64,000 nucleotides of DNA from Eledone cirrhosa (taxonomy: Eukaryota). Under the pieces are notes generated by a model. It made no database searches. It had not been told where the DNA came from and saw only the letters and a program-made list of their open reading frames with translations. The DNA lies in NCBI GenBank assembly GCA_964016885.1, contig OZ024741.1, forward strand, positions 312,356,001 to 312,420,000. The letters run 5' to 3'. Position numbers and translations under genes: made by a program. How positions within the stretch are numbered: position 1 is the first letter of the stretch; each line of letters starts with the position of its first letter. Positions 1 to 64,000 of the stretch are shown one piece after another.

Positions 1-144
1 TTAGAAGCTCAAAATAGTCTCTTACAATAAAATAGCCCTAGGAAAGAGATTTTTCCAAGCCGTATATTATAACTGAATATAAAAGAAAAACGAACACAGA
101 CATACACATATGTGTTCAGATCGTAAGGGACCAGATTCGCTAAG

Positions 145-366
145 GTGAATCTGGTCCCTTACGATCCAGAGTTGACATTGCACTCAGTGCTCCTGTGGGA
201 GCCCCTACATGGACACACTGGAAGAGGATTACCAAGGTTAACGTATGTTGATGCCCTAAGGACAGACACTGATCTGTTGGAGACACGGGACATGGAAGCG
301 ATAATTAGGGACAGAGACCAATGGAGAGAACTCGTCCATGGATCTCGGGAATTTTACCCGCCCTAG
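145..366 (+). pseudogene. 3' fragment of RTE-type LINE ORF
   Basis: Translation VLLWEPLHG..GRG.PRLTYVD.L..D...M...RDRDQWRELV resembles the C-terminus of RTE-clade proteins. Confidence 0.65.
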
Positions 367-374
367 ATATATAT

Positions 375-425
375 GCATTTAGAAATATTTGAACTATTTC
401 ATTCAAATGTAATCATCAGGAAAGC
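375..425 (-). ncRNA. degenerate hammerhead ribozyme core related to the 8052/14096 family
   Basis: Minus strand reads ttcCTGATGAttacatttgaatGAAAtagttc, versus ttcCTGATGAtttctaatgaatGAAAcagttc in the intact family; stems I and III do not form cleanly. Confidence 0.4.
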
Positions 426-500
426 CGTATCCAGATGAACAACCTTGGATGAAACATTTCTAGTCTTGTAGAAGCGATTTCTATATTAAACATCATATTT

Positions 501-637
<137 letters not shown>

Positions 638-677
638 TGTGTGTGTGTAGTAAATATGTAACAAGCTTTTTATATAC

Positions 678-812
678 CTTGTTGGCAATTGGCACCAGTA
701 TAACCTGCAGCACATTCATCTGAACATATTCCATTTCGCTTGTCACAGTTACTATTGTCGCGACAATGGCATTTCCCTGTACAATTAACACCGAAGGTTC
801 CTGTTTGGCATT
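678..812 (-). CDS. 135-bp phase 1-1 exon encoding an EGF/laminin-EGF-like repeat (MEGF10/SCARF/Tie-like module)
   Basis: tttcag acceptor, open frame (E)CQTGTFGVNCTGKCHCRDNSNCDKRNGICSDECAAGYTGANCQQ, gtatat donor; 8 Cys in MEGF-type spacing. Confidence 0.85.
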
Positions 813-987
813 CTGAAATATATATAAGATTTCTATATTAAACATTATATTTACACACGCACACACAAACGCATGCACGCATACACCCACACACAAACAC
901 ACATACACATACACGCATATATATATATATATATATGTGTTGTGTATATAGTAATTATTGTAATTACGTAAGAAGTTTATGATATAC

Positions 988-1048
988 CTTGGCAATTGTC
1001 ACCAATATAACCTGTAGAACATCTATCTGAACATGTTCCATTTCGCTT
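988..1048 (-). pseudogene. truncated paralogous EGF exon (3' half only)
   Basis: KRNGTCSDRCSTGYIGDNCQ followed by gtatat donor; homologous to 678-740; the 5' half is replaced by an R4-like LINE. Confidence 0.7.
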
Positions 1049-2215
1049 CATTTGCAGTCCAGACAGCATTTGAATGTCGCATCATATCCCTTCGACAACA
1101 TGTACCAACCTCAAAGCCTAGGAGCCCGTCTCTCGAGCAAGTCTATCCCTGTGTGATAATCAAAAACTCACACCCAGGGAAGTCGCTCAGCAGTATCGCA
1201 CTGAATCAATGGATGAAAAACTGTATGATTTTCAGCAAAAAATCATGCATGTATATGTTGCCAGGAAGCTCCAGAGTGAGAGTAATATAGATAAACAAAG
1301 TAGTCTATCTTGGATCAATAACTGCTATATTGGCTACCATTTTGAAGGATACGCTTTTGTAATGAAAGAAAAGGAAATCAACACGAAAAGAGATAGGGAT
1401 GCAGGCAAAACACCTAGATGTGATAACAAGTACAGACCTTGCAGAATTAACATCGAAGATGTCACCCATCTCATAAGCAGCTGTCGAACGTTGTCCTCGC
1501 GGTACTATCAACCTATGAGGCATGTTGTAATGGCCAAAGCACTGTACAAAACTAAAGCTACAGCAATGTGGAAGACATAAATATACATAATATGAAAGAG
1601 TACTGGTGGAATGTTCCTGCAAAAATCCCCAATAAAATGCAGGCATAACAGACCAGATATAATGATATGGGACAGGGAAAAGAAGGCAGGTACAGTAATG
1701 GAAGTTAGCTGCCCAACAGATGCCAATATAATATCAAAGATTAGCGAAAAGGAGTATATTTATGCAGAACTAATGAGAAATCTGCTGATACTCCACCCTG
1801 ATTATACCTTCAGATATATGCCTGTGACTATTGGCACACTGAGATATGATAGTAACTGCCGCAATACAAATCTTGAGAAGCTGGGCGTCACAGGAACAGA
1901 AAGAACACAACTAGTTAGGAAATTACAAGTACGATCCATTAAAGGAACAGTATAAATATGTAAACATTCCAAAAAATGTGCATCTAATACCTGCATATAC
2001 AGATACAAAGCGTATACACATGCACACATACAACTCAAAACATATACATCCACAGATACAATAAAATCCATACCTACACATGCATGTATGCAGGCATGCA
2101 TACATATCTACCTAGTTGATGTTGTGTAAAATCCAATGAGAGAATCTTGTAACTATGTTAGAAACCGACTCTCTCTATTGGCAAAAACTTGTGAAATTAT
2201 AAAACCAGAAGAACA
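1049..2215 (+). mobile_element. degenerate 5'-truncated R4/Dong-like RLE non-LTR retrotransposon
   Basis: Zn-knuckle remnant (C...EDVTHLISSC), RH motif, RPDIMIWD...EVSCP...K restriction-like endonuclease; frameshifted. Confidence 0.8.
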
Positions 2216-2324
2216 TATATATATATATCTAAACTATAATAAAGTAAGGACTGCGGGATTGCGTACGGTTTATGTCTTTTAATCCTGTTAGAAAAATAAG
2301 TTGGATTACTTTGAATAAATAATT

Positions 2325-2595
2325 ATTTCTACTTTTGGCACAAGGCCAGCAATTACGCAGTGTATTACTGGTACTTTAGTTTATCGACCCCGTAAGGATG
2401 AAAAGTAAAGTTAACCTCGGCGGGATTTGAACTCGGAATGGCAAGGGCCGTAGCTCTTCGTGTCAAATCATGGCGTCCAAACCTCTATCTATACTGCCAA
2501 TCCATCGCCCTTTGAATAAGTAATTGTTTCTACTTTAGGCACAAGGCCAGCAATTACACAGTACATTACTGGTACTTTATTTTATCGACCCCGTA
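2325..2595 (-). mobile_element. tRNA-derived SINE, one full copy plus a partial tandem copy
   Basis: A/B boxes and the shared body gcctttcatccttacggggtcgataaa; near-duplicate tttgaataa(a/g)taatt at 2310 and 2511. Confidence 0.85.
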
Positions 2596-3123
2596 TAAAT
2601 AATGAATGAGTATTAGAGAATTTATGTTCTAAAAACAAATAATTTAAAATTGACTTCTTTTCAAATGTTTATTCACTTTACTACACTTCCTGTATCGCGT
2701 CGCCATCACCACCACTCCACCTACCATGTCTATTAAAAGAGAGTGTGTGTGATGAGATAGATAGATATTATGATGTTCTACGCGTATGAGTGTGCATATA
2801 CTTACGTCTATATGTATTAGCATATAACTATAATCGCGCAAACACAAACTTATAAATATACACGCTCACATACATTCACACAAATACACATACATTCACA
2901 CATACTTTCACACAAACATACATACATTCACACATATACATTTACACAAACACACACATACAATCATGATAGCAGCGTTCGGTGAATTGGAAATGGGAGA
3001 GTTAAACAAGTATAACGTTTTATTTATTCAATAACACTTTATTTATTCATTAACTCTTTTCTTTTTTAAACTCATTTAATAAAATTGTTACAAAACGAAA
3101 ACAATAACAAATACGATTTATCT

Positions 3124-4075
3124 TCAAACGGTATGTGTGTATGTGTGTAGGTGTACGTGTGTGTGTGTGTGGATGTGAATGTGAGAGTTGGGAGAAGAAC
3201 GAGTTTCCATGTTCGGGTAATAGGGAAACCGGTGTGCACATGGGGTGGGATGTAAGTCGGTGTGTGTGTGTGCGTGTGGATGGAAAGGGATCAGAGGGGG
3301 TGGGGGAAAGGGGGCGTGTGGAGTCTGGGGGCTGAGTGTGTGTATGTGAGGATAAGCACGTGTGTGTGTGTTTATATGTGATGTGGAAGTATGGTTGCGT
3401 GGGGCGAAAATAGTGTAAGTGTTAGTGTGTGTACGTGTGTTCCTGGATGTTTTTCCACGGACTATGAGACCGGATGTTGGAGATTGGGAGTGTGGCATGG
3501 TCGATGGCTGGAGCGATAGACCGGTGGTGTAAAATCCTGGTGAGGAGGCTGACAGGTATAGAGATGGTCTGTATGTGGTGTGGGACGTGTGTATGTGTGT
3601 ACGGAGGTGCGGTGGACAGATTAAGTGTGACAGGTGGAGGGAGAGGGTGGTGGTGTGGGGGTGTATATTAGTGGAGGTGTTAGTGGGTTGTGTGTGTGGG
3701 GGGTGTTGTAGAGCGGGATAGAGAGGGGGAGAGAGGTGTTGGGGAGAGTTGGAGGGAGTGTAATGTACTAGTGTGTGTGTGCGTGTTTGGATAAAAGTAT
3801 GTGTGCATGTGGTAGAGTGGGTGTTAGTGTTACTGGTGGTGGTGGGGGGATTGAATGCGGTTGTGTGAGTGGGGGTTAGTGGTGGTAGTGTGTGTGTGGT
3901 ACGAGTGGTGTATCGGTGTGTACGTAGGTATGGGTGAGTGTATGTGTGATGGTGTGTGTTCGCGTGTGTGTGTGTGGTGACGGGGAGAAGGTGGGTTGGG
4001 GGCGTTAGTAATATTAGTGGTGGGGTGGTCAGATGTGGATGTGTGGGTATAATGTTATACTTGGGGAGGGGCATA
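3124..4075. repeat. G/T-rich low-complexity region
   Basis: Degenerate (GT)n and G-run sequence. Confidence 0.8.
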
Positions 4076-4100
4076 TTGTAATATTGCCAGAAATAATAAT

Positions 4101-4288
4101 TGTTTCAACTTTTTGGCACAAGGCCAGCAATTACCCAGTGCAATACTGGTACTTTATTTTATCGACCCCGTAAGGATGAAAGGCACAGTTAACCTCGGCG
4201 AGATTTGAACTCAGATCATAAAGGGACGCAACTCTATGCTTCAAAGCATAGTGTCCGTCTCTCTACCGACACTGCCAATCGACCGCTC
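4101..4288 (-). mobile_element. tRNA-derived SINE with 17-bp TSD
   Basis: TSD ttgccagaaataataat at 4084-4100 and 4289-4305; B box GAGTTCAAATC. Confidence 0.9.
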
Positions 4289-4762
4289 TTGCCAGAAATA
4301 ATAATAGAACATAATCACTGTTTGGTTGGTTTTCACTTCTGCATCTTTTATATCTCCATAGTTAATTCATTCAGCCATCAATGTTTATCATTGACTGATC
4401 ATTGACTTTATGATTTTGAGTAATGCCAGCGGTTTATACTTAAGCATGAGCATCACGGACGTGGCTTTTTAGCCATGCTAGGTACTTGCCTATGACCAGC
4501 AACAGCATGCATCGCAAAAATATCACTTATTGAGCAATGTCAGTGCTTGCAGCAATTTGAAGCGAGGAAAGGCTTTGCACGCATCCAATCCCACTCCCTG
4601 AAACTCGAATGCATTTTCCCCAAAAGAAGAACTGGTCTACATCATTGGATACAAAGGAAGTTGCAAGGTTTATTATATCAGAGTGACCTTCTTCTAGAGA
4701 GATTTCTTAATGAAGACTAGAGTCTCTACCTTCATAATATATATATATAAATATATATATAT

Positions 4763-5152
4763 AGGAGGTGAGTTTTATTGTAGCACAATAAAGCAATGCA
4801 AATATCGGTTAAGTAGCACTCTACAGTTTGTAGGACTGGAGTATAAATAATATAAGATCAAAAGATGGTTAAAAGAGTTCCAAGTATTTTATTATGCGCA
4901 TTTCAAAAACAAATATCATCATGGGATGATATCTGCGTTCTCATCAGATAAAATAGGGAGACATGATATGAAGCTTCAAAAACACTTGTGAATAGTGAAG
5001 TTTTTAATCAACATATGTTGATCTAAAACTTCACTATTCACAAGTGTTTTTGAAGCTTCATATCATGTCTCCCTATTTTATCTGATGAGAACGCAGATAT
5101 CATCCCATGATGATATTTGGAACTCTTTTAACCATCTTTTGATGTTATATTA
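4763..5152. mobile_element. foldback element A in (TA)n, putatively PLE-derived
   Basis: Palindrome centred at 5014/5015 with arms 4848-5014 and 5015-5152; ~85-bp tail on the left only; contains a hammerhead. Confidence 0.75.
4885..4955 (-). ncRNA. type I hammerhead ribozyme with minimal palindromic stem III
   Basis: tattttat-CTGATGA-stem II (atatcatc/gatgatat)-GAAA-tgcgca-TA-ataaaata; 8-bp stem I. Confidence 0.85.
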
Positions 5153-5166
5153 TATATATATATATA

Positions 5167-5638
5167 AGTATAGAACCAGTTTGAAACTAGTTAGACCATT
5201 ACTCTACACAGTACTCGATACTTGACATAGTAGAGTATGAGAATCCAGCCAGATCTACCTATAAACATACATGATTTGAAGAATACTTCGAGTGAGACGC
5301 TTAATCTCAAGTCTGGTTTCCTAAAATCTATAACCAACTCACCATTTAGACTGAGTGCTCGGTTATTTTGGGATATAACCTCCCGTTTTTTACCACCACA
5401 TATGTATATATATGTATATAATGGGAGGTTATATCCCAAAGTAGCAGAGCACTCAGTCTAAATGGTGAGTTGGTTATAGATTTTTGGAAATTAAACTTGA
5501 GATTAAGCCTCTCACCCGAAGCATTATTCAAACCATGTATGTTTATAGGTAGCTCTGGCTGGATTCTCATAATCTACTGTGCCAAGTATCGAGTACTCTG
5601 TAGAGTCATGGTCTAACTAGTTTCAAACTGGTTCTACA

Positions 5639-5640
<2 letters not shown>
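5167..5640. repeat. foldback element B, ~220-bp inverted arms around a short TA tract
   Basis: Arms ~5167-5387 and ~5421-5640 are diverged reverse complements; (TA)n on both flanks. Confidence 0.85.
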
Positions 5641-5675
<35 letters not shown>

Positions 5676-5867
5676 TTAGGTTTGTTGGTTCACCACTGGA
5701 TAGAACTGGTCATTCCGTATGGTCAATCCTGGTGTAATTTTGTGAAGAGTATTCAACGCAGTGCAGTTCACCCATCTTCGTTTGTGTAGTTGGTGGTGCG
5801 AATACGGAGTTAATTATAAATGAAATAACAGGAGGCTGGACTGGTGTAAATCCTTGAAAGGTTTATT

Positions 5868-5925
5868 ATACTATGATCATTTCAATGACCGGGTTCCATA
5901 TGAATCCGCTGATATCATCAGGTAT
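5868..5925 (-). ncRNA. type I hammerhead ribozyme
   Basis: atac-CTGATGA-imperfect stem II-GAAA-tgatca-TA-gtat. Confidence 0.7.
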
Positions 5926-7078
5926 TGAAATATAACAAAGGAATATGTAAAAAGCCATGGGCCCGAAAAATCAAAGACAGAGAGGACTGCTGACCAACTA
6001 GCTTCTCTGCCAGCCGCCCTCAAATGTTGGCAGCTGAAAACTACCAATGAATATCTGGTGAGGGGGCGAAGGCTTATAATGCGCTACCACCACTCTATAT
6101 TGATTCTTATTTACCTTTATTAATTTTTTTACTATCTCATTAATGTATATATTTTTTTTTAAATTATTTTATTAATGTATTTTTATCAATGTATTCTATC
6201 TTTATATTGGTTTTTATCTTTGTATGCTGCTTTCATTATTTTTTCATTTTTTCTTATTTTATCGTATTTTTTTGTAACTTTTCCTTACTCAGGTCATTAT
6301 GCACCTTTCATAGCCCCCTACCCACCTAAGAACCACATTACCTATAACCCGGACTAACTGGGACTTTAAAATAATTTTGGTCTATTTGCACTTTTCATTG
6401 GGTTGTTACCTTCGACTTGTGTGGTGGCTTTTCCCTGCTGCGCGCTGGGCACTCGGAAAATTCAGCCTTCCTTGAGTGCTCGGAAAAATTAATTTCCATT
6501 TCTTTTGCTGGACGATACCACTCGAGACTGGCTGACTCATGGTGGTGGGTGTGCTGGCGGGGCCTTCCTATCGAATTCTTTACTCTATATCCCATACTAA
6601 TATCTTATCGAGTTAAACATTTTTTTCATATAAGACTCTCTCCGTAAGTTCATTAAATAAATAAATCTCGCTACTTCAATTCACCATTTTGCAATTAAAT
6701 ATTTTTAATTTAATTTAATTTCATCCTATAACTCGCAACATAAGTTTAACGTTCCAATCTTCGGTTCACACATTAGACCATACAGACACTCATTATAGAT
6801 TCTTTGGGTAGCATTTTTTTCGCAGCATTTTCTAACATGAATGTAGTTTGACTCTTACACTACACTTCATTCTCCCTTTCTTTCTTTCTTCCCCTCCTTC
6901 TTTTACGGGGTGGTGGTAGCGCATTATAAGCCTTCGCCCCCTCACCAGATATTCATTGGTAGTTTTCAGTTGCCAACACTTTGAGGGCGGTTGGCTGAAA
7001 GGCTAGTTGGTCAGCCGTCCTCTTTGTCTCTGATTTTTCGGACCCATGGCTTTTTACATATTCCTTTGTTATATTCTA

Positions 7079-7136
7079 ATACCTGATAATATCACCCGAT
7101 TCATATGGAATCCGGTCATTGAAATGATCATAGTAT
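7079..7136 (+). ncRNA. hammerhead copy with mutated core (CTGATAA)
   Basis: atac-CTGATAA-...-GAAA-tgatca-TA-gtat; G8A relative to the left-arm copy. Confidence 0.55.
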
Positions 7137-7182
7137 AATAAACCTTTCAAGGATTTAAACCAGTCCAGCCTCCTGTTATTTC

Positions 7183-7272
<90 letters not shown>

Positions 7273-7294
7273 TTATTTATATATCTATATAAAT

Positions 7295-7391
<97 letters not shown>

Positions 7392-7660
7392 TATATATAT
7401 ATATATTATGGATGTTGAGACTCTAGTCTTCATTAAGAAATCTCTCTAGAAGAAGGTCACTCTTATATAATAAACCTTGCAAGTTCCTTTGTATCCAATG
7501 ATGTAGACCAGTTCTTCTTTTGCGGAAATGCATTCGAGTTTCAGGGAGTGGGATTGGATGCGTGCAAAGCCTTTCCTCACTTCAAATAGCTGCATGCACA
7601 GACATTGCTCAATAAGTGATATTTTTGCGATGCATGTTGTTGCTGGTCATAGGCAAGTAC

Positions 7661-7721
7661 TCAGTATATTACTGGTACTTTATTTTATCGACCCCGTAAG
7701 GATGAAAGGCAAAGTTGACCT
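7661..7721 (-). mobile_element. SINE fragment
   Basis: ctggtactttattttatcgaccccgtaaggatgaaaggcaaagttgacctc matches the family body. Confidence 0.75.
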
Positions 7722-8051
7722 CTCATCCTTACGGGGATATATTGTATATATATTAATAAAATATCGGTGGCCATTTTCAGTTGATTCAGATTTATTTAAC
7801 TCCGTTATACATATTTCGCTAAGGATTATCTTTTATTAACATATAATGATCCGGCTTGCACCACTTATACAGATTGTTGAACGCTTTTTTTTCTCTGGTT
7901 AACAACCGACAGTCCATAATGTTCGGTTAACACCATACTCTAATTATATATATATATATATATATATACGTTATTCCGAGTTGAATCGGAGGTAACCACA
8001 GTAAGTAAGGTACTCAATACATAGCAGAGTATAATAGTTTTAATATAGAAG

Positions 8052-8102
8052 AGATTCTACAGGACTAGAACTGTTTCATTCATTAGAAATCATCAGGAAT
8101 CT
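8052..8102 (-). ncRNA. type I hammerhead ribozyme (family D)
   Basis: agattc-CTGATGA-tttctaatgaat-GAAA-cag ttctagtc ctg-TA-gaatct. Confidence 0.85.
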
Positions 8103-8554
8103 GGGTATCAAAAAATAAATATGGTATTTATAGGTCTCTACAAGTGGTAGGAGAGGGTGGGGAGTGGGATGGGTGCAGGTCATTGGTTGATAGAGAAGGG
8201 AATTCATTAAAGGCTAATTCTACATAGCTATAGTTAAATTATATTTATTTATGTTTTTAGAGTAACAAAGGCAGACAGAAATCTATAAACAAGTTCCGGA
8301 TGGCATACCATTCCTTGTCAATAAGTTTCTCTTAAGCTAGCAGATGTCTATAAAATCAGTGGGGGGTCATTCATGCTCGATAGAATTAAAGGAAAGGGAG
8401 ATTCTTTAAAAGCTAAAGTCATTAAGTTCTGCTAAGTGACAAAGGTCTAGGGAATTCTGCAGACAGATTCAAAATACTGAGTGCATATCTTACTATTATC
8501 TTCGAACTTCTCTTAAACTAATCAACAATATGCCAAATCAACAGACACATTCAC

Positions 8555-8585
<31 letters not shown>

Positions 8586-8609
8586 ACACCTGAAAAAAAA
8601 AAACCAAAA

Positions 8610-8809
8610 AAACACACATACTCACTCACACACTTACGCGCAACCATAAACACACACATAAACACAAATACACACATAAAAACACACACACATATATAAA
8701 AAAAGTATATAAATATATACAAATATATATTCATGTACACGCACATACATACACATATACATACATACATACATATATAAAATACATATACACATATACA
8801 TACGCACAC

Positions 8810-8905
<96 letters not shown>

Positions 8906-9020
8906 CACACACATACATATACATATATACACATATATATATATATACACACACATACACACACACACACATACATACATATATATATACACATACATAT
9001 ACACACATACATATATATAC

Positions 9021-9061
<41 letters not shown>

Positions 9062-9067
9062 CATACA

Positions 9068-9101
<34 letters not shown>

Positions 9102-9238
9102 CACACACACACGGATACACACACACATACACACACATACACACATACACACATATATATATACACAAGTGAATACACTCACACGCATACATACAAACAC
9201 GAGTATACATATGTATAAATATCTATACACACACACAT

Positions 9239-9294
<56 letters not shown>

Positions 9295-9355
9295 ATATAC
9301 ACACATACACATACATACACACACACATACACATATATACACATACATACACATA

Positions 9356-9396
<41 letters not shown>

Positions 9397-9406
9397 ATAT
9401 ATACAT

Positions 9407-9455
<49 letters not shown>

Positions 9456-9516
9456 TACATACACACACACACATATACATACATATATATATATCTCTCT
9501 AAACACACACATACAA

Positions 9517-9561
<45 letters not shown>

Positions 9562-9717
9562 CATGTATATATATATATATATATACACACACATATATAT
9601 ATATACATACATATATCCATACATACACAAACATACACATGCATACACAGACCTATACATAAATATACACATATATATACAGAGATATAACGCACAAATA
9701 CACACACATATATACAT

Positions 9718-9785
<68 letters not shown>

Positions 9786-9801
9786 GCATACACACACACA
9801 T

Positions 9802-9833
<32 letters not shown>

Positions 9834-9929
9834 TTACACACACACACGCGTGCATACACACATACACACACCCACACACAAAATATATATACACACACAC
9901 ATTCTCTCTCTCATGCACATATATACATA

Positions 9930-10000
<71 letters not shown>

Positions 10001-10252
10001 ATGCATATATACACAGACACATACAAATACATACATACACACACATACACATACACATACATACATACATATATATATATACATATATATACATATATAT
10101 ATATATACACGCATGCATATACATATACACATACATATACATACACATACGTACATACACACACACACATATATGTACATATACACTCACAAATACACAC
10201 ACATATATATACACACATATATACATATACATACATACAAACACATACATAT

Positions 10253-10295
<43 letters not shown>

Positions 10296-10332
10296 CACAC
10301 ATATACACACATACAGACACGCACACGCACAC

Positions 10333-10379
<47 letters not shown>

Positions 10380-10445
10380 TATATATACATATATATATAC
10401 ACATATATATATATACACATAAATATATATATATATATATATCCA

Positions 10446-10483
<38 letters not shown>

Positions 10484-10620
10484 CATATACATACACATAC
10501 ATATACACATACACACATATATACAGACAAATATATACACACACACATATACAAACATACATATACATACACATACATACACACACACATATACATACAC
10601 ATACATATACGTACATATAC

Positions 10621-10677
<57 letters not shown>

Positions 10678-10815
10678 TACATATACATACATACACACAC
10701 ATACATACATACATACAAACATAAATACAGACACATACAAACATATACCTGCATAAATATACACACATAAAACACGTATTCACACAAACATATGTATATA
10801 TACACATATATACAT

Positions 10816-10866
<51 letters not shown>

Positions 10867-11030
10867 TACATACATATATATATATATATATACATACATA
10901 TATATATACACATACACATACATATATATATACACACACAACACATACACATATACACATATACAAACAAATATATACACATACAAGTAAATAGGTACTC
11001 AGTAAATATACGCATATACACAGGCACATA
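8610..11030. repeat. (TA)/(CA)/(TACA) microsatellite mosaic, mirrored at 11469-13580
   Basis: Read directly; unique interruptions recur in reverse-complement order in the other arm. Confidence 0.95.
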
Positions 11031-11163
11031 AAGACACCTCTACAGGCAGAAAAAGTAGATACAAAAGAGGTACTCACATGACCATAGTGGCCGTATTTCA
11101 GGTTGAGGAGGGGTGGGGGTAGGGTGGGGAGGAGGTATAGGGGCCAATAGGGGGAGGTCGTTT

Positions 11164-11469
11164 TTAGCCATCGGGCTTTAACACTGGCTTAAAGTGTTTG
11201 AATGTTGCAAAGTTCTTGTGCATGCAGTTCGGGCAGTGTTCAGAGAGTTTGTTCAGTAGCGGGCCCTTGGCGAATAAAATTTCGTAACTCTCTGAAATAC
11301 AAAGGTCGCAGCCCTTGTGTCCTCCGTCGTAAGAGCGCGCTTTCTGGAGTATTTTCCAATTAAGCGTGAAGGGGGTGGAGTTCCTTTTGAGGTCCCAAAC
11401 GTAGGAGGCGAGTGTTGTTTGGTTTGATTTATCCGGTCTTCTGAAGGAGTGGGTATGGGCATACCAGCG
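11164..11469 (-). pseudogene. C-terminal part of a PLE GIY-YIG endonuclease
   Basis: R..AH..SF......[12 protein letters not shown]....F.LNWKIL.KA......CDLCISE...I.....LLNK.SE....CMH; R/H and CxLC..E..LN..CxH motifs; frame open to the stop. Confidence 0.85.
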
Positions 11470-11539
11470 TATATGTTTGTATGTGTCTGTATTTATGTTT
11501 GTATGTATGTATGTATGTGTGTGTATGTATGTATATGTA

Positions 11540-11596
<57 letters not shown>

Positions 11597-11733
11597 GTAT
11601 ATGTACGTATATGTATGTGTATGTATATGTGTGTGTGTATGTATGTGTATGTATATGTATGTTTGTATATGTGTGTGTGTATATATTTGTCTGTATATAT
11701 GTGTGTATGTGTATATGTATGTGTATGTATATG

Positions 11734-11771
<38 letters not shown>

Positions 11772-11837
11772 TGGATATATATATATATATATATTTATGT
11801 GTATATATATATATGTGTATATATATATGTATATATA

Positions 11838-11878
<41 letters not shown>

Positions 11879-11915
11879 GTGTGCGTGTGCGTGTCTGTAT
11901 GTGTGTATATGTGTG

Positions 11916-11956
<41 letters not shown>

Positions 11957-12206
11957 ATATGTATGTGTTTGTATGTATGTATATGTATATATGTGTGTAT
12001 ATATATGTGTGTGTATTTGTGAGTGTATATGTACATATATGTGTGTGTGTGTATGTACGTATGTGTATGTATATGTATGTGTATATGTATATGCATGCGT
12101 GTATATATATATATGTATATATATGTATATATATATATGTATGTATGTATGTGTATGTGTATGTGTGTGTATGTATGTATTTGTATGTGTCTGTGTATAT
12201 ATGCAT

Positions 12207-12275
<69 letters not shown>

Positions 12276-12371
12276 TATGTATATATGTGCATGAGAGAGA
12301 GAATGTGTGTGTGTATATATATTTTGTGTGTGGGTGTGTGTATGTGTGTATGCACGCGTGTGTGTGTGTAA

Positions 12372-12403
<32 letters not shown>

Positions 12404-12419
12404 ATGTGTGTGTGTATGC

Positions 12420-12471
<52 letters not shown>

Positions 12472-12624
12472 ATGTATATATGTGTGTGTATTTGTGCGTT
12501 ATATCTCTGTATATATATGTGTATATTTATGTATAGGTCTGTGTATGCATGTGTATGTTTGTGTATGTATGGATATATGTATGTATATATATATATGTGT
12601 GTGTATATATATATATATATATAC

Positions 12625-12670
<46 letters not shown>

Positions 12671-12731
12671 TTGTATGTGTGTGTTTAGAGAGATATATAT
12701 ATATGTATGTATATGTGTGTGTGTGTATGTA

Positions 12732-12780
<49 letters not shown>

Positions 12781-12790
12781 ATGTATATAT

Positions 12791-12831
<41 letters not shown>

Positions 12832-12892
12832 TATGTGTATGTATGTGTATATATGTGTATGTGTGTGTGTATGTATGTGTATGTGTGTATAT

Positions 12893-12954
<62 letters not shown>

Positions 12955-13089
12955 ATGTGTGTGTATAGATATTTATACATATGTATACTCGTGTTTGTAT
13001 GTATGCGTGTGAGTGTATTCACTTGTGTATATATATATGTGTGTATGTGTGTATGTATGTGTATGTGTGTGTGTATCCGTGTGTGTGTG

Positions 13090-13123
<34 letters not shown>

Positions 13124-13129
13124 TGTATG

Positions 13130-13178
<49 letters not shown>

Positions 13179-13293
13179 GTATATATATGTATGTGTGTAT
13201 ATGTATGTGTATATATATATGTATGTATGTGTGTGTGTGTGTATGTGTGTGTATATATATATATATGTGTATATATGTATATGTATGTGTGTG

Positions 13294-13383
<90 letters not shown>

Positions 13384-14011
13384 GTGTGCGTATGTATATG
13401 TGTATATGTATTTTATATATGTATGTATGTATGTATATGTGTATGTATGTGCGTGTACATGAATATATATTTGTATATATTTATATACTTTTTTTATATA
13501 TGTGTGTGTGTTTTTATGTGTGTATTTGTGTTTATGTGTGTGTTTATGGTTGCGCGTAAGTGTGTGAGTGAGTATGTGTGTTTTTTTTTTTTTTTTTTTT
13601 TTTAGGTGTGGTTTTTTTTTTTTTTTCTTTTTTTTTTTTTTTTGTGAATGTGTCTGTTGATTTGGCATATTGTTGATTAGTTTAAGAGAAGTTCGAAGAT
13701 AATAGTAAGATATGCACTCAGTATTTTGAATCTGTCTGCAGAATTCCCTAGACCTTTGTCACTTAGCAGAACTTAATGACTTTAGCTTTTAAAGAATCTC
13801 CCTTTCCTTTAATTCTATCGAGCATGAATGACCCCCCACTGATTTTATAGACATCTGCTAGCTTAAGAGAAACTTATTGACAAGGAATGGTATGCCATCC
13901 GGAACTTGTTTATAGATTTCTGTCTGCCTTTGTTACTCTAAAAACATAAATAAATATAATTTAACTATAGCTATGTAGAATTAGCCTTTAATGAATTCCC
14001 TTCTCTATCAA

Positions 14012-14073
14012 CCAATGACCTGCACCCATCCCACTCCCCACCCTCTCCTACCACTTGTAGAGACCTATAAATA
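14012..14073 (+). promoter_or_regulatory. possible pLTR promoter (CCAAT and TATAAATA) upstream of the hammerhead
   Basis: CCAAT at 14012 and TATAAATA at 14066-14073; also present in the mirrored arm and in the 59.5-kb copy; motif match only. Confidence 0.3.
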
Positions 14074-14095
14074 CCATATTTATTTTTTGATACCC

Positions 14096-14146
14096 AGATT
14101 CCTGATGATTTCTAATGAATGAAACAGTTCTAGTCCTGTAGAATCT
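14096..14146 (+). ncRNA. type I hammerhead ribozyme (family D)
   Basis: Identical to 8052-8102; predicted cleavage after 14140 (GUA). Confidence 0.85.
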
Positions 14147-14209
14147 CTTCTATATTAAAACTATATATATATATATATATATATTCTTACATTTAACGAC
14201 AATAATTCA

Positions 14210-14293
<84 letters not shown>

Positions 14294-14301
14294 ACTTATG
14301 T

Positions 14302-14381
14302 CAGGTCGCTCTCGCGTGCTCCTGGTAACATGTAACCCAGTACATCCTGGCTCATGGTAGGCTCGTCGGCGACTAAACCTG
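14302..14381 (+). ncRNA. remnant HDV-like ribozyme at an RTE-type 5' end
   Basis: P2 caggt/acctg, P3 cgc/gcg, tgctcct-ggtaa and J4/2-like gactaa; the P1 5' strand is missing and L3 is too short. Confidence 0.35.
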
Positions 14382-15027
14382 CAACACCACCAAGATAGCT
14401 TGGTGAGGAGGGTGATATTTGGACCCCCTGCGGGATGAAATACAAAGCCAGAGAAACTGCGGAGGAACTCAGCAGAGTCAACGGCCATCCAAATAGTACT
14501 TTTTTTTCACCTAGGAGTGAAAGGGCACCCTGTTGTTTTTTGCAACACCTTTCTAAGAGAGGAAAACTCTGAAAAAATAACTGCGGCTTCTGAAGCATCC
14601 GATGATGTTGACCAGTTCTCCTTTTCGGGCAGTGATTTCAATTCTCAGAGAGTGGGATTGGTCGAGTGACAGCCTTTTCTTAAAGCATTCAAAGTACAGA
14701 AATTGCTTGTTCAGGATCTGTTACAAGCGATTGCAATATTCTTAACAGAGTTTGCAACCGTCATACACACATACACACACACACACAGACACACGCGCAC
14801 ACAGACATAAACACGGACACACACACATATACATACACACACACTCTCACACACACATATATATATATATATACATATATCAAGTAAGAATATTTTCGAA
14901 ACAGCGAGTGGATTTGAAATTATTAGAAATGTTAGCTATCGCCGTATTTTGACTAAAGAAATTAAAGAAATTATTTAGCCTGATAGTGGGTTTAAGAACC
15001 CTCGGAGAAATGGAAAAAGATGAGTAT

Positions 15028-15099
15028 AGACGTACATGGGAGTCGAACCCACATCTTTGGTTATCCGGACCACTGTGCTTCCATTTACACCAACACATC
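15028..15099 (-). tRNA. tRNA-like cloverleaf (pseudo-tRNA) inside family F
   Basis: 72-nt reverse complement of 15297-15368 with A and B boxes. Confidence 0.55.
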
Positions 15100-15296
15100 A
15101 CCAGTCATTTTCCATTCAAATTAGAAGCTATAAACTTAGCGACTCTAATGTTAAGTAAGAATATTTTCGAAACAGCGAGTGGATTTGAAATTATTAGAAA
15201 TGTTAGCTATCGCCGTATTTTGACTAAAGAAATTAAAGAAATTATTTAGTCTGATAGTGGGGTTATAGCTTCTAATTTGAATGGAAAATGACGGAT

Positions 15297-15368
15297 GATG
15301 TGTTGGTGTAAATGGTAGCACAGTGGTCCGGATAACCAAAGATGTGGGTTCGACGCCCATGTACGTCA
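15297..15368 (+). tRNA. tRNA-like cloverleaf (pseudo-tRNA) inside family F
   Basis: Acceptor gatgtgt/gtacgtc (G-U rich), D arm gtgt/gcac, anticodon arm tggt-ccggata-acca, T arm gtggg-ttcgacg-cccat; C33 is atypical. Confidence 0.55.
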
Positions 15369-15482
15369 ATACTCATCATTTTCAATTTCTCCGAGGGTTC
15401 TTAACCCCACTATCAGGCTAAATAATTTCTTTAATTTCTTTAGTCAAAATACGGCGATAGCTAACATTTCTAATAATATATA

Positions 15483-15519
<37 letters not shown>

Positions 15520-15632
15520 GGTTAAAAAACGGTTCAGTACTATACGAACACACCAGACAACAATATGACGGTAAAGTAGACAACATAGAAATTAAAATAA
15601 TATCTAAATATATGTATATATATTTATATCAA

Positions 15633-15698
15633 CGTTAATGGTGTTGATGTAATGACATGTCCCTTTACAATCTGACCCATTTTTTTCTGATAGACATT
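15633..15698 (-). pseudogene. degenerate EGF exon start
   Basis: tttcag acceptor then (E)CLSEKNGSDCKGTCHY, same phase and Cys spacing as the 678-812 exon; second half lost. Confidence 0.55.
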
Positions 15699-16471
15699 CT
15701 GAAATTATCAGTATAGATAATAATGTTGCAGATATCCATATATACATACAGGTATAAATTAGGTAACAATTATACAATTTTATACCATTACAATATTTTT
15801 GAGATTATCACAAACGAATGAAACTGAATACGACTATTGAATAATATATCGATATACTATATGACACATTGAGATTATATTTGAATATAATGTTCCGAAA
15901 ACATATGGAAGTAACAATCAATATGAGTAGCAAAATTACCTTCACAAATAGTAAAACTTTTACACTACTTATCAGTTTCTGCGTTATTTATCACTGATAT
16001 TCTTACATTTAACGACAATAAATAAATATATATATATATATATATCCAAAATTAAATTAAGGGTGTCATGACTGAGAGACATGCGGCATATCCACTGCTA
16101 TATAAACTCAAATATTCCAATGAATAGATCCGAGTATTTTATATCAACTAGAAATAGATTGACATATATATATATATATAAAATAAACATATGAAACAAT
16201 CACAGGGAATCATTTGTAAAATGTGCAAGCACACATAGCTAGGTAGGTAACTAATTGAAGTTTAACTAGAACTTTAAATATAGATACCTTTTTAAAATTA
16301 TTAACCTCCTTTGTATATATTTCTTTAAATAAAAAATATATTTCACCAATTAATCGGTAAATCACAGTAGTCAAATTCTGGATGGTCACCAAAGGAGAAG
16401 ATCCAACTATCTGTGTTTACACAGCAAATACAAATCTGTGAATGACTCGTACTCCGTGTTGCATTTTTTTT

Positions 16472-17384
16472 TAAATACACACATCGCACAGCGTCATCCC
16501 AGTGGCGTGAATAGGATTATCGACAGCTATAAATAGCCACCGAGTCCATTCAACTGAGTTAGCTCTACAATTAAGGGCCGTATATATATCCAAAATTAAA
16601 TTAAGTGTGTCATTCATGTCTGCTATTTCTAGCTGTCGATAATCTATTATATATATATATATATATATATAATTGGAAATCAGTAAAATCGAATATCTGG
16701 CGGTTTGCAAGTAAATTCGGCCTACTTATATGAAGTGATGGGTTAGCAAAGCACTCGATAAGATAGGTCTCAGAGTTATAACATACGTTTAAATAGCTTG
16801 ACAAATCGAACATTGTGGTAGGCTAAACTAACATACAATACATACCAAAGTAACGAAAAAACTAATCAGGTTGAGAAAAATAGACCTGGACAAATCAAAC
16901 GGGCGTTTGAAATGTTTCTCAGACACCGAAATCAAATATCAGACTTACTTGAATGGCAAGGTCATGGTATTTGTGACTGAACAGAGGACTCAGTTTATCA
17001 ACAGGTTTTCGTTCTGCTTAGAATCAGGAGTGATAACATATGTTGCTGCTCTTATGGCTGCTAATCAAATCTATATTTATCACGTGTTAATTCCGGCAAG
17101 GGAAATAACCCCTGGTTTTTGGCGGGTCATTCAAATACTAGCGAATGGAAATATTTTAATTTCCGCTAATCATCATGATAAGCTCTCGACTAGATGTTAT
17201 AAAACTAACACAAATAATTAACCAATCAACAGAATTTTCCAATTAAATTAATTGGTTAATTATTAAATCTAGGAGATTAATATAATTGGAAATCAGTAAA
17301 ATCGAATCTCTGGCGGTTTGCAAGTAAATTCGGCCTACTTATATGAAGTGATGGGTTAGCAAAGCACTCGATAAGATAGGTCTC

Positions 17385-17448
<64 letters not shown>

Positions 17449-17529
17449 GGTTATCGACAGCTAGAAATAGCTGACATTAATGACACACTTAATTTAATTT
17501 TGGAGGACGCTGTGCGAAGTGTGTATTTA
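16472..17529. repeat. nested short inverted repeats around TA tracts enclosing a 613-bp-period partial tandem element (16671-17386)
   Basis: 16588-16648 inverted at 17445-17503; 16472-16495 inverted at 17506-17529; 16671-16773 repeated directly at 17284-17386. Confidence 0.8.
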
Positions 17530-17696
17530 TATATATATATATAATACTATTTATAGTTATGTATATAGTATAAACAGCTATAAACAGGAAGGGTCAGTAA
17601 TTTCCTACCTCATTATTACCAGTAAGAGAAATAGGTCAATGTAAAACATCAGTTGTTTTACAGAGCAGGAAAAGAAATAATAAATAATAAATTATG

Positions 17697-17741
<45 letters not shown>

Positions 17742-17782
17742 CTATATATATGTATATATATATATATGTGTGTGTGTTTGTT

Positions 17783-18345
17783 TTCACATCTCAGAGGGGT
17801 TCGGCTGACGGCACTTTCTGACATGTAAAGCAACGTTTCCTAACGGTGGGCGATTCCAACTGTTGTAACCGAAAAGAAAATGGTAGGTAATTGGAAAGTG
17901 TTGTGGACGATATGGGATTTTGATTATTATGGTGTTATAACATATGTTACCCGAGAAAATTATTCAAAGGCGATATGCGAAGAACCCGATTAACAAAACC
18001 GTACGCTATGTGAGAAACAAATTCCTAGATCAGATGTGAACAATCTCGGAAACAAGGGACATTTTCGTATTTTCTATAGTTTTAAGAATGTTCAGTTACA
18101 TTCAAATAGTTCTTTGGATGAAATATGTAACTTTTCTGATATAAATCAGGTAAGGGATGACCAAGAATAACTTTTCAATTAAAATTATCAAATGACTTCA
18201 GAAGAAAATTACTAACGCCAGCACCGGGATCGCACATAAAATTGACACACGCGATGACCAGTAAGAACTGTGACGACAGTCTATAGACAAGGAAATGCGG
18301 ACGACAATACCAGGCAAAATATGAGAATCCCAAGATGGTAAATAT
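17783..18345 (-). mobile_element. degenerate Tx1-type LINE 3' fragment
   Basis: Homologous to 41698-42285; AVSRT..RC matches the Tx1 zinc-finger region. Confidence 0.55.
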
Positions 18346-18589
18346 CCATAACTCAATCCACATGCTCATATAAACAGACAGCCATTTAATGGTGGATTGT
18401 ATTGATTGGCAAATGATTCAAACGCTCTTGTCTTCTTGTATTTGTGGATTAGTAACAACGGACTTCGAGTAACAATATAACATATTGAACGAACATTTCC
18501 TTATCTATTATTTCTCCAATTGTTTCAGTGTATTGTAAGATTTTTAAACAATTCGATGTCGCCATTTAACAAAATTTGTCGCCAATACA

Positions 18590-20030
18590 GCATTATTATT
18601 TTATGGGGTTATGACTTCACCACAGAGCATTCAACCAAACTTTAAGCAATGAAACCCTCAATATATAGTATCATATATATTCTAATCATGCCAACCAGAT
18701 ACAAACAACCATTATCATCTTTTTGCCAACTTAAGGCCTCATTCGAAAAGCGTAAAATGTCGGAATTTCAGAAACTATCTACGCAGCAAATAAGGTAACG
18801 ATTGCTTCGTACCACACCAACTTTACTGGCCGCAAAGGTCGGTACGTCCCACACTTTATGAAAAACATTACTTCTACCTATTATTGAAGAAGTTTTCTCG
18901 ACCTTAATGCATAAAAAATCACAGGCATAATTATTAAGATATTTTCATTTAGTGATAACAATTTCTCGTCGTATAGGTGAATAACTATCAACGTCCAAAA
19001 TACTCTAATCCATTATCTCCGCAGTTCTGAATTGCTCATGCAATTTATCGAACCAACAGTTGTAAGAAATCAATGCTTGATTATAATGTATGTTCGTATT
19101 TTTAAATGAACATATTCAAACATTTGTTTGTTTAGTGATAAATTGTTGATTGCTTATTAAAGCTATTTTGCAATGAGCATAACATTTACTGAACAATATT
19201 GCTGACTGTGCAATTGATAGAGGGGAGCGTATGTTTCAGTAGGTAAATATAGAAGTTTCTCTTCTCTCTTAAAACTTGGATTATGTCATCCTGTTTCAAT
19301 AGTCAATTGTAAGTTCCACAGGTAGTAATTAGAGGCAAACATAACAACGGAATGCTTTGCTGATGTCCTGCAGTTAGTTGTTAAAACTGTGAACAAGCTA
19401 GAATCGAATTCTTTGTCTGAAGAAAATGTCTGTCCACTCAGAATTCATAATGACGACGACTATGTGAGGCGTTTGTATAATACTGAAGTATGATGGTTGT
19501 CAAAAGGCAACTGTGTTGTCAATTTTGTCGATATTTTTGACATAATATTTTTTAATACACTCCACTATACAGTTCTCTGATTATTTCAAAATGTGATATT
19601 TTTTCCTTAGTGACTTATTTGCAAAAGTAAATGATCTCAATACCTTATTGCATGCGAAGTAAAATACGCTTTTCAACTGTAAATCGGCTTCAATGCTTTC
19701 ATTTCTAAAATAACACTATATAAGATAAATGTTTCGGGGGGATCAAGTTCACCAATTTCAACGATTGAACAGCTTGAAAGATGAATTTGTTTATGAGGAT
19801 GTCATTACATATCACAATTATTTGCTACCATTGCATGTTGACATGGTACACCAATTTCAGGATATTATCGCATTGTCAGTTCCAGTTTTGGATAACAACC
19901 CGTTTGAAGTTAGAGTAATCGATTGCAAAGAATATGTGAATGACGAATTGATTTACACAATGACAATGTTGCCACAATGCGGTATCGGTTTTAGGGTAAC
20001 CACGTCTTTTGGTATCATTAAAATATAGTG
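18590..20030 (+). mobile_element. decayed hAT (Charlie/Buster-type) transposase
   Basis: Remnant motifs SDN.ISRRI and YNTEV*WLSKG (cf. HTEVRWLSKG); many stops; 19795-19891 duplicated at 20397-20492. Confidence 0.7.
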
Positions 20031-20844
20031 AAATATTTTCAAAACCTAATAAAAGTTAATAAAATATAGTTTTAAAAGGTCAAGTTTACTTTCATTGGTT
20101 CTATAATATGGTAATAGCAGCCTCATCAGCTGCATAAGTCAGCGTTATTTGTTACCCCACTTGGATATTTTTTATGACATTATAAAATGTCAGTTTACGA
20201 GCAACTACCAAACTTTTACCAAACATTCTTTGGTATACTTTTGAACATTTACGATACAGTCGCTTCCATTTACTGTTGCCGAGACTAAGTAAGTGACATA
20301 GTCACTACTTTAAAACTCATAGCCAATGGCCTTAAAAATGTTTTTAATTAAAATTTCAGAGCACTGATACTAATTCACAATATATATAAACACATATAAG
20401 GATGTCATTACATATCACAATTATTTGCTACCATTGCATGATGACATGGTACACGGATTTCAGGATATTATCGGATTGTCAGTTCCAGTTTTAGATATAT
20501 ATATATATTTCTGCCAAAGAAATGGAGAGACTATCAAAATAAACTGAATATGGATGACGTAAGTAGAAAGAATCCCTTCAATAAATAATCTGGGAATAAA
20601 ATACTCATAGACCGAAACAACCAAAAACTTTATGGTTTAAAATCAGATGCAACTCTCAATAAATTGCTCAGCAAGGAAATGTTCGTGCCGAAGGTACACA
20701 TTATATTGTTCGGCAATGCTGTGACGACAATCAACAAAAATAAAACTAATATGTGTGTCTATTTTTAGCACGAAGCCAGAAATCTGAAGGGGAAAGTGAC
20801 TGGTGATTTATGCTATTGACCCTGTAAAGATGAAAGTTAAAGCT

Positions 20845-21225
20845 AGCATCACCTCTCTCTACAGCATCATCCGTCACGTTGAAAACCACCGCGCCCACCC
20901 ACACCTTCTAGATTTACGTTCCGCCAACTCTTCTAGCACTTCGACGCATCCCCTTGCTGAATTCGTTCTCAACCTCAACGGTTTTCTCCTTTCAGGAAAG
21001 AATTACCAACAAATTCCTGGGATAGCCTTGGTAAATTCAATGTGCCCGAAATACACCAACTTGTTCGTCAGCTGCATCGAAGCTCACATTTTCTCCAAGT
21101 ATACTGCACCTACCCCTGAGATATACGGCCGTGACATCGAGTATTCTATCGGCGCCACTTCTTTCTCCCATGAACAGCTTGACTCCTCTCTTTCTTTTGT
21201 CCAGTCTTTCAAACCCACCCTTACC
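20845..21225 (+). pseudogene. Penelope-like reverse transcriptase fragment
   Basis: ITSLYS...LAEFVLNLNGF....NYQQIPGIAL...MCPKYTNLFV..IE...YGRDIE; decayed QxxGxAMG and RYIDD motifs. Confidence 0.75.
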
Positions 21226-21230
21226 TCCAT

Positions 21231-21413
21231 TGGATTGGCAGTGTCGGTAGAAGGTCGGACGCCATGCTTTCCAGCATAGTTACGTCCCTTTACGATCTGA
21301 GTTCAAATCCCGCCGAGGTTGACTTTGCCTTTCATCCTTACGGGATCGATAAAATAAAGTACCAGTAATGCACTGGGTAATTGCTGGCCTTGTGCCTAAA
21401 GTAGAAACAATTA
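21231..21413 (+). mobile_element. tRNA-derived SINE
   Basis: TGGCAGTGTCGGT A box, GAGTTCAAATCC B box, family body and gaaacaatta end. Confidence 0.9.
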
Positions 21414-21419
21414 TCTACT

Positions 21420-24400
21420 TAACTAGGTTTAACTAGGTATACCTAGCAAGAGCAGAGGGAGAAAAAATAATTGTTCATATTCTTCGTCGCATAGATCAGT
21501 TGAAGGAGGTATATCGAATTGCAAGAGAGTGTGCTAGAGAAAATCGTGAAATACCCTGTCTTATGCCGAAAAGAAGGAGATATAGAGTACTTACTATGAT
21601 AGACTACTGGACGAAGACAATAAATGGGACAGTAAGGGCTTAACGCATGTAGAGCTGACTAAGGGATCAGCTAAGAAGTTGACAGCAGTGAGATAGGTAA
21701 AGCAATTAAGGACATGAAGGTAGAGAGTGCCACTGGACCATCTTGTATATTTGTTGATAGGCTAAAAGCACCCGGCATTGTAGGATATGTGCTAGTCAGA
21801 CATATAATTAATCAAGTAGTACAAGAAAGGTGTCATACCCAATGACTGCAGCAGCAAAGTTTTGTCAACTTCTACAAGGCCTAGGAAGATGCACTAGAGA
21901 GAATAAGAACGGAAGTATCAAGTTGATGGACCATGTCATGAAATTTATTGAAAATATTATAGCATGATTAATTCGGGAGATAATCAAAGTAGATAAGATG
22001 CAGTTTGGGTCTATGCTAGGCAGGACTACGACTGGATAAATGGTGCTAATTGGAAACCATTCAATGTGGGTGTCGGATTCTGCCAAGAATGCGTCTTTCA
22101 GGTATCGTGTTAATTATTTACATGCAAATGATTGACATGCGAACTCGGGCTGGAAGTTGTATCACGACTGGCAAGTGTAAAGTCAGTCGTCTAGAATTTT
22201 CAGACGACATGGTATTCCTTAACTCGGGAGAAGGTAATCACCGAATTGCACTCTATAGGTTTGATGTGGAGTGCTGTATGGCTGGAATGAAAATCAATGC
22301 TGCGAAAACTGAGACACTCGTCGTCTCAAGAAGTCTTGCGTCGTGCAATCTGTATATGAATGGAGTTCGACTGAAACAAGTGGAGAAATTCAAGTATCTC
22401 GGAACGACGTTCACAAACGATGGAACGCATGAGGCTGAATTAAGTGCAAGAATTGCAGGAGCTGGTGCAGTAATGCGCCAGCTTCAGTCGTCGGTAATCA
22501 GAAGAAAAATCCAAACTAGTTATCTACAATACGGTATTCGTGTCAACACTCCTAATGATCATTAATCTTGGGTAATGACCAAACGAATATGATCGTGAAT
22601 ACAAGCGTTAGAAATGTGGGTTCCTCATAAAATAAACATTACTCAGTAGTGTGCGTATCTTGGAGGCAAGGTGTCCAAAGAAGTGTCATTGCTTCTCCGA
22701 ATTGAGAGATTACAGATTTTATGGGCAAACGAAATCGGTAGGAAGCCCAGATACAGACACCGAGCAAGATGGTTGGATAACATCGATGAGTTCATCTGAT
22801 CTAGATTGGAGGTCCAGTTGGGATTCATTTGGAGACGGTTGATTCTGACAAACCCGCCGGAAGTAATGGTTGAAGAACCTTCTCACACCCACTGCCTTCT
22901 CATGAAGAAGAAGAAGAAGAAGAAGAAGAAGAAGAAGAAGAAGAAGAAGAAGAAGAAGAAGAAGAAGAAGAAGAAGAAGAAGAAGAAGAAGAATGCCACT
23001 GATTCCCCCTTTATAGTGCGACAACTGTTTGAGCGGTACTGGATTTTGTAGATAGGGAGAATGCCTTTGACGGTCCCATTCTCTGTAATATGGTGGACAC
23101 TTAGGAAGTTAGATGTATATGAAAGTCTTGTGAGAGCTGTGTGGGTCATGTATAAAAAAGCTGGAAGCCAGTAGAGTGACGAAGGTCAGTTCGATGACCA
23201 CCAAGGCTCAGTCATTAGTCCACTCTTATTCATCACTGTTCTTCACTGTTCTTCACTGAGTATTTCAAAACTGGTACTCCGTGGGTGTTCCTATATTCTG
23301 ATGATCTAGTACTTAAACTGAATCCGTAGAAGAGTAAGGGACAAAACTTCAAACATGCAAGAACCTAGAATTGAAAAGACTAAAACTAATCGCATCAAAG
23401 GCAAAAGGGCTAAGTACGAAAGAGGACAAGAAGTTGATACAATCAGGGAAATGGCTGCGTTCGATATGCCAGGAAAGAGTAGGCAGGAGTTCTATAAGGT
23501 GCACAAAGTACAATCGATGGAGTCACAAGAGATATGGTTGATGCACAGAAGAAGGGAGCCCTAAGAACTTACGTGAAGGAGATTCCTTTAGCTTGCAGGG
23601 AAGCTCCTTAGAAATTATCAACAGCATTTGTTACTTAGGCGATCGAAATCACAATTGTGGAGCATACACTGAAAGTGTGACAACCAGGATCAGAACAGAT
23701 TGGAAGAAGTTTAGAGAGCTGATACCTCTGCTAACAACAAACATTTTCTCGCCCGGAGTGACAGTATGGTGCATATGGGCAAAGGGCAATGCTAAATGGC
23801 AGGGAAACTACGGAAGACATCCGAAGGCTGGAGAGAAATGACGACAGTATGCTCCGATTAATGTGTAATGTTAATGTGCATGGTCGACGTAGAAGAAGTG
23901 AACTGAGAAAAAAACATTACATGAGAGGATTTGGATGAAATGTGCAAAAGAGAGATTACTCTGGTATGGATATGTGATGCGTATGGAAGATAACAGCTGA
24001 ACAACGAAATGCAGAGCAATGGCAGTGGCTGGAACACGAGGAAAAGGCAGACCCAAAAAGCTTGTGATGACAAAGGATCGAATGGGCTGATGCTAATCTG
24101 TGTTAATGAAGACCCGACCATATATCGTAAAATGTGACCCGACCTATCCATGAACTACCACCTACCTCCTACTATTACTCTCCCCACCTGTCCTCCCCAA
24201 TGCGGCATCCACTTCACATACACCCGCGAGAACCACTCATACACTAAATACCTTAGATATCCTCACCATTGGCTAATAGTAGCTGCTTTCTCACCCTATT
24301 TTTCACTCAACCCCTACTAGCAAACCTTATCCCTCACTATCCCATAGCCATCTCTCTAACACGATCCCAATCTCTATCGACCACATCCTTCACTACATCC

Positions 24401-24610
24401 AACCTCACCGTACACTAATCAGCTATCCCTAACCCCTACTCATCCCTAACCCCGCTTCCTATCTCTCCATCACGGCGCATATCTCCACCATGTTGACCAC
24501 CCGTCACACCACTACACCTCATTCACTAATCAGCAACTCCTACCCTTTACTCATTGGCCTGCCAAACAAATCCCCACACATACTTACCTCCCTCCCTTAT
24601 TGTCCCTACT
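21420..24610 (+). mobile_element. composite of decayed RTE-clade LINE fragments with a C-rich 3' region
   Basis: AIKDMK...ATGP, IKLMDHVMK, KMQFG, EFSDDMV, KINAAKTE, QVEKFKYLG, LYSDDLV, CYLGD motifs; frameshifted. Confidence 0.75.
22904..22993. repeat. (AAG)n microsatellite (paralogue at 46673-46735)
   Basis: Read directly from the sequence. Confidence 0.95.
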
Positions 24611-25012
24611 CCAGATTTGGTATGGTTCTGCAGTTGGATTTATGGGCAACCTCCCAAGAGCAGCTGGTGAGAGGAAGTTCACCCACTGTAGATCCCATAC
24701 ATAAAATTATTGAGATAACGCATTAGTTGTTTCAAAAACATAACCTTCTTAGTTCTGGTGATCTACACATTAACGCAAATCAGTACACGCTGCAAAGCAG
24801 TTGGTATTAGGAAATGATAATAATACGGCCGTAGAAAGCTTACTAAATAAAGGGTGAGTAGGACCCTTCAGTTTCTGTCAAAAAACAATTTCTCGATATG
24901 ACCTTGGCCTGTCTGGTAGGACAGTAGCCACGCTTCAGTACTAATTTGTTCTATGTTATACCACCTAACACTCACGTGCAGGGAAAGCGGACGTGAAATG
25001 AAGATTACGATG

Positions 25013-25076
<64 letters not shown>

Positions 25077-25077
<1 letters not shown>

Positions 25078-25232
25078 CGAAGGAATTGTGGTAAGGAACC
25101 AAATGGACCATAACGCACCAGAGTACTCAATACTTAGGGTAGTAGAGTGGGTAATAGGAAAAGGGAAGACCCCGACGGCAGAGCTCAAGCCGTTTTGACG
25201 GGTAGAGATCTGACGTAGGGGTCTTACCTTTT

Positions 25233-25236
<4 letters not shown>
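25077..25236. mobile_element. mini foldback insert in (TA)n
   Basis: taggaaaagggaagaccccgacggcaga is inverted as tctgacgtaggggtcttaccttttccta; ~80-bp left-only extension. Confidence 0.55.
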
Positions 25237-25290
<54 letters not shown>

Positions 25291-25472
25291 CATACATACT
25301 GACTACTACGGGTAGTAACTCCACGTCAACTCTTATTGTGGACCGCTTCTGTTAGGTTGGAAGATCAAGTGACAACATGACTATTAATGAAAATGAGAAA
25401 GACATTTGAGGACAGACAAGTAATTAAAGTATTCAATAAATGAATAAGATAACAAATGAGTTATTATCTTAC

Positions 25473-25536
25473 CAGCTGCTAAAGTTGACTGCCATGTTAA
25501 TAATATAATGAATCCAGCATTAGAAAGGGAGAACAT
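25473..25536 (-). CDS. signal-peptide first coding exon, phase 1
   Basis: MFSLSNAGFIILLTWQSTLAA + G followed by gtaaga donor; ATG, 64-bp length and donor conserved in the paralogue at 49653-49716. Confidence 0.7.
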
Positions 25537-25965
25537 AGCAAGCCGAGTTAAATTATAAATCGAAAGTGAGGAAAACATAGCCGAAAATTTTGTCGGAGAG
25601 GCATTCGTCACAACGTTGCTAACGGAATTATCGTTAGCGTTCAGTGTCACGAGACGGCGTGTGCAACCTTTCTGCTAAACTTCAGTACATTACTCATGTT
25701 CTATTTCACTATATAATGTGTTTATGAGGCAATAACGGTTTTAGATTTATTGTTATACATATATTTATTTATTTATTTATTGATAGAGAATGGGAAGAGA
25801 AATAATCCTGGCATTTTCAATTCTGTCGTAGTAGACGAAACCGAGAGGAAGAAAGAGAAGAGATGTATTTTCCAGACACTCCGAATAGATCCAAACGAGT
25901 CATGTCTGGTAAAGGCGCACAAATATTAGATGGAGCTGTTACACTAAACATAATTATAATATTTT

Positions 25966-28900
25966 GTTTACCGTACTGTAAGCAAAATATCACATCGGGT
26001 GGAGGGAGCCACGGAGGCTCAAATCGAAAAAGGCTTCGGATGCGTCTGCGCCCGCAAAACCTACATCACCCGAGGAAAAAAAATATGCCACAGTAGACGT
26101 ATTTTTGCCACCCCCCAGGAGGCGAAGTCTCACACTTTGGTAACCCTAAAGAGTGAGGAGAGAGTCTGGCCGCGTCTGTCCTTGCTGGAATCGAGAACAG
26201 GACGACCATGCTGCAAGCACAGCAAATAGTGAGACAGAACTGGTCAGGTATAAGCATGCAAATGCTAATACAAACTGACCAGGAGTGTATCGAGGCTATC
26301 CCCGATATCATAGACCTCGAGGAAGGTCTCCTACTCCCTATAAGCTTGGAAGGAAGGCGCCCAAAATGCTGTCACTGTAGAGCAAAGGGTTACCTCAGGG
26401 CCTTTTGCCCGCAGAAGACAGCGATAAAGAAGCCCCTCCCCCTCCTTCCAATTCCTAGTCCACTGATACCAAGAGCAGGGCAGGCAACAAAGGCAAAAGA
26501 ACCTGCAACGATGAGTAGGAGGACAGCGTCCGTGGCACCCATACCAAGGCCACGGACTACTAAAGCATATGCAGCAGAGGCGGCAACACCAATAGCTACA
26601 TTTGCAGTAGCTGCACCAGCAACAACATCGACGGAAAGGGCTCCACTACCACCACCAACAGCCGTGGAGCATATACACCACCCAGATCCCATGGAATTCG
26701 ACATGGATTCTGAGACGGGAGTGAAGTGGCAAACGGTTTGCAAAGAACAAAAAAAAAACGAAAAAGAAAGAACTCCTTAGCTTAAACCTCCAAAAGCGAT
26801 GGAAAACAAATAGGGGTAAAGGTTACAAGGGGACGCGCAGCAACGCCACCACCATCACCACCAACAACCACCATCACCACCAACAACCACCACACCACCA
26901 CCACCAGCATCACCGCAAACACAACAGAACAAACATACACAACAGCAGCAACAAGAAAACAGCAACAAATCACCCCCCCCCCCCCCCCACAAAAAAAACA
27001 ACATTACACAGCCAGAAACATGGCAAATAAAGAACTCTTAGAACATATAGAGCAGCACACAGACATTACAGACAAAAATTACTACACCACACCAACACAA
27101 AGAACTTTCCCGAAAAATATAAACATTATTTGTTTCTACTTTAGGCACAAGGCCAGCAATTACCCAGTTCATTACTGGTACTTTATTTTATCGACCCCGT
27201 AAGGATGAAAGGCAAAGTCAACCTCGGCGGGATTTGAACTCAGACCGTAAAGGGACGTAACTATGTTGGAAAGCATGGCGTCCGACCCTCTACCGATACT
27301 GCCAATCCACCGAAAAATATAAACATTATTGAAATTAAAATAGAACATTATAAACATTTAAAAGAAAAATTCCCCAACACAGTTGGAGACCTCAGAGTGT
27401 CGGTTACAAAGGGATATACACCGACATCATCTTGGAGACACCCATGACCAGCTAAAGGGATGGTTCGATTGTCCCTTTCCCAAACGATCAGGGTAGGTAA
27501 CCCCTTTTCACTTATTCCATTCGTCACCCAACATGGCCTTACTTAGTAAAAGCAGTATAAATGTACGTGGCCTGAGGTCATCGTGGAAGCAGGGCCACCT
27601 GCTTAACGATCTTCGGCGGCTACGACGTATACGCATCTCCCAGCCGTCCGGGAGCGGGGTTAGGGGTAGATGGAGTTGCTGTGATTTTTGAGAGAAGGTA
27701 CGTCTGTGGTACTGGACGTGACAAGCAGTGAAGGCAATACTTTCAGGCTAATAGCCGTCTACTCCCCAACAGGGGCAGGACGGCCAGATTTTTTCAGACG
27801 TCTAGAGATAGCTCTTTAGTGTTAGTGAGTGACTGGAACGGTATCTTAGATGCACGCTGGGATTATGTGGGGCTAGTAAATAAGGGAGGAGGATGTAAAA
27901 GCCTCACCAAACTGCTCAGACATTTTCAACATGTCTGACAGGTATCGACTAGATTATCCGAATGTGCTAATATGGACATGGGAAAACCGCATCGGGTCAT
28001 CCAGATCGTATCTAGATAGGATATTATGGAGAGAAACAGATAAGGCTAGCGTAGGTTGTCCACAATTGAAAATAGTCGACTACACGAAACACACATTTGG
28101 GATCTGTGAAGTTCAGTTAGATAGACTTAATAGGAAAGGACCTGGAAGCTGGACGCTCTTTCCCGTCACGCAAAGCTTACGGAGACTGGATATTCGAATT
28201 AGCTGACGGGTGCGATCGTCAACAATAAGTGGTGGTTTACCCTGAAAAGGGTAAATGGAGTAAAATCGCTAAGGTTTAGCAAAGAACTAGTGATAGAGGA
28301 AAATAATGTAGAAGGAGAGCTAGTTAGAAAGCTAGAAGAGGCGTTTAGGACAGGCATCCTAACCGACGTGCTTGCAGCGAGATTGGCACTCGATCAATTA
28401 TTCAACGCAATCACGAAGGCTGCGTTGTCAGAGCTAGAGCGCGTGCTCTGAAAGACAAGGGGACAAAAGCAGTCCAATGGCCCAGGGTGGTGGAGGTGCG
28501 ACGTGGCAACAAAGCCACAATTCAATCCTTGCCTGACCCAAACTGGCACGTTACACGAACCCGAGCAGATGTGTGAGGCTTTTTAGCAGCACGTAGCTCA
28601 ATTATTGGAGACGGCGGTGGGTCAGAACGGAGTATGATCTTCAGTGCCGACCTCGAGGGACTACAGCAGCTCTCGACGACCGCAGTGCAGTATTGCGAAA
28701 ACCCGATAACAGCAGGCGAAATACAGGAAGCGATGTCTGACGGCCCGAGGGGTAAATCGCCAGGTTTGGATGGTCTGCTCTACGAGCTTTATGCGTACAT
28801 GCCAGATTTGTTCAGCGACCTCTTGGCAGACATCTACTGCAACTGGCAGCAGAACGGGCATTCCCAGTTGTGTTAGCCGGGAAGCTGTGGCGCTGTTGAA

Positions 28901-30920
28901 AAAATACGCGAACAAAGGGGACGTTATAGACATATTCAAGCCCATAACTCTGTTAATCACAGATTTCAATGTTCTTGGCCAATGTGTTCGCAAAGAGATT
29001 CGCGCTTGTCGTCGGTAATCTGGTAGGAGAGTTGCAGACATGCGCCATTCCAGACAAATCCATCCACGACAACCTCCACCTCATGCGATATATCATAGAG
29101 AAGGTGTTTAAGGAACCTTCCACAGGTGGAGCCCTGATCAACTTAGATCAATCTAAGGTGGCGGTCGCCGAGGCGGCTTGTTTCGGACCCATTTTCAGGG
29201 GTTGGATCCTCACGATGCACAGCGATATCTGCTCAGTTGTGAGGGTGAACTGTCATCTGTCACAGCCACTCAGCATCATGCGCTCGGGAGTCTAGGATTA
29301 TCCCCTCTCGTCGCTCTTGTACGTATTGGCCCCAGAATCGTTACTGCACAAATTGGAGGCGATGAGAGACGTCCCACGCGAACTGGGATGTGGGATGTGC
29401 GTATCGGCTTACGCCAACGACGTTATCGTGGTAGTGTCAAGATCCGGACATGTCCAGATGCTCGGTACCGCTCTCAAGGAATATGAATCAGTTACAGGAA
29501 CAAAGTTAAACCAGGAAGAGTCGGTGAGCTTACAGCTGGGCGCTGGACGGAAGGACCGGTTAAATTGCTCGGGGTCTGGTTCGGTCCGGACCTCCAGATG
29601 GAGAAAAGCTGGAGGGAGATGACGTATAGGGTGGCCTCTTTCACCCAAAAATGGGCCGAGAGCAAGCTGTCCCTGAAAGGTCGGGCAGAGTTGGTGAATG
29701 CGTTCATCGCATCCGTCATCTGCTACCACCTAAACGTTGTACCTTGCCCCGGACTAACTCTGACAAAAATGGAGCGTCTCCTCTTCCTTGACGGTGAACA
29801 GGTGTGGTCACCGTTTGCCAAACGTGTTTTTCCCCAGCTCGTCTAATTAACGGAGCTGCAGTCCTGGATCAGGAAAAGTAGGAGGGATAGTGCTTGGAAG
29901 CTGGAATGTTTCCAAACGTTCACAGCCTTCTACCAGCTGGGCAATAGTATCGGTGGAACATCCTCCTCGGCGTTCTATAGAGGAGTAGTGGAGGGGAAGA
30001 GTGACGACGATCTGGGGGACACCCTGGGCGTCGAAGACGATCAGCTGTTCGCTCTCTTCACGATTACTTTCAGCCCGGGGCCTATGGACAACTTCCAGAA
30101 CTCCCTGGCCTGGCAGCGCTACCGGGAGCATTGCCGGTTCGAGATAAGCACTACAGGCACGAAAGTGCCGTCAGCCGAAGCTGTCCGAGATGCGCACAGA
30201 GCGATGAAAGCGTTGAGCACACGCTTGTTCAGTGTCCGAGCATTGCTGACTTGTGGAGCAATGTCGAATTATTGCTGTCACGTGTAGGACGGATCCGGGT
30301 ATCGACTGACGCCATTGTGCAGATAGCCCCGTGGTCTTCCTTTAAGGAGGAGGAAGGGCAGGCAGTTTTCATCTGCCTGGTGGCCATGGCGAAAGAGATT
30401 GTATGGTGGACAAGATTGAAAGGATTGAATACGGACACTCTCCTCTTCGGCGTATCCCTGATTAACATTTTCAAATTTCACTTGAAGAGGAAAATCAGGG
30501 TGGAGAGGCAAGTGATACCTTCTAGTAAGTTTTTAGAAAGGTGGGTGAATGTAGCGAGAATGGTCCGAGTGAACGGGTCCGCTCTGAATATATGCTTGTA
30601 GTTTGAGGAATGGGAAAAAATTGAGAGAGGGCGCTTGCCCTGGGGGTCAGAATGGCCGTGGTCTTTGGTGTGGTTTTCGCCCCGAGTAACCCTCAGACGT
30701 TTCACCTTATTTGGGAATTTTTCATTGTTTGAATTTTCATTTTTATTGTTTATATATATATATGTTTCTATGTCTTTTTCTTTTCTTATATAAATAATAA
30801 AAATCTTTACACGATCAAAACCCACATCGTACCGTCCTGTACTGTCCTGTGCCGTCTGTAATGTTTTTCTTGATGTCAGCCCTTGTGGCCAATAAAAACA
30901 TCATCATTATTATTATTATT
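25966..30920 (+). mobile_element. Tx1-type LINE copy A, degenerate near-full-length
   Basis: ORF1 knuckle CCHC....YLRAFCP; ORF2 APE, RT (KSPGLDGL, AYAND) and CPRC...HTLVQC; AATAAA and (ATT)n tail. Confidence 0.85.
27131..27309 (-). mobile_element. SINE inserted in Tx1 ORF1 with ~20-bp TSD
   Basis: cgaaaaatataaacattatt at 27111-27130 and 27311-27330. Confidence 0.9.
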
Positions 30921-33873
30921 TTCCGGCACGTAAGGCTTACAGGGACCGAGTCAACAAGTTAGTTAAGCAAAAGTTGACAGGGGGGGATCATCAACAACAG
31001 ATGGTGGGGGGCTCTCAAAAGAGAGATTTGAGTAACTTCGATAGAGTTCAGCAAAGAACTAGCGTTAGAGAAAAATAGAAAGGAGCGGGAGCTGGTAGAT
31101 AAGTTAGACGAGGCTATTTGTAGTGGCGTCGCAACTGACGTGCTAGCGGCGAGAATGGCATTAGACCATTTCTTCAATGCCAAACACGAAGGTTGCATTG
31201 TCAGAGCTAAGGCGCGTGCGCTGAGAAACAAGGGAACTAAAGCTGTTCGATGGGCCCGCGTGGCGGAGGCGCAGTGTGGTAATAAAACCACAATTCGGTC
31301 TTTGGCGGACCGAGACGGACACGAGATAAGCGATTCCAAGCGGATGTGTGAGACTTTTCGCCAGCACTTTGCTCGGTTGTTCAGGGAGAGTGGCGAGTCA
31401 TAGAGAGTAGCGGATTACAGTCCCTACCTTGACGGCTTGCCGCGCATCTCGACGGTCGACGCTGAGCGCTGCGAAAGGCCGATTACTTCAGCCGAAATTC
31501 AGGACGCATTTGTCGGCTGCATGAGGCGCAAGTCACCCAGTTTGGATGGCCTGCCCTACGAGCTTTACGTAAATATGCCAGACTTGTTCTCCGAACTCCT
31601 CGAAGCACTCTACTGTAACTGGAAGCAGAATGGGAGTATTCCCAGTTCTGTGAGCAGGGGAGTGGTGACGCTGATAAGGAAAGGCGAGAACAAGAGGGAT
31701 ACATTAGACAACTTCAGGCCCATAACTCTGCTCAACACAGAGTTTTAAGATTTTGGCCAAGGTGTTAGCAAAGGGATTGGCGCTTGTCGTCGAGGATTTG
31801 GTTGGGGAGGCGCAAACTTGCGCAATCCCAGCCAGGTCCATACACGACAATCTCCACCTCATGCGATACATCATAGAGAGGGTAGGGTGTAAACCAGGCT
31901 TCGGTGGGGCACTGATCAATTTAGATCAATCGAAAGCATTCGATAGGGTCGACCATCTGTATCTGGAGTTTGTCCTCAAAGCAGCTGGCTTCGGCCCTGT
32001 CTTTAGAAGCTGGATCGTTGCAATGCACAGCGGCACGCGCTCGGTGGTCAAGGTTAATGGCCACCTCTCGGAACCATTTCGGCTCTCCCGATCGGTCCGT
32101 CAAGGGTGCCCTCTCTCTTCCCTTCTGTACGTATTGACTCTCGAGCCTTTACTGCGGAAGCTGGAGCTGTTGCAGGGCATCCCGCTAGAACCGGGACGTG
32201 GAAAGGCGGTGTCGGCTTATGCGGACGACATCACCGTGATGGTGTCGAACACCTCAGAAATCGAGGTGGTCGGCACCTTATTGAAGGAATATGAAAGGTT
32301 GACAGGAGCCAAACTTAACCCGGAAAAGTCGGTGGGCTTGCAGCTCGGAACCTGGAGAGGCAAGCCCATGCCGTCCAACAGCGTCGTGGGGCGCTGGACG
32401 GACGGACCAGTAAAGTTGCTCGGGGTTTGGTTCGGACCAGACCTCCAGGTGGAAAAGAATTGGGACGAGGTAACGAGTAGAGTAGCCAGTCTAACCAAAA
32501 AAATGGGCTGGGAGGAAGCTATCACTAAAAGGTCGCGCGGAGGTGGCGAATGCGTACATCGCGTCCGTCATCTACTACCGCCTAACCGTCGTGCCTTGCC
32601 CCCGCCCGCGCCTCGTAAAGTTGGAACGGCTCCTCTTCAAATTCTTGTGGAGGGGACAAGTTCCATTGGTGAGGCGGTCCATCTGCTGCCAGCACCCTTT
32701 ACGCGGAGGGCTGGGCATGCCGTGGCTAATGATGCGCAGACATGCGTTGAGGCTGCGACATCTCCAGATATTCTGCCTCAATGGTGAACAGGTGTGGTCG
32801 CCGTTTATCAGACGGGCCTTTCTTCAGCTCATTTCTTTGACTGAGCTGCAGTCCTGGGTCAAGAAGAGACCGAGACTGGGTGACTGGCACCTGGAATGTT
32901 GCCAGGCACTCACTGCCCTCTACCAAGCGGGCAATGCAATCAGTGGAACTTCCACTCTCGAGTTCTATAGAGGATTAGTGGTGGGCAAGTGCGATGATGC
33001 ACTCGGAGAAGCTTTGGGCCTCGACGAAGTCGAACTGACCAGTCTGTACCCGAGGACTTTTGAGCCGGGGACGATGGACAATTTCCAGAAATCCCTCACT
33101 TGGCAGTGCTACCGGGGGGCACTGCCGGTTCGGGATAAATCTACAGGCACGGAAGTGCTGTCAGACGGACCTGCCCAAGATGCGCACAGAACGACGAAAC
33201 CGTTCTGCACGCATTTTTCCAATGTCCGTGCATTACTGACTTGTGGAGTTATGTCGAACAGCTACTGTCGCGTGTGGAACGAATCCGGCTATCGGCCGAG
33301 TCCATAGTGAAGATCGAGCCGCCACCTTCCTTAGGTCAGGAAGAGCAGGACATTTTCCTCTGTCTGGTGGCAGTTGCGAAAGATTATATGGTGGACCAGG
33401 TTGAAAGGACTAATGACAGACACTTTTCTCTTCGGCCAATTCCTCATCAACTTCTTCAAGTTTCACCTGGAAAGGAGGGCGAGGGTGGAGAGAGAAGTGC
33501 TGCCCCCCAGTACATTTGCTAAAAGGTGGGTGAATGTGGCGAGAATGGCTCGTGTGAATGGGCCTACTCTGACCATGCGCCTATAGGCTGGCTAACATGA
33601 GGAGAGGGGTGCTCCCGTGGGTGCCCTAGAAGCGCAGGGTTGTTCAGGATTGGTGGGGTACCCGAATCACCCCAGGGTCGTTCACCCCCTATCGGGGAAT
33701 TTATTTTGTTATATTAATGCATAGTTTATTTTATATTTTTATATTTTCATTGTTAAATTAGACTTGCCATTGTGCACTTTTAATCGACCTTATTGTAAAC
33801 CCCCACTGTCCCTGTCTTTGTATTGTCCCCTACATGTCGGCCCTTGTCGCTAATAAATGAAATCATTATTATT
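30921..33873 (+). mobile_element. Tx1-type LINE copy B, 5'-truncated
   Basis: FRPITLLN, LDQSKAFDRVDH, VRQGCPLS, AYADD, GGLG; stops and frameshifts; AATAAA end. Confidence 0.9.
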
Positions 33874-33961
33874 ACTTTGCCTTTCATCCTTACGGGGTCG
33901 ATAAAATAAAGTACCAGTAATGCACTGGGTAATTGCTGGCCTTGTGCCTAAAGTAGAAACA

Positions 33962-33965
<4 letters not shown>
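33874..33965 (+). mobile_element. 5'-truncated SINE followed by (ATT)n
   Basis: Family 3' half; (ATT)n at 33962-34003. Confidence 0.85.
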
Positions 33966-34003
<38 letters not shown>

Positions 34004-37000
34004 GGCGACCTACGTAGTAAATCGTATCATCGTGAGCTGCGCAAAGTTTGTTATTTCCGTTTGTTAAAAATTGCCATTTATGGACATTTTTTATTGTTAA
34101 CTATATATAAGCGCACATACATTGTTTTCCGAAAAGGACACGCAAAAAGATTGGGGCCTTGTGCCCAAAATTTAAACTTTTATGATTATCAAAAAATTTC
34201 TTTCAAAAAAAAATGGCTAATTCACCACTGCACCAAGCAGCTGAAAGCCTTTCTCACAAATTAACACCTCACACCGACACCACCATTGTAAATGATTATA
34301 CGTCTGCCAACACAAACAATTTAAGCACTAGCAATATTTTAAATTTGTCTCAGGTAGACATTCATTTCCCGCCATTACCAATGACTGCAGGGGTTAAAGC
34401 CGCCCCCACCACCACCACCACCGCGACAACCACCAACGCGACAACAGAAACAAAAGGAAAAAATAAATCAACTCGTGATGTCGAAATATTTTCAACCAAA
34501 ATGGACTCTCCCAAACCGAACTTCACTGACGTCACCACCACCACAACTGAAAATAAAATTAATAATAACAAAAATAACGATAGCAACAACAACAACAATG
34601 ACATAAAAAAACCACCCTGAGTTTTGCCAGAGTAGCAAAACAGTGAGAAGCATTTACGGTAACCCAGGAGGAATTAGAAAATGCCAAACAAATGGTAAAG
34701 AAAGATGGGTACAGGGTCAGCCTCACCCCCACCTAATAAAATGGAGCATCGGCGCCTATGCACCGTGTCGTATCGAACAATAAATGTAAAATCGCCCCGA
34801 GTGGAACGGGCATCCGAGTCCCAAATCCAAAAAGCTTTGGGACATGTGTGGGCAAGAAAAAACCACATCAGACGTGGGAAGAAGTATGGAACCGTGGACG
34901 TGTTCTTTGAAACACCAGAGGAGGCTAGAGAACACTCCATGGCCCCATTAAGAAGTGACGACTTCACACTCGTCCCAAGTTATTGTGGCCAGAGTCTCGT
35001 AAAGATCAGGGTGACCCACGTTCCACCGGCCATCGAAATTCCCTGGCTAATAGCGGCCGTCCTCGCCGGCATCGAAGCCAACACAAAGATAATAGCAATA
35101 GCAAAAGAAAAGCAGGAGAACTGGTCCGGATCTGGGATGGAGCTCCTGATCCAAGCGGACCAAAAAAGCATTGAGGAGATCCCAGAGGTAATAGACCTCA
35201 CTGACGGCAGCCACATCACCGTAATTGTCGAGGGCAGAAGGCCTAGGTGTGTCGTTTGTGGTGAAGGAACCCACCTAAGGGCTTTCTGCCCTAAGGCTAA
35301 AAGGTTGAGGCCACCTCTCCTACCCACCCCAGTGACACAACCATCAACACCACCAGTAGCAGAGATGGCAGCAACAACTGTAGCAGCAACAACAGAAGCA
35401 ACTATAACAGTAACAACGCCAGAAACAGTAGCAAACCCAACAACACCACCACCAGCAAAAACAACACCACCACCACCAAACGCTTCAGAACTAGCACCAG
35501 CGCCTACAGCATCGTCCACGCCACAACCAAAACTAACGCCCGTGGAGGATTTTCCACTCCCCGGCCTATCACAACTGGAGACAGATTGTGACGACGAGGA
35601 GTTGGAAACGGTATCAGGAAAAGAAAAAGAAACCAAAAAAGAAAAAATTCTCTTCCTTCCCCCTCCAAAAACAAAATACAGAGGGGAACAAATAAATTAA
35701 CAAACAAAAAAGTTAGGACAGATATGCCACCATCCACACCAGCATCACCAACCCCATCAACCCAAACACCAACACCATCACCATCATTAACCCCAACACC
35801 ATCATCACCTACACCACAAAAGTCACGAAAATGCGAAACAGAAACAAACCCACAACAAACGCAAACAAAACAAAACAACCAAAACGATACACACTACACA
35901 GCATTAAGTTTGAACAACAAGCAATCATTACACTACATCCAACACAACACCAGCATCACAGAAAAAGACTACACAACAACCCAAAAATTCACACCACCTC
36001 CACACATACAAATCACTCGCATCACACAGAAAACGTACATGACACTAAAACAAAAATTCCCCAAAGACATCGGAGACTTCCGACAAGCACTCTCCAGGAG
36101 ATCCTTCCTAAGGAGGCCACAAGCAGTGAAAGGGATGGAAAAACCGTCCTTCCCCTAAGAAAAGTAAGGTAAGTGGTCTTTCCCATCTTTTCCACTCCTT
36201 TTCAGCATGACCTCACTCAGAATAGGCAGCATAAATGCGCGTGGCTTGGGGTCGTCATGGAAGCAGGGCCACTTGCTCAACGATCTCAGGTCACTAAACA
36301 TAGATGCAGTGGCCATCAGCGAGACCAGAGTCTCCGATACACGGGCCTTCGCACCGATCTTCGGCGGCTACGATGTGTACGCATCTCCCAGCCGTCCGGG
36401 ATCGGGGGGAGGAGTTGCTGTGCTTTTACGGAGAGGTTTGGATCTTGCCATACGGGCCATGTTCCTGGACCCAGAAGGTAAGTTGGTGGTGCTGGACGTG
36501 ACCAGCGGAGACGGGCAAGCTTTCAGGTTAGTGGACGTCTATGCCCCGACAGGAGCAGGGCGGCCTGATTTCTTCCGGCGTCTGGAGACCTTTCTTGGAA
36601 CGTCCCGCTCTTTAGTGTTAGTGGGCGACTGGAACGGGATCTTAGATGCACGCTGGGATTGTGTGGGATTAGTGGTTAGGGAAGGAGGGTTCGAAGGTCT
36701 CACCAACCTGCTCAGGCATTTTGAACTGTCTGACAGGTACCGAATGGATTTCTCGAATGTACCGATGTGGACTTGGACAAATCGCATAGGGTCATCCAGA
36801 TCATATCTAGATAGAGTATTTTGTAGGGAAATAGATAGGTCTAGCATAGCCTGTCCCACAATTCAAGATAGTCAGCTACACGGACCACAAATTCGTGATC
36901 TGTGTGCTTGACTTAGATAGGCTTCATAGACGAGGACCCGGCTACTGGAAGCTAAACGCGTCCTTACCAGCGCGCAAGGTCTACAGAGACCGGATTAGCG

Positions 37001-39883
37001 AACTAGTTAAGCGGGCGTTGACGGGGGCCATCGTCAACAAGTGGTGGTTTGCTCTGAAAAGAGCAATTAGAATAGAATCGATTAGGTTTAGTAAGGCTTT
37101 AGCAATAGAGAAAAATAGAGCAGAGGGAGAACTAGTTAGAAAATTAGACGAGGCGCTTAGCAAAGGCATTGCGACCGACGTGCTTGCGGCGAAATTGGCC
37201 CTTGACCAATTCTTCAATGCAAAGCACGAAGGCTGCGTTGTCAGAGCAAGGGTGCGTGCTCTCAGACACGAGGGGACGAAAGCCGTTCAATGGGCCCGAG
37301 TGGCGGAGGCGCGTCGTGGCAACAAAGCCACGATCCGGTCTTTGGTGGACCACGACGGGCGCATGCTACTCGATCCCGGGCAAATGTGTGAAGCTTTTCA
37401 GCGACACTTCGCTCAGCTGTTCGGGGGCAGCGGTGGGCCGGGTAGAGGGATGGACTTTAGTGTCTACCTCGACGGACTGCCGCGGCTCTCGGCCACTGAG
37501 GCGAAGTGTTGCGAAAAGCCGATAACAGCCGCTGAAGTAAGGGAGGCAATGACTGGCTGCACAAGGGGTAAATCGCCTGGTTTGGATGGTCTGCCCTATG
37601 AACTTTACGTACAGATGCCAGACTTGTTCGGAGGCATCTTGGCGGACGTCTACTGCAACTGGCAATAGAACGGGAGAATTCCCAGTTCTGTGAGCCGAGG
37701 AGCGGTGGCACTGCTGAGAAAGGATCCGAACAAGGGGGATAACATAGAAAATTTCCGGCCCATAACTCTGCTAAACACAGAGTTTAAGATTTTGGCCAAG
37801 GTGCTAGCAAAGAGATTGGCGCTTGTCGTTGGTGGTCTGGTGGGAGAGGCGCAGACATGCGCCATTCCCGACAGATCCATCCACGACAACCTCCACCTCA
37901 TGCGATACATCGTAGAGAGGGCAGCTAGGGAACCTGGCACGGGTGGGTCCTTGATCAATTTAGATCAGTCGAAAGCTTTCGATAGGGTCGACCATCGTTA
38001 CCTAGCGGCAGTCCTGAGGGCGGCTGGCTTTGGGCCCGTCTTCAGAGGCTGGATCGCTGCCATGCACAGCGACATCTGCTCTGTGGTGAGAGTGAACGGT
38101 CACCTGTCGGAACCATTCAACATCATGCGCTCGGTCCGCCAAGGATGTCCCCTCTCGTCCCTCTTGTACGTATTGACTCTCGAGCCATTACGGCACAAAC
38201 TGGAGACGTTGAGGGGAGTCCCGCGCGAACTAGGATGCGGAAGATCCGTGTCAGCATATGCGGACGATGTCACCGTAGTGGTGTCGAACGCCAAACACAT
38301 CGAGGCGATCGGCACTACACTAAGAGAATACGAAGCGGTGACAGGAGCAATGATCAACCAGTAAAAGTCAGTGGGCCTGCAGCTCGGCACCTAGAGAGGC
38401 AGGTCCATGCCGTCCAACAGCGTCGTCGGACGCTGGACGGACGGACCGGTTAAATTGCTAGGGGTCTGGTTCGGTTTGGACCTCCAGACGGACAAAAACT
38501 GGGACGAGGTGACGAGCAGGGTGGCTTCTCTCACCCAGAAATGGGCGGAGAGGAAGCTATCCCTGAAAGGTCGAGCGGAGGTGGCTAACGCGTACATCGC
38601 GTCTGTCATCTGCTACGCCTGATCGTCGTACCTTGTCCTAAGCCTCGCCTGACTGCGCTGGAGCGTTTGCTCTTTCGCTTTTTGTGGAAGGGACGTGCTC
38701 CGATGGTCAGGCGGTCCATCTGTTGTCAACACCCGCTACGCGGAGGGCTGGGCATGCCGTGGCTGATGATGCGCAGGCACGCGCTCAGGCTACGACATCT
38801 CCACATCTTCCTCGACGGTGATCAGGTGTGGTCGCCGTTTGCTAGGCGCGTATTTCCCCAGCTCGTTTCCTTGACGGAGCTGCAGTCCTGGGTCAAGCGA
38901 AGACCGAGAGGGAGCGCCTGGAGACTGGAATGTCTTCAGGCGCTCACAGCCCTCGACCAATCGGGCAATGTGATCGGTGGAAACTCCACCTCGGCGTTCT
39001 ATAGAGGATTAGTGGAGGGTAAGAGCGACGACGTACTTGGGGAAACTCTAGGCGTCGACGAAAATCAACTAGCCAATCTCTTCGGAAGAACTTTCGGGCC
39101 GGGGCCTATGGACAACTTCCAGAAATCTCTGGCCTGGCAGTGCTACCGAGGAGCCTTGCCAGTTCGGGATAAACTCTACAGGCATGGAGGTGCCGTCAGC
39201 CGGGCATGTCCGAGATGCGCGCAGGGCGACGAAACCGTCCTGCACGCACTCGTCCAGTGTCCGAAAATTGCTGACTTGTGGGTTTATGTCGAACACCTGC
39301 TGTCGCGTTTAGGACGGATCCAGCTATCATCTGAGTCCATCGTGAGAATTGCCCCGCCCTCCTCCTTTAGCCGGGAAGGGCAGGCAGTTTTTATCTGTCT
39401 GGTGGCCATGGCGAAAGAGATAGTATGGTGGACACGTTTGAAAGGGCTGAAGACGAGCACTTACCTCTTCGGTGATGCTCTGATTGACTTTTTCAAATTT
39501 CATTTGAAAAGGAAAATCAGAGTAGAGAGGGAAGTGCTCTCTTCCCAGCATTTTGTTGAAAGATGGGTGAGATGAGCAAGAATGGCCCGAGTGAATGGGC
39601 CTACTCTGAGTATATATCTGTAAATTAAAGGTGGAAAACTGGGAGAGGGCACTTGCCTTGGTGGTCAGGGTCATTGTGGCTTTTTACTGGGCTTTCTCCA
39701 CAAATGTCCCTCCGAAGTCTCCCCCCTATTGGGGAATTTTTCATTGTTATTTTCATTGTTATTTTTGTTACATCCTCTGTTTTTGTTTTTTTACACGCAG
39801 AAATGCCCATTTGTACCGTCCTGCATTGTCCTGCACTGTCCTTAATGTCTACTTTATGTAAACCCTTGTGGTTAATAAAGAAA

Positions 39884-39923
<40 letters not shown>
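34004..39923 (+). mobile_element. Tx1-type LINE copy C, full-length with a few disablements
   Basis: ORF1 ~34213-36158 (CX2CX4HX4C knuckle CVVCGEGTHLRAFC); ORF2 36207-~39623 with APE (SINARGL, SET, GDWN, YLDR), RT and zinc finger; (ATT)n on both sides. Confidence 0.92.
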
Positions 39924-39925
<2 letters not shown>

Positions 39926-40003
39926 CTTGAATCTCAGTCATTGATGTTGGTTAACTGGAAAGTCCGTTGGAATGAATATCAAGCTACTACCTGCAGCCTC
40001 AGA

Positions 40004-40263
40004 TATTCTGTGTCTGTAAATTAAAGGTGGAAAACTGGGAGAGGGCACTTGCCCTGGTGGTCAGGGCCACTGTGGTCTTTTAATGGGCTTTCTCCACAAA
40101 TGTCCCTTGGAAGTCTCCCCCCTATTGGGGAATTTTTCTTTGTTATTTTATTTCAACCTCTGTTTTTTTTTACACGCAGAAATGCCCATTTGTACCGTCC
40201 TGTATTGTCCTGTACTGTCCTTAATGTCTACTTTATGTGAACCCTTGTGGTTAATAAAGAAAA

Positions 40264-40308
<45 letters not shown>
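40004..40308 (+). mobile_element. Tx1 3'UTR-only copy with (ATT)n tail
   Basis: Near-duplicate of 39615-39923. Confidence 0.85.
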
Positions 40309-40309
<1 letters not shown>

Positions 40310-40410
40310 GTTTATATTTATTTCCATTATATATATATATATGTTTCTATATATATATATATATATATGTTTCTATGTCATTTTTCTTTTTCGTTTCTTA
40401 TATAAATAAT

Positions 40411-40595
40411 TGTTTCTACTTTAGGCACAAGGTCAGCAATTACCCAGTACATTACTGGTACTTTATTTTATGGACCCCGTAAGGATGAAAAGCAAAGTTA
40501 ACATCGGCGGGATTTGAACTCAGACTGTAAAGGGATGCAACTATGCTAGAAAGCATGGCGTTCGACCCTCTACCGATACTGCCAATCCACCGCCC
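40411..40595 (-). mobile_element. SINE with 17-bp TSD
   Basis: tttcttatataaataat at 40394-40410 and 40596-40612. Confidence 0.92.
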
Positions 40596-40626
40596 TTTCT
40601 TATATAAATAATAAACATCTTTACAC

Positions 40627-41615
40627 GCCGACGACGTCACCGTGGTGGTGTCGAGCACCAGACACGTCCAGATGCTCCGCACCGCTCTCAAGGAATACAA
40701 AACGGTGACAGGCGCAAAGATAAACCAAGAAAAGTCGGTGGGCTTCCAGCTCGGCACCTGGAGAATCAAGTCCATGCCGCCCGACAGCGTCGTATGACGC
40801 TGGACGGAAGGACTGGTTCAATTGCTCGGGATCTGGTTCGCTACGGACGTCAAGATGGTGAAAATCTGGAGCGAGGTGACGAATAGGGTGGCCTCTCTCA
40901 CCCAGAAATGGGCCGAGAGGAAACTGTCCCTGAAAGTTCGGGGAGAGGTGGCGAATGCGTTCATAGCATCCGTCATCTACTACCGCCTCACCGTCGTCCC
41001 TTGCCCCGGCCCAACTCTCACCAAAATGGAACGACTCTTCCGTTTTTTGTGGAAGGGACGCGCTCCCATGGTCAGACGATCGATCTGCTGTCAACACCCG
41101 TTGCGTGAATGAATGGGCATGCCATGGCTGATGATGCGCAAACATGCACTGAGGCTGCGACATCTCTGGTGCTTCCTTGACGGTGAACTGGTGTGGTCGC
41201 CGTCGCCAGGCACGTTTCCCCACAGCTCGTCTCCTTCACAGAGCTGCAGTGCTGGGTCAGGAAAAGACCGAGGGATAGCGCTTGGAAACTGGAATGTCTC
41301 CAGGCGCTCACTGCCCTCTGCCAGCTGGACACCAGTATCGGTGGAACATCTACATCGGCGTTTTATTGAGGACTACTGGAGGGGAGGAGCGACGACTTTC
41401 TCAGAGAGATCCTGGGCATCGAAGAAGACCAACTGTCTGCTCTCTTCCGAAGAACTTTCAGCCCAGGGCCTATGGATAACTTCCAAAATTCCCTGGCCTG
41501 GCAATGCCACTGGCGAGCGTTGCCGGTTCGAGATAAGCTCTACAGGCACGGAAGTGCCGTCAGCCGAGCCTGTCTGAGATGCGCGCAGAGCGACGAAACC
41601 TTCGCGCACGCCCTG
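40627..41615 (+). mobile_element. internal Tx1 ORF2 fragment (copy E)
   Basis: Runs from ADDVTVV to CLRC...HALC; homologous to 29413-30230. Confidence 0.85.
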
Positions 41616-41644
41616 TGTGTGATTGTGTGTGTCTCTGCGTGTGT

Positions 41645-41676
<32 letters not shown>

Positions 41677-41697
41677 CAGTGGGTGTGCGTGCGTGTT

Positions 41698-44600
41698 TGC
41701 ACATCTCAGACAGGTTCGGTTGACGGCACCTTCTGACATGTAAAGCAACGTTTCCCAACATATGCGATATCACCCAATGTTGGGCGATTCCAACTGTTGC
41801 ACGTGCAGTGAGCAACCGATAGAAAATTGTAGATAACTGGAAAGTTTTGTGGACGATATGAGACTTTGAGTATTATGGTGATCTAAAATATGTTACCCGA
41901 GAAAGATATCCAAAGGAGATGTGCCAATAAACATTTTAACAAAACCGGACGCTAAATGAGAAAGAAATACCTAGATCAGATGTCAACAATTCTGCAAACA
42001 AGGGACATTTTACTACTTTCTATAATTTTAAGAATGTTCATTAATATTTAAATAGTTCTTTGGATGAAATATGTAATTTTTCGGATTTAAATAAAGTAAG
42101 GGAAGACCAAGAACAACTTTCCCATTAAAATTATCAAATGACTTCAGAAGAAAATTAGCAACGCCAGCACCGGGATTGCACATACAATTGACACACGTGA
42201 TGAACACTAAGAATTATGACGACAGGCTGTAGACAAGGAAATACAGACCACAATACCAGGTAGACTATGAGAGTCCCAAGATGGTAACTGAATGGCTGAA
42301 GACTCAGTACGCGCAAAAGACATGACAGAGGGGTATCCCTTATGGACCAATATCATGATATGGAATGGCGCTGTACTTTGCAGCGATTTAACTCCTGAAA
42401 ACTGCCCATGACCGAATGCCTTAAATAACGCACTCAGGTACCGATGGTCGACACCATGCAACATTTTCAATTGATCTGAGATTGTTAGCGCTCTATCCAG
42501 GACAGTTTCTCAGTCCCCCTCTCTCTGATGTATGCGGTGGCATTTATCCTGGAAGGAAATGTCAGGAATGGCACATATCAGTTCTCCCACACTAACAGAG
42601 GCTCAAGTGCCAACATTGCAACCAGAACAATAGCTAAACTTTTAAAACTTATCAATATGATCCTCCTTGTTTGGTTGCATTCTCGGCAACGCTGCATCAC
42701 CTCGACGTACAGAAATAGAATTCTCTCATTCTTTTACCAGTTGCTGTAGACATCTGAAAAAAGTCTAATTTTGGATTTGTTGCCACGTTGTGCCACCGCA
42801 ACTGGACCAAACGGACGTGTTTCGTCAATTCTAGGAGAATGCACGCTAAATCAAACAAAACTGCATACTTCCTTCACATTGAAGAGTTAGTCATGGCTCA
42901 GTTACACTAGAAAGCCGTAATGATAGTTTCCTAAAAACATTATAGTGCTTCCTGTCTAGTTCTCCCTCTACTTTATTTCTTTCGATTGATTTTCCTTCAC
43001 TACACCCGAAGTATTACATTCTAAACGTCATTTTGATGGGGCATCACCATTTGTTGTTGACGATTGTGTCTGTCAAAGCTTAACTAATTTCGCACTCCGG
43101 TCTGTGTAATCTTTGTGCCTCGGAAGCGATTTGTTCATTTTCCAGTCATCTGTGTAGTGGAGGACTTCCAATTTTTGGATGTTATCACTATCAACTACTC
43201 TACAGCCAATCTAGATACTCTATGAATGACTCGGTGTCATTTGAACAGGTCTACACCGGTACATCGATGAAATCCACTCGGTACTTGTCAACTAGTTGGT
43301 AGTGACTGAGAAGGTTTTTGAGGCTTTTCTGGCCTCCTCCCCTGTCTGCTAGTCTACACAGGCACAACATGCATTCAAGACTCAATTCCAGTAGCAATGA
43401 AAGAGGACCTTTCTTATAAAGTACTCCAGACGGTCTCCAAAATCTAGCCCACTTGTCCCTTTCAGAGTTCTGACGGCCTCTAGCCCGAATGCATGTCCTT
43501 CGCTGCTGATCATGTCCAGCTCCATCGACTCAATGTCTGGGTCCAGAAAGGGGGTTCATATCGTGAAATCCGAGCGTTTTCAAAACAACATGGATTTTCC
43601 CCTACCCTATTCTGGACATCTTATGGAGATATGTACACCTCATAACGACTAGAGATGCGTACTAAATCCTGTGGCCCGTACATTCTGATTAAGCCCATGT
43701 GAACTACGTCTATATTTAGTGAACAGAGGGCGTTGGGCAGGTGACATGGCTTCGAAAGTGATCCCAGCATATATAATTCACATCACCTAATCTGACTAAA
43801 GCTATGATTTAAGAAAAAAACAGTAAAGTGATAAAGAGCACACCTCTTTTGCGTGGAAGGGGGCTTTGTTCTTCCTTCGGGTAATGTCTTGCAAATCACC
43901 AAGTATTCGTTTAGTAATATTTCCCTGTAAATAACCTACTTCATTTGGGTATTTGATTTTTGGTGTGTGTAAATATTTTGTATTATGTGTATAGGATTGG
44001 CAGTATCATTTGAGGGTCGGAGCCATGCTTTATAGCATAGAGTTACGTTCTTTTACGGTCTGAGTTCAAATCCCACCAAGGTCAACTTTGCCTTTCATCC
44101 TTACGCGGTCGATAATGGAAAGTACCAGTAATGTACTGGGATAATTGCTAGTCTTGTGCCAAACGTAGAAATAATTATTTGTATAATCTCTGTGTGTTTG
44201 TATAGCGACATGGGTGTATGAAATATACTTGTTCTATGTTTGTATGTAGTTGTATGTTCTTCATTAAGTCCGTGTTCTTTGAACTTATAGTCATAATATG
44301 TGTAACATTAGTTTTTGTTAGGTTTGGTTTTGTTGTTTGTTATTGTATTTTGTAAATTGGGCTGTGTTTACGGTATTGGTGAATTTGTTGGTGTCTCTGG
44401 CCGTGGTGCAGCTGGATTTGTTTTTTTGTGAATTTTTTCCCCTATGGCCATTTCTCTTGTCCACGTTGTCTGTAATTGAGTATTCATCATCATATTTTAA
44501 TCTTTCGTCTTCTTAGTTTGATTATAGTTGTACATCTCTAAGGTTTCTCAGACTAGTCGCACGCCATGTATTTTAGGAGAAGAAGGTGACTGTTCTCCTT

Positions 44601-45190
44601 TAAGTGCGCCCATGCAGCTCAAATGAGGCAGTTGGCTTTTCTGATCTCCATTGCTATGGTACATTGATGCTACCAAAGATATGCATTTGGTCGTCAACTC
44701 TTTTTTTGGCGTGTTGAATGTGGATTATCATGCTCATCCTAGTCCTGTCCTCCTTTTCAGTTTGATACACTTTGATGATTCCCATGTCCTCCAATGTGTC
44801 TACCGTGAGGACTGCTAGTAGTTATGGTATGGCTATGTTAGGCTGTACTTTTTTAAACCAAATTTAGTCTAATTTCAGACAACTTAAGTAAGGAACGAGC
44901 AGTAACTCATGACCTTCTAGGTGTTTCAGTAAAGGAAACTTCAACTTTCCATCAATTGCAACTTTCATATCAACCTTATCTAAACACCTTCCTACTTGGA
45001 TGTGCGTATTAATTCCCACACGCGTAGCCCAAGGCATCCTGGCCTTGAATCTCGCTTGTTTTTAATCCAATGGTACGGGATGTCGTTGTGCAACGTATTG
45101 TGTTTTGAAATATGTTTGTCGGGATTTCAATGTTAATTATGTTGCCGGATTGTCCGACATACAGTTGAAAAACTTCCACCACACTATACA
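41698..45190 (-). mobile_element. old, heavily decayed Tx1-type LINE
   Basis: AVNRTCLRC, VDHRYLSALFKAFG and endonuclease remnants (DPD...LDM.S.EG..F) on the minus strand. Confidence 0.6.
43994..44178 (+). mobile_element. tRNA-derived SINE
   Basis: A/B boxes and family body. Confidence 0.85.
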
Positions 45191-45379
45191 GCCGAGAGAC
45201 TAAAAGCCACGAATAATAAACGATAAAAACAATAAATCAAAACGAAAGTACAAAAAGGTAAAAGAAAATTAAATGTATGTAAGTAGCACAGATGTGATTT
45301 ATTGAATGGTAATTTTTTACACGTGTTAAACTATTAAGTGTTCCAGTCTTTCCAACCCACCATTACATCCATTATCTCC

Positions 45380-48300
45380 TTAACTGGATTTAATTAGGTA
45401 TACCTATTAAGGTCAGAAGGAGAAAAACAATTGCTCATGTTCTTCGTCGCGAAGATCAGCTGAAGGAAATATATCGGATTGCAAGAGAGTGTGCTAGAGA
45501 AAATCGTTAAATAGTCTAAATGTAGTGGAACACCCACCCTGTCTTATGCTGAAAAGAAGTACTTACTATGAACGAAGAGAATAAATGAGAAAGTAAGGGA
45601 TTACCGCATGTAGAGCTGACTAAGGGATCAGCTAAGAAGTTGACAGCAGTGAGATAGATAAAGCAATTAAGGACATGAAGGTAGAGAAAGCTACTGGACC
45701 AACAGGTATATTTGTTGAGAGGCTAAAAGCACCCGGCTATGTAGGATATGTGCTAGTCGGACATATAGTTAATCAAGTAGTACAAGAAAGGTGTCATACC
45801 CAATGACTGCAGCAGCAAAGTTATTGTCAACTTCTACAAGGGAAATGAAGATACACTAGAGAGAATAAGTACAGAAGTATCAATTTGATGGTCCATGTCA
45901 TGAAATTTGTTGAAAATGTTATAGCATGATTAATTCAGGACATTATCAAAGTAGTTAAGATGCAGTTTGGATTTATGCTAGGCAGGACTACGACTGGATA
46001 AATGGTGCTAAATGGAAACCATTCAATGTGGGAGTCAGATTCTGCCAAGTATGCATCTTTCAGCTATCGTGTTCATTATTTACATGAACATGATTGACAT
46101 GCGCAGTCGGGCTAGAAGTTGTATCACGATTGGCAAGTGTTAAATCAGTTGGTTAGAATTTTCATTCGCCTCGGTATTCCTTAACTTGGCAGAAGGTAAT
46201 CACCGAATTGCACTCTGTCGGTTTCATGTCGAGTGCTGCATGGCTGGAATGTAAACCAATGCTGCGAAAACTGAGACACTCGTTCTCTCAAGGAATTTTG
46301 TGCTATGCAATCTATATATGAATGGAGTTCCACTGAAACAGGTGGAGAAATTCAAGTATCTCGTGATGGAACGCATGAGGCTGAATTATGTGCAAGAATT
46401 GCAGCAGCTGGTGATGTAATGCGCCGGCTTCAACTGTTGTTATTCAGAAGAAGGGATGTAGGTGAAAAATCCAATCAAGTTATCTTCAATACGGTATTCA
46501 TGACAACACTCATGATGTTCATGAATCCTGGGTAATGACCAAACGAATATGATCGTGAATACAAGCGTTAGCAATGGGGTTCATTTGGAGACGGTTGCTC
46601 CTGACAAACCTACTGGAAGGAATGGTTTAATACTCTTCCCCCATCCACTGCCATTTTAGGAATATGAGGGTGAAGAAGAAGAAGAAGAAGAAGAAGAAGA
46701 AGAAGAAGAAGAAGAAGAAGAAGAAGAAGAAGAAGAGCCATTGATTCCGCCTCTATATTGCGACGACTGTTTGAGAGGTACGTACTTAGCAAAGTGTAAG
46801 CCATTGCATCTAGATTTTGTAGATAGGGAGAATGTCTGTGACGGTCCCATTCTCTGTAATATGGTGGACACGTAGGAAGCCAGATGTAGATGAATGTCTT
46901 GTGAGAGCTGTGTGGGCCATGTATAAAAAAGCTGGAAGCCAGTAGAATGATGATGTGCAGTTCGATATCCACCAGGGCTCAGTCCTTAGTCCATTCCTAT
47001 TTGTCACTGCTCTTCACTGTTCATCACTGAGTATTTCAAAACTGGTATTCCGTGGACGTTCCTATATGCTGAGGACCTAGTACTTAAAATGAATCAGTAT
47101 GAGGGTAAGGGACAAATCTTGAAACATGCAAGAACCTAGAGTTGAAAAGCCTAAAACTAATCGATTCAAAGACAAAAGGGCTAAGTACGAAAGAGGACAA
47201 GAAGTTGATACAATCAGGGAGATGTCTGTGTTCGATATGCCAGAAAAGAGTGGGCAGGAGTTCTATAAGGTGCACAGAGTTCAATCGATGGACTCACAAG
47301 AGATGTGGCTGATGCAGAGAAGAAGGGAGCCCTAAGAACTTACGTGAAGGAGATTCATTTAATTTCCAGGGATGCTCCTTAGACATTATCAGCAGCTTTT
47401 GTTACTTAGGTGATCGAAATCACAAGTGTGGAGCATAGACTGAAAGTGTTACAGCCAGGATCAGAACAGGCTGGAAGAAGTTTAGAGAGCTGATATCTCT
47501 GCAAACAACAAAAAATTTGTCATTCGGAGTGAAGAGTAGACAGTAGGATGCCTGTGAGCAAAGGGTAATGCTACATGGCTGAGAAACATGTGCCTTAACT
47601 ACAGAAGACCTCAGAAGGCTGGAGAGAAATGACGACAGTATGTTCCGATTAATGTGTAATGCTAATGTGCATGGACGATATAGTAGAAATGAACTGAGAA
47701 GAAAACATTATATAAGGGGATTTGAATGTAATGTGAAAAGGAGAGAAGATTACTCTGGTATGGATATGTGATGCGTATTGAAGACAGCAGCTGCGCAGTG
47801 GCTGGAACAAGAAGAAAAGGCAGACGAAAAAAACTTGTGATGACAACAGATTGAATGGGCTACGCTATGATGTGTTAATGAAGACCCGACCAGAATCATA
47901 AAATATGACCGGACCTATCCATGAACTGTCCCCTCCCTCCTACTATTACTCCCCCAACTCTACGCCCCAATGCGGCATCCACTACACATACACCCTCAGA
48001 ACCACTCACACCCTAGACACCTTAGATATCTTCCCCATTGGCCAATAGTAGTTGCTATCTCTCCCCATTGTTCACGCCACTAGCAAACATTATCCATCAC
48101 TATTCCTTATCCATCTCTCTAACACGACCCCTATCTCTATCGACTACATGCCTCAATGCATCCCCACTCGCCGTACATTAATCTGCTATTCCTAACACTT
48201 ACTCATCCCTAACCCCGCTTCCTATCTCTCCATCACGCCCCATATCACCACCATGTTGACCACATCCCTCACACACTACACCACCTACACTAATCTAAAC

Positions 48301-48390
48301 ACCTACCACTTCCCCATTGGCCTGCCAAACAAATCCCCACACATACCTATAACTTCATACTTATCTCCGTCCCTTATTGTCCCTTCTCCA
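45380..48390 (+). mobile_element. paralogous RTE composite (duplicate of 21420-24610)
   Basis: Colinear with copy 1, including the (AAG)n tract. Confidence 0.75.
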
Positions 48391-48773
48391 GACTTGATTT
48401 ATGGTCAACCTCTCCAGAGCGGTTGGTGAGTTCACCCGCTGTAGATCCCATACATAAAAGAATTGAGATAAACCTTTAGTTGTTTCAAAGACACAACCTC
48501 CTTAGATCTGGTGATCTACACAATAAAAGCAATCAGTACACGCTGCAAAGCAGTCGATGGTAGGAAATGGATACGGCCGTAGAAAGTTTACTAAACGAAT
48601 GATGAATAGGACCCTTCAGTTTGTTTCAAAAATCAACTTCTTGATATGACCTTGGCCTGTCTGATATGTCAGGGGCCATGCGTCAGTACTAATTTGTTCT
48701 ATGTAATACCATGCAACATTTGCTTGCAGATGTAAGCGGACGTGTAATGATGATGATGATGACCTATACACAT

Positions 48774-48813
<40 letters not shown>

Positions 48814-48897
48814 ACACTCACCCACACACCCACACACACACTCACACACACACACACAGAAACACACACACACACACATATATATATATATTTATTT

Positions 48898-49108
48898 AAG
48901 TAAGAATATTTTCGAACCAGCGAGTGGGTTTGAAATTATTAGAAATGTAAGCTATCGCCGTATTTCGACTAAAGAAATAAAAGAAATTATTTAGCCTGAT
49001 AGTGGGGTTAAGAACATCTTTTTCCATTTCTCCGAGGGTTCTTAACCCCACTATCAGGCTAAATAATTTCTTTAATTTCTTTAGTCAAAATACGGCGATA
49101 GCTTACAT
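48898..49108. mobile_element. short family F foldback copy
   Basis: Same start aagtaagaatattttcga as 14882; the inverted arm lacks the first ~50 bp. Confidence 0.8.
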
Positions 49109-49120
49109 ATATTTATTTAT

Positions 49121-49330
49121 TTATTAAGATAACAGATTAAAGTTTAAGCAAATATTCACTGCTTTCACCCTTAACGGGATGTTCTGAAACACAGAAGATC
49201 CCGTTAAGGGTGAAAGCAGCGATTATTTGCTTAAACTTTAATCTGTTATATTAATAAATATTTGCGCTAGGGTTCTTATATGATATATATTTATCCTTAT
49301 CGAGCCCTTTGGATTTTAGTCTTCACACTT
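49121..49330. mobile_element. foldback element H with hammerhead-like variant cores
   Basis: Palindrome 49121-49257 with a right-only tail; minus strand gttt-CAGAACA-tccc gttaa gggt-GAAA-gca..tgc-TT-aaac; the plus arm has CAGAAGA. Confidence 0.6.
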
Positions 49331-49338
49331 ATTATTAT

Positions 49339-49451
<113 letters not shown>

Positions 49452-49652
49452 AGAGATAGACACACATACATTCATACCGACTACTACGGGTATTAACTCC
49501 AAGTCAACTATTATTGTGGACCGCTACTGTTAGATTGGAGGATCAGGTGACAGCATGACAGTATTAATCAAAATTAGAAAAATATTTGAGGACTGACAAG
49601 TAATTAAATTATTCAATAAGTGAATAAAATAATAAATGAGTTATTATCTTAC

Positions 49653-49716
49653 CAAATACTAAATTTAACTGCCATGTTAATAATATAATACATACAGCAA
49701 TAGAAAGGGAGGCCAT
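49653..49716 (-). CDS. paralogous signal-peptide exon, phase 1
   Basis: gcaATGG context; MASLSIAVCIILLTWQLNLVF + G followed by gtaaga donor. Confidence 0.72.
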
Positions 49717-49813
49717 TGCAAGCCGAGTTAAATTATAAATGGAAAGTGTGCGCCCTTTGTGCTAAACTTCAGTAGATTACTCATGTGCTATTTCACTGTA
49801 TAACTTACTTGCG

Positions 49814-52800
49814 TTTTTTTTTTACTTCAGTATAATGTAAGACTAACCTTTTAATCCTAAAAGAGTAAATATAAGAAAAAGAGAGGTTATATGTCTTAAT
49901 CAGTATGGTGAGCAAACGGGATCCCACGTACTGGCCTCCCCACGGTCCCGGCGGACAGAATGGAGAAGGTGTTTCCTCGGAGGAAGTTAAGGGAAATGCG
50001 ATAGAAGAGCCATTCCAACTTGCGAAACACACACATGCGGTCGGCCAGCGCAGAATCTATGGAGGTGAATAGAAAGGTAACCCTAGGGCCAAGGACACCA
50101 GAAGTCTGCTTTGTCGGAAGCGACCGGTACTTGGAGAGTTTGGCCTCCTCAGACCGACGTGCAGCAGTACCTGGGTTAGTCGCAGACAGCACCAGGTTGC
50201 GGCTGGAGAGAGTGTGGCTGCAAGATGCATGACAGACAAGGGGTTTGCCACCGCGGAACGGGAAGATGGTCATATCGTCTGGCCTTTTGGCGGTCCCCTC
50301 TGTCCAGCCCCACCGGCTCGAGCTGGGAGGGAAGCCTGCAGCGTCCAAGCCGTGATATATGAACCCGTTGAGGGCAGCATGGCGTGCAAGGGTGCCGGCA
50401 TTGTGGCGACAGGAAAGGGGTGGAGACCGAAAGAGTCCACAGTGGATCCACAGCGACATTTATGTGGCTCGCAGATCCGGAGTGTAAGCCTCAAGGAAAC
50501 GCCAATGCGCAGGCTATCGTTATCCAGCTGCCTGCCAATGGAGAAAAGAGGGCAAGGCATCAGTGTGGGTTTTGGAGGTCGCACGAAAACAGGCAAGGCG
50601 GTGCTGGTCGAGCTGGCGCGTGAGCCTGTCTGAGATCAGGCTGCACAGGATGGCATCCGAAATGCTTTGGGGGGACTTGGCGTCAGCAGTGGGAATACGA
50701 GGAGGGGCGTCTACTGGGATAAGTCCCAGCCGGTCCCACGTCTCACAGGCGGACTCACGTTCCTTAATCAGAGAGGGTTCCATTCTGTTTTTTCGAACCC
50801 TGCTCACGAGGACGTGGCATGAGGTTACCGATGAAATAAACGCCGGCAAAGATAGCGAGAACGGGGACCGGATGCCAGGGCCACCATATTTGACAAGTAA
50901 AGTGGCCTGTTGCCATTCAATGTCGTCAAACCTGATGTTGCATATCCCCTCGGCTGCCGCTCGGATACAATATTGAGGCCGGCGAGGAGGGATGCGCGGC
51001 TGTAGCACGGAGCGCTGCGAAGGGTGTAGAGGAGCTTCAGCATGGCGAATCAGCTCCTCAACAGGAAGAGAGCTGGTTGGCCGTGATCAAGCCCAGTCGG
51101 CTCGTGATGGTCTAGAGTTGTTGGAGGCTGGACCTGATGGTGGAGCGTATGGCCGGCGAGTGGATCGGTGACACGAGGATGAGGACATCCGCTTTGGGGT
51201 TCCCCTGTACTTGGGGAGAATGGACTACACGTCCGAGAAGGAAGCTGCAAAGCTCTCAGCATCATGGCTGACATTCACCACCTCCGATCAGGAACCACCG
51301 ATTGAAGGTCATGGTAGACAGTCTCCACGGCCCGCCCAGCGTAGCATCATCCAGGTGCCAAACATTGAGAGGGGCAATGTGGTCTATACGAAGGGCAAAC
51401 AAGAGGGGGCCCTAAGGGTCACCCTGTTGGCCCACAGTGGCCGAACGTATGACCGTATCAGCAGCAAGGAGCATGCTAGGGGCTACATATGACAGGTAGG
51501 CCAGCGGGTAGCCGGAGGGGGCTCGGCTGTGACAGGCATCGAGCAGATGGTCCCGGCGTATGCAGATAAAGACATTCCTCATGTCAAGCTTGTCAATGAA
51601 GTGCCTGGAGTCCCTGGATGCCAGTTCCCGTGGGCAGCTTTTGAAGAACTGCCTGGTTGCATGTGCGGGCCCCTCACATCCACCGGACACGCCGACACCC
51701 AGTTGCACCAGTCTGAAATCCTAATCCAGTTCAGGTGTTATGGACCTGCAGACCACCTTGTCAGCCAGACTCCGGAAGACGTTGCCCACCGTGATGTGGC
51801 TTATGCCACCCTCTTTCTTCCTGACAGCGGTCAGGCGAGCCGAAAAAAAGAGGCCTAGGGCGTGTGGATCCAGGGCGACTAATGGTAAGTGCCACAATTG
51901 CTCTCAGAAGACGGCGCCCGGCCTCAACGGAGAGAGAGGATGGCAACTTCTTGAGGTGGCCAGGTCGGAGACGATCAGCACCTCCACTGCTGCTAGGAAG
52001 GACTTGATGGCAGACAGGATGTCTGTGTCGGAAGCCACAAGGAGTAGGTCGGGTTTGGGTGGGTGTATGGGACGGAGGTCAGCGGGTGGCTCGGGGTACT
52101 TGAGACGCAGGGCAGCCAAGACCTCCTCGGTGGATTGGAGGACTGTGTCCTCTGAGGCAACCACTCTGACTGCGGCCGAGACATCACCCATGATTAGTTT
52201 AGCCTTGGCGCTGGCCTCAGTGGTGGAGGATTGGAGGCAACCGAGAGCAGAGGGTGTGGTATTTTTCAGCACGCTTGGAATGGGCGCTTGCCCAGAAGAC
52301 GAAACATTGGCCTTGACAAAGTCTGTTGCCGGGAGGCCGCCTTGGTCTGCCCCAGAGCTGGGGAGGCCGACGGTTAGTTAGGCGAAATAGAAGAGGCGCT
52401 CCCAGTCACTGGCTTCATTGGAGTTCAGGGCACTCTCAATCGAGGAAGCGAGGGCATCTTCTACCAGCACCCGGGCAACTCTCGGGATCATGAGCGGAAT
52501 CTTCCGGAGCCCCCTGAGCCGAGCGATGTGGACCAGCGAGGCTTGGGCATCAGGTAAGCTCGCTGTCTCATCTGGTGTTGTGCCAGACGGCCATGGCTGT
52601 GTAGTCGAGCGAAAGAAACAGTTTCTGCATCTCCGTGCTGCGATGGCATTGGATGCGCGACGCGTCAAATCAACACAGATGAGGCGTTGGAAGCAGCCGC
52701 ACTACGAACAGTTCAGGCCCCTCTTCCGTCTGTTCGTGGTGCTGCAAGTGCTGCAGGTGTCGACTCGTGGGGTTGGAGGATGGGGCGTCGAACCGAGGAC

Positions 52801-53030
52801 TGGGGTACCAAGCGGCATCAGAGGTGAGTGGCTGGTTGTCACCAGCCTAGTTCCTAGGCACAACTGTGTGTGAGTAGAAGGGAAAGTGTTGGTATGAGTG
52901 AGGCCTCATAGCTCACCTACATCAGATATGGAGGGGACAGAAGAGAATATACAAGAGAAGGGGGGCATGGAGGAGGACACACAAGAAAGTAGAAAGTTAG
53001 CAAATAAATGAATGAATTAATGGATGAATG
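49814..53030 (-). mobile_element. CRE-clade-like RLE non-LTR retrotransposon, frameshifted
   Basis: QLGVGVSGGCE..AHA.R, KLDMRN.F, QQGDP, RHAALN, KRPDD.T.FPF.GGKPL, AA..SEEAKLSKY; GC-rich; absent from duplication copy 1. Confidence 0.8.
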
Positions 53031-53154
53031 TACAAAAAGAAAACAAGGGGTTGTTGTCAGCGGAAATATTGTTATTGTCACTGATGCTGGAGTTGGCCTC
53101 CTCTTGGTAATGGTAGTGGTATTGATTGCTAGTATGATGTTGGTGTATACACAT

Positions 53155-53390
53155 ATATGTTGTTGTTATTGTCACTGCTGCTGTCGTATTTTTCCTCTTG
53201 TTAATGGTAGTGGTAGTTGATACTGATCCCTATTTTGGCTGCCAGGCTGGCTGCTGATATTTGAATGCCTTCTTTCACCGAAGATGCGGTTGATTGTTAT
53301 TGTCACTGTTGCTGTCGTTGCCTTTCTCTTGTTAATGGTAGTAATAATTGTTGGTGCTACCTATTTCGGTTGTCAAGCTGGCTGCTGAAT
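53155..53390. repeat. two diverged direct repeats with ~130-bp period
   Basis: gttattgtcactg.tgctgtcgt...ttgttaatggtagt...gctggctgctga occurs twice. Confidence 0.7.
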
Positions 53391-53416
53391 CAGCTTCTAG
53401 ATTTAGTATTATAAAT

Positions 53417-53455
<39 letters not shown>

Positions 53456-53644
53456 TGATACAGAATGGGAAAAGAAATAATCCTGGCATTTTCAGTTCTG
53501 TCGTGGCAGATGAAATCGAGAGGAAGAAAGAGTAGATATGTATTTTCCTGACATGTCCCGAAAAGATCCAAAACGACTTAAGTCTGGTAAGTGCGCACAA
53601 ATATTAGATGGTGCTGTTCCCCTAAACATAATTAGAATATTCTA

Positions 53645-54990
53645 ACGCTGGATATCTATTAGCATGTTAGCTGTCCACTACTAGTGAACTGATGAAACAT
53701 CCCTTATTGTTCGAGTACCCTTCGGGCTATACGCGCTGTTCCAAGCAATGCCGTGTTTTCTGACTCCCTGTGCCCAAGCCTCCAACTATTATTGGTATTA
53801 CCATCACCTTTCTCAGTGATCACAACTGCCTATCCTCCTATGCAAACCTGTCATATCTATCATTGTTTTCCCTTCTTTACCGCATACCTTTTAATCAGTT
53901 GGAAAAGCTATATATATGATCCAACACTGTTTGCTTTCTGTCTCAATTAATACAATATCTGGTCTTCTCTGATCAATCTCATGGTCACACTGTATCACAA
54001 AGTCACACAGAAACTATGTGCATGATTGATTTCAATAACGCACTCATGGTTATGTTCCTACCGAAATTTTGCTCTGTCAAGTGCATATTTGCATCAACGT
54101 GCTCATCTACTTTCCAAGCTATGTTGTCTTGACATCTTTTATATTCTTTCTGAACTAGTGGTGCACATTGACTGGTAATGTTTCATACAGTTTCTCTATC
54201 ATGCCGCAACTTCTACACTTAACACTTTCTGTTGTGTGGTGTACTCTATGCTTGATGTAGTTAGTTCTTAGTGCTTGTTCTTGAACAGCACAGATTAAGG
54301 ATGCTGTTTCCTGTGTTAGATCACTTTCAGACATCCATAACTACCCTCTTTCCTCTGGCTGTCCTATATTCAACAAATGCTTGTACTGTGTTTTTTTTTC
54401 TTTGCAAACTTCTATTTTGCACAGCTGTTCTGTGGAAATCTTTATGTACCACACCATGATAATTTCTTCTGGTTTAATGCTGTCTGGGCACCCCGTCAGT
54501 CCTCATACCTCTTCTTTCTCTTGGTATATATAATCTTGTCTACCATGCTCAACTGTTTAGCTCTTATATAGTCCACGTGATCGGCCCTGTCCCATATCTA
54601 AGGAGTGAATTCGGCCATGAACTGAAAAATTCCATCTTATTCCTCGCATTCAGTTTCAACTTTAGAATAAGTGTCAGTCTGTGCACCTATTACACCCTAA
54701 ATTATTCTTTAATTTCCTCCTGCATTATTTTATCAACTTCCAATATCCATACGTACTAATAACCTTCCTCTTGTATTTGCTTCATAACCTTTCAAGATGC
54801 ACGTACATTGATTCTGCAATTATTCCAGTCAATAATTTCCACATACAGGTAGGCATGTTGTCGGTCAGCAATTGTCCACCACATTTCCTTTAGTGAAATA
54901 TTTATGCAGACATGTGTCCCTCTCTTTCTCAGCTACTCCGGTATCACTTGGTCAGCATTTAGCTATATGATAAGTTGTTCAGTTATTCGT
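53645..54990 (-). mobile_element. decayed R4/Dong-like LINE 3' part
   Basis: IQCDHEIDQRRPDIVL and terminal ALLGTARIARRVLEQ*. Confidence 0.7.
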
Positions 54991-55019
54991 TCATGGCTTT
55001 GAAAACATCTTTTGACCCA

Positions 55020-58000
55020 GTAGCTTCGAACTCCATCTAGACCAGGACACAATTATTATTAAGATGATGATTTAAAACTTGCTTTGATTTCTGCTTCTTT
55101 CTAAATGAGGAGGGGGGGGTATTATTCTTACAGAGATTGTGCTCTTCCCAATATGTGTGCAGTACCAGTCAAAACAACATTTTTGCACCTCTTGCAGAGA
55201 GGGGATACCGGGCAATATTCTCAAATACTGCTCTGTTACTTTCTTGATCATTCCCAGTGCTCCCACAATCACTGGTATTGTAACGGCCTTGAGGTGCCAC
55301 ATTTTGTTTCGATCAATTAGCAGATATTTATAATTTGTTAGCTTGTCACATTCTTTTGCCACGGTATTGTAATCACATGGGATGCTCATATCAATCAATA
55401 AACAGACCTTGGTATGTTGGTATTTATAATGATAGTTGATCTATTAGATTTCATGGTCCTGTCAGTATATAAAGGAAAATCCCAAAGAATTGTTAATTCT
55501 TCTCTTTCAGTTACAGCCACAGGGTGGTGGTTGTCAGCAGCTTTGATTTTATAATGCCGACATACTACCCGATGCAGATATTGGCCACCTCTGTCATGTC
55601 TATATTTGTACTCTACTGGGGCTAAAAGTTTACATCCGGAAACTAGGTAGTCTACTGTTTCAAACTCAACATTGCAATATCGGCACTTTGGATTTACTCC
55701 ATTTCCCATCACATTGGCCTGGTAATTCCTTGCTAGTAAGGTTTGATCTTGGGCAGGTATGATGAAGCCTTCGCTCTCTGCTTTTAGCTCTGAATTACGT
55801 AGCCACTGATGGGAATGTTTCTGGTCAACATCAGCTTGTTTGCTACGGGCCACATATTTACCATGCAGAGGTTTCTGCTCCCTCTTTGATGCTAATTGTT
55901 CTTGCCCTTTTGCTTTTGCTATTAATTTTATATGCTTAGTAGCATCAGTTTCAACAGTTTCCTAGGTCTGTCCAACCTGGGGATCACGCATGAGATCAGT
56001 AGCGATTTTTTAATCTCCTTCAAGATATAATGAAGCTTCTTACTTCCCTCATGTTTTTCAACATGTTTCAGTATACAGTCGTTTGTTGTTACAAGTTATT
56101 TGGTCAGTCCAATAGTGGTGGTCTTGTAGGTAAGTTCAAATTGTATCAGGTCACAGCCTCCTTGAGTTCTAGGAAGGTAAAGACGAGCCACATTTGTTTT
56201 CAGGTGGTGCATCCTATTACAAGTCAGTAACTTACGGATTTTTGTGTCAATTCTTTAAATTTTACTCATATTCCAGTTCAACACTCCGAAGTTATAAGTG
56301 ACAACTGGAACTACCAAGGAATTTATGTTATATCCATTTAGTTCTGATCTCAGACCTGCGCGTACTCTCCTGTAATATTCCTTCCTTATCCTCTCTTTTA
56401 TACTTGCATGCTGAATGCTAGAGCCCTCATTAATCCCTAAGAATTTATAGGTTTGTTCCTGCTCAAGTTCCTTTATGAATGTTTCAGCATTTAATTCAAC
56501 TGAGTTTGAATTGACAAGCTTCCCCTTCTTGAAAGTGGCTTTGGCACACTTATGAAATTCAAACTCCATTCTGATGTCATCGCTAAATATTTTCACTGTC
56601 CGCAAAAGGCCTTCCATCTCGCCATTGTCTTTGCAATATAGCTTTAAATCATCCATATAGAATAGGTGGCTTATTTTCTTGTTGGCAATTTTGTAACCAT
56701 ACCTTGTTTTATTATATTCGGATGTAAGGGGTATTGAAGCTATGCAAAAGTGTTGGGGTGAAAGTGATTCACCTTGGAAAATGCCACATTTGGTGATTAT
56801 ATTCTTAGAATTTTAGTACTCCATCGGAATGATATAGTTGGAGGTTTGTGTTCCACAATGACATATTGTGTTTCAGGAAATTTGAAATTACAGGTGAGAT
56901 TTTAAAGATGTCCAGTGATTTCAGAATCCATCAGTGCGGTATGCTGTCAAAAGCTTTTTTGTAAATGACCCATGCGAAACTGAGATTTCTGCGTTTATTA
57001 TGACAGTTCTCAGGGATCTTTACAACCATATGAAGCTCGTCAGCACATTTTTTGTTCAATGCGAAAAAAATTGTTCTCTATAAACACGTATGCTTTCTCC
57101 ATGCGAATAGAAGGTAATACCTTATAAGTGGTGGGCAAGCAGGTTATGGGCCGATAGTTTTTTGGATCCTTAGTTTCATCGTTATTTGGATGAATGTAAG
57201 TATGCCACTTGCTATCTAGTCAAGTATTTCTTTTTTTATCTTTGATAATTCCGTTGAACAGGTTGACTAATATATTGTGAATACACGGGAGTGAGGAAAG
57301 TCACAAATATGACACATTGTCTCTACCAGGAGATTTTCACTCATGAGCTTTATTGAGTGTTATCCTTAAGTCTGCTATCGAGATGCCTTCCCATGCTTGT
57401 TCTCGTAAATTTGTGTAGGATTTTTCCAAGCGACTAATCCAATCTACATTACTACATTAGCATTAAATGGCTCCAGATCTTTCTCCAAACGTTTTCAACT
57501 TCTTCTATGGAAGGGTAGTCTTATATAATTATTTTCTCCTTCCCTATTTCTCTATAAAATGACTTCGCATTGGATTTGAACAATTTATTTTGTCGGAAGA
57601 AGTTCTTTCGCTTCTTGAATCTACACATTCGTTTGGTTTTCACTTGGTCTTTTTGCTCTTCCCCTCCTGGATCGTATATCATTTCTAGTGATTAGCTCAT
57701 TCAGTAAAGATATATCCCCCTCTCATTAGGTTAATCTCGTTTTCAATTCTACTTCTCCAAATAGGTTTAGACTTTCTTTGTTTCTATTGGTAAACAACTT
57801 GTTTCAATTACTCTAGCAGATGCATAAATGATTTCATTTAACCCAGTAAGATTAGATTCTAATTCTTCTATGATTTCTTTTGTTACAGAGTTACTAATCA
57901 TTATTTGTTTTGGATTGTATTTAGTAGTTTTTGAAGTGATTCTCTATCATTTATACTAGTCTTACAACTGCAAGCTCATTCAGTATATTCTGTTTCATAG

Positions 58001-58740
58001 ACTCTCTGTGTTCTTCAGAAAAAAGTTTGGTCTTCAAGTACTGTTTCTTTGACTCATTCCTAATTAATTATTTTCAGCAAGTTCAATAGGACTTCTCATT
58101 TCTACAAACCTATTTGAGATTTGGTCAGATGGTTGTCTTTCGATAAAGATTGTGACTAGTTACTATCTCCAGGAGATTCTTCAGTTTTTTCATGAAATAT
58201 ATATATGTAATTCTCCAAAGCTTGCTTGATCTCAGTTATTTCAGTATCTGTGAGTATATTATTTCTGAAAATATCCGTCCTGACATTTGCTAACTTATCT
58301 TCATCCAGATAAGCTAGCTTGATTTCGTGTTTTCCAAATTTTGTGAGAGTTTGCGGTGTATCTGCCTTGTGATGGATTACCGAATGTATAGTAATATGCG
58401 TATATTACTTATTTATACACTTCTCAGTTCCATTTCATCTTTTTACATTTTCTTTTTAAGGAGGCTTTGGTGGGGTAGCTGGGGCGGAGGGAGCTTGAGT
58501 TGGGACAGTCTCCGTTCAAGTGAACATCTAGGAGAATAGTTTGTGCCAGAGGAAGACTTTTCCATCTGACGTTGGCACCTTCCTGAGGGACGCGCTTTCT
58601 GATTAACCATAGGCCAAGCGATTTGGTGTTTTGTATTAATTTTTATTTGTTTTCCCGCAATTCATGCTTGCGTTACCCATGGAGTTGATAGTCCTTGGAA
58701 TGTTGCCCGGCTCTTTGGGTAGTGCATTGGGTAGCTGTCA
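55020..58740 (-). mobile_element. near-full-length decayed R4/Dong-like LINE
   Basis: NYRPIT, FQGESLSP, HLFYMDDLKLY, AQDQ, CRYC...ETVDYLVSGC, RHD, IDMSIP, IPVIVGALG. Confidence 0.85.
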
Positions 58741-59105
58741 CAGAAATCATTATCACCATTGTAACAACAATATAGTTATGGCCATTACAATTGTTGATTG
58801 AGGTGATGTTGTGATGGTTGCTGCTGTAAGATGTGTAAGAGAATTTTCTCTACTGTTCCTGTGGTAAGAGTGGTGGTAGCGGGGAGATTGATGTTGGAGG
58901 TGAGGGTGTTGGAAGTGGTAGGGGGAGGGTCGCATTCAAAATTTTTGGAGTTGTTTCTCCTTCGTAATATATTGTTTTGTATTTTATAGTCTTGTTGTTG
59001 TTGTTGTTCATGTTGAGTGTGAGGTATAAACGGGATGATTACTAGTTTCTACTTTGTTGTTGCATTTGCAAAGGATGTCTAATTCAACAGACTGATGCAT
59101 ATTCG

Positions 59106-59382
<277 letters not shown>

Positions 59383-59388
59383 CATATA

Positions 59389-59865
59389 CGTTATTCCGGG
59401 TTGAATCGGAGGTAACCACAGTAAGTAAGGTACACAATACATAGCAGAGTATAAAAGTTTTAATATAGATGAGATTCTACAGGACTAGAACATTTCATTC
59501 TTTAGAAATCATCAGGAATCTGGGTATCAAAAAATAAGTATGGTATTTATAGGTCTCTTCAAGTGGTAGGAGAGGGTAGGGAGTGGGATGGGTGTCGGTC
59601 ATTGGTTGATAGAAAAGGGAATTCATTAAAAGCTAATTCTTCAAAGCTATAGTTTATTTTTAGAGTAACAAAGGCAGAAAGAATTCTATAAACAGGTTCA
59701 GGATGGGGTGCCACTCCTTATTTTTAAGTTTCTCTTAAGCTAACAGGTGTCTATAAAATCAGTGGGGGTCAGTCATGGTTGATAGATTTAAACCCAGATT
59801 CCTGATGATTTCTAAAGAATGAAACAGTTCTAGTCCTGTAGAATCTCATCTATATTAAAACTATA
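59389..59865. mobile_element. second family D foldback insertion
   Basis: Same terminus cgttattccg as 7969; ~400-bp left part and ~70-bp inverted arm 59793-59864 ending at the same base as 14164. Confidence 0.85.
59796..59846 (+). ncRNA. type I hammerhead ribozyme (family D); the minus-strand partner at 59472-59521 has a damaged stem III
   Basis: agattc-CTGATGA-tttctaaagaat-GAAA-cag..ctg-TA-gaatct. Confidence 0.85.
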
Positions 59866-59866
59866 T

Positions 59867-59905
<39 letters not shown>

Positions 59906-60008
59906 GCTGGAGCACTCGACGAAGTGCGCAGGTTGGTTTGGTTACTCCGGAGTAGTGTAAAATATAGTTAAATAAAAGTCAAATGATTAAAATTTAGCTT
60001 CGTTTATT

Positions 60009-60063
60009 ACTGCTATATATATTTCAGTGACAGCCATCTTTGGCTGTGACCTCTTCAGGCAGT
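60009..60063 (-). ncRNA. type I hammerhead ribozyme
   Basis: actgc-CTGAAGA-stem II (acagcc/ggctgt)-GAAA-tatata-TA-gcagt. Confidence 0.85.
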
Positions 60064-60349
60064 TTGAATTAGTATGGTATAGACAAGTACATATGATGTT
60101 GAGGTGTATAATATTGTCAATACTCTGATATGCTCAGTTCCTTGTTGGGTTGTTATTTCACTGAGGAACTGGAGTCATATATATGACTCCAGTCATATAT
60201 GACTCCAGTCATATATATGACTCCAGTCATATATATGACTCCAGTTCCTCAGTGAAATAACAACCCAACAAGGAACTGGGCATATCAGAGTATTGACAAT
60301 ATTATACACCTCAACAACATATGTACTTGTCTATACCATACTAATTCAA

Positions 60350-60404
60350 ACTGCCTGAAGAGGTCACAGCCAAAGATGGCTGTCACTGAAATATATATAG
60401 CAGT
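60350..60404 (+). ncRNA. type I hammerhead ribozyme
   Basis: Identical to 60009-60063; predicted cleavage after 60399. Confidence 0.85.
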
Positions 60405-60452
60405 AATAAACGAAGCTAAATTTTAATTATTTGACTTTTATTTAACTTTATT

Positions 60453-60509
<57 letters not shown>

Positions 60510-60512
60510 ATA

Positions 60513-60824
60513 CTAGAATCGGAATTAAGACCATTCCGCAGTTCACAGTAATAATACTAATATTAGCTCAAAGAAGAATAGAGAATTTTTTACACAAATA
60601 GAAGTGTATTACACAGTGAAATGTGTGTAAAGAATTATTACAAGTGATTTTTACTTATAAGGTTAGTAATTTAAAATCTACTTCAGAGATTTGATTCTGA
60701 CTTAGGTTTTTTTCTATTTAATTGCTAAACCTCTAGATATTGTTTTCTATACAGTAACGGTAGAAATCACTTGTAATAATTCTTTAAACACATTTCACTG
60801 TGTAACACACTTCTACTTGTGTAA
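60513..60824. mobile_element. foldback element I in (TA)n
   Basis: Arms ~60589-60653 and ~60760-60824; ~75-bp left-only tail; no clear ribozyme. Confidence 0.65.
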
Positions 60825-60970
60825 TATATATATATATATATATAAGGTTCAATGAATAAATCAAAGAATGAGTATTACAATAGATTGGAAGCACTCAATA
60901 GTCATGGTTTTCTGGAGTTATTAATATTAATTCAAAATATCAACAAAATAGATATCTTTGTGATCAAGTA

Positions 60971-61037
60971 TATTTTATTATACATATTTCAGAGGTACTG
61001 AGCTAACTTCAACAGTACGTCCACATCAGATAAAATA
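60971..61037 (-). ncRNA. hammerhead with A9U core change, near the TA-abutting end of another element
   Basis: tattttat-CTGATGT-stem II (gtactg/cagtac)-GAAA-tatgta-TA-ataaaata. Confidence 0.65.
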
Positions 61038-62615
61038 AGATGATGCATGACATACCCTGACATGGTAGATGGTTAAGATTCAATCATGGTAGTGAATAAT
61101 TTATGACAAAATCCACTATTTATATGCCTTAATATTGAAAACATGAGAAACACATATAATACATACAATAGAGAGTGTACGTGTGACAAAGTTTAAAAAT
61201 TACATGGTAGCAATATAGCTGTTTAATAATTTAAATTACTGAAGAAGGAGGAAAAAAAAGAATGGCATAGCGGAAGAAACAGATGAGGGGATAATAAAGC
61301 TAGTAGTAGCCTACAAAACAAAGGAGAGTTGATTACAGAGATAGAAATATAAAGAGGAATAACTTATACAATGTAATAATATAGGGAGATGTTAAACTAA
61401 AACAATATTCGGGCTTAGCCTTAGGAAAAAGGAAAAAAAAAACTCAATTTATTGAATTATTGAAATATCTAAAAATATTTAAAAGTATTCATCAATCGGA
61501 ATTTTAAATATATTGTGTTTATTCATATGAAGGTTATTATCAAGTCCTTAGACAACTATCCATATATATCCAGACATATCTGGTTGACCGTTAATATTCA
61601 AAAGATTTAATTTAAGTTAGTTCAGAGTAATGAATGATATTTTAGATTATAAAAGTTAATAAATAACTTTATTAATATTAAAGTATACTATCATATTTAA
61701 TTTCTAAAAACAAATTTTATGAAATCAAATTTAAAGGATTTACAAACACGAGAAAGAAAACAAGCTTTTTACAACCTCACGAAGGTAAACTTTAGTAAAT
61801 TTATTATTTAATATTAAATTATTTATATTATATTGAAAACAGTTTATATTTTATAATTTAGAAAATAATAACAGTTGTAATTTTTAAAGAATTTTAAGAT
61901 TAACTATTTGAGTGCCTAAAGGATCAACAGGCCTTATAATTAAACTTTAACAAGTCTGGTTATTAAATTACACAAAGATTATATTGTCTAAAGACTTAAG
62001 ATGATACCTCTCAAATAGACATAACATAATACCATACAATAAATAAGTTACTGAAAATATTGTTAAAATTAATATTTTAGATCAATTATTGTAATAGGAT
62101 CATTTAATAGATATATACTATAAATATACAAGTCAAACTTCATGAGTCCTAAGGATAAGGACTAGATACAAAATAACAAGTGAAAAAGTAAAAATAATGA
62201 ATTGTTTGCGAACATAAAAGTGCCCAATATTAAAAAATATATAGCGTAAAATGCTAGAGGATTTGTTTTAAAATTTATATAATAGACAAACAACACTTTT
62301 AAAGTGTCCACGAAGATGATAGAAAAAGGAGCTAAGGATTTGAATGACCCGAATGTAACCCGAATTTAATTAAAATAAATTAAATTAAGTTAAGTAATAA
62401 TAGTTATATAATCTAGAACATTAAGGACATATCTAACAATTATAACAATAGAGTGTCATTTGAGTATCCAAATTACTTATAAATGTAACTAGGAGCATAT
62501 TATTATACTAGATAAACAAGTGTATTCAAATATATAGAGAGAGTATTATAGGTATTAGTGAAACGATATACATATAATAAATAAATAATTACAATCATTA
62601 TTAGTAATAATATTA

Positions 62616-62755
62616 TAGTTACGTCCCTTTACGATCTGCGTTCAAATCCCGCCGAGATTGACTTTGCCATTCATCCTTACGGGGTCGATAAAATAAAGTA
62701 CCAGTAATGCACTGGGTAGTTGCTGGCCCTGTGCCTAAAGTAGAAACAATTATTA
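62616..62755 (+). mobile_element. 5'-truncated SINE
   Basis: B box and family body. Confidence 0.85.
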
Positions 62756-63133
62756 GTAATATTATAATTGTAGTTTTACCTCCAGTTCAGTGGGAAGAAA
62801 GACCAATATTCGACGACAAGTATGATTTGTGACATTTATAACTAAATATATATAAAAATATATATGTACAAATCTAACTTTCTGAATCCCAAAACATACT
62901 CAAAATGAGTAAAATATATAAATGCATGAATGATTTACGGTTCACTTATAACCGGTAATCTTACAAGTTATATATCCAAATTATATATTTAAAATAAATA
63001 CAAATATATAAGGATCCCAATCTAACTCATATATATCTAAAATAATCCAAAGGTGTGCATATTCATCAAGAGAACAAGTTAACAAATAATATGTTTATAT
63101 ACCTAAACAAACCCTTTAGTCTAACATTAATTC

Positions 63134-63220
63134 TTTGTTGCCACGTCGCGCCCCTGCCACTCGAGCCCATTGGACGGCTTTTGTCCCCTCGTGTTTCAGA
63201 GCAAGCACTCTAGCTCTGAT
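63134..63220 (-). mobile_element. short Tx1 ORF2 fragment
   Basis: RARVLALKHEGTKAVQWARVAGARRGNK matches 37243-37326. Confidence 0.8.
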
Positions 63221-63252
63221 AATTTGAAACAACTGAAAACAACAAACCTTAA

Positions 63253-64000
63253 GATGCACAAAGATACAGTAATGGACTACAAATTTCAGAAGTCCCATTT
63301 ACTGCTGAAATGGAAAACACAGAAAAAGCAAAGCAGGTAAAAGTAACTGCAAAGAAAGAACTGCTACAGAAACTGGCTAAGAAATGGCAAGAAAAGCCTC
63401 TGTATGGAAAATACCCAGAGCGAGCTAACAATCCTGATGTTGACAAAACTTTAACCCATCAGTGGTTGGCATCCTCTGGACTGAAATCGGAGACTGAAGG
63501 ACTGATTATATCGGCACAAGATCAGTGTCTGCCAACAAAAAATTACCAAGCCAACATAATAAAAAATGGATGCAGCCCATTATGCCGTGTATGCAAAAAA
63601 CAACCAGAGACCATTGACCATATAATTTCAATGTGCAGTCCTATAGCTCCAACCGAATACCTAAACAGGCATGACAGAGCTGCACAATACATACATTGGA
63701 TAATCTGTAAGCATTTTGACCTGCCCCATCAAAAGAATTGGTGGGAGCATCAGCCACCTCCCATACTTGAAAAAGATCACATCTCAATCTTGTGGAACTT
63801 TAGCATCCAAACAGACCGAAAAATAGATGCAAATAGACCTGATATAATATTGAAAGACTTTCAAAAGAGGGTATGCCTGCTAATTGATATGTCTGTTCCA
63901 ATAGACAAGAATGTATCTATAAAAACATTTGAAAAATTGAGCAAGTATAAGGACCTGGAGATAGAAATTGGAAAAATGTGGAAATTGAGAACTAAAACAA
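63253..64000 (+). mobile_element. R4/Dong-like LINE C-terminal region; frame open to the window end
   Basis: WQEKPLYGKY, AQDQ, CRVC...ETIDHIISMC, RHD, RPDI, IDMSVP, EKLSKYKDL with no stops. Confidence 0.88.

Follow-up and report, generated by a model that had tools for sequence, protein, structure and literature searches.

A 6.2-kb palindrome in Eledone cirrhosa, probably a 5'-truncated Hydra-clade Penelope-like element joined to an inverted copy of its own 3' end

We analyzed a 64-kb stretch of DNA from Eledone cirrhosa (contig OZ024741.1), referred to here as the window, which contains a 6.2-kb palindrome. Along the locus, a (TA)n tract is followed by a 65-nt tail, a hammerhead end, a 5'-truncated body, an inverted tail-less copy and a second (TA)n tract (Table 1). 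The arms are separated by a spacer of 720 nt, and no mirroring is found outside them in either flank.

Table 1. Features of the palindrome and of the second family D insertion (window coordinates)
Feature	Position	Strand	Basis or remark
(TA)n target microsatellite, left flank	7945..7968	.	sequence
65-nt Penelope-like element (PLE) tail, 3' extension, one arm only	7969..8033	-	same tail in copy 2
Tail hairpin, ACTC-stem-loop-stem-TT-GAGT	8012..8030	-	begins 3 nt past inverted-arm end
Left arm, 3' part of main tail-bearing copy	8034..10748	-	arm alignment
Type I hammerhead motif, family D	8052..8102	-	core and stem pairing
Unique family D sequence upstream of hammerhead	8104..8554	-	no coding signal
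Poly-T runs and (TA)n/(TG)n microsatellite mosaic, 3' region, ~2.4 kb	8555..10975	-	49 tracts counted in 8555-10748
Unique flank directly after endonuclease stop	10976..11163	-	no hammerhead core; weak resemblance to family D terminus
C-terminal 101 codons and stop of PLE GIY-YIG endonuclease (Hydra clade, virtually certain), beginning at catalytic Arg	11164..11469	-	ORF, homology
Head-to-head junction	11465..11469	.	~4 nt imperfect microhomology (one-base bulge) to 10748-10751
Right arm, inverted tail-less copy of 3' end	11469..14164	+	arm alignment
Second hammerhead motif copy, inverted arm	14096..14146	+	core and stem pairing
(TA)n target microsatellite, right flank	14165..14181	.	sequence
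Independent family D insertion (copy 2)	59389..59864	- main / + inverted arm	alignment, layout

The arm alignment pairs 8034-10748 with 14164-11469 and contains 12 indels and six mismatches. Eleven of the 12 indels lie inside dinucleotide or homopolymer tracts, the exception being a TG at 9550; three mismatches fall in a poly-A run, two reflect a shifted C in an AT tract and one is at 9134. The unique part of the arms (8034-8554 versus 14164-13644) is identical at 521/521 nt. With tracts collapsed, the mosaic at 8610-10748 and its mirror give 1265 matches, no mismatches and two gaps. Among the 936 unique 16-mers of the left mosaic, 915 are also unique and colinear in the right mosaic, while in a control 92 of 565 16-mers from the first half recur in the second half. 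The arm match therefore goes beyond generic microsatellite similarity, which bears out the sequence-only reading that the arms mirror each other through the mosaic and differ mainly in tract lengths. The insertion is likely recent; since gene conversion can also keep arms identical, their identity sets only a loose bound on age.

Within the spacer, the endonuclease reading frame runs without interruption from 11469 to its TAA stop (11166-11164). Resemblance to relatives likewise starts at 11469, in agreement with the earlier description of an open GIY-YIG C-terminus cut at the start of the inverted arm. That description holds for the C-terminal half of the GIY-YIG domain; the GIY and YIG strands are both missing. 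The fragment retains R, H, E and N residues together with CxxC and CxH, in the pattern CDLC..E...N...CMH. Reverse transcriptase (RT) is absent from the spacer, lost by 5' truncation. A HMMER search with the fragment returned 2637 relatives at E≤0.001 (best 7.5e-21), and the CxxC..E..N..CxH pattern is found in 136 of the best 150 of these matches. In a profile of 712 positions built from the long matches, the fragment covers positions 609-708, and it ends in a stop. The Atlas clusters closest to it consist of GIY-YIG fragments (score 0.96). Queried alone in word-index protein searches, the fragment gave no match, while HMMER and profile searches did find matches; a PDB sequence search gave two matches, both with E>1. 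Pfam GIY-YIG matches the upstream part of the relatives and did not match the spacer fragment. A sub-threshold Pfam match of the fragment to KDM6_GATAL was rejected as cysteine spacing.

The Hydra clade has been defined together with the motif rows of its Fig. S7 (PMC8557442, section 11). In the long matches, DK[TS], YRDD, the CxC-x(4-8)-C linker motif and CxxC/CxH are each present in 26/26 and an RWK-like motif in 25/26. The region of the RWK, DKT and CxCX5C motifs lies upstream of the truncation in the 6.2-kb copy and was read in the long relatives. The motif pattern of the relatives matches the published definition, and on this ground it is virtually certain that the spacer endonuclease belongs to the Hydra clade. 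CxxC and CxH surround the conserved E and N as in Fig. S7, and by eye the retained part resembles the Hydra rows of that figure and not the Penelope, Neptune or Nematis rows. The two cysteines of the CCHH motif fall in the missing GIY-YIG core. The window contains the fragment a single time and no other Hydra coding sequence, and a profile search gave no Hydra RT in the rest of it.

Each arm has a type I hammerhead motif (family D), predicted from its core and pairing, with a stem I of 6 bp, a stem II of 3 bp, a stem III of 4 bp and a GUA cleavage triplet. The full core and three stems are found at 8096 (-), 14102 (+), 59515 (-) and 59802 (+). Rfam at E≤1 listed no hammerhead, only microsatellite-driven miRNA matches, and the minimum-energy fold of the family D monomer differs from a hammerhead. 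Because folding z-scores of the hammerheads and tail hairpins are mostly not significant, both assignments rest on motif and pairing and not on stability. The tail hairpin, a motif defined after the fact, sits 3-8 nt past the short-arm end in 6 of 9 palindromes; MAFFT did not bring the hairpins of all tails into alignment. Upstream of the hammerhead, a decayed coding region was rejected as an explanation of the 450 nt of unique family D sequence: a six-frame reading (X at stops) gave no meaningful Pfam match, Hydra profiles did not match, and no codon-phase bias was found among 34 substitutions. The family D end, too, fits the Hydra clade, in the pattern of its hammerhead, in its tail hairpin and in the (TA)n it targets. 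The pattern resembles the Hydra hammerheads of PMC8557442 File S2, whose loop III is 1-3 nt whereas that of family D is 8 nt, and (TA)n lies at both ends of both family D copies.

Copy 2 is a small palindrome flanked by (TA)n on either side. It consists of the tail (about 59389-59453) and a 404-nt main copy on the minus strand, with a 72-nt tail-less inverted arm on the plus strand (59793-59864) that ends at the same nucleotide as the inverted arm of the large palindrome. The two copies are identical at 370/404 aligned positions (92%), tail included, so that the match of arm end and tail to an independent copy at 59389, proposed earlier, is confirmed. Copy 2 ends 2.8 kb before reaching the endonuclease. 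Of 15 local inverted pairs, nine were judged by eye to bear a tail on one side and to end in AT-rich or (TA)n sequence. Diverged palindromes of the same layout have arms 73-98% alike, complete hammerhead folds occur in four palindrome families of the window, and several different PLE ends crowd its (TA)n tracts. All nine one-sided tails face left (about nine insertions in 64 kb).

Taken together, the palindrome is probably a 5'-truncated, non-functional Hydra-clade PLE copy accompanied by a tail-less duplicate of its own 3' end in inverted orientation; the Hydra-clade endonuclease fragment, layout, tail and hammerhead motif uphold the earlier identification as a truncated PLE. We are close to sure that the palindrome is real and PLE-made. 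Its layout is unsurprising, being the standard layout of PLE insertions, and its size alone is unusual. A one-sided tail with an inverted copy has already been published (PMC8557442, PMC3846280), and PMC8557442 presents a 5'-truncated copy in inverted orientation, a tail on one side and insertion into (TA)n as typical of PLEs. The locus has the terminal repeat, here inverted, with a tail at one end; at 65 nt this tail is longer than the 30-40 bp quoted for PLEs in PMC8557442. Hydra-clade EN+ PLEs such as Hydra-1_Obim and Penelope-13_HM share the C-terminal endonuclease with CxxC and CxH around E and N, a canonical type I hammerhead near the 3' end and the (TA)n target (Craig et al., 2021, PMC8557442). 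Penelope-13_HM, a Hydra family, resembles the 6.2-kb copy further in carrying at its 5' end an inverted, 5'-truncated copy of 966 nt. Hydra-1_Obim is another family, whose hammerhead and endonuclease differ by eye from those described here. In Naiad/Chlamys elements an N-terminal endonuclease precedes the RT and a canonical hammerhead is lacking, whereas here a stop codon closes the endonuclease and there is a hammerhead motif. Non-LTR retrozymes, as described in bioRxiv 10.64898/2026.07.22.740005, also carry type I hammerheads derived from PLE termini and are mobilized in trans. They form head-to-tail tandem arrays, whereas family D copies are head-to-head PLE termini with hammerheads on opposite strands and no tandem unit holding them.

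The distance from the endonuclease stop to the family D end is about 3.2 kb. In five published Hydra consensi it is about 180-310 nt (read by eye), so the 3' region is about ten times the normal Hydra length. Hydra consensi are mostly under 3 kb as a whole, a general and non-strict trait of the clade (PMC8557442), whereas the 3' region here alone reaches ~3.2 kb. A single insertion holds the endonuclease together with the family D end, both on one strand, and one template RNA probably carried both. We lean toward their belonging to one family.

A composite origin is nevertheless a serious possibility. The endonuclease would then come from another Hydra family with its own diverged end near 10980, a one-off capture and not the partner of family D; that element would have lain in a microsatellite preceding a family D terminus, and the family D end would have mobilized a read-through RNA. 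We give this reading weight because of the roughly tenfold 3' region and the terminus-like flank after the stop. Over the 185 nt past the stop there is a weak, colinear resemblance to a terminus of the family D type, with a C-rich block, AAATAC, CCTGTAGA and TGAGTACC common to both. In four scoring schemes with 500 shuffles each, the score was reached 9, 5, 1 and 0 times, but the similarity becomes marginal without the C-rich block (42/1000 shuffles). Against a composite, the flank has neither hammerhead core nor ACTC hairpin and passes into the mosaic with no distinct boundary, and the open frame fits selection acting while the proximal end decayed and the distal end was used. A composite would suit the crowding of different PLE ends into the same (TA)n tracts, and capture between pLTRs has precedent: Pen1_Av of Adineta vaga holds a captured spacer of 0.9-1.5 kb between ORF and 3' pLTR (Arkhipova et al., 2013, PMC3846280). 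The present locus differs from Pen1_Av and Pen2a_Av in that its spacer is a 2.4-kb mosaic duplicated in the inverted arm, and the target-site duplication is unreadable because the target is (TA)n. Of the physical link between family D and a PLE endonuclease put forward in the sequence-only reading, the shared insertion, shared strand and Hydra-type character of both parts stand; an autonomous partner of family D's own is not established by one fragment in the window, a copy 2 that stops 2.8 kb short and a distance of 3.2 kb.

How the palindrome arose may be read in two ways, and we slightly favor priming from both target ends over fold-back. An intact Hydra RT-endonuclease encoded elsewhere would cut both (TA)n strands. 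The left 3' end would prime a cDNA at a distal start site, tail included, that runs for 3.5 kb and halts inside the endonuclease gene. The right 3' end would prime a second cDNA, which stops after 2.7 kb, at an internal start site that lies 65 nt further upstream and immediately 5' of the tail hairpin, and the two cDNA ends would join head to head via a few bases of microhomology, followed by fill-in. The arms would be long because the template held the 2.4-kb microsatellite mosaic between stop codon and hammerhead end. A study of PAc, a Poseidon element of Anolis carolinensis, reports that the PLE protein cleaves and extends both target strands in vitro and that its RT begins at two adjacent internal sites bracketing a tail (Frangieh et al., 2024, PMC11167929). 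PAc resembles the 6.2-kb copy in this tail between two RT start sites, in its AT-rich target, in the cutting and extension of both strands and in a stem-loop at the start region. It belongs to a different clade from Hydra, and the part of the paper available does not apply the mechanism to inverted copies; it places the PAc ORF start within the hammerhead, whereas the family D tail shows no open ORF start.

L1 twin priming offers a further comparison. Two target 3' ends prime two cDNAs joined by microhomology, and the second primer starts upstream on the RNA, which yields an inversion without duplication. In the present model both cDNAs would begin at the 3' end, so that a palindrome results.

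Fold-back, which we consider a plausible but less than even prospect, would begin with a single cDNA that stops at 11468, anneals its 3' end near 10749 and copies itself; trimming at the internal site during integration would leave the tail on one side only. Inverted PLE junctions have been read as self-priming (PMC3846280, Discussion), and the identical unique arm parts and the short self-complementary units in tandem at the center of palindrome 59960-60453 are in keeping with it. The junction microhomology is expected equally under either route. However, both family D copies share one inverted-arm end, which under fold-back needs an extra step to place both at the same nucleotide, while two RT starts have been shown in vitro (PMC11167929). 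A tail-less arm longer than the tail-bearing arm is impossible under fold-back, yet one case, palindrome 5819-7185, hints at two independent cDNAs: its spacer has an excess of T on the plus strand (skew 0.29), a tail hairpin is on that strand, and this suggests that the tail-less arm is the longer one. The strand skew of family D itself is weak (0.08 and 0.01).

Two further readings carry little weight. It is improbable that the mosaic is a retained spliceosomal intron of the 3' region, which would be ~0.7 kb when spliced: PLEs are known to retain introns, and the mosaic lies between a donor-like GTGAGT (11077) and an acceptor-like poly-T-YAG site (8590), but with six donor-like matches in the copy one is expected there by chance, and a further poly-T run follows the acceptor-like site. 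An artefact of sequencing or assembly, such as a fold-back read or a mis-join, to which near-identical arms with tract-type differences could point, is highly improbable, given that copy 2, independent and 45 kb away, shares the biological boundary at which the mirror ends, that the flanks are unmirrored and that the layout recurs in 9/15 local inverted pairs, diverged palindromes among them.

As a single locus the palindrome is of little weight, a large and probably young example of a described layout and clade. Its value lies in being a test case for PLE palindrome formation, and the formation of tandem and inverted PLE structures has been named as open (PMC8557442). Several palindromes in the window have short-arm ends at a fixed distance from a shared hairpin, which allows two-ended priming to be weighed against fold-back from sequence alone and makes the hairpin a candidate cis-signal for the start of RT. 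Should endonuclease and family D end belong to one family, the autonomous driver of the hammerhead family would be identified, along with a route for microsatellite mosaics to multiply. We tentatively propose that PLE palindromes form by two-ended TPRT from two start sites, that in Hydra elements a conserved hairpin, ACTC-stem-loop-stem-TN-GAGT, 3-8 nt downstream, sets the internal start, and that the family is active. If so, an active Hydra family whose 3' region has been swollen tenfold by microsatellite would be spreading kilobases of its own target sequence and building multi-kilobase palindromes.

No self-match in the window is larger than that of 8030-10748 with inverted 14169-11469 (97.6%). 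Base-level alignment resolves it into two arms, 8034-10748 and 11469-14164, with no mirroring in the sequence beyond them. The alignment contains 12 indels, 11 within simple tracts and one TG, and six mismatches, five of which lie in or shift a tract. All 521 unique arm bases are identical; the microsatellite mosaic of (TA)n/(TG)n and poly-T, with tracts collapsed, gives 1265 matches with two gaps and no mismatches. Of 936 unique 16-mers, 915 line up colinearly between the arms; the figure for a control comparison inside one arm is 92 of 565. The palindrome is real and far beyond chance, and the near-identical mirroring described by the sequence-only reading, mosaic included, is borne out. With no substitutions in the 521 unique and 1265 collapsed positions, arm divergence is below about 0.2% (rule of three), compared with arm identities of 73-98% in the other palindromes of the window. 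The insertion is thus likely recent, as had been proposed; gene conversion between the arms could also have kept them identical. Recently active Penelope-like elements (PLEs) are reported from Octopus vulgaris (PMC13282606).

The main copy lies on the minus strand and opens with 101 codons of uninterrupted frame, from 11469 to a TAA stop at 11166-11164. This frame had been called a GIY-YIG C-terminus; it is indeed open to its stop, but its first residue is the catalytic Arg, and with both the GIY and the YIG strand missing no active nuclease is possible. HMMER identified 2637 relatives at E<=0.001 (best 7.5e-21), with 32-49% identity between the fragment and the best 150 of them. The fragment carries a CxxC ahead of a conserved E and a CxH behind a conserved N, an arrangement found in 136 of those 150. 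Among 266 relative proteins fetched, the 26 of at least 660 aa were taken as a long set: DK[TS], YRDD, linker cysteines and CxxC/CxH occur in 26/26 and an RWK-like motif in 25/26. Since RWK, DKT, linker-cysteine and CxxC/CxH features define the Hydra clade of PLEs (PMC8557442, section 11 and Fig. S7), the fragment's own CxxC/CxH and the further features of its relatives place it in this clade. A profile of the long relatives found no second match in the window, and an intact partner would therefore lie elsewhere. The decayed LINE-type copies are not Hydra reverse transcriptases, the Hydra profile giving no match there.

Features of the insertion and of other repeats in the window
Feature	Position or length	Strand	Details
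Post-stop flank	~185 unique nt	-	precedes mosaic in main copy
(TA)/(TG) mosaic with poly-T	2.4 kb	-	between post-stop flank and 450 unique nt
Unique family D stretch	450 nt	-	between mosaic and hammerhead
Hammerhead	8102-8052	-	complete core; stems 6, 3, 4 bp; GUA site
Tail	65 nt, up to (TA)n at 7968	-	left end only
Right arm	11469-14164	+	same 3' end without tail; terminates in (TA)n
Hairpin matches	8030, 59451, 4842, 25148, ~5810, ~59953, 5236, 16776	-
Hairpin match	6451	+
Further tailed palindromes (n=7)	4850-5150, 5819-7185, 14919-15477, 25156-25236, 48945-49108, 59960-60453, 60591-60823		one-sided tail, AT-rich or (TA)n ends
Symmetric palindrome	5167-5640		arms 87% identical; hairpin region on both arms; (TA)n both sides
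Head-to-head diverged hammerhead-like family D relatives	330-500	419 -, ~437 +
Palindromic family with tRNA-like segment	14880-15477 (larger copy), 48945-49108
Decayed LINE-type copies	21400-25000, 27600-33600, 36300-41600, 45400-48800, 55000-58200		RVT_1 or zf-RVT matches
~70-nt repeat	7653-7722, also 2349, 4127, 21384, 27156, 33936, 40436, 44148, 62723		at least 9 places

The endonuclease had also been proposed as the partner of family D, the hammerhead-bearing terminus at the arm ends. Under either mechanism of palindrome formation discussed below, one template would carry both, and their physical link is therefore probably real; partner status, on the other hand, is contested by the long 3' region, with ~3.2 kb from stop to end versus ~180-310 nt in five published Hydra consensi. 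The family D hammerhead is built like those in PMC8557442 (File S2), and the end looks Hydra-type. The hammerhead is not listed by Rfam, and the minimum-energy fold of its monomer is not a hammerhead; PLE hammerheads are reported to have little activity as monomers (PMC4209133). Between the 185-nt post-stop flank and the family D end there is weak, colinear similarity: with four different scorings, 9, 5, 1 and 0 of 500 shuffles did as well, and once the C-rich block is taken out, 42 of 1000 do. Neither hammerhead core nor hairpin was found in this flank. We consider it reasonably probable that there is one family, in which the proximal end would have decayed, with selection still acting on the ORF and the distal end in use. 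That two families were joined by read-through is a serious possibility, as the stop-to-end distance, the single occurrence of the fragment in the window and the weak terminus likeness speak against a simple one-family reading. Donor-like and acceptor-like splice motifs (11077 and 8590, minus) flank the mosaic.

The match already noted to an independent copy (59389-59864) holds at 370 of 404 positions and extends to the layout and to the inverted arm, which halts at the same base as that of the large palindrome. From 23 inverted pairs listed, nine were dropped (two nested in others, seven long-range pairs of dispersed repeats) and one was added; the 15 examined were sorted by eye into nine that carry a tail on one side only and end in AT-rich or (TA)n sequence, one symmetric and five not fitting the layout. 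Complete hammerhead folds occur in four palindrome families, and complete type I folds in three of the seven further tailed palindromes (4850, 5819 and 59960). Tails lie on the left in 9/9, placing the tail-bearing copy always on the minus strand (two-sided chance 0.004, if insertions are independent), which is possibly tied to the direction of host transcription or replication. The plus-strand family D relative at ~437 ends in family D register, before a microsatellite. The larger copy of the palindromic family at 14880-15477 has a tRNA-like segment in both arms (15028-15099 minus and 15297-15368 plus; Rfam tRNA 37 bits, above gathering score) and repeats its end directly in its interior; a PLE terminus may here have captured a tRNA-derived SINE. 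At 14181-14205, the right flank of the insertion opens with a short stretch that matches the end of a different AT-flanked repeat (~15998-16020), which shows that insertions in these (TA)n tracts are nested. The ~70-nt repeat may resemble an octopus SINE. A short hairpin at 112-174 resembles mir-133 weakly (28.7 bits versus a gathering score of 55.5, Rfam), probably by chance.

The tails of several unrelated ends have a hairpin in common, recognizable by eye in published Hydra consensi too. A strict scan for ACTC-stem-loop-stem-TN-GAGT gave nine matches against 0.76 expected, with no more than 4 in any of 100 shuffles. Of the nine, three had themselves defined the motif, three others lie in PLE-like ends or spacers (25148, 16776, 6451) and three lie outside both (22250, 46212, 2744). 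A relaxed motif, loosened after two further cases had been seen, lies 3-8 nt past the end of the short arm in 6/9 tailed palindromes (five families) and at 0.36% of random positions. Because the motif was fitted post hoc, these figures overstate the support. Stems differ in sequence with pairing kept.

For the origin of the palindrome we lean slightly toward two-ended priming, by analogy with a Poseidon PLE protein. In vitro, this protein cleaves the two target strands and extends each of them, and it initiates reverse transcription at two neighbouring internal sites, between which the tail lies (PMC11167929). The left target end would prime a cDNA at the distal start site and the right end another at the internal site; both would halt early and then join head to head. 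Two start sites would thus explain the exact tail loss on the inverted arm in both family D copies without extra steps. The symmetric palindrome appears as if both ends had started at the distal site. Alternatively, a single cDNA may have folded back and primed itself, as read in PMC3846280, and the imperfect junction microhomology of ~4 nt is also expected in this case. The two mechanisms differ in whether they allow the tail-less arm to outgrow the tail-bearing one: at 5819-7185, a T-rich spacer and a plus-strand hairpin hint at a longer tail-less arm, against fold-back, although this is a single such case and the strand skew of family D itself is weak. We did not find two-ended priming stated for PLEs in the mainly open-access literature searched, and claim no priority. 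At the centre of 59960-60453, a tandem of ~4 self-complementary units of 17-18 nt (60173-60245) gives the impression of repeated template switching where the arms meet. A sequencing or assembly artefact is very improbable, since the arm-end base is shared with the independent copy and no fold-back read would end at a boundary that recurs at another locus.

According to PMC8557442, PLEs typically target (TA)n, bear a tail at one end and have at their 5' end an inverted copy that is itself 5'-truncated. The large palindrome resembles Penelope-13_HM, a Hydra family whose inverted 5' copy measures 966 nt (PMC8557442 supplement), and rotifer elements, for which PMC3846280 describes the same inverted layout and, in Pen1_Av, a captured spacer of 0.9-1.5 kb ahead of the 3' repeat. 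The insertion is a large Hydra-clade PLE of the standard inverted type, and it is probably young.

Follow-up and report, generated by a model that had tools for sequence, protein, structure and literature searches.

An abundant tRNA-gene-bearing, ribozyme-free repeat with Penelope-type insertion geometry, likely a parasite of Penelope enzymes rather than an ordinary SINE

The 64,000-nucleotide stretch of DNA analysed in this work (the window) contains a short repeat that carries a tRNA-like module, has no hammerhead ribozyme, and is inserted in the manner of Penelope-like elements (PLEs). This abundant, PLE-type, ribozyme-free, tRNA-gene-bearing repeat is real, and it is likely to be a parasite of Penelope enzymes rather than an ordinary SINE. 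Its dependence on PLE machinery is highly probable, and we give about even chances to the more specific proposal that it is a non-autonomous derivative of PLEs which has no ribozyme and is copied from multimeric RNA left unprocessed, the tRNA likely serving as a leaky internal promoter. The two insertions of the family in the window are composed as follows.

14882..15152, minus strand (the sense strand of the unit): full unit of 271 nt, made of a 53-nt leader, a 72-nt tRNA-like module and a 146-nt 3' part, with its outer terminus at 14882 (self-BLAST, alignment)
14882..14918, minus strand: terminal tail of 37 nt, present in one arm only
15153..15265, minus strand: partial tandem, pseudo-LTR-like, the 3' 113 nt of the preceding unit
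15263..15477, plus strand: inverted 5'-truncated arm without the 37-nt tail, carrying a second tRNA-like module at 15297-15368
14860..14881: (TA)n target on the left side, with (TA)n again at 15478-15516
48898..49108, no strand assigned: second insertion, with a forward arm at 48898-49015, an inverted arm at 49015-49108, and a 14-nt A/T direct repeat at its ends (possible target duplication)

Self-BLAST and alignment recovered the three components of the first insertion that the initial annotation had read from the letters, namely the 271-bp unit, the partial tandem, and the inverted arm lacking the terminal ~37 bp. The partial tandem (15153-15265) matches 14882-14994 over 113 nt with 98.2% identity, and the inverted arm corresponds to the unit from 15133 to 14919 at 207 of 215 letters, with exactly 37 nt absent; the two arms are joined head-to-head with an overlap of 3 nt. 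The proposed location in (TA)n was confirmed on both sides (14860-14881 and 15478-15516), and for the second copy, which had been reported to share the same terminus at 48898, alignment placed the start of the forward arm at the identical base. The inverted arm of this copy lacks 47 nt, its arms overlap by 1 nt, and both are truncated 3' of the tRNA, neither reaching it. The head-to-head layout is found in 2 of 2 window insertions of the family. Of their four ends, three are at (TA)4+ runs and one is in a pure A/T run; positions no more than 10 nt from a (TA)4+ run make up 8.1% of the window. The direct repeats at the insertion ends consist of A/T only. Another short insertion of the inverted/partial-tandem type (49112-49270) adjoins the second copy.

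PLE insertions have been described as combining partial tandems with a 5'-truncated copy in inverted orientation and a tail of 30-40 bp on one side (PMC8557442, PMC3846280; the tail also in PMC11167929). The family shows a partial tandem, an inverted 5'-truncated copy joined at the 5' end, a one-sided tail of 37 or 47 nt, insertion into simple repeats of the (TA)n type, and frequent 5' truncation. Among the closest known systems are the non-autonomous Chlamys such as MRC1 (PMC8557442) and the pLTR-framed captured DNA of Adineta vaga (PMC3846280); such non-autonomous PLEs are likewise non-coding, form partial tandems or head-to-tail multimers, and occupy microsatellite targets. According to the same portions of PMC8557442, Naiad and Chlamys are also without hammerheads, and Naiads prefer (TA)n. 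Unlike the known non-autonomous PLEs so described, the 271-nt element has a whole pre-tRNA-like gene aboard, and its tail is unmatched to a partner within the 64-kb window: it matches no other window family (BLAST to E=5), no LINE remnant in the window, and, when compared with nine window termini in both orientations, reached a best p of 0.017 among 18 tests.

The largest insertion in the window (7969-14164) served as a positive control, being head-to-head with a 65-nt offset, flanked by TA, and equipped with a hammerhead core. At its centre lies the end of an ORF (11469-11167, minus strand) whose nearest Atlas clusters are named GIY-YIG (score 0.97); Pfam named neither of the two PLE-like ORF fragments, and Atlas gave GIY-YIG for one and a weak RT lead for the other. 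The layout of this insertion together with its GIY-YIG-like ORF suggests that PLE machinery made such geometry in this genome. Its inverted arms of ~2.7 kb are mostly TA/CA low-complexity sequence, and a short copy of its terminus is found at 59387-59864. Three further families (4842-5150, 5815-6093 / 6910-7189, and 59955-60455) have, close to the terminus, a CTGANGA..GAAA core with AATAAA after it, and two of the three are head-to-head. In these four families the cores lie near the termini (4947, 5921, 8096, and 60058) and point to the outer end in 4 of 4 cases, as the tRNA does in the 271-bp unit, in agreement with the polarity first proposed.

No such core is found in the tRNA-bearing family itself. 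The CTGANGA core is absent from both of its copies (0 of 31 window matches), and Rfam gave no ribozyme in 14840-15520 at E<=5, which bears out the earlier remark that no hammerhead is visible. A near-hammerhead string on the opposite strand (14980-15009) was rejected, being without the G8-A9 order, as were Rfam matches to MIR7533, which come from the inverted arms and are far under the gathering score. The sense strand of the unit also contains no AATAAA, unlike the hammerhead families at 4842, 7050-7187, and 59955, and the unit has no A-rich or simple-repeat tail of its own.

The tRNA-like portion of the unit has the following parts.

15028..15099, minus strand: tRNA-like module, with box A at about 15092-15081, box B at 15049-15039, GGA at the anticodon position, and a 4-nt variable loop
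15014..15018, minus strand: T5 run 9 nt past the discriminator base, a predicted Pol III terminator
15129..15132, minus strand: TATA at -33 to -30 from tRNA +1, possibly an upstream promoter element, a weak candidate as a 4-mer in AT-rich DNA
15100..15117, minus strand: leader segment complementary to the trailer 15025-15008, with 15 of 18 pairs in the window copy

Both ARAGORN and Rfam RF00005 reported two tRNA-like modules, at 15099-15028 (minus strand) and 15297-15368 (plus strand), the latter scoring them at 37.6 and 37.1 bits, above its gathering score of 29, and the boxes are legible in the sequence, so the 72-nt cloverleaf with A and B boxes inside the unit stands. On its 5' side the tRNA is preceded by the 53-nt leader and then by the previous unit, and on its 3' side a 9-nt trailer leads to the only run of at least four Ts on the unit sense strand, from which 132 nt remain to the terminus. 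Equivalent runs are found in the inverted arm (T4 at 15379-15382) and in the second copy (T5 at 49019-49023). It has been reported, in the part of PMC9705548 available to this work, that metazoan tRNA gene trailers average ~8 nt before four Ts. Because the 9-nt trailer and the T4-5 run match this average, the module looks like a captured pre-tRNA gene and not like a SINE head. The sole T run would also mean that a normally terminated Pol III RNA carries no 3' tail, so that read-through would be needed.

The complementarity between leader and trailer is, like the T run and the 53-nt leader, a feature absent from the initial annotation. When pairs were counted in the left arm, 56 of 3000 shuffles were as good as the 15/18 pairing with G-U pairs allowed and 8 of 3000 with Watson-Crick pairs only; in duplex energy the window copies did not stand out significantly, being equalled by 180 and 763 of 2000 shuffles. 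At the three mismatched sites most reads have the pairing letter (in X1, one of the public read runs introduced below, 96% at 15103, 72% at 15104, and 98% at 15107, by eye), and positions 15108 and 15109 vary from A to G opposite U (read table, by eye), these variants being in phase in the loose-end consensus of a divergent subfamily. Judged from these letters, the family majority would form 18 contiguous pairs spanning the T run. In the predicted helix tRNA position -1 is paired. Folding gave no significant structure for the tail, the trailer, the leader, or the lone tRNA, and no significant stem-loop at the predicted reverse-transcription start sites (z -0.3 and -1.1); a direct similarity between leader and tail was dismissed as chance (569/1000).

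Public reads showed that the family is not confined to the window. Four of eight listed runs were compared at 82% likeness, of which X1 and X6 are different samples of one organism (A), X1 perhaps being the source sample of the window, and X4 and X5 come from organisms B and C. With 2,821 contig records in X1, 2,905 reads in X6, 10 records in X4, and 4 in X5, the family occurs under three species labels, and it is a high-copy, dispersed family. Pieces from all three labels keep the tRNA, and X4 and X5 include pieces that end at 14919 and 14921. Exact-pattern scans of metagenome and viral contigs gave no match, as expected for animal DNA. The joint 15150>14880, which gives the head-to-tail period of 271 nt, is present in 46 X6 reads from 9 starts, where its bin has a mean depth of 54.5, and in 8 X1 contigs, where it accounts for a depth of 141.5 out of the 1,278 of the last bin, and X5 has one contig with a tandem junction and a different spacer. 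The low share of the tandem joint in X1 counts against the proposed model; contig breaks at branches may be its cause. At the tail end, neither self-BLAST nor the public reads made the unit part of a longer element: records that align beyond 14882 read TA repeat (at 14874, 32,740 of 32,882), and these TA-continuing records amount to 30-60% of the tail depth.

The depth profile of X1, in which summed depth is no copy number, is ~97k over the tail, 287k over 14946-14995, 493k at 15006-15025, and 15-20k (about 17k) and level over 15096-15135, that is, across tRNA +1 and the leader. Depth is lost ~30-fold through the tRNA, with ~94% of arm depth falling short of +1, and there is no clear step in X1 at +1 itself; since the depth is level across +1, no pile-up of starts at the tRNA is visible. 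The lower depth of the tail fits arms without the tail. Part of the fall 5' of 15085 is dropout of the divergent subfamily, which leaves the alignment at 15085 (24 contigs, 266 reads). This subfamily (15085-15106), which is common in X6 and to which the copies in organisms B and C belong, has a different leader and a D-loop one base shorter; by eye, its leader is still complementary to the trailer via G-U pairs. The depth in X1 is also ~200k higher at 14996-15025 than at 14946-14995, an excess that probably stems from subfamilies whose 3' parts differ (there are loose ends at 14974 and 15014). In X6, the read ends at 14918/14921, 14960/14963, 14969, and 15122 are AATT sites and were rejected as artefacts of a restriction library, and therefore the X6 depth profile was left out of the truncation analysis. 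The outcomes named beforehand as contrary to a PLE origin, a pile-up of copies at the tRNA start or a longer element, were not observed, the latter at the tail end. At one X6 locus, covered by 189 reads with an agreement of 1.0, the sequence departs from the unit at 15106, which is 7 nt upstream of +1; this locus behaves as a start-limited monomer would, and so counts against the model as an exception to the absence of starts at +1.

Opposite-strand joints made up nine of the 15 joints shown (three more were not shown). Five of the nine lie at 15025-15041 and reduce to two fold-back axes at short palindromes, and four begin between 15126 and 15151, inside the leader and 27-52 nt upstream of +1. 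The window copy also begins there (15133), and its own inversion junction is not among the 15. A stop at a modified base was considered for the joints at 15025-15041, all of which are 3' of A58 (15043), and is not claimed, being indistinguishable from microhomology.

It has been reported, in the sections of PMC11167929 drawn on here, that a PLE protein in vitro nicks and extends both strands of AT-rich DNA, that reverse transcription starts at two internal sites whose spacing equals the tail, and that hammerhead cleavage is dispensable, unprocessed RNA being the main substrate. With this behaviour, every feature observed in the family can be explained without RNA processing. Copies that cross +1 and the unit junction require a multimeric or circular template, and we propose the following sequence of events. 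The units stand head-to-tail with a 271-nt period. At somewhat less than even, or at best even, chances, Pol III would initiate in the tRNA module of a unit lying upstream, the majority of transcripts would end at the T4-5 run, and a read-through fraction would yield multimers; in SM-alpha, an upstream unit is described as driving Pol III transcription of downstream units (review PMC6765202, in part). Very probably, given the in vitro work (PMC11167929), the PLE protein would then nick both strands of (TA)n DNA, and reverse transcription would start from two internal RNA sites, at 14882 and near 14919-14929, giving one tailed and one tailless arm. Most cDNAs end at or within the tRNA region, presumably stopped by its fold, and the two cDNAs would be joined head-to-head via the microhomology of 1-4 nt that is seen as overlap. 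Most copies, having no whole tRNA, would be dead on arrival, and tandem copies would act as sources. The role of leaky Pol III promoter was chosen for the module because it has been kept despite impeding copying. However, a T5 run normally terminates efficiently, and two read-throughs are needed for the long arm at 14882-15265, which counts against the Pol III step; multimers made by Pol II and carrying the tRNA as a passenger fit equally well. Of the initial proposal of a Pol III-driven SINE copied by PLE machinery, the non-autonomous, dispersed, high-copy character and the PLE geometry are retained, and the designation as a Pol III-driven SINE is weakened by the T4-5 run.

The same observations bear on two other PLE-dependent explanations. 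In one, which we consider unlikely, the tRNA fold would be a processing signal at which RNase P (or Z) releases 271-nt monomers that are circularised and copied round the circle. A hammerhead is missing and the cloverleaf is complete, the unit size fits the ~170-400 nt given for retrozyme circles (PMC7229834, in part), and in the MALAT1/mascRNA system an extended leader-trailer stem is stated to promote RNase P cleavage from a long transcript (PMC8457004, in part). The suggestion that tRNA processing replaces ribozyme cleavage has nevertheless found no support so far, as X1 has no clear step at +1 and four of the nine inversion joints begin in the leader. A linear monomer cannot serve as template for a copy extending across +1, and these four joints thus exclude linear RNase P monomers as their templates; a circular monomer is possible as template and would likewise leave no step at +1. 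The ends left by RNase P (5'-phosphate and 3'-OH) are unsuited to RtcB, which counts against such a circle. RtcB is named as the ligase used for retrozyme circles (PMC7229834), and continuous pairing at -1, as in the predicted helix, is described as hampering RNase P (PMC8457004, PMC9705548), in the parts of these papers used here.

In the other, also improbable, the element would again be PLE-mobilised, with the tRNA gene as captured cargo: Pol II, from a pseudo-LTR promoter or by host read-through, would make the multimers, and the helix would only keep the RNA uncut. The native gene anatomy with its own terminator agrees with this, and Pol II ignores T runs, which would explain multi-unit templates; the anticodon loop varies among reads at 15066 and 15067; and PLE terminal repeats have been reported to mobilise captured host DNA in trans (PMC3846280, as excerpted). 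However, the tRNA impedes copying, as seen from the 30-fold loss of depth, and is still kept under all three species labels, although a pure passenger should be deleted. Box B is intact in both window modules, and the sense strand lacks the AATAAA of the window hammerhead families.

A DNA transposon that has acquired a tRNA, be it a non-autonomous Helitron or a foldback element or MITE bearing long terminal inverted repeats, would account for the long inverted arms and the TA targets, and is very unlikely. The fixed symmetric ends of a MITE or foldback element are not seen, as the inverted-repeat ends are unequal by 37 and 47 nt and the centre is different in every copy; the variable inversion joints largely refute this explanation. 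The head-to-tail junction and the 5' truncation gradient also speak against it, and neither a significant terminal hairpin nor the 5'-TC or CTRR-3' ends that we associate with Helitrons were found.

That the repeat is a conventional LINE-dependent tRNA SINE, whose inverted layout arose by twin priming or later rearrangement, is extremely unlikely. By the SINEBase measures of size and boxes the unit could pass for one, being non-coding, shorter than 700 bp, and provided with internal Pol III promoter boxes A and B, and the high copy number and the possible 14-nt target duplication at the second copy would agree. An ordinary SINE family of ~190 nt in the window, which presumably resembles an octopus SINE, a cephalopod being the probable host, was used as the negative control.

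Control SINE copies: 2315, 4095, 21231, 27127, 33874, 40402, 43994, 62617

Full-length control copies have the tRNA-like head at the 5' end, most copies have no T4 run directly after it, and complex direct repeats of 10-21 nt were found at 5 of 8 copies tested, the other three having one low-complexity 10-mer, one 7-mer, and none. In the 271-nt family, the 5' terminus is occupied by the 53-nt leader preceded by an upstream unit, a T4-5 run follows the tRNA, there is no A-rich or simple-repeat tail, and, unlike the control copies, both window insertions are head-to-head. Monomeric insertion with a LINE-type target duplication was not found either, given the head-to-head arms, a tail unmatched in the window LINE remnants, and direct repeats of A/T only. 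SINEs are defined as LINE-dependent (PMC3531059, in part), and with an internal tRNA and no LINE signature the label SINE is wrong for the 271-nt element. A fragment of the control SINE (7653-7722) is fused to the end of the repeat 7379-7660, with a short inversion after it.

That the modules are functional tRNA genes in tandem, or that the layout is an assembly artefact, can be practically dismissed, although the Rfam score above threshold and the pre-tRNA anatomy might speak for it: the GGA anticodon with a 4-nt variable loop and T37 (Rfam alignment) is not that of a eukaryotic tRNA-Ser, a class II tRNA in which a long variable arm, a purine at 37, and a standard anticodon would be expected, ~94% of arm depth falls short of +1, the arms differ at 8 of 215 sites, and the junction types recur in independent runs.

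Several known systems resemble the 271-nt element in part, as far as the consulted portions of the sources describe them. Animal non-LTR retrozymes (PMC7229834; bioRxiv 10.64898/2026.07.22.740005) share the short, non-coding tandem unit, their proposed dependence on PLEs, and the occurrence of monomers and multimers; in contrast, the 271-nt unit has no type I hammerhead, their defining feature. The Schistosoma SM-alpha/Sj-alpha repeats (PMC6765202, PMC8490949) likewise have a tandem unit of ~300 nt and an apparent internal Pol III promoter, with an upstream unit driving a downstream one, but SM-alpha has a hammerhead, whereas the present element has none and has instead a full cloverleaf, its own T run, and the leader-trailer helix. 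Like tRNA-derived SINEs (PMC3531059), it is short, non-autonomous, and abundant with boxes A and B, and it differs from them in having the tRNA internal, a terminator-like run after it, and an insertion signature of PLE and not LINE type. In the MALAT1 mascRNA module (PMC8457004) a tRNA-like fold within a longer RNA also has its acceptor stem extended by a purine-rich leader and a U-rich trailer; that module is not mobile and is described as needing a bulged base 5' of the cut, while the fold predicted here is without a bulge, and no homology is claimed.

No description of a tRNA-bearing or SINE-type PLE parasite was found among the titles and abstract openings searched, and this family may be filed under another label in the supplementary repeat libraries of PMC8557442 and PMC13282606. 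Short PLE parasites have so far been recognised by their hammerheads, and through a family that bears a tRNA and PLE insertion marks but no hammerhead, parasitism of the Pol III type would reach a third class of retrotransposons. Automatic pipelines would file such an element as an unclassified SINE, as a MITE, or as thousands of pseudo-tRNAs, and this may partly explain inflated counts of tRNAs and unclassified SINEs in mollusc genomes (PMC6962438, PMC9679248, PMC13282606, in the parts used; the connection is ours). With a substrate of only 271 nt, RNA recognition by a PLE protein also becomes open to direct testing in the in vitro assay of PMC11167929. We further advance, tentatively and as possible rather than probable, that a captured pre-tRNA gene might take over what hammerhead and pseudo-LTR do in retrozymes, serving as promoter, with the 18-bp helix deciding between termination, cutting by host tRNA enzymes into a 271-nt circle, and a multimer. 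The family might in that case stand for a class of PLE parasites that is widespread but so far undescribed, has arisen more than once among animals, and corresponds on the PLE side to the partnership of LINEs and SINEs.

Four short inverted or partial-tandem insertions beside TA or A/T runs (5167-5640, 60512-60822, 16671-17387, and the above-mentioned 49112-49270) have neither a hammerhead-type core near their termini nor a tRNA, and it is possible that they are other ribozyme-free PLE parasites. The window also contains, at 27607-41614, a cluster of related LINE remnants ending in (ATT)n, several of them nested or tandem, in which Pfam identified a reverse transcriptase (RVT_1, E 1.4e-26 at 37669-38361).
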